The notes beneath the pieces are model-generated. The model was not told where the DNA came from and made no database searches. It saw only the letters and a program-made list of their open reading frames with translations. Source: an uncultured Bacteroidota bacterium (GTDB taxonomy: Bacteria > Bacteroidota > Ignavibacteria > UBA10030 > UBA6906). Taken from it: a stretch of 64,000 nt of DNA. The number at the start of each line of letters is the position of its first letter. Within the stretch, counting starts at the first letter, position 1. Of this stretch, positions 1 to 64,000 are shown one piece after another. Position numbers and translations under genes: made by a program. The stretch is taken from the NCBI GenBank assembly GCA_963700635.1, contig CAVOYH010000003.1:320001-384000 (forward strand), read 5' to 3'.

Positions 1-822
1 CGCACGCCGCACAGGACCAGACCGGTCGGAGACGTGGTGCGCGACCTGCGGAACACGTCGGCTCTCCCCTGGCACAAACGCAAGATGGCCATGGTGCTCG
101 ATAACAACCTGGGAGGCGACCTGATCTATGCGAAGGAGCTCCTTGCGGCGATCGCTGATCTGAAGCTGTGGGGCCTCGGCGTACAATTCAGCATCGAAGC
201 GCTACGCGACGACGCCTTTGTGGAGGTGCTTGCCGCAGCCCGATGCCGCATGGCATTCATCGGTATGGAATCCCTCGACCCACGCAGCCTTGCAGATGTG
301 AAAAAGAAGCAGAACAACGTCTCGGAATACCGGGACGCATTCGACAAGCTCCACCGCCACGGGATCCTCACCTTCACCGGGTTGATGTTCGCGCTGGATG
401 AGGACACCCCGGCCTACTATCGTGAACTCCCCCGCCTCCTTGAGGAAGTGGGCACCACGGTGATACTCCCGTCGATCGCGATCCCGATCTATGGGACGCC
501 GCTGTACCAGAAAGTAGTTGCCGAAGGCCGGTTGCTTGACACCGACCTTTCTCACTACGAGGGCGACCATCTGGTGTTCCGGCACAAGTACATGTCGCCG
601 GAGCAGATCCGTGAAGCCTATCGCACCGTTACCATGGGGTTTTACCGGTGGGGCACCATCCTGAAGCGGTGGATCAGATTCATGGGAAAGCAGTCGAAAC
701 AGGAATCCCTCGGCGGGTTTCTTCTGAAGCTGTCTGTTCTGAGTTTCATATACGTGAAGCTGTCCGTCTTCCAGCGCCACCACGCCCGGATCCGCATCAA
801 CGGCGGTGCGATGGCATCGTAA
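1..822 (+). CDS. B12-binding-type radical SAM protein, C-terminal part (5' end outside window)
   Basis: Frame is open from base 1 (RTRPVGDVVRDL...DNNLGGD...AFIGMES...GLMFALDED...PIYGTPLY), the C-terminal barrel pattern of class B radical SAM enzymes. The CxxxCxxC motif is not in the window. Confidence 0.75.
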   Translation, partial: RTPHRTRPVGDVVRDLRNTSALPWHKRKMAMVLDNNLGGDLIYAKELLAAIADLKLWGLGVQFSIEALRDDAFVEVLAAARCRMAFIGMESLDPRSLADVKKKQNNVSEYRDAFDKLHRHGILTFTGLMFALDEDTPAYYRELPRLLEEVGTTVILPSIAIPIYGTPLYQKVVAEGRLLDTDLSHYEGDHLVFRHKYMSPEQIREAYRTVTMGFYRWGTILKRWIRFMGKQSKQESLGGFLLKLSVLSFIYVKLSVFQRHHARIRINGGAMAS

Positions 823-842
823 CGCGCACCCGGCATCTCCGG

Positions 843-1559
843 TCAGCGCTTCCTGCCTCGTGCGGATGACACCTTCCCTTCCCGGGAGAATTTGTATCCT
901 GCTGTGTGCACGGTGAGGATATGCTGCGGTGTGGCGGCGTTGATTTCCAGCTTCTTGCGAAGAGAGAGAATATAGTTATCGACCGTTCTTGTCGTCGGAA
1001 ATACCTCGTACCCCCAGACCCCGTTGAGGAGCATGTCCCGCGTGACGACTTCCCCTTCGTGCAGAATAAGGAATTTGAGGACACTGTATTCGCGCACGGA
1101 CAGCTGCACTGGCACCCCGCCGCGCACTGCCTCCTGCTTGCGAAAGTCAACGGTCACGGAGGCAAACGCGTAGTCATCGAGTTCCGTCCGGAGTTCATGG
1201 CTCCTCCGGAACCGGGCATGAATGCGTGCCAGGAGTTCCCGTGTGCTGAACGGCTTGGTCATATAGTCATCCGCGCCCATCTCCAGACCGAGCACTTTGT
1301 CCATTTCCTGACTCTTGCTCGTCAGCATGAGGATTGGCGTTTGAACGCCGCTCTCCCGGAGTTGTTTGCACACTTCTTCGCCATTGATGTCGGGAAGACC
1401 GAGATCGAGGAGAATGAGATCCACATTTTCCTTCCGGCCCAGCGTCAACCCCCGCGAACCGGTCGGCGCGGTGAGGACCCGAAAGTGTTCTGCGGTGAGC
1501 ACCTCCTCCAGACCCTGGATGATGGCGGGATCGTCTTCAATAACGAGGATGGTTTTCAT
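843..1559 (-). CDS. OmpR/PhoB-family response regulator
   Basis: Receiver domain (ILVIEDD, LILLDLGLP, ADDYMTKPF) plus winged-helix tail (TRTVDNYILSLRKKLE). Start set at MKTIL (1559), overlapping the kinase 3' end. Confidence 0.95.
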   Translation of the reverse strand: MKTILVIEDDPAIIQGLEEVLTAEHFRVLTAPTGSRGLTLGRKENVDLILLDLGLPDINGEEVCKQLRESGVQTPILMLTSKSQEMDKVLGLEMGADDYMTKPFSTRELLARIHARFRRSHELRTELDDYAFASVTVDFRKQEAVRGGVPVQLSVREYSVLKFLILHEGEVVTRDMLLNGVWGYEVFPTTRTVDNYILSLRKKLEINAATPQHILTVHTAGYKFSREGKVSSARGRKR

Positions 1560-4038
1560 TGGACCTCTTCCGTGTGTTGGGAGCCGGAGCAGGAAACACC
1601 AATGTGATTTCGCTTCCTTTTCCCACGGCGCTTTCCACCTCAACCCGGCCGCCGTGAGCATCCATGATGTGCTTGACTATCGAGAGGCCGATGCCGACCC
1701 CCTGGAGACGCCGGGGAAGCGTGGGATCCCGGTAGAATTTTTCGAAGACATGCGGACGGGCCTCGGGGCTGATTCCTGCCCCGCGATCGCGGACGCTGCA
1801 GATGATGGCATCCCGCCGTTTGGCGGCAACAATCGTAATCATTTTTTCCTCACCCCCATACTTCATTGCGTTGGTGAGAAGATTCATGACGGCCTCGCCG
1901 ACGGCATCCGGGTCTGCGTGGATCGTGAGACGGGAACGGTTGCGTGGAAAGCGGCGCTCCACCCGAAATCCCTCTTTGCGCAGCTGGTATTCCAGGAGCC
2001 GGAGGACGGATTTGAGTGTCCGGAGCAGGTCCATGTCGCGAAAGGAGTACTGCACAGCCCCGTCTTCGATGCGTGCGGAGTCGAGAATCGTGGAGACCAT
2101 CCGGTTCAGACGATCCGCTTCACCCTCCACGACGGTCAGAAAGCCACGCCCCTTCCTGTCGCTCGCGGCGACATGCCTCTTGAGAAGCTCTGTGTACATT
2201 TTGATAGACGTGAGCGGCGTCCGCAGATCGTGTGACACGTAGGAAACAAAATCCGATTTCAGCGCGTTGAGGGTGAGCAATCTGTCGGCTTCAGCTTCCT
2301 TGACAATCAGCTGTCGCTGCAACCGGAGGCGTTCTATCTCCAGACCCGCCTGTGACGCAACGCCACGGAGAAGGTCAATGTCCTCGCTGCTGAACCGGTG
2401 TCCTGATTCCTTGGGCCCGAGCAGGATGTAGCCGAGGATCCGTTCCTGTTTCGAGTGGACCGGGACGGCGATCACAAGATCCCACATTGCCGCGAGGCGG
2501 GAGTCTGCCGTAACACAGGCCAGACCCTGTTCGATGGCGGCGTCAACGGCGATCGGGAGAGGGCGGCCAAATGTCTTCTCGTGGAGATATGCCATCAATT
2601 CCGAAACAGCTTCGACCGGTTTTCCATGCCACGCCAGGACCGTCGGTGTACCATCGTTCTTCGTGTCGACCACAAATGCAAGCAGGCTGGTCGGGAGAAG
2701 CCGTGCCAGCCGATCGATGAGTTTCCTCGCGAGAAGGGTTTCCGAGGGCGCGCGCCGGATCTCTTCCAGTAGCTCACCTGCCGCCTTCCGATAATCGTAC
2801 CGTACCCGGAAATAGCGCATATCGACGTGATGCTGCACTGTGCGCCGGAGGGGCTGGAAAACGAGGGCAATGAGAACAGCGCTGCCGGTCGAGATCACGA
2901 GCGAGATTTCGAACGTGAATGTTGTCACCATGGCAGCCACGCCGAGGACGAGCGCAAGATACACCCCCACAATGATCGCCGTCACCGTCGCATAGACGAC
3001 GCTCCGGTTGAGCAGAAGATCGATATCAAGAATGTGGTATCGCACGATGGAGATACCGAATGAGAGCGGAATCGCCCCCGAGAAGAGCAGCATGACCTCC
3101 TCGGGCACCAGCCCGTACGAGAGAATGATCGAGGGGATGACCCAGAGAACAACGAACGGAACGAAGCCGACAAACAGTCCCCAGACGACCCAGCGCAGCC
3201 GTCTGCGTTCCGGCTCTTCGCCCGCCGTCAGGTATGCGTGGCGCACCGAGAGGAGTCCACCGACCACCAGGGCAACAAGAAACCAGCGTGTTGCCGTGAA
3301 TGCCTGGAGATGAACATGGAAATCCGTCACCAGGCCAGTATCGGCGGCGCGAATGAACGTCACGCCGTTCGCCACCGAGAGAACGGCAGCGAGCCCATAC
3401 AGGCTCGCAAACATCCAGACGTGCTTCGGTGTTCGATCGCGAGGGAACAGCGATGCGAATCGGAGAAACCACACGGGGACAAACGCATACATGACTGAGA
3501 ATACGACCCGGAGCCCGATACCGACCTCAAGCGGAATCGTGCCGTACTGACCCCATGTTGTCGAGAGCATGACGGCGGTGCCGACGGCGCCCAGGTGAAA
3601 CACGCGCGCAGCCCGGTCTCCGGGTCGACGGAGGAACACAACGATTCCAACGCCGTAGAACAACATGCTGACGAGAATGACGATGACGAGATACAGGGAT
3701 CCATAGTATGGTACGAGGGAGATCGTAAGGGTGCGGAGTGTGCCGTCTCTCTCGACGACACACGGAACGAGCGTTCCGACAGTGTGGCGATCAAGGAGAA
3801 ACTCGATATCCTCCACGTTTCGCACCTGCTGACCTGCGATGCTGACCATCCGGTCTCCGGCGAGGAACTTCGAGGGAGGTGAGGCGACGTGAGTGCAGAC
3901 GATGCGCTCGTCAACTTCTGAGTAGCTGATCCCGAGGCCGGGCTTGGCAGCGATGCGGAGAATACCAACACAGCAGAGGAGGAGCACCCCTCCGTGGAGG
4001 AGCGCGGCAATCGGGTGCGCGCGAATCGAGGAGAACAT
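1537..4038 (-). CDS. Membrane sensor histidine kinase (PDZ-like, multi-TM, GAF-like, HisKA, HATPase)
   Basis: H-box SHDLRTPL, N-box NLLTNAMKY, G boxes DRGAGI and GVGIGL. Many TM helices and a PDZ-like stretch (GDRMVSIAGQQV). Start chosen at ATG 4038 after GGAAGG; the ORF track start is 4122. Confidence 0.9.
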   Translation of the reverse strand: MFSSIRAHPIAALLHGGVLLLCCVGILRIAAKPGLGISYSEVDERIVCTHVASPPSKFLAGDRMVSIAGQQVRNVEDIEFLLDRHTVGTLVPCVVERDGTLRTLTISLVPYYGSLYLVIVILVSMLFYGVGIVVFLRRPGDRAARVFHLGAVGTAVMLSTTWGQYGTIPLEVGIGLRVVFSVMYAFVPVWFLRFASLFPRDRTPKHVWMFASLYGLAAVLSVANGVTFIRAADTGLVTDFHVHLQAFTATRWFLVALVVGGLLSVRHAYLTAGEEPERRRLRWVVWGLFVGFVPFVVLWVIPSIILSYGLVPEEVMLLFSGAIPLSFGISIVRYHILDIDLLLNRSVVYATVTAIIVGVYLALVLGVAAMVTTFTFEISLVISTGSAVLIALVFQPLRRTVQHHVDMRYFRVRYDYRKAAGELLEEIRRAPSETLLARKLIDRLARLLPTSLLAFVVDTKNDGTPTVLAWHGKPVEAVSELMAYLHEKTFGRPLPIAVDAAIEQGLACVTADSRLAAMWDLVIAVPVHSKQERILGYILLGPKESGHRFSSEDIDLLRGVASQAGLEIERLRLQRQLIVKEAEADRLLTLNALKSDFVSYVSHDLRTPLTSIKMYTELLKRHVAASDRKGRGFLTVVEGEADRLNRMVSTILDSARIEDGAVQYSFRDMDLLRTLKSVLRLLEYQLRKEGFRVERRFPRNRSRLTIHADPDAVGEAVMNLLTNAMKYGGEEKMITIVAAKRRDAIICSVRDRGAGISPEARPHVFEKFYRDPTLPRRLQGVGIGLSIVKHIMDAHGGRVEVESAVGKGSEITLVFPAPAPNTRKRSNENHPRY

Positions 4039-4096
4039 GAGGCCTTCCGTGATGCCGTGCGCAATATACGGATTCTCCTCAAACTCCGCCAGAGCA

Positions 4097-4125
4097 TTGC
4101 TTTTCCTGTGCGATTTCGCCATACT
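4097..4125 (+). promoter_or_regulatory. Putative sigma70 promoter upstream of the smpB remnant and dipeptidase
   Basis: TTGCTT (4097-4102), 17-nt spacer, CATACT (4120-4125), 24 nt before ATG 4150. Confidence 0.5.
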
Positions 4126-4149
4126 AAACGCGCAATTTCAAGACGGCGC

Positions 4150-4364
4150 ATGGCACACCAGGCAGAGGCGGACGAAAAAGTTGTTGCAACAAATCGTAAG
4201 GCACGCCTGAGTATGCTGTCCTTGAGGCTCTCGAAACCGGAATCGTCCTGACCGGCACGGAAGTGAAATCGCTCCGCCAGGGAAACGCGCATATGACCGG
4301 AGAGAAGATGAACAAGTCGCTGGATAACTACATCGGGATCAGTGCTCCGAACGCCGCCAGATAG
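4150..4364 (+). pseudogene. smpB: Collapsed remnant: frameshifted 5' part of smpB fused to an internal tyrS (TyrRS KMSKS-loop) fragment
   Basis: With one base restored near 4207 it reads MAHQAEADEKVVATNRKARxEYAVLEALETGIVLTGTEVKSLRQGNAHM (SmpB N-terminus), then directly GEKMNKSLDNYIGIS (TyrRS EKMSKSLDNYIG signature), then TAG at 4362-4364. Confidence 0.85.
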
Positions 4365-4446
4365 ACCCCACAGAAACCACGGGAACTCCCATATCCGGCA
4401 ACTCGTTATACCCGATACACCTCCACCCCCATTCCTGAGGCAGACC

Positions 4447-5679
4447 ATGCACAATCTTGTGCGACAATCCGCGGTTCTCTTCGTCCTTCTTGCAAGTTCC
4501 ACCCTGCACCAGGCACCAGCCGGCCAGCCCAACCCGGATTCCTCCCTCTCCCTTCGAGCCCACACTCTCGCCCAACGCTTGACCATCGTGGATACCCACA
4601 TCGACCTGCCTTCGCTGCTGCTCGACAAATGGCATGATGTGTCGGTCAGAAAACCCGGTGACAACTTTGACTATGTCAGGGCAAAGGAGGGGGGACTCAC
4701 TGTTCCGTTTATGTCCATCTACATCCCCTCACGCCTGGAAGGAACAGGAAAGGCAAAAGAGCGGGCAGAACAGATGATTGCGGCAGTGCGCAAGATGGTC
4801 ACAACATGGCCGGATAAGTTTGACCTCGTCTACTCGCCCGTAGAGATCGAGCGGAAGAAACACTCAGGAAAAATTCTCCTCGCCATGGGGATGGAAAACG
4901 GCGCGCCTCTCCAGGGAAACCTCGCAAATCTTGCGTACTTCCATTCGCTCGGAATCCGCTACATCACCCTGGCCCATGCACAATGGAATCACCTCTGTGA
5001 TGCATCCTACGATCCGGAGAGACACTGGAATGGCCTGAGCCCGTTTGGCAAACAGGTGATCGGGGAGATGAACCGCCTTGGCATCATGGTGGATGTCTCC
5101 CACCTCACAGACAGCGCCGCATTCCAGGCAATCCGACTTTCACGTGCCCCGGTTATTGCCTCACACTCTTCATGCCGGTCCTTTACCCCGGACTTCGAAC
5201 GGAATATGAGCGATGAACTGATCGTCGCTCTCGCAAAGAAGGGGGGCGTTATCCAGATTAACTTCGGATCGGAATTTATAGACGACTCAGTCCGGACCGC
5301 GTATGTGAGGCACGGCAACGCTGTCGCTGATTCCATCCGGCGCAGGGGATTAAATCCACAATCTGCGGAAGCACGGAAGTTTAAACGGGAATACGCCAGA
5401 AAGAATCCGCAACCCTATGCAACGATCGACGAGGTTGCCGCGCATATTGACCATGTCCGGCACCTGGTAGGCGTTGATTTCGTCGGGCTCGGGTCTGACT
5501 TCGAAGGTGTTGGCAATTCGCTTCCTGAAGGACTTAAAGACGTGTCCGGATATCCGAACCTGATCGAGGCATTACTCCGGAGGGGGTATGATGAACGGGA
5601 TATCGCCAAGGTGTGCGGCGGGAACCTGCTCAGAGTCTGGTCTGCTGTGGAACAGGTGGCACACGAGGAACACCAATAA
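4447..5679 (+). CDS. Membrane dipeptidase (peptidase M19 family), exported
   Basis: Motifs DTHID, GMENG, VDVSH, IASHS, GLGSDFEG. Signal-like N-terminus from ATG 4447. Confidence 0.93.
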   Translation: MHNLVRQSAVLFVLLASSTLHQAPAGQPNPDSSLSLRAHTLAQRLTIVDTHIDLPSLLLDKWHDVSVRKPGDNFDYVRAKEGGLTVPFMSIYIPSRLEGTGKAKERAEQMIAAVRKMVTTWPDKFDLVYSPVEIERKKHSGKILLAMGMENGAPLQGNLANLAYFHSLGIRYITLAHAQWNHLCDASYDPERHWNGLSPFGKQVIGEMNRLGIMVDVSHLTDSAAFQAIRLSRAPVIASHSSCRSFTPDFERNMSDELIVALAKKGGVIQINFGSEFIDDSVRTAYVRHGNAVADSIRRRGLNPQSAEARKFKREYARKNPQPYATIDEVAAHIDHVRHLVGVDFVGLGSDFEGVGNSLPEGLKDVSGYPNLIEALLRRGYDERDIAKVCGGNLLRVWSAVEQVAHEEHQ

Positions 5680-5705
5680 GGATAGAAGTCCTGGATGGCA
5701 TTCGT

Positions 5706-6590
5706 TCAACGTAACAGCATCATCAGGTGTGTGCGCACCTGCTTTCGGGTTTCCATCACGCACGCATACATCCCCGAAGGAAGCTCTGCCCCATCAAAGT
5801 ACAACTCGTACAACCCGGATTCATGGTGAGATTCAACGATCGTTCTGATGTGCTGGCCAAGAACGTTGCACAGGGATAGTCTGACCGGACCCGGCTGAGA
5901 CACACTATAATAGATGCGCGTGGATGGGTTGAACGGATTGGGAGAGTTGCAGAGAACTGTGATCAATCCGGAGTGAACAAGCTCACTCGTTCTTCCGGAA
6001 ACGGAGAGCGGCGCCGATGCTGAATTCCTGGGATTGGGGAGGCCCACCACAAAATCTTCTCCGTTATCCCCCGAGTCTTTTTTTCCATCCTCCCGCCGGT
6101 GTACCGACTGTGTGCTGCCCGGACCGGGAGCCGGAGCGGAGCCCTCAAAACAGCTGGCCGTCGATCCAAATCCCACAAAGTCCACAACCGACGGACCCAG
6201 AGGACACACTCCGGCAAGTGCCGCCGGCGAGTTGACAAGTGCCACCTTCCCGGCCGTCGCACTCATGGCAATTGATCCGGTGACGTCCGGGATTGGCAGC
6301 GCGACCGAACCGCCGCCACCGGGAGCCTCCTGGATCAGAAAGTATCTCGAAGGGTGTATCATGCCTGCCAACGGCGTGCCCTGCCAGGTTCCACCTGTTG
6401 CTGAGGCGTATTGCAGACTCCAGCCGGCGAGATCCACGGGAGATGAGCCCGTATTGAGAATTTCAACAAAATCGTGCGTAAACGTTGAACCGCTGTTCCC
6501 CCCACCGCCATAAATCTGGCTGATTCGGACCTGCCCCGGACACTTACCCGCCAGAACGACCAAAACAAGGAGAAATAGCACCTGTTTCAT
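5706..6590 (-). CDS. Lamin-tail-domain protein with T9SS C-terminal sorting domain
   Basis: Signal peptide, LTD signature ISQIYGGGGNSG...DFVEILN...VDLAGWSLQY, and CTD NSPNPFNPSTRI...LPSGMY. Confidence 0.85.
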   Translation of the reverse strand: MKQVLFLLVLVVLAGKCPGQVRISQIYGGGGNSGSTFTHDFVEILNTGSSPVDLAGWSLQYASATGGTWQGTPLAGMIHPSRYFLIQEAPGGGGSVALPIPDVTGSIAMSATAGKVALVNSPAALAGVCPLGPSVVDFVGFGSTASCFEGSAPAPGPGSTQSVHRREDGKKDSGDNGEDFVVGLPNPRNSASAPLSVSGRTSELVHSGLITVLCNSPNPFNPSTRIYYSVSQPGPVRLSLCNVLGQHIRTIVESHHESGLYELYFDGAELPSGMYACVMETRKQVRTHLMMLLR

Positions 6591-6858
6591 GCTTCCTCAC
6601 CTCACCCTTAAACCCTGAGTAGTAATCCAGAAGTTGTGAACCTCCCACGGCACCAATCATCCCGCTACACTTACTACACCGTGACAATCAGAATTCCGTG
6701 TGCGGACAATGGGTATCTGCGTCTTGACTTTCTCAGCCAACGGTGCAATATTCTTATATAGAGAAGAACCCGAGATTGTCCTTTTTCTCGAAACCTCGTT
6801 CACTCCTGCCAACAGAGAGGGGTTCTCTGTTTATCCTACTTTCGAAGGAGGGCACACC

Positions 6859-8013
6859 GTGTTCACGCGCAAACTCCACCTCATTTTTCTCGGATTGCTT
6901 GTCTGCTCTCCGATGTACGCTGCGGATAATACCTACCAGGTGTACGTTACCCAGACCCTGGCTGGAAGCTACTACGATGTGAGCGTATGGATCGGTTCGG
7001 CAAGTCCGGAATTTGTCCTGGCGACCGCCGGGTTCAAACTCAGCTACAATCCCGAGGCTCTGGGATGCCCCACTAAACTCCCGTCTGACGACGGGCCCTG
7101 GGATCAGCAGACCGATGCCGATTATGCCAACATGACGCTTATTCTGCACGACGGCGCCGCCGTTGAACTCCACACCCGATTCCTGGGGGGTGTCGACTTC
7201 ACAGGAACACCCGTCCCGTCAGCCACGACGACCCATGTGGGCACTATCCGATTTTATATCCGCGACCCGTCTCTGCCGGCACTTCTGAACTGGAGCCAGC
7301 CCTTTGTCTTCCGGCTCAACTCACCCGGAACACAACCGCCGCTGGAAATATTGTACACCGCAGGCGGTGATTTTGTTCCGCCCGACGACCAGCCCCTTCC
7401 GATTACCCTGGCATCATTCGTTGGCGCGCCGGTTGCGGGAGGCCCGGGTGTGGAACTCTCCTGGCGTACATTGAGCGAGATAAACAACTACGGCTTTACG
7501 ATCCAGCGGCGTGTGGCGGAAATGGGAGAGTTTGTGGCACTCCCCGGGGGGTTTGTCCCCGGCGCCGGCACGACCGCTGAACCACGTTCCTATTCCTTCA
7601 TGGACCGGACTCTTGAACGGCCGGGACGGTATGAGTACCGTTTGATGCAGGAGGATCTGAACGGCAAGTTCTGGCTCTCTGAGGTTATCACCGTCAATGT
7701 CATCGTCACAGCACTCGAGGACATCGAAACGCCGATCGATCCGAGCCTGGTGCGGAATTATCCGAATCCGTTTAACCCGGAAACAACAGTGCAGTACGGA
7801 GTTGCTTCGCCATCCTGGGTGAGCGTGGAAGTCTTTACGATTCTGGGGCAGAAAGTCCGTACACTGGTCAACACCCGGCTGGACAGAGGCCGGTATGCAG
7901 TGACCTGGGATGGTAATGACGATCACGGACAGCAGGTGAACAGCGGCACGTATCTTTGCCGGGTGGCTTCTGAGGGTCAGGTCGGAACAGCAAGAATGGT
8001 TATGGTCCGGTAG
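6859..8013 (+). CDS. Secreted protein with T9SS CTD/FlgD-Ig domain and a cohesin-like N-terminal beta-sandwich
   Basis: GTG start after AAGGAGG, signal peptide, PLPITLASF...LSWRTLSEINNYGF module, CTD NYPNPFNPETTV...WDGNDD...SGTYLC. Confidence 0.8.
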   Translation: MFTRKLHLIFLGLLVCSPMYAADNTYQVYVTQTLAGSYYDVSVWIGSASPEFVLATAGFKLSYNPEALGCPTKLPSDDGPWDQQTDADYANMTLILHDGAAVELHTRFLGGVDFTGTPVPSATTTHVGTIRFYIRDPSLPALLNWSQPFVFRLNSPGTQPPLEILYTAGGDFVPPDDQPLPITLASFVGAPVAGGPGVELSWRTLSEINNYGFTIQRRVAEMGEFVALPGGFVPGAGTTAEPRSYSFMDRTLERPGRYEYRLMQEDLNGKFWLSEVITVNVIVTALEDIETPIDPSLVRNYPNPFNPETTVQYGVASPSWVSVEVFTILGQKVRTLVNTRLDRGRYAVTWDGNDDHGQQVNSGTYLCRVASEGQVGTARMVMVR

Positions 8014-9961
8014 GCCTGAATCTCCCCACCCATCCTCCACCGTTCGCAAGACGTATGCGGAAGTGAGAATCCTGTGTAACGGTGGAGGTTGCTGATTTGT
8101 AATCAATCGCCCGCTGATCTGCGTTCACGCCGTCCTGAAAAGCCGTGAGCGTGTATGATTTCCCCCCCTCAAGAAATGCACAGTCGATGTCCAGACTGCG
8201 GCCATCCCAGCCCGTGATAGCTCCGACATACCAATCCTCCCCCTTTCTACGGGCCACGGCCACATACTCTCCCACTTTTGCATGCACCACACGGAGGTCA
8301 TCCCACGTCGTGGGAATTTCCGCCATAAACCGCATACATTCATCCTCCCGGTAGTAATCGGGAGGAGCATCCGGCAACATGCGCATGGGGCTCTCGAGCA
8401 CCACACACAGCGCCATGGTATGCGCCCTGGTCCCCTGTCCCATGGGCCGGTTTACAATCATCCGGAACTCATGCTGCTGGGCATTGCGCATTGTCCCGGG
8501 AAGGTAGTCCGCCGGACCGGCTACCATGCGGATAAAAGGGAGGATGGTATGATATTCGGGCGAATCAGTCATATTCACCGCGTTCTGCTCAAACTCAATG
8601 AGCCCTTCCCGGGTAATAATATGGGGGAATGTCCGCCGCAATCCGTCCGGTTTGTAGGCCCCGTGGAGCACGACAAGCATCTTCCGCCTTGCAGTTTCTT
8701 CCGCGAGACGGTAGTAGAACTTCACCATTTCCTGATCGTCCCGGTTCATGAAGTCCACCTTGATGCCGGCGACGTTCCATCGTGAGAATTGTTCGAATGC
8801 AGCATCCCACTGACGTTCCAGAGTCGACCAGACTGCCCAGAGAAGCATCTGTACTCGTTTGCTCTTCGCATACGCAAGAACTTCTTCCATATCCAGCGCG
8901 GGGTTGATGCTCAAAAGATCGTCTTCCTTTGTCCAGCCACAATCCAGAAGGACATACTCCAGACTGTAGTGTGCGGCAAAATCGATCAGATATTTGGCGG
9001 TTGCGGTGTTTACATCACCCGGAAAATCCACACCAAAGAGGTTACGCCGCGCCCACCAGTCCAACGTCACGATACCGGGCTGTATCCAAGACGCCCCGGT
9101 AAGCCGGGAGGGTTCTCCCAGCAGGTAGACAAGCGAGTTGGTCAGAAGGTCTGCATCGTTTCTTGCTGCTATAAAAACCCGCCAGGGATACATCCTCGTT
9201 CCTCCGGTCCGGGCAATCTCAGGAGCATGTTTTGTCACCTTTCCCCGCGTATAGTGATCTGCGCCATCCAGCAGCTCCAGCGGATATCCGGGAAATGTGG
9301 AGCGCAGCACCCCTCCGCCCTCGTGTCTGATCCAGAGACCCGGATAGTCTTCCACGCTGGCTTCCGTCACCACGATGCGCCGTCCGGAACCCAGGCTGAT
9401 AAGGAACGGCAGGTTGCAGAGACTGTCCTGTGCCATGGCCGGAAGAGCGGTCGTCCGGTAGGGGTATTCATAGGATGACCAGAATTCCGGGTTGGCCTGA
9501 TACGTTATGATTGCGCCTTCGGGAAAGGTCAACGCCAGAGATTCCCGGTCAATCGTAATATCACCCCCGATGGAGGTGACAAACCGGTACGCAACTCCTT
9601 CATCATACGCACGCAGGACAATGCTGTACCGACCCCGGAACACCACTTTCACTTCATTGAACCTGTCGCGCAGGAGCGCGGCTTTTTCCCGGACAAGGGG
9701 ATGTTCAACGGTATCCTGAGACCGGCGGTGGGTAGCCTCGACAATGGGAACCACCCCGAACGGTTTTTCCCCCCGCATCGACATGCCGATTGATGAGAGA
9801 GAAAACAATGGTGTTGTACCATCGTTTACGCGCAGGGAGAGTGTCTGGCTGACGTTCAACGTCGCGGTGATACGCCCGTCGGGCGAAAAGACGGTGATTT
9901 CTTCAGCAGCCCCAGTGCACAGAAGACCGGAAGCCATGATCAGAAGCATCGTGTGTTTCAT
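8000..9961 (-). CDS. Glycoside hydrolase family 97, retaining-type signature (alpha-galactosidase/alpha-glucosidase-like)
   Basis: Motifs SPDG, RAYDEGVAYRF, PWRV, SWIQPG, GIKVDFM, GPADYLPG, PTTWDD, ARRKGEDWYVG, LANGGG. Signal peptide from ATG 9961. Confidence 0.93.
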   Translation of the reverse strand: MKHTMLLIMASGLLCTGAAEEITVFSPDGRITATLNVSQTLSLRVNDGTTPLFSLSSIGMSMRGEKPFGVVPIVEATHRRSQDTVEHPLVREKAALLRDRFNEVKVVFRGRYSIVLRAYDEGVAYRFVTSIGGDITIDRESLALTFPEGAIITYQANPEFWSSYEYPYRTTALPAMAQDSLCNLPFLISLGSGRRIVVTEASVEDYPGLWIRHEGGGVLRSTFPGYPLELLDGADHYTRGKVTKHAPEIARTGGTRMYPWRVFIAARNDADLLTNSLVYLLGEPSRLTGASWIQPGIVTLDWWARRNLFGVDFPGDVNTATAKYLIDFAAHYSLEYVLLDCGWTKEDDLLSINPALDMEEVLAYAKSKRVQMLLWAVWSTLERQWDAAFEQFSRWNVAGIKVDFMNRDDQEMVKFYYRLAEETARRKMLVVLHGAYKPDGLRRTFPHIITREGLIEFEQNAVNMTDSPEYHTILPFIRMVAGPADYLPGTMRNAQQHEFRMIVNRPMGQGTRAHTMALCVVLESPMRMLPDAPPDYYREDECMRFMAEIPTTWDDLRVVHAKVGEYVAVARRKGEDWYVGAITGWDGRSLDIDCAFLEGGKSYTLTAFQDGVNADQRAIDYKSATSTVTQDSHFRIRLANGGGWVGRFRPTGP

Positions 9962-10104
9962 AATGGGACTCCCGGTTGAGGGACGTTGTGGGTGTGACAA
10001 ATGTACAGAACTCGCGTGCAAAAGGAAAATTGAGTCCACCAGGTGCATTTTGTTTTTCCATTTCCCATCTTGTCGTATCCTATCTCCCATCCGGAGCTCC
10101 ACCC

Positions 10105-12180
10105 ATGAAACGATCACTGATTCTTATTCTTGCATGCGCGTTCCTTCTCCTGGTTCCCGTCCTTATGTCTGCACAAACCCCGGCAGCATTCGATGGAAAC
10201 TGGGAACTGATCCCCCAATCCAGCGCTGACATAGACCATTTCCGGTCGCTGGCACTCACGATCAGAACCGAAGGGAAAACCCTCACGGTAATTCAGACCT
10301 GGCGTGCCCGCCTTACAGTCGTAGACTCGGTCACCCTTGTGCCCGGGGCAAAGGAGATCGAGGTCCCGGTGACCGACTGGGTGAACCCGCTTAATGTGTA
10401 CATGGGTATGCGCCGGCCCGAAGGCAGCAAACGGTTTCTCTCCGCCCGGTTTGAAGACGCCGGAAGGACACTTCTTGTTCAGGAGAGATTAACCCATCAC
10501 GGCTCGCAGGGATCCAAACCGGTAAGCGTAACACACCGGTATGCACTCACAGATGAGAAGGGCATCCTGACCTACACGATGACCCGTTCAACGCGCAAAA
10601 CCGGACCGGAGGTGGTGTACACATTCAAGGAAAAAGGTTCGCGTCATGGGTACGTGATCCGGCTCAAGGAAGATTTTACCATTCCCGCCGACCTTCCCTC
10701 AAATTCGATGATGATCTCCCTGCAGGGACTTGCAAATAAAAAAGGGCCCCTCGTGTATTTGCTCTACCCGAATGATTGGCCGTTTACGTACGTGAGTGCT
10801 GTGTTTGATTTCTACAAATCAAAACGGCATTACACATTTACCGAACTCCGGACCGCTGCCGATGCCGTAAAGGCCCTGGCCCGGTATGCGAAAGGATACG
10901 TGGTGTGGGATACCTCGGTGCGTACATCGCTGATTGTCGCATTCACCGTAGCCGGCCTGGAAGAGGCGGTCGTGGTGAGTGAAGCGGAAATTCCGCTCGT
11001 TCAGGCGGCGGGACTCAAACCGGTGGAGGATTTCCGTGGCAAGTTTGCAGGCATGAACGATGCCCAGATCTACACATGGGCCTACAACCGCTACTGGGCC
11101 CGCTGCAGCAGGGAATATATCATCTGGCTGGGCGGTGAACACGGAACTATGATGAAACCTGCGGTGGCCGACTGGGGTATTGTGAAGGGAGTGTTCTTTA
11201 ATGATCTTTCAACGCGTGTGACGGACAAAGAGGAATTCGCCCTTGCGGACCGTTTGCTGTCGGAGATGAAACCCATGTCGATGGTGATGGGCTGGCATTC
11301 ATACAAGAAAGACCTCGAAGAAGAGCATGTCGCGCTGACATCGAAGTACGGCCATCGCGTGGAAGGCCTGAACTCCCTTCCGAATCTGAGTTTCAGTTCG
11401 CAGATTTCCGTTTCACCGGGATTTGTCTTCAAAAACAACCACAACGTGAAACCCGGCGAAAAGATAGTGCCGAAAGAAAAGGTCTATATCGCGTGCATTC
11501 AGACTGACGGGATGGGGCTTGGTGCGTGGGAGAAACCCGGCCGTGGCGATATTCCCTATGCGTGGGAATGCCTGATGAACTACACCTGGATGGCTCCGGG
11601 CATGGCCGAGTATTTCTACTCAACCGCGACGCCCAATGACTATCAGATCGGCTGCCTCTCGGGACCCGGCTACTTGTATCCAAAGGCCGTGCCGCCGAAG
11701 TATCTGAAACAGCTCATCACCATGGCAAACGATCAGATGAAGACTCTCGATCTTCGTGTGTTTGAAACCATGGATTGGTCCGAGGGCTCCGAGGTGGAAG
11801 GGAATACGGATCTGACACAGAGCGTTATCGACATGTATTACGATGGTATGCCCGAGGCGATCGGGTTCGTAAACGGATATGGAGCGGGGTACACCTTTAC
11901 GGTGCGCGACGGCCGTCCCATGATTTCCTTTGACTATTATCTCTCCCCCCACCGTCCCGAAGCCGATGCTGTGGCGGACCTCGAGGAACTGGCGACGCTC
12001 AACACCAAGCGTCCGTACTTTTTACTTGTTCACGTGCGCGAGTACAGCGATGTGAAGAGAGTCAAAGGTATTCTGGACAAACTCGGGCCGGAGTTCGAAG
12101 TCGTCCCTCTGGATGTCTTCCTTACAATGGCAGGAACCAAGCCCACGTTTGAAAAACGAGTGCTGGAAAGTCCACGGTAA
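10105..12180 (+). CDS. GxGYxYP-family putative glycoside hydrolase with an extra N-terminal domain
   Basis: SGPGYLYP motif, SLQGLANK and KGYVVWD N-domain motifs, PNLSF, YSTATPND. Signal peptide ending MSA|Q. Confidence 0.85.
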   Translation: MKRSLILILACAFLLLVPVLMSAQTPAAFDGNWELIPQSSADIDHFRSLALTIRTEGKTLTVIQTWRARLTVVDSVTLVPGAKEIEVPVTDWVNPLNVYMGMRRPEGSKRFLSARFEDAGRTLLVQERLTHHGSQGSKPVSVTHRYALTDEKGILTYTMTRSTRKTGPEVVYTFKEKGSRHGYVIRLKEDFTIPADLPSNSMMISLQGLANKKGPLVYLLYPNDWPFTYVSAVFDFYKSKRHYTFTELRTAADAVKALARYAKGYVVWDTSVRTSLIVAFTVAGLEEAVVVSEAEIPLVQAAGLKPVEDFRGKFAGMNDAQIYTWAYNRYWARCSREYIIWLGGEHGTMMKPAVADWGIVKGVFFNDLSTRVTDKEEFALADRLLSEMKPMSMVMGWHSYKKDLEEEHVALTSKYGHRVEGLNSLPNLSFSSQISVSPGFVFKNNHNVKPGEKIVPKEKVYIACIQTDGMGLGAWEKPGRGDIPYAWECLMNYTWMAPGMAEYFYSTATPNDYQIGCLSGPGYLYPKAVPPKYLKQLITMANDQMKTLDLRVFETMDWSEGSEVEGNTDLTQSVIDMYYDGMPEAIGFVNGYGAGYTFTVRDGRPMISFDYYLSPHRPEADAVADLEELATLNTKRPYFLLVHVREYSDVKRVKGILDKLGPEFEVVPLDVFLTMAGTKPTFEKRVLESPR

Positions 12181-12226
12181 CGGCACACAGACTCGATGAT
12201 GGCAGCTCACATGACGGAGAACCGCT

Positions 12227-13455
12227 GTGACTTCGCGTGAACGCGTCCTCGCCGCCCTTGACCATCAGACACCGGACCGGGTGCCTCTGGACTTTTCCGG
12301 ACATCGGTCTTCCGGGATTCATGCTCTGGCCTATGCCCGGCTCCGGAAATACCTTCACCTGCATGAACGCCCCCTGCGTATCTATGACGTGATTCAGCAG
12401 ATGGCGGTAGTGGATGATGATGTCCTCGAACTGTTCGGCGTGGACACGATCGAACTCGGGCGTGCGTTTGCTCAGGAAGCTTCTTCCTGGCACGACTGGG
12501 TCCTGCCGGATGGAACGCCATGTCAGGTGCCTGTATGGATCAGTCCGGAGCGGGAAGGGAACAGATGGGTCCTGCGATCACACTCCGGCCGGATTCTCGC
12601 CCAGATGCCCGACGGGGCCTTGTATTTTGAACAGACCTACTATCCTTTTCTGGATGGAACTGAAAACTTCGACGCTCTTCCGGAAGCTTTTGCCGAATCC
12701 ATGTGGACGGCCTATGCCTCGCCACCTGGTCCGATTGCAGACGGACCCGAAGGCACGCGGAGATTCATCGAGGGTGCAAAGGCCCTCCGGGCACGTTCGG
12801 ACCGGGCCATCCTGGCGCTCTTCGGAGGGAATCTTCTGGAGGTAGGGCAATTTCTCTACCGGAATGACGTCTTTTTTATGCTCCTGGCAGGCGAGCCCGA
12901 ACGGGCCCATGATTTTCTTGAGCATGTGGTGAATCATCACCTCCGCAATCTCGAATCGTTTCTCGGGAAGGTCGGCCCGTATGTTGATGTTGTGGTCTTC
13001 GGTGACGACCTCGGCATGCAGACCGGTCCGCAGATCTCTCCCGCAATGTACCGGGAGTTCTTTAAACCCCGCCACGCGCGGATGTGGAAGAGGGCGAAGG
13101 AACTCGCGGACGTAAAAGTGATGCTCCATTGTTGCGGCGGCGTGCGGGAGTTGCTCCCGACCTTATTGATGCAGGATTGGATGCAATCAATCCGGTCCAG
13201 ATCACCTGCCGGGGAATGGAAGCTTCATCCCTGAAGCGTGATTTCGGACATCAGATTACATTCTGGGGTGGCGGGTGTGATACGCGGGAAATCCTCTCCC
13301 GCGGCACACCGGAACAGATCAGGAATCACGTGCAGGAACAGATCCGGTCTCTGCATACCGGCGGAGGATTTGTGTTTCAGCAGGTTCATAACATCCTGGC
13401 CGATGTCCCTCCGGAAAACATTGTGGCGATGTTTGAGGCGGTCCGCGAGGTCTGA
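12227..13455 (+). CDS. Uroporphyrinogen decarboxylase/MtaA-CmuA methyltransferase-like protein, split by a 1-nt deletion at ~13156-13158
   Basis: MTSRERVLAAL..PDRVP, GDDLGMQ..ISP.MYREF.KP, HCCG, continuing in another frame with DLIDAGLDAINPVQ..FWGGG..HNILADVPPENI. The break lies in a C run. Confidence 0.85.
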
Positions 13456-13464
13456 GGATTTTGC

Positions 13465-13493
13465 TTGACAAAATCCGACCGGCGGTGTATGTT
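13465..13493 (+). promoter_or_regulatory. sigma70 promoter of the regulator/TonB-receptor operon
   Basis: TTGACA (13465-13470), 17-nt spacer, TATGTT (13488-13493). Confidence 0.7.
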
Positions 13494-13502
13494 ATGGTTG
13501 AC

Positions 13503-13523
13503 TAAAGTCATCAAATGACTTTA
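13503..13523. promoter_or_regulatory. Palindromic operator, probable GntR/FadR binding site
   Basis: Perfect inverted repeat TAAAGTCAT-CAA-ATGACTTTA just downstream of the -10 box, overlapped by a second palindrome TGACT-AA-AGTCA (13499-13510). Confidence 0.7.
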
Positions 13524-13543
13524 TCACATCACCTCCCACGTCC

Positions 13544-14091
13544 TTGAATACACGCCTGCACCGCACACGGTTGCCAGACCAGCTCGCGGAACGGCTGCAG
13601 CGGTTTATCGCCGACCGGAATCTCAAACCCGGCGAACGGGCCGACACGTGAGGTGCTGCTCGACCTTGTCGAAGCCCGCAAGGCTATCGAACTGGAGACC
13701 GCCGCCCTCGCGGCCGAGAGAATTACCCCCGAGCTGGCAGAAGAACTTGAGGACCTCCTGAACGAAGCGTCTTCTCACCTGGAGTATCCCGACGCCCTTA
13801 CTCCTATCAACATGCAGATTCACCTCTCGATCGCCTCTGCATCCGGCAACTCAGTACTCAGACATATTCTTGACGTTATCCTGGATCTGTTCCGGGAAGA
13901 GCAACGCCTGTTACTGGATATCCATGGTTTCCCACGGAGCGACTATGATGAACACAAGCACCTTGTGGAGGCAATTTGCCTTCATCACAGAACAGTGGCC
14001 ATCAGCCGTATGCGTAAGCACCTCGATGGTATACAGAAGCGTTGTCCTTGACTGGAACAGTACCAACGACCAGCAGGCGGAAAGACGCTGA
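13544..14091 (+). pseudogene. GntR/FadR-family repressor with an internal deletion of the HTH
   Basis: RTRLPDQLAERLQRFIADRNLKPGER (first wHTH helix) jumps out of frame at 13640 straight into the FCD domain (LLDLVEARKAIELETAALAAER..IHLSIASASGN..EHKHLVEAI..MRKHL). A probable extra base near 14034 would move the stop to 14091. Confidence 0.8.
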
Positions 14092-14092
14092 T

Positions 14093-17071
14093 ATGTCAAC
14101 ACCATTCTTTCACCGTACCATACTGTGCTGCATCATCGCAGCAACACTCTCCGGCGCGGCGTACGGCCAGTCGGGGAAGGTGAGCGGCATCCTCACGGAC
14201 CGTGAAACACGGGAACCTCTGGTTGGCGCGAACGTCACACTTCTCGGAACCACCCTCGGCGCTGCAACCGATGCCTCGGGCGAATACTTTATCCTGCGCG
14301 TGCCCCCGGGTGTGTACACCCTGCGCGCCGCGCTCCTGGGCTTCCATGAGGTCACTATCCGCAACGTCAGGGTAAGCATCGATCTAACCACCCGTATCGA
14401 TGTTTCTCTTGACGAGGAAAGCGTGGATATTGGGGAGGAGGTGGTCATCACCGCAGAACGGCGTGTGATTCAGAAAGACGCCACGTCCAGTACGCTCTAC
14501 GTTGATGCCGCAACCATCGCCGCACTCCCCGTTTCCGACGCTCGTGAGGCAGTACTCGTACAGAGTGGCGTCTTTTTTGATCCGATCCCCGTCATCGGAG
14601 GTCTGGGCGGATCAGGTCGCGGCGAAACACGGTATGCGGTCCGCGGGGGAACACAACAGGAAGTCAAGTGGTTCTACGATGGCGCCCGTACTACGGCACT
14701 CATTGAGGGACGCGCCGATCGCGGCGGATCGTATACCGGCGTCAATCTGGATGCCGTGCAGGAAATCCAGGTCCTCACCGGCGGCTTCAGCGCGGAATAT
14801 GGCGATGCACAGTCAGGCATCGTCAACGTCGTCACCAAAGAAGGCGGATCCCGCTATACTGCCTCGGCGGAATATGTGTACGGGTTCGCGGGCCAGCACC
14901 ACTTCGGGGCCAATCTGTTCGATCAGAACACGCAAAAAGAGTTCCGTGACCACCGACTGGCTGATGGTTCGCTCGATCCGGCCTGGTGGACGCCATACCG
15001 CCAGAAACAGATCTATGACTACACGTCAATCCCCGATCACACCGTGTACCTCAGTGTTGGTGGACCGATCTATCATGGCGAAGCCAGCAGCGCAGGTTTC
15101 TTCCTCTCCGGGGCCCTGAAGAAGGAGGCGTACACGTACCCCCACCCGCGGGACACCCGCAACAATGAGAATGTCATGGGAAACGTGACATACCAGCCCC
15201 GTCCGGATATGAAACTGCGCATCACCGGCCTCTATGCGCATGAGGCTCATTCTACGCTGCAGGAAAACGGTGACTTTACGATGCAATCGAAGTACTACCG
15301 GGGGTGGGGGTCTTTGCTTGACACGTACACCACCAGCGGAAGCGCTCAATTCACCCATACCCTCTCCCCATCGCTGTTTTATGAGGCAAAACTCAGCGCG
15401 TATTTCTTCGATAGCCACGAAACACCCAGCGAATATCTGGCGCTGGGAGAAAGCAAAAATCCGGACCTCTTCGGTTATCAACGGTACGACGGATACCAGA
15501 GTGAACCCTTCGACGCCTACTCTTACGTCCTGCGCAACCATCTGCAGAACGGAGATCTTTCGTTGACCGGAAGTGCCAGCTGGCAGGCTGATCAGTCCAA
15601 CCTGCTCAAGGCGGGATTTGAGTTCCGTTACAACACACTCGCCGAGAAGGAACTCAGCCGGTGGCCTTCTTTCACCACTGCCCCCTCCCTCTGGCTGAAT
15701 CGTGGATTAAACGAGACATTCCATCCCATCCAGTTCTCCGCCTATCTGCAGGACAAGATGGAATTCGAGAGTATGATCCTGAATCTCGGCCTGCGGTACG
15801 ACTATTTTGACCCGAACCGCGACTGGTTCTGGGGGAACAATCTGTACAATCTGAGTATCGATCCCGAGTATTCGGCGGCGAAGGATCCGGACCGCGACCA
15901 GGTGGATTCGCTGGGCCGCGTTAAGTATGCATATGAGAATGTGCTGAAAAAACCGCGGACCAAATCCCCAACATACCACCTGCTTAGTCCGCGCATCGGC
16001 GTGTCGTTCCCCATAACGGAAAACACCGTCCTTCGGTTCAATTACGGACATTTTTATCAGATGCCGCCCCTCGACTGGATGTACGAATTTAACTATTTCC
16101 GGCCGATCTATATCGTCAAGGGGATCCAGACCGAAATGTCACAACCCAGTCCAAGGCACATCGCTTCGGCAGACGGGGATCCGGAACGTGTAGTGATATT
16201 GACGAATCAACCGTTGGATCCGATGAAGACCGTGTCGTTTGAGGTTGGCATAAAACATAATTTCTCGGATTTTGTGGTGCTGGATGTGGTCGGTTTCTAC
16301 AAGGATGTTACGGACCAGACCTATCCGCGGCAAGGCATTTTTGACCGGCGTATCTACGGGTACGATCCATTCACCCGAATGACGACCGCCAACACGTTCT
16401 ATGGAAGTCTGATTCCCGGGGATTACGGTGATGCGCAGGGATTCGAGATCACACTCCGGTCCCTCTTCAGCCGGGTTCTGATGTTTGACATCAACTACAG
16501 TTTCTCGCGCTCGCTCCAGGGACGGGCCTCCCCGGCGAGGGTGAACTACGATTCGGCAGGCGTACCCACGTATGTGTACGATACCGATGTCAACAAACGG
16601 ATTCCCATCGAATCCCATTTTAGCAGACCACACATTGTCCGGACCAATCTGCTCCTCCGGTATCCCGAGGATGCGGGGGAGTCGTTCCTCAGCACAATTC
16701 TCCAGGATGCCAGCGCGAGTATCCTCTACCGGTTTACGAGCGGACAGACGTTCACTTATCTCGCTCCGGATGATCCGCCCGATACATACGACAATCAGCG
16801 ATATCCGGCATCACATACCGTGGATCTCCGGCTGGACAAGACGATTCATCTGGGCGGGAAACGTGCCCTCACGTTCTCGCTCCGTATCACCAACCTTCTG
16901 AACGCAAAAAATGTCCGTTCCATCGGGGATATTTTCTTTGATCCCAACGCCATCAAGAAATACGTCGAGACCGGTGAAGTCTCGACCGTTGATGGTGCTG
17001 GATACGACATTTCCTGGCAAACATGGTACGAAGCCCGCCGCTACTACCTGAGCGTGCGGTTCGAGCTCTAA
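14093..17071 (+). CDS. TonB-dependent receptor with N-terminal CarboxypepD_reg-like domain
   Basis: Signal peptide AYG|Q, GKVSGIL..EPLVGANV..GAATDASGEY, plug motif GGFSAEYGDAQSGIVNVVTKEG, barrel motifs LNLGLRYDYF and SPRIGVSFPIT. Confidence 0.95.
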   Translation: MSTPFFHRTILCCIIAATLSGAAYGQSGKVSGILTDRETREPLVGANVTLLGTTLGAATDASGEYFILRVPPGVYTLRAALLGFHEVTIRNVRVSIDLTTRIDVSLDEESVDIGEEVVITAERRVIQKDATSSTLYVDAATIAALPVSDAREAVLVQSGVFFDPIPVIGGLGGSGRGETRYAVRGGTQQEVKWFYDGARTTALIEGRADRGGSYTGVNLDAVQEIQVLTGGFSAEYGDAQSGIVNVVTKEGGSRYTASAEYVYGFAGQHHFGANLFDQNTQKEFRDHRLADGSLDPAWWTPYRQKQIYDYTSIPDHTVYLSVGGPIYHGEASSAGFFLSGALKKEAYTYPHPRDTRNNENVMGNVTYQPRPDMKLRITGLYAHEAHSTLQENGDFTMQSKYYRGWGSLLDTYTTSGSAQFTHTLSPSLFYEAKLSAYFFDSHETPSEYLALGESKNPDLFGYQRYDGYQSEPFDAYSYVLRNHLQNGDLSLTGSASWQADQSNLLKAGFEFRYNTLAEKELSRWPSFTTAPSLWLNRGLNETFHPIQFSAYLQDKMEFESMILNLGLRYDYFDPNRDWFWGNNLYNLSIDPEYSAAKDPDRDQVDSLGRVKYAYENVLKKPRTKSPTYHLLSPRIGVSFPITENTVLRFNYGHFYQMPPLDWMYEFNYFRPIYIVKGIQTEMSQPSPRHIASADGDPERVVILTNQPLDPMKTVSFEVGIKHNFSDFVVLDVVGFYKDVTDQTYPRQGIFDRRIYGYDPFTRMTTANTFYGSLIPGDYGDAQGFEITLRSLFSRVLMFDINYSFSRSLQGRASPARVNYDSAGVPTYVYDTDVNKRIPIESHFSRPHIVRTNLLLRYPEDAGESFLSTILQDASASILYRFTSGQTFTYLAPDDPPDTYDNQRYPASHTVDLRLDKTIHLGGKRALTFSLRITNLLNAKNVRSIGDIFFDPNAIKKYVETGEVSTVDGAGYDISWQTWYEARRYYLSVRFEL

Positions 17072-17082
17072 TGGAGAAGCAT

Positions 17083-18915
17083 ATGACTCTTTTCTCACAG
17101 AACCTTCTGCTGATAACGGCCGTCCTGGTATGCACCAGCGCTGTGCACGCACAGCTTCGTACACCCGAATATCGCATCCATGACCGCGGGGAAGTATGGG
17201 ACACCATGAAGGACAACGGCCTGATCGGCGCGCCGAATCCCACCAACCGTTTTGAATATTTTCCGAGCCTGGATTGGCCCGGCGGACCGCACACGCTTGT
17301 CAACAAAGATGAGCAACGGTCCTACAGCTACCAGGCAGGAATGTGGATCGGAGGGAAGAAGTCGGGAACCCAGATCTTCTTCACCGAGAACGGGCCATTT
17401 TCATATGTCGACAATGGGACGTTCTCTCCCATCCAGAAAAAGACCAACTTCATCGGAAGTCCGGCTTTTAACCCTGCCGAGGCTGAGGAAACGATCACGG
17501 CCGAGTGGACGACCACGGAGGGGATGCGCATAAAGCGGATAAGCAGGAGCTGGAGCCCTCCGGGTTACAATACGTTTATTCTCATTGAGTATCAGGTCAC
17601 CAATCAGACGCCGGCGCCGATGACCGATGTCTTTCTCGGCTTCCCGTACCTTCTGCGCCCCAGCTATCAGGATTTTGTGGTGCACAACGGATGGGGGGAT
17701 GATTTGAACCGGGCTGACGAGCTGGTCGGATACGACTCAACACTCCGGATGATCTATGCGTACGATGACACACCCAATTTTAGTCTCCCCTCGGACGTGG
17801 GCAATTACTGGTCGAATGCGGATGAACTCCGCACCACGGGGTATGCCGGAGTCGCGTTACTCTTCTCTGATCCGGCAACCGGGGGACGTGTGCAACCTGC
17901 CAACGTCCTCTTTGCGCAACTCCTGGGGAATGAGCGGAATTTCACGCTCACCAGCGTAACCCCTGCGAAGATGTATGATGTGCTCACCGGCGCCGACCGT
18001 TCACTCCAGGCGACGCCAGAACAGAGACTCTGTCCCTTTATGCTGATGTCCTGCGGACCCTATGCGCTGCCTGCGGGTGGAACCGTGAAGGTGGTGCTTG
18101 CCCAGGGTGTAAACGGTCTGCCGCTCAGTGATGCCGTACTCGGAATTGCCATGCAGCCCAACCTGCCTGCAGGCCTGGATTCGCTCAAAGCGACAATGAG
18201 CAGGGCGGGCCAGGTTCATACAAATAACTACCGACTTCCCGCTTTTCCCCCTCCCTCACCGGAGGCAGAGTATATCGCATTGCCCAGCTCCCGGTCCATT
18301 GCATTAACGTGGCCCCCGATCGAAGACGTACATACGAACACGGAAACAGGAGCGCGGAATTTCCAGGGATACCGGATCTACAGGAGCAGCAGGAGTTTTG
18401 TCGGACCGTACACGCTCCTCCGGACAATCAATGTGCGTTACTCCCTGGACCGGACAAGATTTATTGATGCAGCGCTCGGGAAGTGGCGGGTTCTGGATCA
18501 GACGATCGATCTCGGCGTCACGTATTTTTACACCGTCACGTCGTTCGATAGTCTTGGCAATGAAAGCGGATTCACAAACCGGAACGAGCGCGGCATCGCG
18601 GCCACAAGTCCGCCGGCCGCCAATGCTTCCGATGTCCGCGTATTTCCCAATCCCTTTCGTGAGGTGTCCGGATTTCCCACGAGGGGTGAGGAAAGCTCCA
18701 TCGTATGGACGAACCTTCCCGGCCTGGCCACGATCCGGATCTTTACCTCCAGCGGGGAGCTTGTGAAGACCATTAAACATGAGAACCAGACATCAGGGCA
18801 GGTGGTGTGGACTCAACTGTCCGATGCACGCCAACGTGTTGCCTCCGGTATCTATTTCTGGACGGTGGAGTCGCCCGTCGGAAGCTCCCGGGGCACTCTC
18901 CTGATCATCAAGTGA
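17083..18915 (+). CDS. Secreted non-catalytic-looking protein with Fn3-like domain and a variant T9SS CTD
   Basis: Signal peptide VHA|Q; FQGYRIYRS and YFYTVTSFD (Fn3-like); C-terminus VRVFPNPF..TNLPGLATIRIFTSSGELV..VASGIYFWTVE..GTLLIIK. Alternative start 17071. Confidence 0.85.
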   Translation: MTLFSQNLLLITAVLVCTSAVHAQLRTPEYRIHDRGEVWDTMKDNGLIGAPNPTNRFEYFPSLDWPGGPHTLVNKDEQRSYSYQAGMWIGGKKSGTQIFFTENGPFSYVDNGTFSPIQKKTNFIGSPAFNPAEAEETITAEWTTTEGMRIKRISRSWSPPGYNTFILIEYQVTNQTPAPMTDVFLGFPYLLRPSYQDFVVHNGWGDDLNRADELVGYDSTLRMIYAYDDTPNFSLPSDVGNYWSNADELRTTGYAGVALLFSDPATGGRVQPANVLFAQLLGNERNFTLTSVTPAKMYDVLTGADRSLQATPEQRLCPFMLMSCGPYALPAGGTVKVVLAQGVNGLPLSDAVLGIAMQPNLPAGLDSLKATMSRAGQVHTNNYRLPAFPPPSPEAEYIALPSSRSIALTWPPIEDVHTNTETGARNFQGYRIYRSSRSFVGPYTLLRTINVRYSLDRTRFIDAALGKWRVLDQTIDLGVTYFYTVTSFDSLGNESGFTNRNERGIAATSPPAANASDVRVFPNPFREVSGFPTRGEESSIVWTNLPGLATIRIFTSSGELVKTIKHENQTSGQVVWTQLSDARQRVASGIYFWTVESPVGSSRGTLLIIK

Positions 18916-18925
18916 AGGAAGTGTC

Positions 18926-19867
18926 ATGAAATCCCTTATGCTTATGCTGCTCCTGGGCATGTCCGGGTTGACTGCCATGGCACAATTTGATTATGGCTTT
19001 GATTTCTCAAAGGCCGGCACGGCAGGACTACAATCCCTCAAGATTCTTCCCGGCTCGCGTGATGCCGCGCTCGGTGGAGCGGTGGCGGCGCTCACCAACG
19101 ACGTCACATCCGTCTTCGTGAACCCGGCCGGACTGGCGTTTGTGGAGAGCCCCCAGGCATCGGCGTCCCACGTGTCATGGCTCGTCGGCAGCCGTATGGA
19201 TGCGGCGGTCGTTGCTGCTCCGCTGGGGGGATTCGTCCTGGCCGTTAGCGCCATACGCTTTGGCGTCGATGAGTTCGAAGAAACAACCGTCCGGCAGCCA
19301 ATGGGAACAGGGCGGATGGTGGCCGCCGGCGATGTGGTCATCGGACTCGCGGCAAGCCGCCGTTTTTCGGATAAATTGACCATCGGACTCCAGTTCAAAT
19401 ATGTGCGTGAAACCCTGGACCATGACGTTGTGTCAAATGTCCTGTTTGATGTCGGAACCATCTATTATACCGGCTTTCATAATCTGCGTCTGGGCTTTGC
19501 GGTTCAGCATTTCGGGCCCGACATGAAGGTCCTCGACCAGAAATTCCGCTCACCTCTTCTTTTCAGGGTCGGCGCCGGCGAAGATATCGCGCTCGCGGAA
19601 GATCACCACCTTACTGCGGGAGTGGACCTGGTCCATCCAACAGACAATAATGAGTGGGTGAATCTCGGTCTGGAATATGATATGTTAAAACTGGTCAGCC
19701 TCCGCGCAGGATACAGAATCAACGTGGAACGGGGAAAGTTCAGCATGGGGGCGGGGGTTCATCCTCCGGCCGTGGCAGGCATATCCCTCAGCGTCGACTA
19801 TGCCTACACGCACTTTGATGCCACCATGGAACCAATCCAGCAATTTTCTCTACTTGTTTCATTCTGA
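18926..19867 (+). CDS. PorV/PorQ-family outer-membrane beta-barrel
   Basis: KAGTAGLQSLKILPGSRDAALGGA..VFVNPAGLA, FDVGTIYYTG, LRAGY, VDYAY and a C-terminal Phe. Confidence 0.9.
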   Translation: MKSLMLMLLLGMSGLTAMAQFDYGFDFSKAGTAGLQSLKILPGSRDAALGGAVAALTNDVTSVFVNPAGLAFVESPQASASHVSWLVGSRMDAAVVAAPLGGFVLAVSAIRFGVDEFEETTVRQPMGTGRMVAAGDVVIGLAASRRFSDKLTIGLQFKYVRETLDHDVVSNVLFDVGTIYYTGFHNLRLGFAVQHFGPDMKVLDQKFRSPLLFRVGAGEDIALAEDHHLTAGVDLVHPTDNNEWVNLGLEYDMLKLVSLRAGYRINVERGKFSMGAGVHPPAVAGISLSVDYAYTHFDATMEPIQQFSLLVSF

Positions 19868-19868
19868 T

Positions 19869-22757
19869 ATGACCATAGCAAAGATTTTTCATCATGTTCT
19901 GGCCAGCGTGGGGTTTGCCCTCCTGCTTTTTTCGGCGGGGACTTCCCCCGCGTATGCGCAGTTCGACAGACCCTGGCGGATCTATCTGGTTCCCTTTTCT
20001 CACACTGACGTCGGGTACACTGCTCCGGTAGATGTGGTGCTGCAAAACCACCTGGCCTACCTCGATACCGCCGTAGCGTGGGTAGGCCGCACACGCAGCA
20101 ATCCGGCCAATGAACAGTTTCGATGGACGATTGAGATTCCCTGGGTGCTGGATGCGTACATCCGCCAGCGCAGTGCGGCGCAGGTCGAGGAGCTTATGAC
20201 CTGCGTGCGGAGTGGCGAGATCGAAATCGGAGGGATGTATTTTGGCCTTCAAACCGATCTTTGCGGCAACGAAGAACTCGTCCGCTCACTGATGTTTTCT
20301 CAGGAACTGCGGAATAGTTACCAGGTCCCGGTGCGAACGGCCTTTATCAATGACACGCCGGGGCTCACCTGGTCTCTGGCTCAGATCTTTCCGCGGGCGG
20401 GAATACCCTACCTCTCCCTCGCCATGAATTCCTTTCTCTCGGATTTTTACACGACCACCTCCCTGCCGAATCTTTTCCGGCTTCAGGCACCGGGCGGTGA
20501 ACGGCTTCTGGTATGGAGATCCATCGATCCCCAGTGGGCATACCTGGAAGGCACCGTGACGTGCAGGATCTATGCCAGCGGACCGGCGGTCATGCAGACC
20601 GGGCTTACAAGTTTTCTTCAGGGACTGGCTGCGGCGGGATATCCGTACAACGAGGTAATGATCAACTGTGCCACCGGAGACAACGGCGCCCCGAACTTCT
20701 ACATCGTCAACAACGCGCGCGAATGGAACAGCATCTATCCCGATGCAAAGATTCTTATCAGCACAGCGACGGCATTCTTTGACACGATGGAAGCGCGCCA
20801 CGGGGCGACCATTCCGGTTGTCAGCGGTGATGCGCCCAACTACTGGACCTGGTTGTTTGCACCCTCCGCAACCAGGGAGAATGCGCTATCCCGGAAAGCA
20901 CACAGGCTCCTGCCTGCCGCCGAGACGTTTGCCACACTTGCCGCGCAACTGGATCCGGGATTCATCAACTCTCCCGGTTCTTTCCGTGATGCCTATATCA
21001 ACAACCTGACGTTCGAAGATCACAATCTTGGCGCTGTCTATTCCGGTGGCAACGAGCCTTTCTGGGTCCTGAAAAAAGGATGGATCACGGCCGCCGTGGA
21101 CACCGGCACGGCAATTCTCGCGAGGGCGACTGACGCCTTCGCCCGGAGTATCTCAACCGGAGCTCACAGGACAATCGTGGTCTTTAACCCTCTCATCTGG
21201 CCACGCTCGATTCCCGTTACTTTGCCCCCGGAACAGGTTCAGGCCCTGGGATTCTGCGACATACAGGATGCGCTGACGGGCCAGCTGCGGCCCGTGCAGA
21301 TGCTTCACGACGGTTCGGTCTGTTTTGTAGCCCCTGAAGTTCCGCCCGTCGGGTATGCACTGTACACGATACTTCCCCGGCCGGGCTCATGGCCACTTCC
21401 CATGAGTCCCGGAATGCTGACTCTCGAAAATGATCACTACCGGCTGCGGCTCGACGCATCCACCGGCGGAGCACTTTCGGTGGTGGACAAAGCCTCGGGA
21501 ACAGACCTGGCCACGGGAACAGGTCGCTTTAATCAGTACCGGTACAATTCCAGCCAGACTGGCACCGCGTTTTCGGTCGCAGACACTGACAGCGGCCCGG
21601 TGCTTCAGCGCGTCACTCTTCAGGGTTCGGCGCCCGGTTCAAACGTACTCTGGACCACGGCAGTGCTCTATCATGAACTGAAACGAATTGACTTTCTGAA
21701 TCGATATGACAAACTGGCTCCTACACTCACCGAGACTGTGGATTTCGACTATCATTTCGCTCTCTCCTCGGCGAAACTTCGGTATGACATCCCCTTCGCC
21801 GATGTCCGTTTGTTTGATGACGAACTCAGCGGATTTCGGCCGAAACATTACGCGGCGGGCCAATGGTGCGCCGTGATTTCGGGCGCCAACACGATCGCCG
21901 GAGTCCTTGCACTCGAAAACGCCTCGGTTACGGCTCACCCGGGCGGGACGTTTGACGGGAGCCTGCGGTTGATGATCTCGTTTAACAACTCAGGGTCCGC
22001 ATACAGGGCCGGAACCGGTCTGCTTTCCATGAACTACTCATTGACGACCACTGCCGGTTTTGCCGTGGATTCTTCCATGAGACACGCCTACTCGGCATTC
22101 GCTCCTGCCCCGTTCCGCATTCTCCCTGCGGGACAGACAGGTGCGCTGCCGAATCGACATACATCATTCCTGCAGATTTCGCCGGCATCAATTTTTCTTT
22201 CGACCGTAAAGACTCCCCTCTCCGGCAATGGGATAATCGTGCGGCTGTTTAATCCATCTCCCCAACCTGTTTCTGTCACGCTCCGAAGTTACGGGAAGAT
22301 CCGCTCGGCGTTTGAAACATCTCTCCTTGAAGACGGTGGAATACCGCTGCCGTTTTCATCGGACACTGTTTTCATTTCTTTCGGACCCTACGAGATCAAA
22401 ACATTACATATCGATGCCGATCTCATCACGAGCGTCGAACCGTTCACGCCGGTCCCGGAAGCGTTCTCCCTTGAACAAAACTACCCGAATCCGTTCAACG
22501 GGCAGACAAGAATCGGTTTTTCGATCGGCCGGAATCCGGCTTCCGGAATCCATAAAAGTAACACTCCGGAAACACGCGTCGTTGTGAGTGTTTTCGACAT
22601 TCTGGGACGGAAGATCGCCGATCTTGTCGATGCCCCGTTTTCTCCCGGCCAGCATCACGTACTGTTTGATGCATCGGGACTTTCATCCGGCGTGTACCTG
22701 TATCAGATCCGAACCGGAGGATTTTCATCCACCAGGAAAATGGTACTTATCCGATAA
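19869..22757 (+). CDS. GH38-like (alpha-mannosidase family) enzyme with T9SS CTD
   Basis: FSHTDVGYT, FRWTIE, NDTPG, GDNG, EDH; signal peptide; CTD NYPNPFN..LSSGVYLY..RKMVLIR. Confidence 0.85.
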   Translation: MTIAKIFHHVLASVGFALLLFSAGTSPAYAQFDRPWRIYLVPFSHTDVGYTAPVDVVLQNHLAYLDTAVAWVGRTRSNPANEQFRWTIEIPWVLDAYIRQRSAAQVEELMTCVRSGEIEIGGMYFGLQTDLCGNEELVRSLMFSQELRNSYQVPVRTAFINDTPGLTWSLAQIFPRAGIPYLSLAMNSFLSDFYTTTSLPNLFRLQAPGGERLLVWRSIDPQWAYLEGTVTCRIYASGPAVMQTGLTSFLQGLAAAGYPYNEVMINCATGDNGAPNFYIVNNAREWNSIYPDAKILISTATAFFDTMEARHGATIPVVSGDAPNYWTWLFAPSATRENALSRKAHRLLPAAETFATLAAQLDPGFINSPGSFRDAYINNLTFEDHNLGAVYSGGNEPFWVLKKGWITAAVDTGTAILARATDAFARSISTGAHRTIVVFNPLIWPRSIPVTLPPEQVQALGFCDIQDALTGQLRPVQMLHDGSVCFVAPEVPPVGYALYTILPRPGSWPLPMSPGMLTLENDHYRLRLDASTGGALSVVDKASGTDLATGTGRFNQYRYNSSQTGTAFSVADTDSGPVLQRVTLQGSAPGSNVLWTTAVLYHELKRIDFLNRYDKLAPTLTETVDFDYHFALSSAKLRYDIPFADVRLFDDELSGFRPKHYAAGQWCAVISGANTIAGVLALENASVTAHPGGTFDGSLRLMISFNNSGSAYRAGTGLLSMNYSLTTTAGFAVDSSMRHAYSAFAPAPFRILPAGQTGALPNRHTSFLQISPASIFLSTVKTPLSGNGIIVRLFNPSPQPVSVTLRSYGKIRSAFETSLLEDGGIPLPFSSDTVFISFGPYEIKTLHIDADLITSVEPFTPVPEAFSLEQNYPNPFNGQTRIGFSIGRNPASGIHKSNTPETRVVVSVFDILGRKIADLVDAPFSPGQHHVLFDASGLSSGVYLYQIRTGGFSSTRKMVLIR

Positions 22758-22761
22758 GGCC

Positions 22762-24097
22762 GTGGCAAAACGACTTCTCATATGGTTTCTCTTTGTGCTC
22801 GGCGTTGCGGCCCTGGGACTTCTGTTCGTGCTCGATAGTGGCGGCCCTGCGGCCTCGTCGGACGGGCGTGTCCATCTGCGTTACTGGACGATCATCGGCA
22901 TGAAGGAGATCATCCCATATTTTGCAACGTCCTTCGGAACCGTCCAGAACCGGATTATTGTTGATACCACGCCGATACCGTGGCAGGAGCATGAGAAGAA
23001 AATACTCACGTCCATCGTGAGCGGGAACCCTCCCGACGTGGTGAATCAGATGACTCCGGTGCCCAAGTGGGCGGCGCGGCTTGCTCTGGTTCCTCTCGAC
23101 GAGTACATCCGGCGGGATCAGTTTGACAGCACGATGTTCTTTCCCTCCCTGTGGGAGGAGATGCGGTACCGGGGCAGGATTTACGGTGTACCGGTCTATT
23201 CGGGATCATATGCGCTGTTTTACAACAAGACCCTGTTCCGCCAGGCCGGCCTCGATCCTGATCGTCCGCCGCGGACTTGGGAGGAAGTATTTGCGCTGAA
23301 CAGCCGTTTCGTCAGCCGGAATACGCGCGGACAAATCCTCACGATGGGCTTCATCCCGAACTACGGGAATATTCAGGTGTTCATGTTGATGGCATGGCAG
23401 CGGGGGGCGCAGTTCCTGAGTGCGGATGGTGCCCGGGTACAGGTGGCTGATTCCGCCGTTGTGAGCGCCCTTGCTTGGGTCCGGCGTTTTTATGCCGAAT
23501 ACCCCCAGCAGGATGTGGCTGCCTTTCTGGGGGGGCTGGGTTTTGCTGACCAGCATGGATTTATCGCGGGCAAAGTCGCCATGATGATCCTCGACAGCAG
23601 CTTCCCCGATCAGATCCGCGCGTACAAACCCTCTCTGGACTACGGCGTGGCCATGATCCCCACGTTCCCCGGATCCCCTACTGCGTCCATTTCGGGAAGC
23701 TGGTGGCTGGGCATACCGCGGGGCGCAGCGCATCCGGACGAAGCATGGGAGTTCATCAAACATGCCGTCACCAAAAGAATCCCAGCTCCTTGAAATTGAG
23801 AAGACCGAAGAGAGCCTGTTCCCAGCCAACCGGTATGCCGCCGAAGATCCACGATTTATGAACACGCCGGCACGGAACATATTCGTTCGGATGATGGATC
23901 ACTCCCATTCACCCTCCGTTGTTCCGCTCGCACATGATGTGTTCTGGCGTGAAATCACCGGCGCCCAGGAGCGGGTGATCCATGGTCTCCAGACACCGGC
24001 ACTTGCCCTGGAACAGGCGCAGAAACAGATCCAGTCCATACTGGATGAAGCGCGGGACTACGACAGTTATGTCTATACGCATACGGAAACCCGGTAG
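22762..24097 (+). CDS. Carbohydrate ABC transporter substrate-binding protein, split by a 1-nt insertion at ~23773-23776
   Basis: SGNPPDV, LVPLDEYI, IYGVP, LFYNKTLF..AGLD, PRTWEE, FIAGKVAM. Continues as KESQLLE.. in the next frame after a 4-A run. N-terminal TM anchor. Confidence 0.9.
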
Positions 24098-25021
24098 ATG
24101 AAGTTCTCCGATTCACCCTGGATGAAGACGAAACGCAGAAGACGTGAAGCACTGCTGGGCTTCCTCTTCGCAGCACCGTGGATCGGTGGATTCCTGGTAT
24201 TCGGACTGTACCCGATGGTCATGTCGTTGTATTTCAGCCTTTGCAGGTATGACGTGTTGCGCATGCCCCAGTATATCGGATTGGACAACTACACCACGAT
24301 GCTGATGGGCGATCCGTATTTCTGGACAGCAGTGGGAAACACCCTTTACTACGCATTCGTGCGTACACCTCTCTGCATTGCCGGTTCCCTGTTCCTTGCT
24401 GTGCTGATCAACAAAGCCACATGGGGTGCGCGGGTCTACCGGACGGCGTACTTTCTCCCTTCCATCATCTCGGGCGTCGTCGTCTCTGTACTCTGGCTGT
24501 GGCTGTTAAATCCGCAGTACGGGCTCATCAACTCGGGCCTGCAGTTTGTCGGAATCGAGGGACCTCTCTGGCTGCAGAGCCCGGAATGGTCAAAACCATC
24601 CCTGGTGCTCATGAGTCTCTGGTCCGTCGGAGGCGGCCGCATGATCGTTTTCCTGGCCGCCCTCCAGAGTGTTCCTCCTCATCTTTACGAGGTGGTGGAA
24701 CTGGACGGCGGAGGAGGCTGGCAGAAATTCCGTCATGTGACTCTCCCGATGATATCGCCCGTCCTGTTTTTATGGGTCGTCCTTGAGATTATCTTCTCTC
24801 TCCAGGTGTTCACCGAGGCCTATGTTATGACCAAGGGCGGACCGCTAAACTCCACCCTCTTCTACAATTTGTATCTGTACTACAAGGCATTTGATGATTT
24901 TGATATGGGATATGCTTCCGCCCTTGCATGGCTGCTCCTATTGTTTTCGGTCGTTGTCACGTATTTTCAGTTCAAGCTCGGGAAACGATGGGTGTACTAT
25001 GAAGCCGACCCGAGGGGTTAG
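24098..25021 (+). CDS. Carbohydrate ABC transporter permease
   Basis: FAAPWIGGF, GLDNY, EAA-like motif LQSVPPHLYEVVELDG, MGYASALAW. Confidence 0.95.
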   Translation: MKFSDSPWMKTKRRRREALLGFLFAAPWIGGFLVFGLYPMVMSLYFSLCRYDVLRMPQYIGLDNYTTMLMGDPYFWTAVGNTLYYAFVRTPLCIAGSLFLAVLINKATWGARVYRTAYFLPSIISGVVVSVLWLWLLNPQYGLINSGLQFVGIEGPLWLQSPEWSKPSLVLMSLWSVGGGRMIVFLAALQSVPPHLYEVVELDGGGGWQKFRHVTLPMISPVLFLWVVLEIIFSLQVFTEAYVMTKGGPLNSTLFYNLYLYYKAFDDFDMGYASALAWLLLLFSVVVTYFQFKLGKRWVYYEADPRG

Positions 25022-25024
25022 GAC

Positions 25025-25861
25025 ATGAAACAACAACGAAGCCTCTGGAACAGGCTTGGCCTGTACGGAGTGCTTACGATCTTCGGGATGGTATTCCTGA
25101 TTCCGTTCGTCTGGGTGGTCTCCACGTCCCTGAAGGGAAACGAACAGATCTTCACGATCCCGCCCGAGTGGATTCCGACCCGGATCCGGTGGGAGAACTA
25201 CGTGGAAGTGTTTCGCCGGATGCCGGTCCTGCTCTATCTGAAGAACTCCGTCATTATCACGGTGTTCCAGATGATCGGAATCGTCGCTTCAAGTTCACTG
25301 GTTGCCTATGCATTTGCCATCCTCCGCTGGCCGGGCCGGAATATCCTCTTCGGGGTTCTCCTGGCAACGATGATGTTACCCATGCAGGTGACGATGATTC
25401 CCATTTTCGTGCTCTTCAAACAATTTGGCTGGCTGGACACGTTCAAGCCGCTCATTGTCCCGGCGTTTCTGGGCGGTGGCGCGTTTAACATATTCCTGCT
25501 GCGGCAGTTCTATCTCGGGATACCCAGTGATATTGTCGATGCCGCACGCATCGACGGATGCTCAGAATTCCGGATCTACTGGAACATTATGCTCCCGCTG
25601 GCGAAGCCGGCTCTGGCAACCATCGCCATTCTGACATTTATGTTCTCCTGGAATGATTTTCTTGGACCATTGATCTATCTGTCCGAAAAGAGCAAGAGTA
25701 CCCTGGCTCTCGGTTTGGCGATGTTCGTGGGGCAACAAACAAGCGAATGGGCGCTCCTCATGGCTGCGTCGATTCTGATGATGATCCCCATGATCGTGAT
25801 TTTCTTCTTCTTCCAGAAGTATATTATCCAGGGATTCACTATGAGCGGAATCAAAGGATGA
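25025..25861 (+). CDS. Carbohydrate ABC transporter permease
   Basis: EAA motif IPSDIVDAARIDGCS, WNDFLGPLIYL, FFQKYII.G. Confidence 0.95.
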   Translation: MKQQRSLWNRLGLYGVLTIFGMVFLIPFVWVVSTSLKGNEQIFTIPPEWIPTRIRWENYVEVFRRMPVLLYLKNSVIITVFQMIGIVASSSLVAYAFAILRWPGRNILFGVLLATMMLPMQVTMIPIFVLFKQFGWLDTFKPLIVPAFLGGGAFNIFLLRQFYLGIPSDIVDAARIDGCSEFRIYWNIMLPLAKPALATIAILTFMFSWNDFLGPLIYLSEKSKSTLALGLAMFVGQQTSEWALLMAASILMMIPMIVIFFFFQKYIIQGFTMSGIKG

Positions 25862-28800
25862 AACCTCTTCTTCTGATCCTGTTGATCTCAGGATCGTTTC
25901 TCCACGCACAGGAGCGTGAAGACCGTCATATGGTCCGGACGCCCCTGCAGCCGGACGGAAACATCTCCGCCTGGCTTGTTGCGGGCCCGTACGAACAGGG
26001 TATCGAAGGATTCGGTTCATGGCGTTCGCTCGATGCGATAGGCGAAGCCACAATCCGCCCGCGCACCGGGATGTCACTTGCGGCTCCGCTCATCGCCGGG
26101 GGAAAGACCTCCTGGCAGCCGCAGTCAATCGATGCGCACGGTTATCTCGACCTCAACGCCTGCCTTGGCTGGGCAATCCCGGGACAAACGCCGGAAAAAG
26201 TTTGGTGGACAAAAGCCGGGTATGCGTACGCCGCCCTGGAATCACCTGTGGCTCAGGACCTGCGCCTGCTTGCAGGAACAAACTCGCAGCTTGTCGTCTT
26301 TCTTAACGGCGTTCAGATGTACGAGTTCACCGGGCACCGCGATGCCAGACCCGACCAGGACACCGTGACGTTGCCGCTTGTTGCGGGCGTGAATCACCTG
26401 CTGTTGAAGATCGGGAATTCGTTCAAAAATCATCGTTCACCGTTCTTTGGAGGGATCACATTCGGGTGGGGTGGCTTTTTCAGAATCGTACGTTCCGATG
26501 GTCAACCCGCACGTGATTTGTCGCTGGTGTTTGAAGATCTGCCCGTTCAGTCAACCATGCGGCTCCACCCCACGATCTTTTTCCGCAGGGAGGGCACACA
26601 GCTCATGCAGCGCCATGATCTGGAGATCTTTTCCACCGCGGTGGACTCTTCGAACGGCTCGCTCACCGTCACGGGAAAAGGCCGGAACGAACAACGGAAG
26701 GTGCGCCCGATACAGTGGGGGTGGAATCGTATTCCACTCTGGTTCGCGGCTGCCGATGAGTCCGTCCCCGTGACATGCCAACTCGACTTTGCCGGACAAC
26801 ACGTCACGGTGGCCGATACCCTGCACGCTGAACGCCACTATGAACTCCACCTGATTTTCCTCACACACACCGACATAGGATACACACACCCCCAGCCCGT
26901 TGTGCAGGAGTTACATTGCACGGCTCTGGACCAGGTACTCGCGCTGTGCAGAAAACACCCGGATTTCCGATGGACGATAGAGACGGTGTATCAACTTGAG
27001 CAATTCCAGCAATCACGCGCGCCGGCCGTTCTTGAGGAATTGTACCGGTACATGAGGGAGGGACGGATCGCTCTCTCTCCGATTTCCACAAATCCCTACA
27101 CCGGCTGGGTGAGTGAAGAAGAAATGATCCGGTCGATGATGCCCGGTGAAGAGATCCGCAACCAACTGGGGATTACGACCCCGGGTGCCATGTATAATGA
27201 CGTCCCCGGACTTGCGTGGATGATCCCGCGCGTATTTCATGATGCCGGGGTAAAACTGCTTGTCTGCGGCCTCAATGAAGTATATGGCGGGTACACTCTC
27301 CAGAAATCACTGCCGAAGGCCTTTCTCTGGCAAGGAGCGGATGGCACCCGGCTTCCCGTGTACCGCACGGAAACCTACACCGAGGGAACCGATTATGGTC
27401 TGGAGCGGGAACTTCCGGTTATCGCTCACCGGATGTGGGAACGGCTGCACAGATTACGGTCTCTCGGTGAGGACCGGACGATGGTCCTGTTAAATTCTGC
27501 GTGGTTCGACAACGGCCCACCCGCGGAGCATCAGTTCGAAGCAGCCAAAAAATGGAACGCAGAGTATGCATATCCCCGTTTTGTCATCACTACACTTGCC
27601 GACGCTGCAACTGCATTTCTCCGGAAGTATGAGACCTCTCTGCCGGTTTTGCGCGGAGACTGGACATCTTCATGGGACATGCTCTTTCAGGGAGAACCTG
27701 AGCGTGTGATATCCCAGCGGTCAACCCAGCAGCAACTCATTGAAGCGGAAGCACTGGATGCGGTGACCACTACACTCCGTCCGGATATCCTTCCGGCGAC
27801 ACGTGCTGCAGACCGAGCATACGCCTCCCTGCTCGAATACAGCGGCCACGGGAGTGGATTGGAAGCAGGCCTGGGTACACCGGGCGAAAACTCCCTGACG
27901 ATGGGGATCCGGGAGCACTACCTGCGGAACGCCGCAACAACCGCCACAACCATATACTCCAGAGCGATCACCAGAATTGTTCGCGCTGAAGAGGCTTTTG
28001 AAGCCGAAGGACTGATACTCATCAACCCTCTCACCTGGCACTGCACCGTGCCGGTGGAGGTTGAACTCAAAGACTCGTCAGACCGGCAATTCCGGCTGAC
28101 GGATCTGGTGACAGGCCGAACGGTCCCGTCCTTTAGAAAAGGTTACCGCTTATCCTTCGTCGCACCCGATCTGCCTCCGTTGGGCTTCAAGAAATTCGAG
28201 ATGGCTGCCGGATCCAAAGGTGTTTCCCTTTCCGGCACCTCAGACCTCTTCATGACGGAGGCGTCAATCGAGAATGGCAGATATCGAATCGGTGTTGATC
28301 GTGTGACGGGCCAGATCACATCGATCGTTGATAAGCAACAGCAGCGTGAACTTGTCAGGTCGGGAGGGATCCCCTTTGGCGGGCCCGTTATCCAGCGGGG
28401 ATTCGAGGATCAGAAATTCGAGCCGGTTCGCGCCACCGGTGTTACGGTGGCACTGGCCGACGAACGGCCCGTACGCCTGGTCCTTTCCCTCCTCCGGCCA
28501 GGTGAAGTTGTCGAAAAGACCGAGTATATTCTCTGGTCGGGTGTGGACCGCGTCGATATCGCCCATACCGTCCATCTTGATGCCCTGCGGCCACCCCGGG
28601 AAGTAGAAGTCTTTGCGGCAGGATTTCCTCTTTCTTTTGGCGGAACGGCCACCCCCTACATGGACATCCTGGGAGGATTTCTTCATGCACCGGCCGACCG
28701 ATTGGCCGGGGCGCTGACGGATGTGTATTCCATCCGCCGGGCAGTCGCGTTGAGCGACGGTCGGACCTCTGTTTCTTTCGCAGCAGCGGACAGCCGTATC

Positions 28801-29307
28801 GTATTCTGGAGAACCGATTCGCTCTCCGGCTCGTCAACACTCCTTGCAAATCTGGTGACCAACTTCCCGGTTGAATGGAACCGGAACGAAGCCAACTCCG
28901 GGCGCCTGCGACTCCGCTTCGCCCTGAACAGCCACGATGGCCCATTCAATCCGGACAGAACAACACGCCTCGGCTGGGAAGTGCAGACCGATTTTTTCAG
29001 CCGTGCCACACTGATCCGGAGAGTCCCGGCACAACAGAGTTATCTTTCGGTCACCGGCACCAGCGCGGTGCTCTCCGGGCTGAAGCGGGGCTCCTCGCCC
29101 GGCGAGACCGTCCTGCGTGTGACCAATGTGGACCCCGTCAACACGACCAGGGCAACAATTGCTTCGTCGGTCTTCCTGCCGGGGCGTATTATCCAGGCCA
29201 CCATGTTCGAACATCCCGGGAAGACACTCACTATCGCAGATTCGACGGTGACAATCGATCTGGGCCCTTCGGAAACGAAGACGTTGTTGATACGAAAGAA
29301 TCCGTGA
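25858..29307 (+). CDS. GH38-like enzyme, periplasmic, with N-terminal accessory beta domains
   Basis: Signal peptide LHA|Q, LTHTDIGYT, FRWTIE, NDVPG, FDNG, RGDWT. No CTD. ATGA overlap with the permease. Confidence 0.82.
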   Translation: MKPLLLILLISGSFLHAQEREDRHMVRTPLQPDGNISAWLVAGPYEQGIEGFGSWRSLDAIGEATIRPRTGMSLAAPLIAGGKTSWQPQSIDAHGYLDLNACLGWAIPGQTPEKVWWTKAGYAYAALESPVAQDLRLLAGTNSQLVVFLNGVQMYEFTGHRDARPDQDTVTLPLVAGVNHLLLKIGNSFKNHRSPFFGGITFGWGGFFRIVRSDGQPARDLSLVFEDLPVQSTMRLHPTIFFRREGTQLMQRHDLEIFSTAVDSSNGSLTVTGKGRNEQRKVRPIQWGWNRIPLWFAAADESVPVTCQLDFAGQHVTVADTLHAERHYELHLIFLTHTDIGYTHPQPVVQELHCTALDQVLALCRKHPDFRWTIETVYQLEQFQQSRAPAVLEELYRYMREGRIALSPISTNPYTGWVSEEEMIRSMMPGEEIRNQLGITTPGAMYNDVPGLAWMIPRVFHDAGVKLLVCGLNEVYGGYTLQKSLPKAFLWQGADGTRLPVYRTETYTEGTDYGLERELPVIAHRMWERLHRLRSLGEDRTMVLLNSAWFDNGPPAEHQFEAAKKWNAEYAYPRFVITTLADAATAFLRKYETSLPVLRGDWTSSWDMLFQGEPERVISQRSTQQQLIEAEALDAVTTTLRPDILPATRAADRAYASLLEYSGHGSGLEAGLGTPGENSLTMGIREHYLRNAATTATTIYSRAITRIVRAEEAFEAEGLILINPLTWHCTVPVEVELKDSSDRQFRLTDLVTGRTVPSFRKGYRLSFVAPDLPPLGFKKFEMAAGSKGVSLSGTSDLFMTEASIENGRYRIGVDRVTGQITSIVDKQQQRELVRSGGIPFGGPVIQRGFEDQKFEPVRATGVTVALADERPVRLVLSLLRPGEVVEKTEYILWSGVDRVDIAHTVHLDALRPPREVEVFAAGFPLSFGGTATPYMDILGGFLHAPADRLAGALTDVYSIRRAVALSDGRTSVSFAAADSRIVFWRTDSLSGSSTLLANLVTNFPVEWNRNEANSGRLRLRFALNSHDGPFNPDRTTRLGWEVQTDFFSRATLIRRVPAQQSYLSVTGTSAVLSGLKRGSSPGETVLRVTNVDPVNTTRATIASSVFLPGRIIQATMFEHPGKTLTIADSTVTIDLGPSETKTLLIRKNP

Positions 29308-29429
29308 CACAGAAAGTTGAGTCCGTACTAAAAGAGAAAGGAAACTATGCACGATTCCGGTATTCGTGAGTATTCATACGATTCCAGCGTTTCACCCAAC
29401 ATCCATTCACTTAACAGAGGAGTCATTCC

Positions 29430-30272
29430 ATGAATTGGAAACGACTTACTACAACGTTGGTGATTCTTGTGCTGCCCCTGCTCCTTACACACTGTCTGAT
29501 CACCGGGGTGCAGCAGCCGGCTGCGGCAACCGCCAACAGCAACATAACCACGATCGTCACAATCACCGATGACATTGTCCCGGAGAGTAACCCCCATAAG
29601 GGCGTCTTGTGTGTGCTGGTGCCGACGGACTGGAGTTTTGTCTCCGGAACGTATTCGGCGACACTGGACAATGGTTCAGCGCTCGGGAACGGCACCATAG
29701 TGCTGGCGGCGAACTGGGCGGACTCTGCTGCGACGGTTGTCCCTCCACCCGCCGGTTACAAGTGGATCGGGCTCCTTTCCAGTGCCGGATATACCTACTC
29801 GGACACCATTTTTGCTGAAGCCTCCGTCACCCTCAAGGTTGGAACGAAGAACGGTGTGTACAACATTGGTTATCTTACCACCAAGAACACAGGCGATCTT
29901 CTTTCTCACCTCGGACCTCCGGACTTCTGGGCTGACACCGCAATGAACTTCAAGATTACAGTGACCGGTGGAACCTCCGTGGAGGAACGTTCCCTCGGAC
30001 GGATTCCCGATTCGTACGGACTTTCCCAGAACTTCCCGAATCCTTTTAATCCGTCAACAGCGATCCGCTTTGCGCTGAAGGAGCGTTCGACCGTCCGGTT
30101 GTCCGTCTTTGATGTCACCGGCCGGGAAATCGAGACGCTCGTCGACGGTGTCCGCGACGCAGGAGAGTACGAAATTACCTTCTCACCGGAGAACCTTTCG
30201 AGCGGTATCTATCTGTACCGTTTGAGGACGGGTGATTTTGTCAGGACAATGAAGATGGTATACACACGATAA
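29430..30272 (+). CDS. Small secreted protein with T9SS CTD
   Basis: GAGGAG RBS, hydrophobic signal, CTD LSQNFPNPFNPSTAI..LSSGIYLYRL..KMVYTR. Confidence 0.88.
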   Translation: MNWKRLTTTLVILVLPLLLTHCLITGVQQPAAATANSNITTIVTITDDIVPESNPHKGVLCVLVPTDWSFVSGTYSATLDNGSALGNGTIVLAANWADSAATVVPPPAGYKWIGLLSSAGYTYSDTIFAEASVTLKVGTKNGVYNIGYLTTKNTGDLLSHLGPPDFWADTAMNFKITVTGGTSVEERSLGRIPDSYGLSQNFPNPFNPSTAIRFALKERSTVRLSVFDVTGREIETLVDGVRDAGEYEITFSPENLSSGIYLYRLRTGDFVRTMKMVYTR

Positions 30273-30288
30273 GAACACCGTATGAATG

Positions 30289-30339
30289 CCGGCGGGGGTT
30301 GTGTGCCGCGGAATGTTCCCGCAACCAACCCTCGCCCGG
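30289..30339 (+). terminator. Long GC-rich intergenic stem-loop (partial terminator or mRNA stabiliser)
   Basis: CCGGCGGGGGTTG pairs with CAACCCTCGCCCGG around an inner hairpin. No clear U tract. Confidence 0.4.
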
Positions 30340-30366
30340 TACTCTGCGCTCTCCCCGGGAAACCCC

Positions 30367-32424
30367 ATGATACCGAATGTTCAAGACTGCGCAAGCGATC
30401 CTCTTATTCACACGTTCGGGGATATGTTCAATCTTCCCGGCCTGACCAACTTTCTGGGCTGCGTACAGGTGGATCTGGACATCACAGGGATTCGCAGTCT
30501 GAATTTTCCGCCATTTGCAACGTCAGACACCACAACGGGGTGTCTGTACCTTGACGGAGTATTCTTCAAGGCCACCGCAGCGCCTATTACATTTGTCTGG
30601 TACCCGGACCGCATCGAACGCACTGCGGAACATGCCGGCATCAGGTTCCATTCGGTAACGGTTCTGGCAGTCGGAGAAATGGCCGCACTGGTGAGACTTG
30701 AGGTAGAAAACCGCTCGGGGTCGGCCCGCACCATAACATTAAAATACGGGCTCCGCGGAGGTGTCACGAGGTCCGATGCCCCCTGGATCACGGCAATCCC
30801 GCCGTCGGAAGAAAACAATACTGTCCACGTTGACAAACATCACGGGGTCCTGCTCTTCTCTGCGCAGGCGTCACATGCGGTGTCCTGTCAGGGTATCGTT
30901 CCCGCCCCCGCCGGCATGACATCCAAATCAATGACGATTGACTTGTCACTCGCTCCCGGCGAGAAACAGGTTATGACCTGCATCAACACGATCGGGGGTA
31001 CGGCGGACGAAGCACTTGCGTGTTATCGGCGGGTGGCCTCATCGCCCGATAAAATCATTCTTGCAGCAAGAGAGAACTGGAATCAGGAACTTGCCGCGGT
31101 GTTCACTCCGGGCAACAGCCGTTACTCCGGCTCTCTGCCCGTTCTCGAAACCGTGGACCGAGAGATCGCCCGGATATATCATGCTGGTATTCTGGGCGTC
31201 ATTTCCTTCAAACGTGACACACCCTTTTCGGTAATAGGCCGCTCGTATGACACGCTCATGCCCAAATGGTGGCAAACCGTCACGTTCCTCTGGGACTACA
31301 GTCTGAGTTCGATTGTCCATGCCCTCCTTGACCCGGACGTGATGAAAAAATATCTCCACCACTGGATGAAGAGTGATATCCACAAACACTTTGGCACTGA
31401 GTATCTCACCGGCGGGCCGGTTGGTCCCTGGTATTCGGTGAATGACTTTGCGATGGTCGGGCTGGCCCGGGACTACGCCCGCTGGACCGGGAAGATGGAG
31501 TGGCTCAAGGAACAGGTGGCAGGGCGTCCTGTCCTCGACTATCTGACCGACTACGCACACAACTGGAAGCAGTTCCGCCAACCGGGCGGCCTGGCTGACT
31601 ACGGCGGACTGTTGAACCTGCTCGAGTGTGTGAGCACCTATGTCCACCAGGTTGCGAGCCTGAATGCCGCAAATGTGTTTAACCTGCGGACCGCTGCCGA
31701 CTTTCATTCCATCATGGGAAACAACGAACAGGCACTCACCCTTCGCACTGAAGCACAGGAGCTACTCCGGGATATCCTCCCGCTCTACAATGAAGGGAAA
31801 GGATCCTGGTCCGCCCGATTCCCTGATGGATCCCTGGTGGACGTCCGGCACTGCTACGACTTCTTCACGGTCATGAACACGATCGGAGCCGACCTCTCGG
31901 AACGGCAGCGTGAGGAAATGGTGGCATTCTTCCAGCGGGAATTCCAGGCCAGCACGTGGATGCATGCGCTTTCCTGTGACGACGATGACGCGATGTTCAG
32001 CACCCGTCCGGATCATCAATGGAACGGCGCCTACCCGGCATGGCCGCCGCAGGCCTTGCTCGCACTCTATCGCGCCGGACATGCTGATCTTGCATTTCAA
32101 TGGATGAAAGGACTCGCTCGCTCGGCGAATCAGGGACCATTCGGACAGGCACATTTTGTCGACCCCATCGTCCCTCCTGATTCCGGTGGCGCCCGGAAAG
32201 CTCCCATTGATTTCCCCTATATCACGGACTGGACCGTTTCCAGTGGAGGCAGCTGGGTAAGTGCGATTATCGAAGGACTCTTTGGCGTACAAGCTCCACT
32301 TCAGGGACGCCTTCAGGCTGTACCCGCATTCGGTTCTTTTGATCCCAAAGCAGAGCTACGTAATCTCGCGTACCAGGGAAAACTCTATCATGTATCCCGC
32401 GCCGGCGTGCGGGAAGCAGGATGA
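30367..32424 (+). CDS. Cytoplasmic putative glycoside hydrolase (beta-sandwich plus six-hairpin-like domain)
   Basis: Beta-rich N-terminus followed by an aromatic-rich helical region (TFLWDY, YSVND, LLECV, RPDHQWNGAYPAWP). No signal peptide. Located among GH genes. Confidence 0.6.
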   Translation: MIPNVQDCASDPLIHTFGDMFNLPGLTNFLGCVQVDLDITGIRSLNFPPFATSDTTTGCLYLDGVFFKATAAPITFVWYPDRIERTAEHAGIRFHSVTVLAVGEMAALVRLEVENRSGSARTITLKYGLRGGVTRSDAPWITAIPPSEENNTVHVDKHHGVLLFSAQASHAVSCQGIVPAPAGMTSKSMTIDLSLAPGEKQVMTCINTIGGTADEALACYRRVASSPDKIILAARENWNQELAAVFTPGNSRYSGSLPVLETVDREIARIYHAGILGVISFKRDTPFSVIGRSYDTLMPKWWQTVTFLWDYSLSSIVHALLDPDVMKKYLHHWMKSDIHKHFGTEYLTGGPVGPWYSVNDFAMVGLARDYARWTGKMEWLKEQVAGRPVLDYLTDYAHNWKQFRQPGGLADYGGLLNLLECVSTYVHQVASLNAANVFNLRTAADFHSIMGNNEQALTLRTEAQELLRDILPLYNEGKGSWSARFPDGSLVDVRHCYDFFTVMNTIGADLSERQREEMVAFFQREFQASTWMHALSCDDDDAMFSTRPDHQWNGAYPAWPPQALLALYRAGHADLAFQWMKGLARSANQGPFGQAHFVDPIVPPDSGGARKAPIDFPYITDWTVSSGGSWVSAIIEGLFGVQAPLQGRLQAVPAFGSFDPKAELRNLAYQGKLYHVSRAGVREAG

Positions 32425-35327
32425 ATACACCATCCATAGAGCTTGTTGTTACGCCATTGCCCTTCCTCCGCCGTCTGGATAACGCCTTGCTCCAGGCGGT
32501 GCGCGTGCGTTGTATTGACCCGGACCAACCAACACCTTCTCCATGGGTGCTGAATGTTCAACGCGGCTCATGGAACAAGTCGTTTCCCATCAACGGCGTA
32601 GAAGATGCAGTTATCTTCATGCCTGAAGCGGAGACGGCTCTTGAGACGATATTCACCGCGGCGCGTGGGGAATCACGGACAACAAGAACGGTCCGGATAA
32701 AACCCGTCCGCCGCTGGACGATCCACCTTGTACTCCATTCCCACACGGACCTGGGGTTCACCGACCCTGTGTCAGATGTCGCACGCCTGCACTGTGAGAA
32801 CACCGATCGCGCCATAGAGTTTTGCCGGGAGACGGCTCATCTACCCGAAGGGGTGCGCTTCAAGTGGACGTGCGAGGTAACGTGGCAGGTTCAGAATTAC
32901 CTGCGGGACCGCCGGCCGGAACAGGTGGCACAACTGATGGACCTTGTCCGGAATGAGACCATGGCCATCGGTGCGATGTACAGCGGCGAGTTCACAGAAA
33001 TGCTCGGCCATGAAGAAGCGGTACGGTGTTTCGCCTATGCCGGATATCTGCGGCGCCAGTACGGGGTCCCGTGTGATACGGCGATGCTCTGCGATGTGCC
33101 AGGGTGTACCGCAGGCTTCATTCAGATTATGGCAAAGTCCGGGATCAGGTCATTAATCATTGCAGACAACAACTTTATGGCGCCGTTCCTGCCTCGCACG
33201 GACCTCCCCCGCCCGTTTGTCTGGACCGGCGCTGACCAGAGCGAGGTCCTGTGCTGGTTCACAGACCATCCCTTTTATGCCTACGTCGAGGGGGAACACT
33301 ACGGTTTTCTGGAGGACAGGCAAACAGTGGAAAAAATGCTCGGGGAAAAATTGCTCTCTCTTGAGCATCAGGGGTATCCGTATGACCGGTTCCAGATCCA
33401 ATATGCATTCGACAACGCTCCCATCAAGTTTGTCCCGGCGCAGATCGTCCGGGAGTGGACAGAACAATGGGAATATCCCAGGATTCTGCTCTCTACAGCC
33501 CGGGAATTTCTCGGATCAATACGTCGGGATTCTTTTGCACGGCTGCCGAGACGTTCCGGCGATTGGACTGATTGGTGGGGGGGGATTGTCACCGGATTCC
33601 CCGCTGAGGAGATGCTCTGCCGCCAGTACCACCTCGTGACCCCGGCAGTTGAGACACTCTCTGCAACACTGTCACTCCGGACTCCCGGCGCTCCTCTCCC
33701 CGATCCACGTATCGCACGGGCCTATGATGGTCTCCTCGCTTTCGATGAGCACAGCGGCAGCGGGGTCATCTGGCAGCCCAAGAGTCGTGCGGATCAGGAC
33801 CGCGCTCTCCGTGAAGGATTCGGCTTTCTGCATTCGGCAATTGCAGAGGTTGATGCGGTTCAACGCGAAGCGCTTGACGTTCTCTCAGCCCGTGCTGCCC
33901 CACCCGGGCTCCAACCATATGTCGGGATATACAACCCGTCCGGTGTTTTTGTCTCGCGGGAGGTTGACGTCTCTTCTGAAACCGGAACCCCTGTTCACAT
34001 CCGTGCGCGTCATGTCCCGCCCTACGGGTACAAACTCTTCCCGTGCAACGAGGCACCTGCGCCCCTTCGCTCGGAGGGGGACGACGTACGTGTAACAGCG
34101 CTCCAGGACCGGCTCCGGATTAGCACTCCCTCGTGTGCCATGGAGATTGATACCATAACCGGGCGCTGGACGTCGTTCCGGGACGGTGCCACAACTGAAG
34201 AGTATGTTGCACAGGGCGCTGCACTCAATTCGCCGGCAGTCTATCTCGTGCGCCCGGTCCACCCGTTTGAACTGGGCAGGTACATACCGGAGTTGTATGA
34301 CGGCACTTCACACCCGGGTGATTTCCTTCCGTGGCCACCGGCTTCCCGCGCACTGGTCTCGTGGGACAAGACCCCGGCTGGAGCGGTCCGTTGCCGGGTG
34401 GAACACAGCGTGGACGGCTCTCCCTGGTTATCGCAGGAGTATTACCTCAGCGCGGATGTACCGGGAATTTCCATCACCACCACACTCCTCCGGACATGTG
34501 TATCCAACCCCGGTCTCAGAGATACGCTGCGGGGATTTCTCCACCCCGGGGGAATGCTGTATATCTGTTTTCCCTTCGCACTTGCCAACGCAATGTTTGA
34601 GTATGAATCCACCGGCTCAATTCTGCAGCCCCCCGCGGACCAGTTTCGAGGTTCGTGCCTGGACTTTCTCGCCATCCAGCGATGGTGTGCGCTCCGTGGT
34701 CCGCGTAACAACATTCTTGTAACGGTCCTTGACACTCCCCTGATGGATCCTGGCTCTGTGGGACTCCACAAATTCAAGACGCAGTCAGATGCCGACCCCT
34801 CAGCGCTGTTTTTCCGGGCGGTGACGCTGCAGGACTGGGGGAGCGCAGATGAATCACCGTACACGCGTGACCGGGATTTGGTGTTTCGCTACAACATCTG
34901 CATTATTCCCACGGAACCCGGCGCCGATCCGGCTGCGTCGTTCCGCATGAACGCACACCGGCAGGCTGTACAATGTACAACACCCTTGCTGATCTTCACG
35001 CCGGCCGGGCACCAATCCACAGAGGTTCACGAAGCAGAACATCGGTATATTTCCGTGACACCCGAAAATGTGGAACTGATGACGTTTAAGCCGGCGGAAT
35101 CGGGCCAGGGATGGATTGTTCGCCTGCGCGAAGTAACAGGTGTGGCAAGCACTGCACAGATAAGTTTTCCCGGGTACCACATCCGATCCTGCCATTCAGC
35201 AATGATGACGGAGGAGAAGGAGAGTGCTTCTCCGCACAGCAAAACGGAGATCGTGGTTTCCTTCGTGCCGTTTGCCATTCGTACGCTCCTTGTCGAACTC
35301 GAGCCACAGAGACCCCATGCCCGGTGA
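32421..35327 (+). CDS. GH38-like enzyme, cytoplasmic
   Basis: HSHTDLGFT, FKWTCE, CDVPG, FDNA, GDWTDWW, FDEH, FKPAESG..IVRLRE. No signal peptide. Confidence 0.85.
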   Translation: MNTPSIELVVTPLPFLRRLDNALLQAVRVRCIDPDQPTPSPWVLNVQRGSWNKSFPINGVEDAVIFMPEAETALETIFTAARGESRTTRTVRIKPVRRWTIHLVLHSHTDLGFTDPVSDVARLHCENTDRAIEFCRETAHLPEGVRFKWTCEVTWQVQNYLRDRRPEQVAQLMDLVRNETMAIGAMYSGEFTEMLGHEEAVRCFAYAGYLRRQYGVPCDTAMLCDVPGCTAGFIQIMAKSGIRSLIIADNNFMAPFLPRTDLPRPFVWTGADQSEVLCWFTDHPFYAYVEGEHYGFLEDRQTVEKMLGEKLLSLEHQGYPYDRFQIQYAFDNAPIKFVPAQIVREWTEQWEYPRILLSTAREFLGSIRRDSFARLPRRSGDWTDWWGGIVTGFPAEEMLCRQYHLVTPAVETLSATLSLRTPGAPLPDPRIARAYDGLLAFDEHSGSGVIWQPKSRADQDRALREGFGFLHSAIAEVDAVQREALDVLSARAAPPGLQPYVGIYNPSGVFVSREVDVSSETGTPVHIRARHVPPYGYKLFPCNEAPAPLRSEGDDVRVTALQDRLRISTPSCAMEIDTITGRWTSFRDGATTEEYVAQGAALNSPAVYLVRPVHPFELGRYIPELYDGTSHPGDFLPWPPASRALVSWDKTPAGAVRCRVEHSVDGSPWLSQEYYLSADVPGISITTTLLRTCVSNPGLRDTLRGFLHPGGMLYICFPFALANAMFEYESTGSILQPPADQFRGSCLDFLAIQRWCALRGPRNNILVTVLDTPLMDPGSVGLHKFKTQSDADPSALFFRAVTLQDWGSADESPYTRDRDLVFRYNICIIPTEPGADPAASFRMNAHRQAVQCTTPLLIFTPAGHQSTEVHEAEHRYISVTPENVELMTFKPAESGQGWIVRLREVTGVASTAQISFPGYHIRSCHSAMMTEEKESASPHSKTEIVVSFVPFAIRTLLVELEPQRPHAR

Positions 35328-36495
35328 TCTGTCATTCAAGAGACTGTTGTCGTCGGTGTCGGAAGCTCCATCTTCCGATGCCAGATGCCGGATCATAGAC
35401 GACTATATTGCTGCCCGTGCGTATCCGGTGTTCGAGGATGATAACACCGTTCTTTTGTTGTATCGCGGCGACGTAAGCGGTGTTTCTCTGATCGGTGACA
35501 TGACAGACTGGCTCGATCGGCTTCCTTTCACGCGTGTTCCGGACACGGATCTGTTCTGGTTGCAGGGGCGTTTCGAATCCGATGCGCGCCTCGAATACGT
35601 GCTGCAGACATCCGAATCGGAAACACTGTGTGTCGATACCCTCAATCCATACCGTGTGCACGGATTTGTTCTCAACGCCGAATTGGCCATGCCACACTAC
35701 CGCCGGCAGCCGGTATTCGAGGAATTCAGGGATGGGCGCAAGGGAGGATACGAGTTACTCCGGGAGTACACGCTCCCCGCGGGCGCGCTCCCCTATCCTC
35801 ACACCGTCCACATCTACCTTCCGCCGGACTATGACGCACAGACAGAGCGATATCCGTGCGTGTATTTTCAGGATGGCCGCGACTATATTGAATATGGCAT
35901 GGCTCCCCTCGTACTTCATACCCTGATCACACAACGCCTGATTCCTCCGGTCATAGGGGTTTTTGTGACCCCTCCGAATCTGCATCTTCCGCAGAAACCC
36001 AACCGGACTACCGAGTATGGGATGAATGCCGCGTATGTCTCTTTTTTCACGGAGGAATTGCGGTCATGGACCGATGCGCATGTACGCACAGTGTGCGACG
36101 CGTCCGCACGTCTGGTGGTGGGCGATTCGTACGGGGGGCTGATTTCGGCAACCATCGGTCTCCGGTCCCCGGATGTGTTCGGCATGATCTATTCACAGTC
36201 CGGATATATGTCGTTTCAACATGACCGCCTGCTCAAGGAGATTTCCGGCGCGGATACGATACGGGGCCGGTTCTACCTGGATTGTGGAACATATGAGCGG
36301 CGCGTCGCCCGGGGCATTATTCCCGATGCGGAAGGAGATTTCCTTGCGGCAAACCGTCGTCTGGCTGAGTTGTTGCGTCAGCGCGGCGCCGATATCGTGT
36401 ATCGCGAATATCCCGAAGGACACACGTGGGGCAACTGGCGCGGCCATCTTCATGAAGCTTTGATCCATTTCCTTAACCGGGAAAGGCCGGCGTAA
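35317..36495 (+). CDS. Fes/CE1-like alpha/beta-hydrolase esterase with N-terminal E-set domain
   Basis: Nucleophile motif GDSYGG, IYLPPDY..YPCVYFQDG, EGHTWGNW. Confidence 0.88.
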   Translation: MPGDLSFKRLLSSVSEAPSSDARCRIIDDYIAARAYPVFEDDNTVLLLYRGDVSGVSLIGDMTDWLDRLPFTRVPDTDLFWLQGRFESDARLEYVLQTSESETLCVDTLNPYRVHGFVLNAELAMPHYRRQPVFEEFRDGRKGGYELLREYTLPAGALPYPHTVHIYLPPDYDAQTERYPCVYFQDGRDYIEYGMAPLVLHTLITQRLIPPVIGVFVTPPNLHLPQKPNRTTEYGMNAAYVSFFTEELRSWTDAHVRTVCDASARLVVGDSYGGLISATIGLRSPDVFGMIYSQSGYMSFQHDRLLKEISGADTIRGRFYLDCGTYERRVARGIIPDAEGDFLAANRRLAELLRQRGADIVYREYPEGHTWGNWRGHLHEALIHFLNRERPA

Positions 36496-36498
36496 GAG

Positions 36499-37422
36499 AT
36501 GAAACTACGATTCGGGATGGATTTCGGGGGGACAAATTTGAAGGCGGGTGTGTTTGATCAAGACGGGCGTGCCCTGGCCTTTCACACAAAACCCCTGAAA
36601 GACTGTGTGGCGTCGGGATCACTACTCGCCTGTCTCCTGAGGGTCGCAGAAGAGACAATCGAAGGGCACCCGGTCATTGGGGGAGGACTTGCCATTAAGG
36701 GGCTTGTGGATAGTGAGACCGGCACGGTGCATAACGATATTGGAGCGGGAAATCTGCTCGCACACATTCCGCTCCGCGAAACGTTCTCCGCACATCTCGG
36801 AATCCCCTTTGCGGTGGACAATGATGCACGGGCCTACGCATGGGGAGAATGGCGGTTCGGTGCCGGAAGGGGTGCCCGGACGATGGTGTGTATGACTCTC
36901 GGTACCGGGCTGGGCTGTGCCGTGATCTCCAACGGGTCACCCTACACAGGTGTTAATCAGTATGGAGGCCTGCTGGGCGGACATCTGAGTATCGACCGCC
37001 AGGGACCGTTATGTCCGTGTGGCCACCGGGGATGCCTGGAGCTGTACTGCTCTGCACCGGCAATGAAGCGGCGAATCGCCCGGGCACATCCGGAACTCGG
37101 GAGCGGATCTCCCGATACACTGGAACGTTTTTTCGATGGTGTGCGAAAAGGACTGCAGGCATACACAGAAACATACAATTCGATTGTTGATGATCTCGCC
37201 ACCGGCATTGTGAATATCGTTCACGCATACGCGCCCGACAGAGTTGTTCTGGGAGGCGGAGTATTAAAAAGTGCTGATGTCCTGCTTCCGTCCCTGACAG
37301 CACTCGTGCATCAGCGCGCATGGACATTTCCACGCGGGATGGTAACAATAGCCGGAGCGGCACTGGGCGACACCGCCGCCGCGGTCGGCATCGCTTTTCA
37401 TCACCACCTTGAACACCTGTAA
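36499..37422 (+). CDS. ROK-family sugar kinase
   Basis: GMDFGGTN, VDNDA, TLGTGLG, GH..CPCGHRGCLE. No HTH. Confidence 0.92.
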   Translation: MKLRFGMDFGGTNLKAGVFDQDGRALAFHTKPLKDCVASGSLLACLLRVAEETIEGHPVIGGGLAIKGLVDSETGTVHNDIGAGNLLAHIPLRETFSAHLGIPFAVDNDARAYAWGEWRFGAGRGARTMVCMTLGTGLGCAVISNGSPYTGVNQYGGLLGGHLSIDRQGPLCPCGHRGCLELYCSAPAMKRRIARAHPELGSGSPDTLERFFDGVRKGLQAYTETYNSIVDDLATGIVNIVHAYAPDRVVLGGGVLKSADVLLPSLTALVHQRAWTFPRGMVTIAGAALGDTAAAVGIAFHHHLEHL

Positions 37423-37441
37423 AGGAGTCTCTTCCGGCTTT

Positions 37442-39281
37442 ATGCAATCACCCGATCCGTTTCTCGCCCCACTGCCAGCTGACATGAAGGAGTTCCCCCG
37501 GGGACTCTACAACCCCTTTCCGGTTTTCCACCCGAAACATGCGGGGATTGAGAAAGGTTTTACACCTCTTGCCGGCCGCATCCGGAGCGCCATGGAGCGC
37601 GGAATGCGTGTTTTGGCGATCGACGGTTACAATGGCATTCAGTGGGAGCTTTTCAGGAAGGGGCTGGAGTCGGCACTGAATACCTCAGGCATCTTTCCGG
37701 CTTGGCATATCATGGATGATTGCCTGAAAGCTCCCGGTACGATCCGTGACCATCTTGCACCCTTCCTTGGCGGGGATGATCCCTTGTTCGGCCGCCTTTA
37801 TCCGTTCGGTCCCGATCACCTGTTTGATCCTCAGGCAGTCGCCCGGCTGCGCACGATTGTCTCCCTCGCCCGCGCCGAAGCGGTCGGGACGCTTACGATC
37901 GTCAGCGGATGCTGCGCTGGTCTGCTTGAACTCTGGGATGAGCTCTGGTACCTCGACATCCCGAAAGACGTGATACAGGAGCAGGCACAGGAGCGGCCTG
38001 GTGCGGAACCTGGGCGAATCGGAGATCCTTCCAATTGGTGATTTTTACAAACGCTCCTATTTCGCCGACTGGCCTATGCTCAACCGGCTCAAACGGCGTT
38101 TGCTGCCTGATATCGGTTTGATTGTTGACTTCCAGGACGCCGCGTCTCCGTCGGCAATGGACGGTGAGGACTTTCGTGCCACGTTACATGAACTGAGCGA
38201 GTCACCTTTCCGCGTCCGCCCCTGGTTCTTCCCGGGACCGTGGGGAGGACAATTTATGAAGGGGCACATGGGGTTGGATCCATCCCAGCCAAACTATGCC
38301 TGGTCGTTCGAACTCATTGTGCCGGAGAATGGCATCACACTCGAACACGATGGCAGACGGCTGGAGTTTTCGTTTGACTTCCTCATGTACAGCGAATATC
38401 GCCGGGTGCTAGGCGAAGAAGCGGCACGACAATTTCTCTATGAATGGCCCATCCGGCTGGACTACCTTGACACCATCGATGGGGGACACCTTTCGACACA
38501 ATGTCATCCCCGCCCGCACTACATCCGAAAAGAATTTGGTGAAACGTACACCCAGGACGAGACCTATTACATCGTCAACGCAAAACCCGATGCAAGGGTA
38601 TTCATCGGCGTCACGGAGAATTGCGATCCAGCGGCGTTCCGGAGGGTTCTGGAGGAATCAGTACAAAACGACATGCCCGTGAACATCGACCGGTACGTGC
38701 ACAGCGAACCGAGTAAACCCCATGATCTCTTTTTGATCCCAAACGGCACGGTCCATTGCAGCGGACGCGGGAATCTGGTTCTGGAAATCAGTGCGACAAC
38801 GTACGTTTTTACGTTCAAAATCTATGACTACCGGCGAAAAGATTTGAACGGCAACCTCCGTCCGATCAATGTGGATCGGGCATTTGACAATATACGGTTT
38901 GAACGGCGCCCGGAGTGGGTACGCAACAATCTCCTTGCACAACCGCGTTTGCTGCGCGAAGAATCCGGATGGAAGGAATATGTGCTCATGGACAGGCCGG
39001 AGTTCTTCTATAACATCCACCGCCTGGAGTTCACGCAGGAGTGCACATTGTCAACGGATGGACGCGGGTTTGCCGCGAATCTTGTGGAGGGCGAACGTGT
39101 GTCTGTTATCGCAGCAAATGGCAACAGCTACGATCTTGCCTATCTGGAATCCATGATCATTCCTGCCGCGGCAAAAGATGTCCGGTTTGTTAACAGGGGA
39201 GGCCGCCCCTGTAAGGTTGTTATAGTCTTTGTGCGACGGGGTGTGGGGCACACCCTCCCATGGAATTCTCCCGCAACCTGA
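37442..39281 (+). CDS. Class I mannose-6-phosphate isomerase-like cupin protein with N-terminal extra domain, split by a 1-nt insertion at ~37985-38000
   Basis: AAGGAG RBS. N-domain LAIDGYNG..DDPLFG joins C-domain PGPWGGQ, WSFELI.PE, LSTQCHP, TQDETYY, GTVHCSG, FTFKIYD. Confidence 0.8.
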
Positions 39282-39290
39282 CGGACTACC

Positions 39291-40349
39291 ATGTACTGGC
39301 TCTGGGATCCGGACCCCGTTGCTTTTGTACTCGGGGATTTTGTTATCGGTTGGTACGGCATTCTCTTTGCGCTCGGTTTTCTGTTTGCCCAGCGGCTGGT
39401 GATCTTCATGTACCGGAAGGAGGGGAAACCCGGCAGGGATCTTGACGCGCTTCTGATCTACCTCATCATCGGAACAGTGGTCGGGGCACGGCTCGGGCAT
39501 TGCCTCTTTTATGATCCGCAAATCTATCTCCGGAATCCCCTGTCGATCCTGAAGATCTGGGAGGGTGGGCTTGCCAGCCATGGCGCTGCTGCTGGTCTCC
39601 TGATCGCCTGTGCAATCTTTGCACGCCGGAAAAAGGATCAGCCGTTTCTCTGGCTGGTTGACCGCATTACCATCGTCGCTGCACTTGTGGGATCGCTGGT
39701 CCGGATAGGCAACTTCATCAACTCCGAGATTATCGGCACGCCGACCGGTCTTTCGGCGGGAGTGGTGTTCCTGTCGCCCGTGCGTACGGTGATCACCGGA
39801 AGCGGGATTCCCGTCACAGCGATCAACGTCGGTCACACGGACCCCACGCACACCCCCCCCGGGGGCATCGTACCCGTTCAGATGAGCTTCTCTTTTCCTC
39901 CGGACGCCATATCAACGGCACAAAACCGCCGACACATCTTCACTACCCTTCAGAGTCTGCTGCAGACACATCCGGCCTCCAGGATTCATTTGCTCGATAT
40001 CGGATTTCCGGATACTGCCCGCGCGGACCCTACCGGGAACACGGCCATTACCATAACCGCACTTGCCATAGCCAGGCATCCGGTCCAGTTGTACGAGGCC
40101 GCTGCCTATCTGACAATATCTTTGGTACTTTTTCTGATCTGGTGGCGGCATAAATCCGCGCTTGCCCATGGTGCCCTCCTGGGCTGGCTCTTTGTGTCCC
40201 TTTTTAGCTCCCGGTTCTTCCTTGAGTACCTCAAAGTGGCGGTCACACCGATAGAAGTCGGACTGCCGGTGACGATGGGACAGATACTCAGCATTCCCTT
40301 TGTGGGCATCGGGCTCTGGCTTGTCCTCTCCCGGAGGACCGCTTCTTGA
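39291..40349 (+). CDS. lgt: Prolipoprotein diacylglyceryl transferase
   Basis: WYGILF, GARLGHCLFY, IWEGGLASHG, RIGNFINSEIIG, RHPVQLYE, RFFLEY, MGQILSIP. Confidence 0.93.
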   Translation: MYWLWDPDPVAFVLGDFVIGWYGILFALGFLFAQRLVIFMYRKEGKPGRDLDALLIYLIIGTVVGARLGHCLFYDPQIYLRNPLSILKIWEGGLASHGAAAGLLIACAIFARRKKDQPFLWLVDRITIVAALVGSLVRIGNFINSEIIGTPTGLSAGVVFLSPVRTVITGSGIPVTAINVGHTDPTHTPPGGIVPVQMSFSFPPDAISTAQNRRHIFTTLQSLLQTHPASRIHLLDIGFPDTARADPTGNTAITITALAIARHPVQLYEAAAYLTISLVLFLIWWRHKSALAHGALLGWLFVSLFSSRFFLEYLKVAVTPIEVGLPVTMGQILSIPFVGIGLWLVLSRRTAS

Positions 40350-40461
40350 ACTTTCTCTTCCAGCGCTGAGACCGGACATGACTATATTCGGACCATCCCA
40401 TATCGTGTACGCACACGTTCCTCGCTCCATCAACGATTTCACAGCATAGGGGAGGGCACAC

Positions 40462-41556
40462 GTGAATCCTGAACAGCAAAGGCCACTGATCGTGACGGGC
40501 GCCAGGGATCTGGGACCGCAGTTCACGCAGAATGCACACCGCATGATAGGTCAGGACGGCGCCTACTCTATTCCCTGCGGAGAACAGGTATTGTGGTACT
40601 TCGGTGACACACTCACCGGGAAGCGCACGCCGGGAGAAAGTCTCTGGTATCCCGGCGGCAATCCGGTCGGTCCCCACGACATGTCCGGCAGACGGGGCAT
40701 TGAACGGATGCTCAACAATACCGGCCTTCTCCTTCCCTATCAGGACGCACAAGACGGTCTGTCGGATTTCCGTTACATCTGCGACGCACACAACGCTCTC
40801 CGCACCCTCATCCCTCTCGAAGCAGACGAACACCCGGACAAACACCGCGTGTGGTGCCTCCATGGTATCTGTCTTGATGCCAAAGTCGTGCTCTACTTTG
40901 TGAAGGTGGAGATGCTCGCCGATGGGCCGTTCCCAGTAAACTTCCGGATAGTCGGATCAGGTATGGCGACAGGAAATTCCACAGAGTGGGTATTCCGGAG
41001 AACGTACAGGGATACTTCGTGCATACTCTGGGGGGAGCATGAGCCACATTTTGCCACGGCGGTCTTGCGGTCAGAGAACGATGGTTGGATCTATCTGTAT
41101 GGATCCAGGCAGGATTCTTCAGGGACTCAATCAGCATACCTTGCCCGGAGCCGGCCTGAACACATCGATCGTGCGGAATTGTATGAATACTGTGTATCGT
41201 CCGGCCCCTCCTGGAGCCCTTCAGTACAAGCCGCCGTTCCCGTATTTCAGGATATGCCAAACGAACTGTCCGTATCCTTCAACAGGCACCTCGGCCGGTA
41301 CCTCGCAGTACATTCTCTGGGGCTGACCGGTGATATTGTCGCCCGTACCGCGCCCTTTCCCTGGGGACCATGGAGCTCACCGACCGTACTATGGAGCGTA
41401 CGACCGGTCCGTGAACGCCCTCTTCCGTATCCGCCGCTCGTGTATGCCGGCAAGGAACACCCGGAGTTAGGTCGTCAGAATGGTCAGGTGCTGTATATCA
41501 CCTATGTAGAGTTCGAAGAGTACTTTCCCCACCTTGTAGAGGTGACGCTCGCCTGA
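40462..41556 (+). CDS. DUF4185/DUF5005-like beta-propeller protein (GH183-related)
   Basis: GQDGAYS, LWYFGDT, GWIYLYG, NELSVSFN, RTAPFPWGPWS, YAGKEHP. GGGGAGG RBS. No signal peptide. Confidence 0.7.
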   Translation: MNPEQQRPLIVTGARDLGPQFTQNAHRMIGQDGAYSIPCGEQVLWYFGDTLTGKRTPGESLWYPGGNPVGPHDMSGRRGIERMLNNTGLLLPYQDAQDGLSDFRYICDAHNALRTLIPLEADEHPDKHRVWCLHGICLDAKVVLYFVKVEMLADGPFPVNFRIVGSGMATGNSTEWVFRRTYRDTSCILWGEHEPHFATAVLRSENDGWIYLYGSRQDSSGTQSAYLARSRPEHIDRAELYEYCVSSGPSWSPSVQAAVPVFQDMPNELSVSFNRHLGRYLAVHSLGLTGDIVARTAPFPWGPWSSPTVLWSVRPVRERPLPYPPLVYAGKEHPELGRQNGQVLYITYVEFEEYFPHLVEVTLA

Positions 41557-41582
41557 AGGTTCGGAGGGCGGGCCCGTCTGTT

Positions 41583-42560
41583 TTAAGAAGAAAGCTCCTG
41601 CTCCTCAACAAGCTCGGGGTGAGTTCCGGGGGCCGTGCGGGTCCTGAGATACTCAAGAGCCGAGAGAGCTGCGACTGTGCCGTCTGCCACGGCTGTGGTA
41701 ACCTGCCGGTAACGTTTAACGAGTGCGTCGCCTGCCGCAAAAACGCCCGGCACATCTGTTTCCAGCAGTGTGTCCGTAATGATTTCCCCGGCTTCGTTCA
41801 GTGCCACTTTGTCGCGCAACGATTCGGTGTTGGGGACATACCCTACAAACACAAACACTCCGTCAATGGGAACTTCGATGTGTTCCTTCGTCGTCACGTG
41901 TTCGATACGAACGTGTTCCAGTGCTCCCCCGCCGGAGAATTCTGAAATCCGCGATTCCATCAGAAAGCGGATTTTCGGGTTGGCGCGCGCCTCTTCGATG
42001 GCATGCGGGAACGCCTGGAAGTGGTCAAACTGATGCACGATCCTGACGGACCGCGCATACTTCGTGAGCGCGACAGCCTCTTCGAGCGCTGAATTGCCTC
42101 CCCCCACAACGATAATATCCTTGTCCTGAAAAAAATCCCCGTCACAGGTTGCACAGTATGAGATCCCTTTCCCCTTCAACCGGTCTTCACCGGGAACGCC
42201 AAGCGTGCGGGAGCGCCCCCCGGGGGCAAGGATCACCGTATGCGCCAGATAACGGTCTTTTCCGTTCACTTCGACACTCTTCACTTCGCCCCTGAGATCC
42301 AGGTCTGTCACTTTCACGTTTGTCCGGATGGTACATCCGAACTTCTGGGCTTGATTCCGCATTACGGTGGCGAGCTGATACCCTGAGGTGCTTTCAACGC
42401 CTGGATAATTGGCAATCTCGTGCGTGAGTACCAGTTGTCCACCCGCCGTGCCGTCGTTCAAAATCAGTGTCCGCGCTTTGGCCCGGGCCAGATAGATGCC
42501 GGCCGTTAGCCCGGCCGGTCCGGCTCCAATAACAATCACATCGTACGTGTTTGTATCCAT
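41583..42560 (-). CDS. trxB: Thioredoxin-disulfide reductase
   Basis: GAGPAG, GISYCATCDG, GGGNSA, GVFAAGD. Confidence 0.93.
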   Translation of the reverse strand: MDTNTYDVIVIGAGPAGLTAGIYLARAKARTLILNDGTAGGQLVLTHEIANYPGVESTSGYQLATVMRNQAQKFGCTIRTNVKVTDLDLRGEVKSVEVNGKDRYLAHTVILAPGGRSRTLGVPGEDRLKGKGISYCATCDGDFFQDKDIIVVGGGNSALEEAVALTKYARSVRIVHQFDHFQAFPHAIEEARANPKIRFLMESRISEFSGGGALEHVRIEHVTTKEHIEVPIDGVFVFVGYVPNTESLRDKVALNEAGEIITDTLLETDVPGVFAAGDALVKRYRQVTTAVADGTVAALSALEYLRTRTAPGTHPELVEEQELSS

Positions 42561-42587
42561 GGTGTGCCACTGTTCCTGACTGCTTTT

Positions 42588-42944
42588 TTAGGCTGATTGT
42601 TTTACGGCAAAGTGCTGATCAAGAATCTCCGTAACCTGGTCGCGCGTCTGAATGCTGCTCGTCGCGCTGGCGACTTTCCCATCCTTGAAGTACACGGTAA
42701 AGGGGAGACCGCGGAAGGTGCTGCATTCGGGCAGATTACGAATCAGGTGTCCGATCGGACCATCAAACTCCATGTCCCGGAACGTCACATTCTTGTACTC
42801 TCCTTCGAGCTCCTCCATAATACCGTACACGGGGATACACATCGGACCCATGCGCCCGCAGCATACCATGACGTGTTCGTTGTTCTTGAGGGTATCGTAA
42901 AAATCCTGTTCTGTGGAAATGTGTGTCAGGTTTGTCTGCAGCAT
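42588..42944 (-). CDS. Atypical thioredoxin-fold protein (CCGRMGPMC)
   Basis: Trx-like size and pattern with a cis-Pro motif (GLPFTVYFKDG), adjacent to trxB. Start at MLQTN. Confidence 0.82.
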   Translation of the reverse strand: MLQTNLTHISTEQDFYDTLKNNEHVMVCCGRMGPMCIPVYGIMEELEGEYKNVTFRDMEFDGPIGHLIRNLPECSTFRGLPFTVYFKDGKVASATSSIQTRDQVTEILDQHFAVKQSA

Positions 42945-43114
42945 GTGTTTCCTCACAGTTGTTAAGTAGCTGGTTACGTTCTGTCTATAGGATGCAGTTC
43001 GGGCGCACCGGGGGTCACACAAATGGAAGCAGAGAGTCTTTTTTGCCGTTTTTGGGGGATGCGGGGAGGCAGGGAACAGAATCCTGCACAATGCCGGGAG
43101 GTGTCCTACATAAA

Positions 43115-43142
43115 GCCGGGCCGATTCCTCGGTCGGCCCGGC
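43115..43142 (-). terminator. Probable intrinsic terminator after the DUF1059 gene
   Basis: GCCGGGCCGA/TCGGCCCGGC 10-bp stem followed by TTTATGT on the minus strand. Confidence 0.55.
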
Positions 43143-43158
43143 CGATTGCCGTGCCTGA

Positions 43159-43446
43159 TTACTTCTTCGATTTCCCTGTTTTTATAACGTGTTCAGACTT
43201 CATCATCCCTCTGACATCTTTCTCTGTAACCATTTTGTTGTGATGTGTTTTTGCATGTTCAATCACAATAGCGCAGAGTTCTTTCTCGTCGTGGCTCTGG
43301 ATCATGAACCCGCATGCCGGATCACACGAGACTGATTTTAGGGTGTGTTTGTCACCCCCCTGTGTGCCCTTTTCGTCGGCGCCCTGTGTCAGCGCGATGG
43401 GCAGGGAGAGAAGTAAAAAAAGGACGAGAATCGATGAGAGTTTCAT
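43159..43446 (-). CDS. DUF1059-like small metal-binding protein with signal peptide
   Basis: SCDPACGF...EKEL...EHAKTHH pattern, TAAGGAG RBS, hydrophobic N-terminus. Confidence 0.8.
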   Translation of the reverse strand: MKLSSILVLFLLLSLPIALTQGADEKGTQGGDKHTLKSVSCDPACGFMIQSHDEKELCAIVIEHAKTHHNKMVTEKDVRGMMKSEHVIKTGKSKK

Positions 43447-43765
43447 ACTGAGCTCCTTAACGTCTTGTCAGGAATTCTGTGATTTGAGACTATCAAAAAA
43501 GATGAAAGATGTACGCTGTGGAGAGAGAGGAGGGGGGCGGGCATGGAGAGAAAAAGGAGCCGCAAGACAGACGGTACACTGTGACGCACATCCGGATGAT
43601 TCCCCGTGCATCCGCACCAATTTCACGCAATTACGCACACTTCTTGAGGTATTCCGCGCCGACTCTGCCATCCCCGCCTGCCTCATGGTGCCCGCACTTC
43701 AAAGAACGCCCGTTAGTCCTTCAGAGTGAACACAGGGATTCAAAATAATGTTCCTGTGTACGGGT

Positions 43766-45610
43766 TCACGGGACCTGTTCGATGTGCACGCTGCTATCCC
43801 ATTGCCAGAGAGGAAAAATGGACGGCACTGCAGTTATCACCCCGCCGAACCCGACGAAGCGACGTGTCACCATATTGGAGGGGTTTACATGTAGAGCCTG
43901 AAGTCGATCTTCGAAAAAGCGGACTCCTGCCTTCCGTGCGAGTTCACCCACGGCGCGATTGAGCGCCTGTTGTTGACGGTCCGCGCGGACGATACGCCGG
44001 CCAACGGCCTTGAGTGAATCAGGAGGTGGGACGCTGTCCTGGACAACAATCCGCTTCCCCAGAACCTGAAAGACGCTGAATCCTTCACGCAGCCGGACCG
44101 GTCCTCCGTACGCCCCTGAATCAGTCCACAGTGCGGCAATTCCGAGCTCCGGCATCGAGTCTACCCGGAAGAAGCCCGACTCTCCATTCCGGGATTTCCA
44201 GGCCGACCGCCGGGAAACAATTCGCGCAATGTCCGGAAACGACTCACCCCTGTCGGCCCGGTCCAGAGCACCCAACGCGATGGTCAGGCTTTCGGCAAGC
44301 ACTTCCCGGATATTCACCTCGTATGCGTGGCCAAATTCCTGCGTATGGTTCACGAGAAACGTCATCACCTCTTCATCGGTGACGTGCACCTCTTCCCGGA
44401 GGTCCCGGATGAGCGCTGACGAAGACCAGTATTCCTCCCAGATGCTGACATCGTGGCGGACAGCGGATGTGTTGTGGAGATTCTGCCGGTATCCCTCTCG
44501 TGCGAGTAACTCTGCGGCTACCATATCCTTGATCATGACGTTCAACCGATCACGAAATGGTTCCGGCTCCAGATCGTGAAAAGCAAAGTCATGGTACCGC
44601 ATGGCATCGATGACGTCCCGAACAGAAAGGTCTCCTCCGGATGCGGTAACGAGAGTGCGGTTCAGATCATTGCCCAGTGTCTGTCCCGCAGCATCAAGCT
44701 CGGGGCCCCCGAGCCGGTATCCGGCGCGTGATGCCCGGGACTGGGCATCGGTCGTCATGACGGTGTGGAGGGCGGCCGCAAAATGTTCAAACATCTCAGG
44801 GTCTGCTTCCGCGCGAAGGCGCGAGAGAATCGAACCCGAATACTGGCGGGCCCTGATCTGCTGCTTGCGCGTCCGGATAATATTCTGCACCGCATGCAGG
44901 CGGTCCGGAATGGACTTCTTCACCGCTTCCGCGTACGGGTGCTCAGTGAGCAGGGATACGACACCCCAGCCATACAGATCGCTGCGCATGACCCCCGAAA
45001 GTGTGCGCCGGGGCGTGAGCGTATAGGCAGTATCTTCAAGCGTCAGGTCAGCACTGCCGTAGGCAAGGGTAAGCGTGTCAACACGGGTCAGAAGCTGCCG
45101 GGAGACCTGCTGCAAGAGGGTATCCACCACACCGCTTTTGCGGACAGTCCTCCGGAGTTCTTCTGCTGTTTCCTTCGATGGTGAACGCATGTACAGCAAG
45201 CGGAGCTCGCGGGGATACCGTTTCATCCCCTCACCCACCTCGTTGTCAGTAATCTGAACGCGGGCGATGACTTCCCGTTTGAACAGTTCATCACGAACCA
45301 TGAGTTGTTCCAGACCTGCAACGTGTCGCCGGGTTGTTGTATCCCGGCCGAGCCCCCGGACCGCCGCCTCCTGTGCCAGCAGTTTTTCAGCAACAAGCGA
45401 CCGCAGAGCGCGGATTTTAGCGCTATCGTGATCCTGGCGACTGTCCTTTCCGGGCCACGGCATCAACTCGAGACGTTCCAGAAAGTCCCGGGCGGTGATG
45501 ACCGATGTTCCCACCGTTGCAAGTGTATCCACAGGAAGCATTCCGCCCCGCTGCGCGGCTGCTTGAGAGAGGATTCCGAAGATAAGACACAACACATTCA
45601 GTGTTTTCAC
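43766..45610 (-). CDS. SurA/PrsA-like peptidyl-prolyl isomerase (parvulin) chaperone
   Basis: Signal peptide, TLATVG..ITARDF, SLVAEKLLAQEA..GL repeated twice, and a parvulin remnant GESFPDIA..S..NGESGFF..GP. Confidence 0.75.
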   Translation of the reverse strand: MKTLNVLCLIFGILSQAAAQRGGMLPVDTLATVGTSVITARDFLERLELMPWPGKDSRQDHDSAKIRALRSLVAEKLLAQEAAVRGLGRDTTTRRHVAGLEQLMVRDELFKREVIARVQITDNEVGEGMKRYPRELRLLYMRSPSKETAEELRRTVRKSGVVDTLLQQVSRQLLTRVDTLTLAYGSADLTLEDTAYTLTPRRTLSGVMRSDLYGWGVVSLLTEHPYAEAVKKSIPDRLHAVQNIIRTRKQQIRARQYSGSILSRLRAEADPEMFEHFAAALHTVMTTDAQSRASRAGYRLGGPELDAAGQTLGNDLNRTLVTASGGDLSVRDVIDAMRYHDFAFHDLEPEPFRDRLNVMIKDMVAAELLAREGYRQNLHNTSAVRHDVSIWEEYWSSSALIRDLREEVHVTDEEVMTFLVNHTQEFGHAYEVNIREVLAESLTIALGALDRADRGESFPDIARIVSRRSAWKSRNGESGFFRVDSMPELGIAALWTDSGAYGGPVRLREGFSVFQVLGKRIVVQDSVPPPDSLKAVGRRIVRADRQQQALNRAVGELARKAGVRFFEDRLQALHVNPSNMVTRRFVGFGGVITAVPSIFPLWQWDSSVHIEQVP

Positions 45611-45764
45611 GCGTAATTCCCTGGCACCATATGAATGATCCTGTTTCTCTCAAAATATACGGACTCTTCCTGAAGAACTCCACCTTCACAGGAAACAGAA
45701 GGGGGGCAACTTTTTAGGTGTTGATCCGTATATATCGAAAGGACAACGACTCACGGGGTGAGAT

Positions 45765-46205
45765 ATGGCGTTTCGGAGGCAGCAGGATGTCGAAGAACTG
45801 ACGTCCAGGGTAAGGGAAAATATGAAGCGATGGGGGATCACCGTGTCGTTTCTTGCCGGACAGCTTGGCGTTTCGCGCCAGTACGCCTGGCAGGTAGTCC
45901 ATTACCGCGCGCCCCTGTCCACGGAAAAAGCGGCAGAAATCGAGCGGGTGGTGGATACGATTATCGTGCAACGCCGTCATATTCGTTCTTTCGGTGAGCA
46001 GCTACGCGCGGCGCGTATCGCCTCCGGACTCACACTGAAGCAGGTGGCGGATATGATAGGGTATTCATGGGTGGGCGTTGAGCGGTGGGAAAAAAATATC
46101 TGTCGCCCCAAGCCCGGTGTGTTGTGGCATCTGTTTATGCTGTACGGGGATTCTTCTCATTCCATACGTCAAGGAATGCCACCGCTCGTCGCAAGTGCGG
46201 AATAA
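45765..46205 (+). CDS. XRE-family regulator with two HTH domains
   Basis: GITVSFLAGQLGVSRQYAWQ and FGEQLRAARIASGLTLKQVADMIGYSWVGVERWEKNICRP. Confidence 0.78.
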   Translation: MAFRRQQDVEELTSRVRENMKRWGITVSFLAGQLGVSRQYAWQVVHYRAPLSTEKAAEIERVVDTIIVQRRHIRSFGEQLRAARIASGLTLKQVADMIGYSWVGVERWEKNICRPKPGVLWHLFMLYGDSSHSIRQGMPPLVASAE

Positions 46206-46494
46206 CAATTGATCCCCCGACAACCAGCGCAACACTAAACGCATCCATCACCTCAGCATCCGTCACACCCTCTTCCTTGCATCGTTGGACGTGGTAGGCA
46301 ATGCAGTCATCACACCGCAGCACCGCGGAGGCCACAAGGCCGAGAAGCTCTTTGGTGCGCACATCAAGCGCACCCGGTTCATACGTCAGCGTATCCACCC
46401 CGAAAAACCGCTTGATCGCGCGATGATCCGTCGAAAGGATCCGGGCGTTCATCCTGCTCCGGAATTCGTTAAATTCATCCACTCTGTCAGCCAT
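46135..46494 (-). CDS. Carboxymuconolactone decarboxylase/AhpD-like protein
   Basis: GALDVRTKELLGLVASAVLRCDDCIAYH; GGAC RBS-like site. Confidence 0.9.
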   Translation of the reverse strand: MADRVDEFNEFRSRMNARILSTDHRAIKRFFGVDTLTYEPGALDVRTKELLGLVASAVLRCDDCIAYHVQRCKEEGVTDAEVMDAFSVALVVGGSIVIPHLRRAVAFLDVWNEKNPRTA

Positions 46495-46503
46495 AATGTC
46501 TCC

Positions 46504-49500
46504 TTAGTCGCCCCGCCGGTGCGGAGGTTGTTCTTCAAAGCGGACTTCAAAGCGTGTTCCATGATCCCGGCACACCGTGAGAATCCCCCCTATCTGGCGG
46601 GTCAGCGTGCTCACCAGTTGCAGACCAAGAGTTTCTGTGGTGGCAGGGTCCACCTCCGGAGGAAGCCCGACACCGTTGTCCTGCACCGTAAGAAGAAACT
46701 CGGTGTTGTCACGTTGCAGACGGATCGTAACAGTACTGCCCTCACCCCCCCGGAAGGCATGCTTCAAGGCATTGGAAACAAGCTCGTTGATCATCAGTCC
46801 GCACGGAATTGCCGTGTCCACCGTAAGGTACACTTCTTCCACATCCACCAGCAGTGAAACAGGAACTGGACCGGTCCGGTAGGTATGGAACAGATTGGTC
46901 GTCAGACGCCGGATGTAGTCCGCAAAATCGACCCTGGAGAGGTCCTCTGATTGGTAGAGCTCTTCATGGACGAGCGCCATGGATTTGACACGAGTCTGAC
47001 TTTCTTTCAGAATTGCCTGGATCTCCTCATTCGGGATTTTGGCGCTTTGCAGACTCAGCAGGCTGGTAATGATCTGAAGATTATTCTTGACCCTGTGGTG
47101 GATTTCTTTGAGGAGAATTTCCTTTTCCTCGAGAGAAGCCTTGATCTTGTTCTCCGTCTCTCTCCGCTCCGTGATTTCCCGGGCCACGCCAACAAGCGCG
47201 ACGGGCTGTCCCTGGTCATTCCGCACGGTGGACGTCCACAACTCGGCCGGGAATTCCTCACCATTCTTCCGTCGATTTATCACTTCTCCACTCCACCCCG
47301 ACCCACGGGTCCCGACACGGATACTCTCGGCTAATTCAGGGGGGGTCTTGGGGGACCGCACGATCATGACGTTTTTGCCGTTCAGCTCCTCCTCTGTGTA
47401 CCCGTAGGTGTCGACAAATGCCTGATTGACATACAGAATCAGATCGTCAAGATCGGTGATGACAAATGCATCTTTTGCACAGTTGAGCGTAAATGCAAGG
47501 AGCCGGAGTTGGCGCTCGGCCTGTTCTGTTTCACGGCGCGCAAGTTCGCGTTCTGTGATATCTTCACCGATCAGCAGCATTCCTTGCACAAGGCCTGTGC
47601 TTTCGTTCTGGGGGGAGAATGTCACCCTCAGCGTGCGACTGCGGCCGTCCTTATGAACAAAGGGCATCACTTGCACGACGGTCTCCTGCCCCCCCAGAAC
47701 CCGCATCGACACATCTACCAGGGCCTCACGGTGAGCAGGATCGTCGGAAGGTAAGAAGTGCTCAAGCGTGATTCGACCCACGGCTTCATCGGAGTTGAAA
47801 CCCAGCACATTGTAGGCTCCCGCATTCCAGAACCGAACCAATCCCTGGCGATCCGTGCTGATGATCGCTACCGTTGTGGAACTCTCGAGAATTTGCTGGA
47901 GGAATTGGACCGTGCTGCGGAGCGTCGCCTCCAGCTGTTTGCGTTCAGTCACATCCCGTGTGGAAAATGTGATTCGTGTTGCCTCCCCCCGGGGGTCCGG
48001 AACAGGGTGAAGGCTGTGCTCGAAGTGCTTCCCATCATGCTGATCTTCCAGCCGCAGAGCTTGTCCGCTCTGAATTACCTGCTCCATGGCAATCCGGCGT
48101 GAATCTACAAGAGCCGGGGGGATACGGGAGAAAAAGGATGATCCTGCCGGCGGGGCACCCGGTCGCGACCGGGCAGCCTGGTTTATGGCGAGCACTTTGC
48201 CGGTCGAATCGAGAAGATATGACGGATCAGCCGAAGCGTCCAACAGCGCCCGCGAAGTCTCATCCGTGATGCGGGTATCTGTCCGTTGACGGGTACGCCG
48301 GCGGAGTACTACCCAGCCCAGAGCAACAGTCGAACTTGCAAGAAAAATCAGGAGGAGCGCGAAGGCGGGTTGCAGAAACAGCGGAGACACAACCACAAAT
48401 CGAAGCACGGCACCGGAGGGATCAAATGACCCGTAAAGATCTTTCGCCTGGACAACGAAGGTGTGGTCGCCGGCTTCAAGTTCTTCGGCTACTGTCTCAC
48501 GGTGTCCCGACCAGGCACTCCATGGACCATCGTCGATGCGGAATCGAGTTTCCAGACCATCCGTCGACTGTTCGCCCCACCATGGATACGCATACCATCG
48601 GATGTGCGCGTGGTTCTCTTCAATGACCGGTTCCGCGAACACAATCCGGATGTGCGCCAGAGAATCCGTCGGCCTGTGCAGAATTGCAGTTCCGCCCCCC
48701 ACCGAACCGAGGTAGACGCGGGAGTCTTCAGGCAAGACCGGCCAGAGTGCCGTATGGGTCAACCCCGTACCGCCGTCAAACGTCGTCCATACACCATGGT
48801 AGAGACTGCTCGCCCCTCCCCGTGTCGAGATCCAGAGTCTGCCTGAATTCTCCCCGGCTACTTCCCAGACTCCATCATTGGCTAAACCATCAGCTGTTGT
48901 CAGATACCGGAACTGACCATTGGTGAATGAGCCCAGACCATGAACTTGATCGCCAAACCAGATTTCACCATCATGAGGTGCAAAAAGGGTAAACACACGG
49001 TCACTCCGCAACCCATCGCGCGTCGCCCAATGTTTCCAAACGCCCTTCGTCCATCGACTCAACCCCTTGATCGTGCCAAACCAGTACGTGCCCTCTGCTG
49101 ATTCGTCCATGGCATAGACGCTCGTGTGGAGGGGTTCATGTTCTTCACCCCACATCTCAAATCGATGTCCATCCCAGCGAAAGACCCCCGAACGTTGTAA
49201 CGACTTCTGTTGTGAGGTCATGCCGGTTTCCAGACCCAGGAACCAGAGGGTATTGCTCCGGTCACGAATGATACGATGGTAGAACCGGGAGTCCAGACCT
49301 TCCGCAGGTCCATACCGCGTCCATCGTTCCCCATCAAAACAGAAGGCTCCGGTGAATGCAGATCCGCTGGTCACCCACACATTCCCCTGCAGGTCCTCCA
49401 TGAGGCCCGTAATAGTACGAATCGGCAATCCATCAACAGAGGATATCTTCGAGCCTGCCCCCTGGCCTTCGTGAATTTCGATACCGCCCGTCGTGCCAAC

Positions 49501-50556
49501 CCAGAGTGATCCATCCCGACGCCTGAGAATCTCCAGCACCGCTGTCGCGGGTACAGGTGGATGCGGGCGATAGTACACCCACCGCCGTGCCGAGAGCCGG
49601 CACAGGTGCAGGCCATTGGACTTGCCAACCCAGAGATCTCCGTTCACACGAAATTGCGCGAACGCAGATCCGACGAATGCGGGAGGGGACTGCATCGCGT
49701 AAGGCGGGCTGGATTTCCTGTAGGTACGAAGAAGCCCCGTTTCTTCAATGTGTGTCAGCTCTCCCCGGGCTCCAATGAGAATATACGGAATGGCCTCCAG
49801 ACCGTTTTCAGTTAGTCGATGGGGAGGACCGCCCCGTTCCCACGTCCAAAACCCGGCCTTGTCAGCCGGCTGTACCACCAGGGCGCCACCATTGTGGTGG
49901 GCATCTTCGGTAAACCGTGCAATCTCAGTGGGAATCCCTCCGAACCCCAGGAATTTTGTCCACTGCTTCCCATCACCCAGATACAGTCCGAGCGATGTGT
50001 TCACCCAGACCCGACCCGCAGACCATGACCTGACGTCACTCAGTACAAACTCATGAGAACTCTCTAGTCTTGGCGCAGGCTCCAGAACAGATCCATGCAA
50101 CAGATAGGGAATTCCATCGGCGGTCAGGAGCATAAAACGACCCGAGGGCAGAAGAGCGCCGGAAGTGAACGGGGGCCGGGAAGTATCCGGGTCTATGACA
50201 AGCTCTTTGAAACCCGCCCTATTGCCAAGATAGATACTCCTGCCCATAACGACCAGCACATTCGTATCCCGGTCGGCGAGCATAAAGGTACCCCTTCCGG
50301 CAGGCAGCCCCTGGCGCGGACCAACCGGATTCCAGAGATATCCGTCGAACCATGCAAGCCCGCGCGCAGTCGAGACCCATGGTACATTGTTCGACGTTTC
50401 AAGGAGAGCAAGGACCCTGTTTGACGGGAGTCCGTGCTCCACCGTAAACGTGGTCCACCGCCATACATCATGGAGACCATCGATTTGCGCGGGAAGGGAC
50501 GTTGCGAAGAGCGAACAAAGCGTAACGACACCCACGAACTTCGACCGGGTGGACAC
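46504..50556 (-). CDS. Sensor kinase: Reg_prop beta-propellers, Y_Y_Y-like domain, TM, 3 PAS, HisKA_2/HATPase
   Basis: GLPSNRV and GLANDGVW propeller repeats, PAS ends (RDVTERK, EDITERE, REITERR), H-box LKEIHHRVKNNLQ, ETLGLQLV. Confidence 0.92.
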   Translation of the reverse strand: MSTRSKFVGVVTLCSLFATSLPAQIDGLHDVWRWTTFTVEHGLPSNRVLALLETSNNVPWVSTARGLAWFDGYLWNPVGPRQGLPAGRGTFMLADRDTNVLVVMGRSIYLGNRAGFKELVIDPDTSRPPFTSGALLPSGRFMLLTADGIPYLLHGSVLEPAPRLESSHEFVLSDVRSWSAGRVWVNTSLGLYLGDGKQWTKFLGFGGIPTEIARFTEDAHHNGGALVVQPADKAGFWTWERGGPPHRLTENGLEAIPYILIGARGELTHIEETGLLRTYRKSSPPYAMQSPPAFVGSAFAQFRVNGDLWVGKSNGLHLCRLSARRWVYYRPHPPVPATAVLEILRRRDGSLWVGTTGGIEIHEGQGAGSKISSVDGLPIRTITGLMEDLQGNVWVTSGSAFTGAFCFDGERWTRYGPAEGLDSRFYHRIIRDRSNTLWFLGLETGMTSQQKSLQRSGVFRWDGHRFEMWGEEHEPLHTSVYAMDESAEGTYWFGTIKGLSRWTKGVWKHWATRDGLRSDRVFTLFAPHDGEIWFGDQVHGLGSFTNGQFRYLTTADGLANDGVWEVAGENSGRLWISTRGGASSLYHGVWTTFDGGTGLTHTALWPVLPEDSRVYLGSVGGGTAILHRPTDSLAHIRIVFAEPVIEENHAHIRWYAYPWWGEQSTDGLETRFRIDDGPWSAWSGHRETVAEELEAGDHTFVVQAKDLYGSFDPSGAVLRFVVVSPLFLQPAFALLLIFLASSTVALGWVVLRRRTRQRTDTRITDETSRALLDASADPSYLLDSTGKVLAINQAARSRPGAPPAGSSFFSRIPPALVDSRRIAMEQVIQSGQALRLEDQHDGKHFEHSLHPVPDPRGEATRITFSTRDVTERKQLEATLRSTVQFLQQILESSTTVAIISTDRQGLVRFWNAGAYNVLGFNSDEAVGRITLEHFLPSDDPAHREALVDVSMRVLGGQETVVQVMPFVHKDGRSRTLRVTFSPQNESTGLVQGMLLIGEDITERELARRETEQAERQLRLLAFTLNCAKDAFVITDLDDLILYVNQAFVDTYGYTEEELNGKNVMIVRSPKTPPELAESIRVGTRGSGWSGEVINRRKNGEEFPAELWTSTVRNDQGQPVALVGVAREITERRETENKIKASLEEKEILLKEIHHRVKNNLQIITSLLSLQSAKIPNEEIQAILKESQTRVKSMALVHEELYQSEDLSRVDFADYIRRLTTNLFHTYRTGPVPVSLLVDVEEVYLTVDTAIPCGLMINELVSNALKHAFRGGEGSTVTIRLQRDNTEFLLTVQDNGVGLPPEVDPATTETLGLQLVSTLTRQIGGILTVCRDHGTRFEVRFEEQPPHRRGD

Positions 50557-50557
50557 G

Positions 50558-53500
50558 TTAGAGCTCCGTCGGAAAAGTTATTGAAAAAGTTGTTCCACTA
50601 CCGCGGATCAGGTCGATCGTTCCGTTGATCTGTGCCGTCAATGTATTCACAAGCTGCATCCCCAGCGTGTTGGTCTTTCGAAAATCCATCTCGGCCGGAA
50701 AACCCACCCCGGTATCATGCACGGTAAGGACGGCGTTCTTGCCTTGTGACACCGACATGCTGATTTTTATCTCCCCCTGTACACCGCCGACAAAAGCATA
50801 CTTCAGCGCGTTGGAAACAAGCTCATTGATGATCAGTCCGCACGGAATGGCGGCCGTTACGGGCAGACTGATGTGTTCAAGCAGCGTCACCAGTCGAACC
50901 CCCGTCGGTTTGTATGAGCGTATCAGATAGCTGCAGAGACTTCTGACATAGTTCTCAAAGTCGATATTGGCCAGGTTCTTTGATTGATACAGGCGTTCGT
51001 GAATGAGTGCCATCGAACGGATTCGATGCTGGCTTTCCCGGAGCTGTTCGAGTGCACGATGGTCCGATACTTCGGCGGACTGCAGATTGAGCAGACTGGA
51101 GATAACCTGGAGGTTGTTCTTGACCCTGTGGTGTATCTCTTTGAGGAGGACTTCCTTTTCCTTCAAGGAGGTGGCAATCAGAGCCTCGTTGCGTTTTCTC
51201 GATGTAATGTTCGTCATCGTGCCGAGCATCCGCTTTACAACCCCTTCTGATCCATCAAGAAAGACTCCGTTGTCAAAAATGTCGACATACGTGCCGTCTT
51301 TATGAAGGAACTGGTATTCAATATCATAATGTTTGTGTGAAGTCATAGCGGTGTTCAGCGCCGCCAATGCAGCGTCCCGATCATCCGGGTGGATCATCTC
51401 CTCCCAGCGTTTGATCGTCACGGTCTGAAATTCCTGATTGGTGTATCCGGTCACATCCGTGATCGCTCCGTACCAGGCAATATCACCGGAAGCGACATCG
51501 TAGTCATAGATCAGCTGTCCGGTTTGTTCCGCCAGCACCCGGTACCGTTCTTCGCTCATCGCCAGATCCCGCTCGGCTTGTTTTCTGTCGGTGATGTCGC
51601 GCCCGACCACCTGAAGTTCCTGTACCTCTTCCCGCTCGTTCGTGATGGCATCGGCAATCCACCGTATCCAGCGGGCTGTCCCGTCGTTCGACGTGAATGA
51701 AACATCCAATTCACGGGGGAACGAAGCTGTGGGCGCTTCATACAGGGCAGCGAGCGTATTGTCCGAAGGATCGGTCCTGAAGACGGAGAAGAGTGTTTGC
51801 CCGATAAGCTCTTCACGGGAACGCCCCAGCAAAGTGCACACGGCTTCGTTCACAAACGAAAGCCGCCCGTCCGGAAGAGTCCTCACGATCAGATCAATCT
51901 GCTGGTCAACCACAGCCCGGTATCGTTCATCACGCGCGCGTAACTGGTTAAGGTGCTCCCGTTTCTTGCGGCTGAGACGTATGGCAAGGATCATGAGCAG
52001 AATCGAGAGCACCCCCATGGGAACGAGAAACTGAGGATTCAAAAAGAACGGGGGCGGCACCTCAAAATGCAGAACTGGGGGGCTGTTATCGACCTGTGCA
52101 AGCATTCCGCGAGCCTGGACTTCGAACGTGTGCTTGCCGGACGAGAGGTTCGCAATGTCAGCGGTACCGGAAACATCCCAGGGCGACCACTTCTCCCGGT
52201 CCACCCGGTAACGGGTTTCTACCTCCGCCGCCGGGAGAAATTCCCTGGACGCAAAGGTCTGCCATGCGAAATGAACGATGTCGCCCCGATGAACCGGCTC
52301 TTGATAACGGACGATCGGTGGCGGACCTTCGAGCACGCCGACGTCAAGAATCATCACCCCGGAATAACTGGTCCCGACGAAGAGCCTCTTCCCTTTCATC
52401 TCCAATGGCCAGAGACTCGGATTCCGCAGTCCTTCTCTTTGACCAAAAAGAGACCACGCCCCGTGATCATGGACCGCCAGCCCCTCCCGTGTTGCCACCC
52501 AGAGCCGGCCGGAATAATCAACGAGCAGATCCCACACTGATTGGGGAGGAATAGCGTCTTCGGGCGTAGCGTACACAGGAACATCAAGAGAATCAATATA
52601 CCCCAGTCCATTCGACTGATGCCCGAACCAGAGGCGATTGTCTTTGTCGACAGCAAGTGTGAACACCCGGTTCGAACGCAGACCGTTCTCCACGTTCCAA
52701 TAGGTCCACGCATTTCCCTTCTTCCGTGCCAGGCCCCTGAGACCCCCGAACCAGTATGCACCCGAGGAATCGTGTGCCAGCGCATAGACCCTCCCGCGCA
52801 ACATCCCCTCCGGTTCGGCCACACGCACAAACCGCTTTCCATCATAAACGTATGGGCCATCTTCGGGGGTTTGCGAAACTCCGGGAGCCAACCGGCTGAT
52901 TGTCAGAAACCAGAGATTTCCGTTCCGATCGTTTGTGATCCTGTGGACACTGTTGTCTGTAAACCCTTCACGCGATCCGTAATGCCTCCATGAATTTCCA
53001 TCCCAGCGGAAGGCGCCGCCAAACGAGGCACCGCTGGATACCCATATGTTGCCCCGGACATCTTCTGCCAACCCCGTGACAATACCGAGGGATACCCCAT
53101 TGATCTCCCGGAGATGCCGATCGAGAGTGCTATCCCGGTACACGCGGATCCCTTCCGATGACCCTATCCACGATGATCCATCCCGGGAAAACAACAATTC
53201 GTTGATGGCGTTTGACCGGGTTCGGTCTGACTGAAAGAGCGACTTCCAGATTTGAGATGACAACCGACACACGTAGACACCGTTGGATTTGGCAATCCAG
53301 AGATCTCCCCGGGAATCAAAATAGACCCCGATAGCACCGAGCATGGCCGGAGGAACAGACGGTATCTTCTGCCATGTCGTTCCCACCCGGACACTGATAT
53401 CACCCGACGATTGTATTACAAGGAACGATCCATCGGGGTGAATGCCGAGAGAGGTGAAGGTTTCGACCGGTTCCACCTGGGTCCTCCGCACCGTCCCTCC

Positions 53501-54277
53501 GGATTCCCATTCCCAGAATTCCAGACGAATCCCTATATGTGCGCTCAGCGCACCGTATCCCGACTCATTTTCACCCGCAACGGTCGATACCAGATAAGCC
53601 CCGCTGACGGCCTGAAGCCGCCTCCAGCGATTGCCTTCAAGGCGGTACAATCCATCCGGGGCGTTAAGGAGCGCCGTGCCTGCCTTCGAAGAATATATCT
53701 GGAAGGGATGTTCCGGGACGCGTGTTGTGAGGGGATGTTCGAACGGAGAAGGAAATAGTGAGAGTGTATCATGATGCAGCAGGTACAGAGATCTGTCACT
53801 CTGGAGAAGCAGCCCGCGACCGGGCAAGACAACCGCCCTGTTCACCTGCACTGCGGCGCCGTTGTGCATCAGCGGGATCGGCGTGTATCCCTGTGAGTCG
53901 ACCCGAAAAACTGCCGGAGGAACGACGAGGAGTATTCCGGCCGAATCAGCGAGAGTGCTTGCCCTGCCAAGATGGGGAACGAGAGTGTCAGGGGGAAGAG
54001 TCTGCCAGCGGTATCCGTCGTACCACGCAAGAGCGGAACGCGTTCGAACCCACAGTGTTCCCGTGGGGCTCTCGATGATATCATACACCGGTCCGGGAGG
54101 GATCCCTGATTCAACGCCAAACCATTTCCACCGCCATTCCTGCGACAGATCTGATAGGCGGGCCTGTGCGACAAGATCCGGGACATATCCTCCCAGCAGC
54201 ATCCCGCAGAATAATAGACCCACCCAGAAGCGGGAGCACGTGTTCTCCCCGCAGCGAACCCGTTCGGCATTTTTCAT
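50558..54277 (-). CDS. Sensor kinase: Reg_prop beta-propellers, Y_Y_Y-like domain, TM, 2 PAS, HisKA_2/HATPase
   Basis: Same architecture as its neighbour; LKEIHHRVKNNLQ and IHPDD PAS motif. Start at MKNAE (54277) after GAGGGAG. Confidence 0.92.
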   Translation of the reverse strand: MKNAERVRCGENTCSRFWVGLLFCGMLLGGYVPDLVAQARLSDLSQEWRWKWFGVESGIPPGPVYDIIESPTGTLWVRTRSALAWYDGYRWQTLPPDTLVPHLGRASTLADSAGILLVVPPAVFRVDSQGYTPIPLMHNGAAVQVNRAVVLPGRGLLLQSDRSLYLLHHDTLSLFPSPFEHPLTTRVPEHPFQIYSSKAGTALLNAPDGLYRLEGNRWRRLQAVSGAYLVSTVAGENESGYGALSAHIGIRLEFWEWESGGTVRRTQVEPVETFTSLGIHPDGSFLVIQSSGDISVRVGTTWQKIPSVPPAMLGAIGVYFDSRGDLWIAKSNGVYVCRLSSQIWKSLFQSDRTRSNAINELLFSRDGSSWIGSSEGIRVYRDSTLDRHLREINGVSLGIVTGLAEDVRGNIWVSSGASFGGAFRWDGNSWRHYGSREGFTDNSVHRITNDRNGNLWFLTISRLAPGVSQTPEDGPYVYDGKRFVRVAEPEGMLRGRVYALAHDSSGAYWFGGLRGLARKKGNAWTYWNVENGLRSNRVFTLAVDKDNRLWFGHQSNGLGYIDSLDVPVYATPEDAIPPQSVWDLLVDYSGRLWVATREGLAVHDHGAWSLFGQREGLRNPSLWPLEMKGKRLFVGTSYSGVMILDVGVLEGPPPIVRYQEPVHRGDIVHFAWQTFASREFLPAAEVETRYRVDREKWSPWDVSGTADIANLSSGKHTFEVQARGMLAQVDNSPPVLHFEVPPPFFLNPQFLVPMGVLSILLMILAIRLSRKKREHLNQLRARDERYRAVVDQQIDLIVRTLPDGRLSFVNEAVCTLLGRSREELIGQTLFSVFRTDPSDNTLAALYEAPTASFPRELDVSFTSNDGTARWIRWIADAITNEREEVQELQVVGRDITDRKQAERDLAMSEERYRVLAEQTGQLIYDYDVASGDIAWYGAITDVTGYTNQEFQTVTIKRWEEMIHPDDRDAALAALNTAMTSHKHYDIEYQFLHKDGTYVDIFDNGVFLDGSEGVVKRMLGTMTNITSRKRNEALIATSLKEKEVLLKEIHHRVKNNLQVISSLLNLQSAEVSDHRALEQLRESQHRIRSMALIHERLYQSKNLANIDFENYVRSLCSYLIRSYKPTGVRLVTLLEHISLPVTAAIPCGLIINELVSNALKYAFVGGVQGEIKISMSVSQGKNAVLTVHDTGVGFPAEMDFRKTNTLGMQLVNTLTAQINGTIDLIRGSGTTFSITFPTEL

Positions 54278-54279
54278 TC

Positions 54280-55035
54280 TTACTCCCTCGAGACCGCTGC
54301 CAGCGCAGCCCCCACGATCCCGGCCTCGTTTCGTAGAAGCGCCGGAACCACCTCCGCTTTGGTGGTGATTTCCGGCAGAAAGCGGGACGCCCTGCGGCTC
54401 ACACCGCCCCCAACAATGATCAGGTCCGGCCACAGCACATTCTCCAGTGCGAGAAGGAAAACATTCACCCGTTTTCCCCAGTTCTTCCAGGAAAGATCTT
54501 TGACCTTTTTGATACGTGCGGACGCCCGCACCTCGGCGGGGCTTCCGCGGACTTCCATCTGCCCGAATTCGGTGTTCGGAACAAGGTGACCATTCACGAA
54601 CACCGACGTCCCGATCCCTGTCCCGAACGTCGTGACCACCACCACACCTGTTCGTCCCTTTCCGGCGCCGAATTGCATTTCGGCGAGTCCTGCTGCGTCG
54701 GCGTCGTTGACCACTGTCACCGGACATCCACAGGCTTTGCCGTACACATCCGATACGTTCACGCCAATCCAGGATCTATCGAGATTCGCAAGCGAACGTA
54801 CACGTCCGTTCTTGATCGGCCCGGGCATGCCGCATCCCACAGCCCCATGCCATTCAAAATGACGGACAACACGTGCCACCACACGGGCGATTCTCTTTGG
54901 ATCAGCCGGAGTGGGTGTTTTCAAGCGGTATCGTTCTGTGACAAGAGTCCCTTTGTCCACATCGACAATCGCACCTTTGATTCCGCTGCCGCCGACATCG
55001 ATTCCCAGAATCAGATGTGCGCGCGGAGTGCTCAC
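54280..55035 (-). CDS. ppgK: Polyphosphate glucokinase (ROK family)
   Basis: [51 protein letters not shown]. Confidence 0.88.
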
Positions 55036-56168
55036 AGGGTGGTTCGTTTCACATTCAGATTTCTGGTGAGACCGTCGAAGGATTTTTCGAATGCAGCAAC
55101 ACCGTCACGTTCGAGCGTTTCAAGAACGCGTTCCATCTCTATCCCGGCTTTCTCCAACGCGGCAAGAGTGCTCCGCGCACCCTCAAGATCATGTTCCACC
55201 GAAAGGGCCGGGCGGCAGTGCGAAAGAATTGCAGCGTACGTGGCAGGCGGGACAGTGTTCACCGTGTGAGGTCCGATGAGCGTATCGACGTACAACAGAT
55301 CGCTGTACGCAGGGTTTTTTGTGCCGGTGCTTCCCCATAGAGGGCGCTGAACCGTTGCGCCTTGTTTCTTCAATGCATCAAATCGCGGGGACGAGAATAT
55401 TCGTTTGAAGGCCTGATAGATGATCTTTGTGTTTGCGACTGCAGCCTTGCCTGCAAGCGCGCTGAGCCGGTCGGCCTCTACTCCGGCAAGTTCCCGGATC
55501 CTGACGCCGATCTGTTCGTCAACCATGGTATCAATACGGCTCACAAACACGCTTGCAACGGATGCCACCCGGGCGATTGGTTTACCCGCTTGTATCCGTT
55601 GCTCCAATCCGCGGAGATAGGCATCCGCGACTTCTTCATATCGTGCGGCGGAAAAGATGAGGGTTACATTGATATTGATCCCGTCGCTGATGGCCTGCGT
55701 AATGGCCGGCAATCCCTCGCGGGTGGCCGGAATCTTGATCATGGTGTTCGGGCGGTCAACACGCTCCCAGAGATCTTTCACTTCCAGACTCGTGCCGCTG
55801 GTATCCCGCGCCCTGGATGGCGTTACCTCTATACTCACAAAGCCGTCGCGTCCGGAAGTGCGCTGATAGACAGGCAACAATACATCCGCCGCCATCTGGA
55901 TGTCTTCCACCATCAGTGCGCGAATCAGGTGGTCGGTGCCCATTGCGGGAGCCGCACGGAGTAGCGAGAGGATCTGCGCATCATAGTCGGCACTCCCCGA
56001 TATGGCCTTCTCAAAGATCGTAGGGTTTGACGTCACCCCGAGGAGCCCCTGGTCCACCATCTGTTGTAATTCTCCGCTGCGGAGGACAGTCCGGCTGATG
56101 TTGTCGTACCAGATACTCTGACCCAGAGATTCCAGCTTGTGAAGAGGGTTCATCACATGCGCTTTCAT
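55032..56168 (-). CDS. tal: Transaldolase (type 2, long form)
   Basis: [57 protein letters not shown]. Confidence 0.95.
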
Positions 56169-56614
56169 CGTTGGAGATTTTCGATATCCAGGATCTTGTT
56201 CAGACGACGGACATGCCGATCTTCGTAGGAAAACGTCGCACCCAGAAACGCATGAACGATATCCAGAGAGAGCGCCGTACCGATAACACGCGATCCCAGA
56301 CAGAGAATATTGACATCGTCATGCTCAACGCACTGGTGGGCAGAATAGGTGTCATGACAGAGTCCGGCGCGGATGCCCTTGATCTTGTTGGCCGCCACAC
56401 TTGCCCCGACTCCGCTTCCACACACGAGAATGCCACGGTCGGCCCGGCCTTCAACAAGCGCTGTCCCCAGTGCGCGGGCCCATTCCGGATAGTCGGACGG
56501 CGTTTCATCAAACGCGCCTAGGTCCGTTATCGTCGCACCTTCCTGTCCGAGCCGTTCCAGCAGGAACCGCTTGAGCGCAAATCCGGCATGATCACCGGCA
56601 ATGGCAATTTTCAT
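56165..56614 (-). CDS. rpiB: Ribose-5-phosphate isomerase B
   Basis: [28 protein letters not shown]. Confidence 0.95.
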
Positions 56615-58656
56615 ACGAGCAGCCTCCTTGCGGCATCAACAACGGCGTCAGCCGTAATGCCGAGATTTCTGTACACCGTCTCATACGGAGCGGATGCACC
56701 ATACCCTTTCATCCCGATAAAAACGCCCCTGGTACCCAGATAACGTTCCCATCCCATCCCGACTCCTGCTTCAACAGCAACACGGGCCGTGACGGCCGGT
56801 GGAAGTACTTCATGGCGATATGATTCCGTTTGGGCTTCGAACAAATCCCAGGATGGCATACTCACGACACGGGCTGCCACTCCGGCGGAGGAGAGCGTAT
56901 CGTAGGCCGCAAGAGCTATGGATGTTTCTGAACCTGTCCCGATGAGGAGAACCTCGGGTTCAGGAGATCCACAAAGCGTGTACGCCCCGCGCACAAGACC
57001 CTCCGCAGGTGCGTACTTCTTCCTGTCCAGCACCGGCAGCTTCTGACGCGTCAGCGCCAGTACCACGGGACCAGACCGGTGTTCAAGGGCGAACTTCCAT
57101 GCCATGGCCGTTTCGTTTGCATCGGCAGGCCTGATCACCGTCAGTCCGGGCATACATCGTAACGAAGCAAACTGCTCTACCGCCTGGTGCGTTGGTCCGT
57201 CTTCACCAAGCCCGATACTATCATGCGTAAAGACAAATATTGATGGGTACTGTGAAAGCGCGGCAAGACGGACCGCAGCGCGCATATAGTCGACAAAGCA
57301 GAAGAAGGTCGCACCAAAAGGGACCAGCAGATCGCTGACTGCAATACCGTTTACGAGCGCAGCCATCGCGTGTTCCCGCACGCCAAACCGCAGATACCGT
57401 CCGTTGCGTTGGGTCTTGCTGAAATCCACCGCCCCCTTAAAACGTGTGTTGTTGGAGGGCGTCAGATCGGCGGAACCGCCGATGACCAGGGGAAGATGGG
57501 GCAAAATGGCGTCCAGGACCTTCCCCTGCGCTTCCCGCGTCGCCATTAACTTTCCCGGTTCAAAAACAGGAACCGTGCTGCGCCAGAGATCTTCCCACTG
57601 TGCGGGCATCCGCCGTTCGGCCGCGTCACTGAACCTGCGCGCCTGCTCGGGATAGACCTCAGCGTATTTCTTAAAAAGACTCCTCCACTGCTCCTCCAGT
57701 CCGCGCCCCTTGGTCACCTGTTGCCGGAACAGCGAGAGGGCTTCGTCAGGGATATGGAAGGAGAGTCCGGGATCCCATCCATACCGTTGTTTTGTGAGTA
57801 CAATTTCTTCAGGACCCAGTGGCGAACCGTGTGCTTCATGGGTATCCTGCTTGTTCGGGCTTCCGAATCCGATATGCGTTCTGAGCTTGATCAACGACGG
57901 ACGGTGTTGCTCTGCTTTCGCCGCCACGAGCGCACGTTCAAACGTTCCCATATCATTACCATCCCCATCCACTGTCTGCACAAACCAACCATAGGCCTCA
58001 AAACGCCCGGCCACGTCTTCGCTGAAGGAAAGCGAAGTTGATCCGTCAATGGAGATCCTGTTGTCGTCATACAGAACTATCAGGTTGTTCAGCCCCAGGT
58101 GGCCAGCAAGAGAACACGCTTCTGCCGCTACCCCTTCCTGCAGGCATCCGTCCCCGGCGATGACATAGATACGGTAGTCGATCACCGGATAACCATCGGT
58201 GTTAAAAAACGCCTCAAGGTACTTTTCCGCGACGGCCATTCCAACCGCATTGGAGATCCCCTGTCCGAGCGGTCCGGTGGTGACCTCCACGCCGGGAGTG
58301 TGTCCGTATTCGGGATGACCGGGAGTCGGACTCCCCCACTGACGAAATTGTTTGATATCGTCCAGCGACATCGGGTAGCCGGTGAGATGGAGAAGGGAAT
58401 ACAACAACATACATCCGTGCCCTGCAGACAGCACAAACCGGTCCCGGTTCACCCAGCGGGGGTTGGACGGATTGTGACGGAGATGGCGTGTCCAGAGCAC
58501 ATAGGCGGCCGGTGCCATCCCCATGGTGATGCCCGGGTGACCTGACCTGGCCTTCTCTATGGCATCGATGCACAGACACCGGATCGTGTTGATGGAAAGC
58601 TCATCAAGTTCGCTGAGGCTCGGATGGCGGGGGATGCGTGAAACAGGCTGTGACAC
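56611..58656 (-). CDS. tkt: Transketolase
   Basis: [53 protein letters not shown]. Confidence 0.97.
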
Positions 58657-58773
58657 GTATTCACTCCGGGTTAGAAGGTGAAAAAGATCGGCCTATGCAA
58701 GAAAAGATAGGAAAAATAAGGAGATATTCAACGCACGTGTACGAACGGCAGTCGTTGCAGGCGGGGCCTCATA

Positions 58774-60423
58774 TCAACCGCCGGATAGCTGCCGACGGAT
58801 CTCGGTGATGAGGCCGGTGGTTGAAGCGTCATGCCCGGTCACCGGATCCCGGGACGTGAGCTCGGACAGAATGGTTTTTGCCAGCTGTTTGCCCAGCTCC
58901 ACACCCCACTGGTCAAACGAGTTAATGCGCCAGATGATACCCTGGACAAAAATCTTCTGTTCATACAGTGCCAGAAGGGACCCGAGCGTGCGCGGGGTGA
59001 GCTGGGGGAACAGGATGCTTGTAGTCGGGCGGTTGCCTGGAAAAACCTTGTGTGGTAGAAGACGTTCAAGAGATGCTGTGCTCAGATTTCCCTGCTCGAG
59101 TTCCTGCCGTGCCTCAGCCGCCGTCTTCCCCTTCATCAGCGCTTCCGTCTGGGCGAGAAAGTTTGAGATGAGGAGTTGATGATGTGTGCCGACAGGATTG
59201 TGCGTCTTTGTCGGCATAAGAAAATCCGAAGGAATGAACTGTGTCCCCTGATGAAGAAGCTGAAAAAAAGCGTGCTGACCGTTTGTTCCCGGCTCGCCCC
59301 AGATTACCGGGCCCGTGGCATACTCAACCGGACTGCCCTCCCGGTCCACCCTCTTCCCGTTGCTCTCCATATCCGCCTGCTGGAGATACGCCGGGAGCCG
59401 GTAGAGGTACTGATCGTAGGGCAGGATGGCATGACTTCGTGCGCCAAAGAAGTTAATGTACCAGATCCCGAGCAGGGCAAGGAGGACAGGGCTGTTCTGT
59501 TCCAGAGGCGCCGTTCGAAAATGCTCGTCCATCTCGAAGGCCCCGGCCAGCAATTCCTCAAATCTGTCCATCCCGATTGCCAACGCTATGGAAAGTCCAA
59601 TTGCTGACCAGAGGGAATACCTCCCCCCCACCCAATCCCAGAATTCAAACATATTCCGGGGATCGATGCCAAATGCCCGGACCGCTTCGATGTTTGTCGA
59701 GAGGGCCACAAAGTGCCGCGCGATGTCAGCATTATCACCGAGCGCTGTCCGAAACCAGTCACGAGCCGCGTGTGCATTCGCAAGGGTTTCCTGCGTCGTG
59801 AAGGTCTTCGATGCAACAATAAAGAGGGTCGACTCCGGCCGGACCCTCCGGAGAACTTCCGCAATATGTGTTCCATCCACATTCGAAACAAAATGAACCT
59901 GCAGACGCGCATGGTGGTAAGGGCGGAGCGCTTCGGTTACCATCATCGGTCCCAGATCGGATCCCCCGATACCGATATTCACGATGTCGGTGACTTGCTG
60001 GCCGGTCGAACCCTTCCAGGTTCCTTCCTGAACGGCTGACACAAAAACACGCATGTGATCGATCACAGCACGGACGGCAGGCTGGACGTCATCGCCGTCC
60101 ACCACCATCGTACGACCAACGGGTGCACGGAGAGCCACATGAAACACCGCCCGGTCTTCTGTAAAATTGATCCTCTCACCCCGGAACATCCGGTCGCGCC
60201 ACACCTCGACGTCTTCCTGGCGTGCCAGCGCAACGAGCAGCTTCATCGTCTCGTCGGTGATGATATGTTTGGAGTAGTCGATGAACAGAGGACCTGTGCG
60301 AAGGGAGAACCGGGAGAAACGATCGGGATCGCGGGCGAACAATTCCCGCATGTGTACCGATTCCATTGTGGCCTGATGACCCTGAAGCGCCTTCCAGGCC
60401 GGCGAGGAGGTGAGAGGTACCAT
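58774..60423 (-). CDS. pgi: Glucose-6-phosphate isomerase
   Basis: [45 protein letters not shown]. Start at MVPLT after GGAAGG. Confidence 0.97.
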
Positions 60424-60442
60424 GAAGACCTTCCGTAGGCTC

Positions 60443-62695
60443 TTACTGCTGTGTCGCGGAACCAGGTTTAACGGCTTGATCCAGGGCTTCAAGCATGATG
60501 CCCGGAGTAATCACTTCAGGCAACACCATCGGTTGTGTCGGCCTGCCTGCCGGGAAGAGAACATACAGAGGCACCCCGGATCGGCCGAACTTCGCAAGCA
60601 GACGTGTAATGTCCGGGTTTCTGTTGGTCCAGTCCGCTTTTATTGCGACCACCCCTAATGAACGGATCTTCTCCACCACACGTTCATCGGTAAGAACCGT
60701 GCGTTCATTCACCTTGCAGGTCAGACACCATTCTGCGGTAAAGTCCAGAAAGACCGTGCGATCGGCCACCAGGTGCGATTCCAGCGCCGCCACGGAAAAG
60801 GGCTGCCAGGGAATACCGTCTGACGACACTGATGTCTCAGTAGGATCGGGTGTTCCGGCTATGACCGACCGGATATCCAGGGTGGACTCAATGAAGAACC
60901 AGTAGCCAAAGGCGATAATCCCGGCGGCAACACTCCATACAATATATACGGTCCGCCGGGTCGCGCTGAGCGTGGCAAATCTGCCTACCAGCCATCCGGC
61001 CACACCGATGAAGAGCAGAAACGCGCCCGTCCAGATAACGGCTTCCATCCCCAGCTGCTTGCCCAGCACATAGAGCAGCCAGAGAAGAGTGGCCATCATC
61101 AGAAAACCCATAAACTGTTTTGCTGTCACCATCCACTCGCCGGGCTTTGGCATATACCTCAGCCATGCCGGACGGGCAGTGAGCAACAGGTACGGCAGTG
61201 CCATCCCCAATGCGACACACGCAAAGATAAGGAGGATGCTGCCGGCTGACTGCGAAAAAGCGAACCCCAGCGCGGATCCGAGAAACGGCGCTGTACATGG
61301 CGTTGCCAGAATCGTGGCAAACACTCCCTCGGAGAAGGACGAAAGATATCCTTTCCCATGGCCTTCCTGACGGGTCAGCACTGAACTGACTCCGGCAACA
61401 GCCGCACCGGGCAAGCGGATCTCAAAAACACCGAAGAGACTCAGGCCGAACGCGAATACCACCGCGATCATGACGACAACAAAGATCGGCTCCTGAAACT
61501 GGAATCCCCATCCCACCTGCTGGCCTGCAAGCTTCAGCGTAATGACAAGAAGCGCCAGAACAAGAAACGATACGAGAATACCCAGAGAGAACATCAGACC
61601 AAGCCGACGGACACGGGCGGGCTCGTCCCCGGCCATTTTTACAAGGCCGAACACCTTTAACGCAATCACCGGCAGCACGCACGGCATAATATTCAGGAGG
61701 AGGCCACCCAGCACCGCAAAAAGCGCATAGAGGATAAAGGATGTCTGGTCGGCAGCCGGCTGACCTGTCTGGAACGTCTGATCCAGCAGGCTCCCCGGCG
61801 GGATAGCACCGTCTGCAGCATCCGGACCCAACGGGACCTCCAGCTCGAAGGCACGGCGTAAACCCCGGCCATCCGGAATGACGACGATCCCGCGCAGAGT
61901 ATCGGGCGTGACATGCCCCGGAGAGTGTATGATGGGAACGGTGATGACAGCTTCTCCCCGGTCGAGTACTGTTGACGTACGACCGGTGGAAAAGCCCTCC
62001 GCAGTGTAGGGAAAAAAGTCGGGGAAGGATGCGGAATCAGAAAATACGTGTTGGGCCTTTCCGGAGGCCACTCGCACGATCACCCCGGTCTCTTCGACAG
62101 ATGGCATAAGAGTCAGGGAATCTCCCGGGGAGAGGGCCCGGGGAAGTGCCTTGCGGTAGCGCTCAAAAAGCTGTGCGTGATCCGGAGCGGGGTCGTCGGT
62201 CACGGCGGTCAATACGAGCGTTGCACTCCCTTCTCCGGGAACGCACGTCCGTTCACATTCAAGCCAATCTGCGTCAATACGAAGTGTACTCCGGGCCCCC
62301 GGAACAAGAGTGGAGGGGGGCGTCACCTCGAACATGAACATGGTTTCTTCCGTGTAGCCGTATGTCAGGAGGTCTCCCTCTTCGACCTTCTTTTCAGGAA
62401 TCGGCCACAACATCCTGCCAACACGGAATCCGGAAGGTAAAGTCCAGCGTACTTCGGTCGGCAATCCCGACTCCCCCGCATTGCGCCAGTACGTATGCCA
62501 CCCTGGTTGCATACGGAGTACCAATCCGAGGGTGAACGGAACACCTGGACGAATCCCCTGCACATCAGCGACCAGGGAGATCTCCGTGTGGACGCCGGTC
62601 TGTACGGGAACTGCGATCAGGTCAACGGGGAGCACAAAGAAAGTGAGGAGGAATAACGGGAGAATGGAACCCATCACACTAGAGCGGCTTTTCAT
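60443..62695 (-). CDS. dsbD: Thiol:disulfide interchange protein, DsbD/ScsB type (N-terminal Ig domain, TM domain, thioredoxin)
   Basis: [43 protein letters not shown]. Alternative start 62674. Confidence 0.9.
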
Positions 62696-62849
62696 CCTTT
62701 TTTTTCCGGTCTCCGTGATGTAGAAAGTTCTGACGCCACCGTTTTCGGATCAGGAGAAGAAAATACCCGAATATGGCGATGCCAATAATCCCCAACAGAA
62801 TGATATTCATACCAAGGAACGACACGGCCCCTTGATCTTGCGGTTCCAT
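62679..62849 (-). CDS. Small single-pass membrane protein (56 aa), absent from the ORF track
   Basis: [56 protein letters not shown]: one TM helix then a basic tail. GGAAAG upstream; abuts or overlaps the dsbD start. Confidence 0.7.
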   Translation of the reverse strand: MEPQDQGAVSFLGMNIILLGIIGIAIFGYFLLLIRKRWRQNFLHHGDRKKKDEKPL

Positions 62850-62930
62850 AGAGGTTCTTTCCGGGGTGCCAACAAGTCGGCATACACTCTTCGTACAATA
62901 TAGAGAAACACCCAGGCGGATGCAAGATGT

Positions 62931-63515
62931 TCAACGTATCATCCAGTCCTTCAGCAGCGCTTCATAGTGCTCCGGAGCAAGTGCAGGAACCGGGAGCTCA
63001 CCCCGCGCAAGCCGTTGGCGAAGGGTCTCATAGAGGAGGACGGCAGCAGCAACCGAGACATTCAGGCTCTCAATCATGCCGCGCATCGGGATAAGCAAAC
63101 GACCATCTGCCAGATTCGCGGCCTCATCGGACACACCGCGGTGTTCATTGCCCAGAACCAGCGCCACATTTCCCGTCAGATCGTAGTCAAAGACAGACAG
63201 CGCGTCCTGATCCAGGCGTGTTGCCAGTATCCTGTATCCTTCCTTTCGTAACAGCGCGTAACAATCCGGCAGAGAGGTATGTTTTCGCCGATCGACCCAC
63301 TTACTCGCGCTGGAAGAGCTTTTTTTCCCGATCCGGGGGAACGGCTCGCTTGTATAGAGTAGCTCAACATGCACGACGCCCACAGCATCACAGGTCCGGA
63401 GAATCGCGCTGACATTGTGCGGATCGTGAATATTCTCCAACACCACCGTGAGTCCCGGCAGGCGTCGTTCAAGAACGCGCGTAATCTTCTCGGCCCGGCG
63501 TCGGCTAAGCGGCAA
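62931..63515 (-). CDS. trmH: tRNA (guanosine-18 2'-O)-methyltransferase, SpoU/TrmH family
   Basis: LENIHDPHNVSAILRTCDAVG, LGNEHRGVS, IPMRGMIESLNVSVA, YETLRQR. Confidence 0.9.
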   Translation of the reverse strand: MPLSRRRAEKITRVLERRLPGLTVVLENIHDPHNVSAILRTCDAVGVVHVELLYTSEPFPRIGKKSSSSASKWVDRRKHTSLPDCYALLRKEGYRILATRLDQDALSVFDYDLTGNVALVLGNEHRGVSDEAANLADGRLLIPMRGMIESLNVSVAAAVLLYETLRQRLARGELPVPALAPEHYEALLKDWMIR

Positions 63516-64000
63516 GATGCTCCTCCGGATGAAAATGCAGAAGAAGAATCGCCGTCAGAACCAGGACGGCGCCAACAGCCTGTAAAGGTTCCAGGACCTC
63601 TCCCAGAAACAGTGCGGCGGAGCCGATTGCCACAATCGGTTCCAGCGTGCTGGTGATGATCGCGCGGGATGGCACGATCGACTGAAGGGCTCCGAAAAAC
63701 AGGGTGTGGGGGATAAGCAACGAGAATACCGCCAGAAGAAAGAGCGCACCCCAGGCGGTATACGACACGCCCGCCCCGGCAATGATCCAGGGCGGATTAA
63801 CAAGGAGCCAGAACAATGAAGCAAACAGGATAGAATAGAAGGTCATCGTCCAGACATTGTGACGGCGCAGGATGTACCGTGTAAAAACGGTCAGAAAGGC
63901 AAACCCGAAAACCGAGGCGATACCACTCACGATGCCTGCCTGTGTGATGGTCAGCACGGCCTTATCATAGGCGCCAACCGCCAGAAAGCACCCCGTGAGC
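63505..64000 (-). CDS. EamA/DMT-family transporter, C-terminal part (5' end outside window)
   Basis: Hydrophobic helices with TLEPIVA..A.LFLGE.L...Q..G motif; frame runs to the window edge. Confidence 0.88.
   Translation of the reverse strand, partial: LTGCFLAVGAYDKAVLTITQAGIVSGIASVFGFAFLTVFTRYILRRHNVWTMTFYSILFASLFWLLVNPPWIIAGAGVSYTAWGALFLLAVFSLLIPHTLFFGALQSIVPSRAIITSTLEPIVAIGSAALFLGEVLEPLQAVGAVLVLTAILLLHFHPEEHLAA

Follow-up and report, generated by a model that had tools for sequence, protein, structure and literature searches.

A TonB-dependent receptor, a putative T9SS-delivered surface protein and a PorV/PorQ-family barrel form a recurrent gene triad in a genome without SusD matches

The 64,000-nucleotide stretch of DNA that we analyzed (the window) carries, in order on one strand, genes for a TonB-dependent receptor (TBDR), a secreted protein ending in a type IX secretion system (T9SS) C-terminal domain (CTD), and an outer membrane barrel of the PorV/PorQ family. 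We refer to the second product as the mid protein and to the arrangement as a triad. This is a working definition (TBDR, CTD protein, and barrel in that order) rather than a published family, and the present locus, with its triad-type CTD, falls within it. On balance, we consider it somewhat more likely than not that the T9SS exports the mid protein, which would remain docked on the barrel and assist the TBDR in taking up mannosides. The genome encodes 14 paralogous TBDR/mid/barrel cassettes and, with different heads on these 14 units and no SusD, the triad looks like the genome's general solution to the SusC/SusD task. Our literature searches returned no description of a TBDR/mid/barrel triad.

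The triad and the operon genes that follow it lie on the plus strand. The TBDR gene (14093..17071) encodes about 992 amino acids from a Met at 14093 that precedes the signal peptide; the open reading frame (ORF) itself opens at 14042. It is followed by the genes for the 610-amino-acid mid protein (17083..18915) and the 313-amino-acid barrel (18926..19867), which has an SPI signal peptide. The start of the mid gene is supported by a database entry with an identical 610-amino-acid product and by orthologues that begin at the same residue. The preliminary description had called the three genes tightly coupled, with gaps of about 10 nt, and the measured gaps are 11 nt (TBDR-mid) and 10 nt (mid-barrel). 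It had also placed them in an operon devoid of a SusD-like gene, which family searches of the operon genes bear out.

Immediately 3′ of the triad lies a gene for an alpha-mannosidase of family GH38 whose CTD is of the ordinary type-A kind (PF01074, PF17677, PF18962, and TIGR04183 at 34.7 bits). Its ORF is listed as 19800-22757, and the likely start at 19869 (19869..22757) would leave a 1-nt gap after the barrel gene; by its domains, the product is a secreted or surface enzyme. Next comes an ABC sugar importer (22588..25861) that consists of a solute-binding protein matching PF01547/PF13416 (ORF 22588-23793, whose true start probably lies beyond 22757) together with two permeases matching PF00528 (24098-25021 and 25025-25861). 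Family and CTD motif searches of the remaining operon genes (25747..35327) identified a 1186-amino-acid GH38 protein, a DUF4961 protein with a type-A CTD (29430-30272), a 712-amino-acid protein without a family (30286-32424), and a 968-amino-acid GH38 protein (32421-35327). The operon thus holds three GH38 genes, and of the 80 orthologous triad loci, 53 are flanked by a GH38 homologue. The substrate of the locus is most likely to be alpha-mannoside-containing oligosaccharides, as judged from this gene content.

The TBDR comprises a signal peptide, a CarboxypepD_reg domain (PF13620/PF13715), a plug, and a 22-strand-type barrel. Both the plug (PF07715, 41.4 bits; cutoff, 23.9) and the barrel (PF00593, 87.3 bits; cutoff, 27) score as those of a TonB receptor, and PF25183 is matched as well. 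Membership in the SusC/RagA family was considered and rejected: the TIGR04056 score was 57.4 bits against a cutoff of 368.25, with alignment to model positions 2-263 only. In a tree of the TBDRs of the genome, the 14 triad receptors and one other form a single clade (15 of 29 sequences; SH-like support, 99), and the TBDR of the present locus belongs to this triad-type subfamily.

The mid protein begins with an SPI signal peptide (residues 1-23) that ends in a conserved A|Q junction. No conserved lipobox Cys is present in the mid alignment, and the sequence evidence is that of a protein that is not a lipoprotein. A Pfam search detected no SusD domain in it, Pfam and NCBIfam searches matched no enzyme family, and a sequence search of the PDB found no relative; the nearest atlas clusters are labeled “hypothetical.” The structure was predicted with a pLDDT of 89.8 and a pTM of 0.85. 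Residues 24-385 (17152..18237) form a head with a galactose-mutarotase-like beta-supersandwich fold (Foldseek E, 1e-8) whose best structural match is 1ulv_A (Z 19.6; rmsd, 3.0 Å over 235 residues). This and the other best matches, at Z 15 to 19.6, are noncatalytic N-domains of GH15, GH94, GH65, and GH116 enzymes, and structure comparison found no counterpart in the mid protein of the (alpha/alpha)6 catalytic domain of those enzymes. In the predicted model, the head fold is of the noncatalytic sugar-domain type, and the head is presumed to be the ligand-binding part.

The head is followed by a helix and an FN3 module (residues 386-515; 18238..18627), delimited by the secondary structure of the predicted model. 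A hidden Markov model (HMM) of this stalk matched 11 other triad mid proteins (E, 6.5e-12 to 0.023) and then only two unrelated ORFs (E > 0.03), and the module is common to nearly all mid proteins in the genome. Among the 14 mid proteins, the heads vary widely on a common stalk and tail, a pattern that would fit a family of binding modules.

The tail (residues 516-610; 18628..18912; VFPNPF ... NLP..ATIRIFT ... GIYFW ... GTLLIIK) is the triad-type CTD. On TIGR04183, the model for type-A CTDs, it reached 20 bits, below the cutoff of 23, and the mid protein gave no match to PF18962 (cutoff, 27 bits) at E ≤ 0.01; the sole Pfam signal in the tail was a subthreshold FlgD_ig hit (16.4 bits; cutoff, 27). 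The tail matches the CTD of the PorZ model (E, 1.3e-8), the best among NCBIfam models, and that of the PorU model (E, 3e-5), and the top five CTD-region matches to the PorZ model genome-wide are all mid proteins. The window contains exactly four other CTD ORFs (5706-6590 on the minus strand, 6700-8013, 19800-22757, and 29430-30272), all of the N[YFS]PNPFN type. With an HMM built from the type-A CTDs of the genome, the mid tail scored 47 bits (E, 6e-13) versus 90 to 111 bits for these four cargoes. The motif difference and these scores substantiate the earlier observation that the mid CTD is unlike the ordinary type-A CTDs of the other cargoes. In a tree of 141 T9SS CTDs of the genome, all 14 mid tails fall into one clade (SH-like support, 90), outside of which lie the genome's own PorZ and PorU tails, and the triad-type CTD is confined to proteins encoded beside PorV-family barrels. 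Since profiles seeded with either the mid tail or type-A CTDs converge on the same ~140 ORFs, the tail, by its sequence relationships, belongs to the type-A CTD superfamily as a diverged branch and is not a type-B-like separate class. The suggestion that the mid CTD is a type of its own therefore holds for the distinct clade of 14 among 141 and not for a class apart.

The barrel matched NF033709, the PorV/PorQ family model, over its entire length (175.2 bits; cutoff, 90; model positions 1-326 of 326). Assignments to PorV proper (NF033710, 55.8 bits versus a cutoff of 250), PorQ proper (NF033711, 68.1 bits versus 220), and PorP/SprF (TIGR03519, 15.7 bits versus 90.55) were each rejected. The only solved relative found by searching was Flavobacterium johnsoniae PorV (6h3i_F; E, 6.5e-10), and in a barrel tree the triad barrels lie together on one side of a weakly supported branch (support, 69). 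When mid residues 385-610 were modeled with barrel residues 21-313, the predicted complex reached an ipSAE of 0.93 in three of three runs, compared with 0.00 for the best of three controls; of 80 solved complexes, 58 reach the ipSAE mark applied here, as do 2 of 110 mismatched pairs. At least 98% of contacts agree between runs, with a partner pLDDT of at least 89, and the interface covers mid residues 519-610, where the tail's invariant VFPNPF meets the barrel's invariant EETT loop. The barrel residues at the interface are enriched for conservation (Fisher P = 0.017), while those of the tail show no excess over the rest of the tail (Fisher P = 0.84). The triad tail is predicted by this model to dock on its own barrel, in line with the complex of CTD and PorV-family barrel that the preliminary description had proposed. 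Complexes of the PorV-CTD type have already been solved (PorV 6h3i and the 8gl* entries). Because solved relatives exist, the result may reflect likeness to them rather than binding of this particular pair.

In 13 of the 14 cassettes, the mid gene lies between the TBDR and barrel genes; in the remaining one, it is 4 kb upstream, and in several the TBDR or mid frame is split. When a strict rule was applied to 80 orthologous loci, it placed the TBDR gene upstream of the mid gene in 76 of the 77 cases that could be tested and the barrel gene downstream of it in 73 of 76; the ORF-start rule or a contig end accounts for each of the four misses. By NCBI label, these loci belong to Ignavibacteriota (28), Bacteroidota (20), Rhodothermota (12), Fidelibacterota (4), Calditrichota (3), Bacillota (1), and Lentisphaerota (1), with 11 unlabeled. 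As the original proposal presupposed, the order is conserved wherever it can be tested, and, as judged from these loci, the arrangement is widespread. Across 13 cassettes, the three parts also co-diverge (Mantel r, 0.94, 0.90, and 0.89; 0 of 5000 permutations reached each observed value), a signal that is partly due to a few recent duplicate pairs. Together, synteny and co-divergence are evidence, at the level of sequence, of a shared function but not of a complex.

The genome, which is 97% complete, contains SprA, PorU, PorV, and PorZ, and SprA exceeded its cutoff in five of five triad-bearing genomes tested. Eighteen PorV-family matches exceed the cutoff, the best of which (312 bits on NF033709) is encoded beside PorU on another contig (C2), so the triad barrel is not the housekeeping PorV of the genome, a point on which the initial proposal depended. 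Also consistent with that proposal, the genome gave 0 matches to the SusD models PF07980 and PF14322. Some other triad-bearing genomes do encode SusD (one match in a Calditrichia genome and two in a Rhodothermales genome), and the triad would therefore be an alternative to SusD and not always its replacement.

In the mechanism that we favor, all three proteins would be exported over the inner membrane by Sec, their signal peptides being evident in the sequences. The TBDR and the PorV/PorQ-family barrel would insert into the outer membrane, and the T9SS would carry the mid protein across it by means of the diverged type-A CTD. PorU would not cut the tail, which would stay docked on the extracellular face of the barrel, as PorZ does on PorQ; permanence of docking is suggested by the conservation of the tail. 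The barrel would anchor the stalk and hold the sugar-domain head beside the TBDR. There, the head may catch glycan freed by the secreted GH38 and pass it to the TBDR, a step that we infer only from gene linkage and co-divergence, and the ABC system and the further GH38 enzymes would complete mannoside processing. Whether bacteria of the FCB group outside the classical Bacteroidia build a whole class of such three-part “utilisomes,” in each of which a TBDR works with a T9SS-delivered extracellular capture protein whose uncleaved, specialized CTD keeps it permanently on a PorV/PorQ-like barrel of its own, is in our estimate an even call. If they do, 14 of the 29 TonB receptors of this genome would work via a triad, the SusC/SusD problem would have been solved a second time without a lipoprotein, and the T9SS would gain a structural role in nutrient import.

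A different role for the barrel would be that of a dedicated secretion helper or shuttle and not a permanent anchor, with the tail removed and the mid protein acting as a free or lipopolysaccharide-linked glycan binder outside any fixed TBDR complex. T9SS reviews, in the text available, describe PorV as shuttling cargo and PorP/SprF as PorV-like barrels that serve specific substrates; PorU is present in the genome, and the docking model cannot tell a permanent from a transient shuttling complex, being equally compatible with both. Conservation points the other way. Over the same 19 loci, identity within the mid protein is highest in the tail (0.73), lower in the head (0.61), and lowest in the helix plus FN3 (0.51), whereas the ordinary, disposable CTD of the neighboring GH38 is its least conserved part (0.34 versus 0.49 for the body). 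This argues, on sequence grounds, against a disposable tag cleaved by PorU. With operon genes that occur one to one in the 14 paralogous cassettes and the 80 orthologous loci, and with co-divergence of tail, barrel, and TBDR, we regard the helper role as unlikely. The mid protein could instead be an enzyme, glycan modifying or epimerase-like with its galactose-mutarotase fold, displayed or secreted by the transporter rather than acting as a binding lid. Galactose mutarotase-like proteins do match the head (3mwx_A, Z 13.7; 3os7_A, Z 13.2), and in the orthologue alignment, at 55 to 60% identity across phyla, numerous polar and aromatic positions of the head (His, Asp, Arg, Tyr, and Trp) are invariant, although these would suit a binding site equally well. 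Against catalysis stand the better matches to noncatalytic N-domains, the missing (alpha/alpha)6 domain, the lack of any Pfam or NCBIfam enzyme match, and the variable heads on a common stalk and tail; an enzyme seems to us quite improbable.

The TBDR might also be the exporter of the mid protein, which the barrel would then hold. There is a precedent in Myxococcus, where the TonB-dependent transporter Oar is reported, in the available text, to be required for secretion of the protease PopC (PMC6434023), and the TBDR, no SusC member (57 bits; cutoff, 368), carries PF25183 and CarboxypepD_reg. Such a route is very unlikely, given that the mid tail lies within the T9SS CTD superfamily, that SprA accompanies the triad in every genome tested, and that an operon with glycosidases and an ABC importer suggests uptake. 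Gene order alone is no proof of a complex, and the three genes could simply be coregulated neighbors with separate functions. This can hardly be reconciled with an order kept in all testable cases among 80 loci from several phyla, 14 paralogous copies, a dedicated subfamily for each part, co-divergence, and predicted docking, and we give it next to no credence.

The favored anchored-capture arrangement resembles SusC/SusD (RagA/RagB) in that a TonB-dependent transporter stands beside a surface partner at the head of a glycoside hydrolase locus and in that such pairs occur in multiple copies per genome that differ in specificity; the initial portion of the SusC model is matched by the CarboxypepD_reg-type domain at the N terminus of the TBDR. 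SusD, to which the consulted part of a review ascribes a pedal-bin role, is in contrast a TPR lipoprotein, whereas the mid protein has an all-beta supersandwich head, an SPI signal, a T9SS-type tail, and no conserved lipobox. The triad also needs a third gene, for the barrel, and its TBDR falls below the SusC cutoff. TonB-dependent transporters paired with adjacently encoded surface partners of other folds are known from BtuB-BtuG and DdbC-DdbD (10.1101/2025.03.18.642099; PMC10404256); in the available portions of these reports, the partners are lipoproteins by annotation or prediction, and neither locus is said to include a barrel gene, while the triad would anchor its partner by a T9SS-type tail in a barrel.

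For the anchor itself, the closest parallels are PorZ-PorQ and PorU-PorV. In Porphyromonas gingivalis, PorZ and PorU keep their T9SS CTD, and a barrel of the PorV/PorQ family retains each of them at the cell surface, according to the accessible text of PMC10202324. The triad likewise has a CTD-bearing protein, with a tail closest to that of PorZ, and a barrel scoring 68 bits on the PorQ model versus 56 on the PorV model. It differs in that this barrel misses both equivalog cutoffs (220 and 250), that PorU, PorV, and PorZ proper are encoded elsewhere in the genome, and that 14 pairs rather than one are coupled to a TBDR and glycan-degrading genes, not to secretion machinery. A type-B cargo, such as SprB of Flavobacterium, is, in the descriptions available, likewise encoded beside a private PorV-like barrel of the PorP/SprF family (SprF for SprB) that serves that cargo only; the triad barrel is of the PorV/PorQ family (15.7 bits on TIGR03519; cutoff, 90.55), its cargo tail is a type-A branch, and a TBDR is always linked. 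Finally, in BamG-BamH of the Bacteroidota BAM complex, the outer loops of a FadL/PorV-like barrel with 14 strands bind a protein on the extracellular side (PMC12578637, as described in the part available); that pair is set apart by its description as part of the barrel-assembly machine, with a partner that is no T9SS cargo.

The triad opens with a TonB-dependent receptor (TBDR) gene at 14093-17071 (+ strand), whose product carries CarboxypepD_reg, plug and barrel domains. It is followed by the gene for a 610-aa secreted protein (17083-18915, +), here called Mid, and by that for a 313-aa barrel of the PorV/PorQ family (18926-19867, +). The three reading frames are spaced by 11 and 10 nt, and a GH38 gene starts 1 nt past the barrel stop codon. 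Besides the triad, the operon encodes an ABC sugar importer, three GH38 enzymes, an esterase and a ROK kinase, along with a DUF4961 protein that, like the first of the GH38s, bears a type-A tail. It also contains a 712-aa ORF (30286-32424, +) for which no Pfam family was found at E ≤1e-4. On the upstream side, an 850-nt gap separates the triad from the genes for a GxGYxYP-family protein, a putative glycoside hydrolase (9976-12180, +), and a URO-D-like protein. The GxGYxYP gene, together with a GH97 gene (8000-10117, −), indicates that the glycan locus reaches to both sides of the triad. A scan for promoters and terminators across 13000-23900 gave counts no higher than those in shuffled sequence. 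Further downstream (46504-54727, −) lie two adjoining sensor histidine kinases of ~1,350 to 1,390 aa with Reg_prop (two-component regulator propeller) repeats, PAS and HisKA_2 domains, which are possible candidate glycan sensors for the adjoining loci.

The receptor scored just 57 bits against the SusC/RagA model, for which the cut-off is 368, and is thus not assigned to that family. With 175 bits on NF033709 (cut-off 90), the barrel clearly belongs to the PorV/PorQ family; on the PorV, PorQ and PorP/SprF models it stayed below cut-off. A Pfam search of Mid returned no family above threshold. [quoted passage not shown] The preliminary description had set this tail apart from the ordinary type-A tails of the other four CTD-bearing ORFs of the window, a distinction that was borne out: on a type-A profile built from the genome, these four scored 90 to 111 bits and Mid 47. 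When the T9SS-type CTDs of the genome were gathered by iterated profile, a start from type-A tails recovered 139 ORFs and a start from the Mid tail 140, and the tail of Mid therefore belongs to the same CTD superfamily.

The genome of the window (4.2 Mb, 97% complete, contamination estimate 6.7%; contigs labeled C2 to C6 here) contains 18 PorV-family matches above cut-off. Fourteen barrels lie immediately 3′ of a TBDR homologous to that of the window, and in 13 of these 14 cassettes a protein bearing the Mid type of tail sits between receptor and barrel. In the 14th (C3:404626-414926, ~20 kb beyond the end of the window), the TBDR abuts the barrel and the Mid-type protein is encoded 4 kb upstream. 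Between that protein and the TBDR come a type-A CTD protein of 750 aa and an ORF of 606 aa; the nearest paralogues of its tail and TBDR both come from the cassette at C3:32k, and that of its barrel from C3:163k. Split or abnormally ending TBDR and/or Mid frames, which may be pseudogenes or assembly errors, occur in four of the 14 cassettes (C3:138215-144624, C3:1651013-1658642, C3:1795705-1802344 and C4:60512-67536). The cassettes at C6:160k and C3:1651k are recent, near-identical duplicates of each other, as are those at C3:1885k and C4:60k. Of the six remaining PorV-family ORFs, three are singletons, two form a tandem pair on C5 and one is the housekeeping PorV on C2. The tandem barrels (C5:195123-198587) stand behind a protein of 518 aa whose end is CTD-like and have no TBDR, which is a different barrel-cargo arrangement. 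The housekeeping PorV adjoins PorU, and the view of the triad barrel as a dedicated paralogue rather than the only PorV of the genome therefore holds.

Phylogenies placed the cassette components in subfamilies of their own. In a tree of 141 tails, exactly the 14 Mids (the 13 labeled ones and that of the 14th cassette) formed one clade (SH-like 90), outside which fell the PorU and PorZ tails of the same genome. All 14 triad receptors grouped in a clade of 15 (SH-like 99) among 29 TBDR-like ORFs of at least 500 aa. One lone triad-clade TBDR (C4:706064-708577) has housekeeping-like neighbors and neither Mid nor barrel adjoining it. A single branch with weak support (69) split the 14 triad barrels from the six others. 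Pairwise distances across 13 cassettes, with the C4 cassette omitted for its broken frames, were correlated for TBDR and barrel (r 0.94), TBDR and tail (0.90), and barrel and tail (0.89), with none of 5,000 permutations matching the observed r for any of the three pairs, although much of this signal stems from a few recent duplicates. The co-divergence shows that the cassettes have been inherited and duplicated as units; it says nothing of protein contact.

A scan with one genome per species identified 80 loci with Mid orthologues at 43 to 94% identity. By NCBI label, 28 belong to Ignavibacteriota, 20 to Bacteroidota, 12 to Rhodothermota, four to Fidelibacterota, three to Calditrichota, and one each to Bacillota and Lentisphaerota, while 11 are unlabeled. 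The gene order put forward in the preliminary description proved to be conserved: under a strict positional rule, 76 of 77 testable loci had an orthologous TBDR upstream, and 73 of 76 had the orthologous barrel downstream. In three of the four misses the barrel ORF is present and the longest-ORF rule had assigned an earlier start; in the fourth, a contig end truncates Mid, which is directly preceded by the TBDR. All three triad proteins share 45 to 60% identity between genomes labeled as different phyla, and full-length matches to the orthologue of the window occurred in five of 301 sampled genomes of its phylum, its own included (21 of 301 when partial matches to stalk and tail were added, at E ≤1e-30). 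This cross-phylum identity, with the patchy presence within the phylum, suggests that the entire locus may have been transferred horizontally.

Mid orthologues are 55 to 60% identical across phyla and are labeled either “hypothetical” or “T9SS type A sorting domain-containing”. Among 1.84 billion cluster representatives, a profile search retrieved 7,244 relatives at E ≤0.001, 1,813 at ≤1e-10 and 129 at ≤1e-30, and the atlas clusters nearest to Mid are unnamed; a sequence search of the family against PDB chains found nothing at E ≤0.01. In a confident AlphaFold2 model from 60 aligned sequences (pLDDT 89.8, pTM 0.85), the signal peptide is followed by a head (residues 24-385) predicted to fold as a galactose-mutarotase-like supersandwich, and a long helix then leads to an FN3 domain (396-490) and finally to the tail (519-608). 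A conserved A|Q closes the signal peptide and no conserved Cys is found there, so that Mid is not a lipoprotein and would need another means of retention at the cell. The helix-FN3 module recurs in 11 other Mids of the genome and in hardly any other protein there, and the head recurs in just three other, small Mids. On these comparisons, the family looks like a shared stalk and anchor with exchangeable heads. Distinctive of the window are the small size of its Mid (610 aa), the well-modeled sugar-domain head, the tight orthologous lineage linked to GH38 loci and a marked contrast in the conservation of tails. Two further ideas about the N terminus were discarded. Conserved residues 17-85, at pLDDT ~30 in a model from 28 sequences, had resembled a free docking peptide, but with 60 sequences they fold into the head at pLDDT >90. 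An N-terminal module common to all Mids, suggested by a motif seen by eye, was dropped when an HMM of residues 24-120 matched the Mid of the window alone.

For a co-fold of Mid residues 385-610 and the mature barrel, alignments of 28 and 30 orthologues were supplied. The tail was predicted to dock on the barrel, as the preliminary description had anticipated, with an interface score (ipSAE) of 0.93 in three of three runs versus 0.00 for the best of three controls; 58 of 80 complexes of solved structure attain the ipSAE mark applied, as do two of 110 mismatched pairs. Contact agreement between runs was at least 98% and partner pLDDT at least 89. The lowest-error contacts joined the invariant VFPNPF of the tail to an invariant E-E-T-T loop of the barrel, and conserved positions were enriched among the interface residues of the barrel (p 0.017) but not, within the tail, among those of the tail (p 0.84). 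Flavobacterium PorV is the sole relative of the barrel with a solved structure (6h3i and 8gl6 onward, E 6.5e-10), so the docking score may partly reflect likeness to known PorV complexes.

The secretion machinery such a tail calls for is encoded in the genome, with PorU (973 bits), PorZ (330 bits) and SprA (802 bits; C2:155385-161861). The core T9SS cluster (C2:139462-161861) has PorU directly followed by the best PorV-family gene of the genome, then a 1,075-aa protein whose end is CTD-like, and a barrel-like ORF of 1,068 aa. SprA was above cut-off in all five triad-bearing genomes tested, whose labels include Neomarinimicrobiota, Zhuqueibacterota, Calditrichia and Lentisphaeria. No SusD family was found in the 97% complete genome of the window; among five other triad carriers, three had none, a Calditrichia genome had one and a Rhodothermales genome two.

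We consider it on balance probable that the entire chain holds, in which T9SS would export Mid, and Mid would stay permanently on its own barrel, sit near the TBDR and cooperate with it in the uptake of alpha-mannosides. This substrate is suggested by the three GH38 genes here and by the 53 orthologous loci, out of 80, whose fetched flank includes a GH38 homologue. The predicted docking itself is equally consistent with a permanent dock and with a transient shuttle, and the barrel could be merely a private secretion helper for Mid. We hold this unlikely: across the same 19 loci, identity within Mid was highest in the tail, at 0.73, and fell to 0.61 in the head and 0.51 in helix-FN3, while in the adjoining GH38 the type-A tail (0.34) was less conserved than the enzyme body (0.49), a contrast that speaks for permanent docking of the Mid tail, as far as conservation can indicate it. 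There is precedent in the available text of PMC10202324, where PorZ on PorQ and PorU on PorV keep their tails; the PorZ model, over its tail region, has Mids as all five of its best matches in the genome. The accessible part of a 2023 review also suggests that cognate PorV-like barrels shield tails from cleavage.

Were Mid an enzyme instead of a binder, its anchoring could be the same, as the two readings overlap there. The top structural match of the head does come from an enzyme, glucodextranase, but from its non-catalytic N-domain (1ulv_A, Z 19.6, rmsd 3.0 Å over 235 residues); the other top matches are to the corresponding, likewise non-catalytic parts of cellobiose phosphorylase, GH116, GH65 and relatives (Foldseek E 1e-8), and the model of Mid has no counterpart to the catalytic domain of these enzymes. 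We regard an enzymatic role as quite improbable. Export of Mid by the TBDR, as the available text of PMC6434023 reports for Oar and PopC, appears very unlikely to us beside the T9SS-type tail, the SprA genes of triad carriers, and the glycosidases and ABC importer of the operon. Simple co-location of the three genes, set against their conserved order and the repeated cassettes, is the most improbable of these explanations and hardly credible.

By function, the closest known system is SusC/SusD, but the triad lies outside both families. PorQ-PorZ resembles the proposed anchor in mechanism; the equivalog models did not assign the triad to it, however, and a separate PorZ is encoded in the genome. 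BtuG and DdbD are known non-SusD partners of TonB-dependent transporters (TBDTs), and no barrel gene is mentioned for either in the accessible portions of the sources (PMC10404256; 10.1101/2025.03.18.642099). The ddbABCDEF locus was rejected as a counterpart of the triad, its description there naming a TBDT and a DUF5689 protein and, in that portion, no barrel. In the Bacteroidota BAM, a FadL-like barrel likewise holds an extracellular protein (BamG-BamH; PMC12578637, available text). The open-access literature searched yielded no description of a unit of TBDR, CTD protein and PorV-like barrel, and the available text of a review from 2026 on bacterial glycoside transporters has no occurrence of PorV, type IX, T9SS or Ignavibacteri. 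We rate the triad as a transporter with a surface partner, a known principle, with a novel mode of anchoring.

Polysaccharide utilization loci are now recognized by the susC/susD tandem, according to the accessible parts of reviews, and a genome such as this, which lacks SusD and has its 14 transporter cassettes embedded in glycan loci, escapes such recognition. The cassette offers a simple genomic marker for utilization loci in Ignavibacteriota, Rhodothermota, Calditrichota, Fidelibacterota and relatives, and would, if it forms a transporter-partner-anchor complex, explain glycan capture in these phyla. It would also widen the role of T9SS and of PorV/PorQ barrels from secretion to the permanent assembly of uptake machinery. 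The Mid family itself is large and unannotated. An orthologous triad is present in a MAG labeled Melioribacter roseus (L068), and the idea may therefore be testable in a cultured species.
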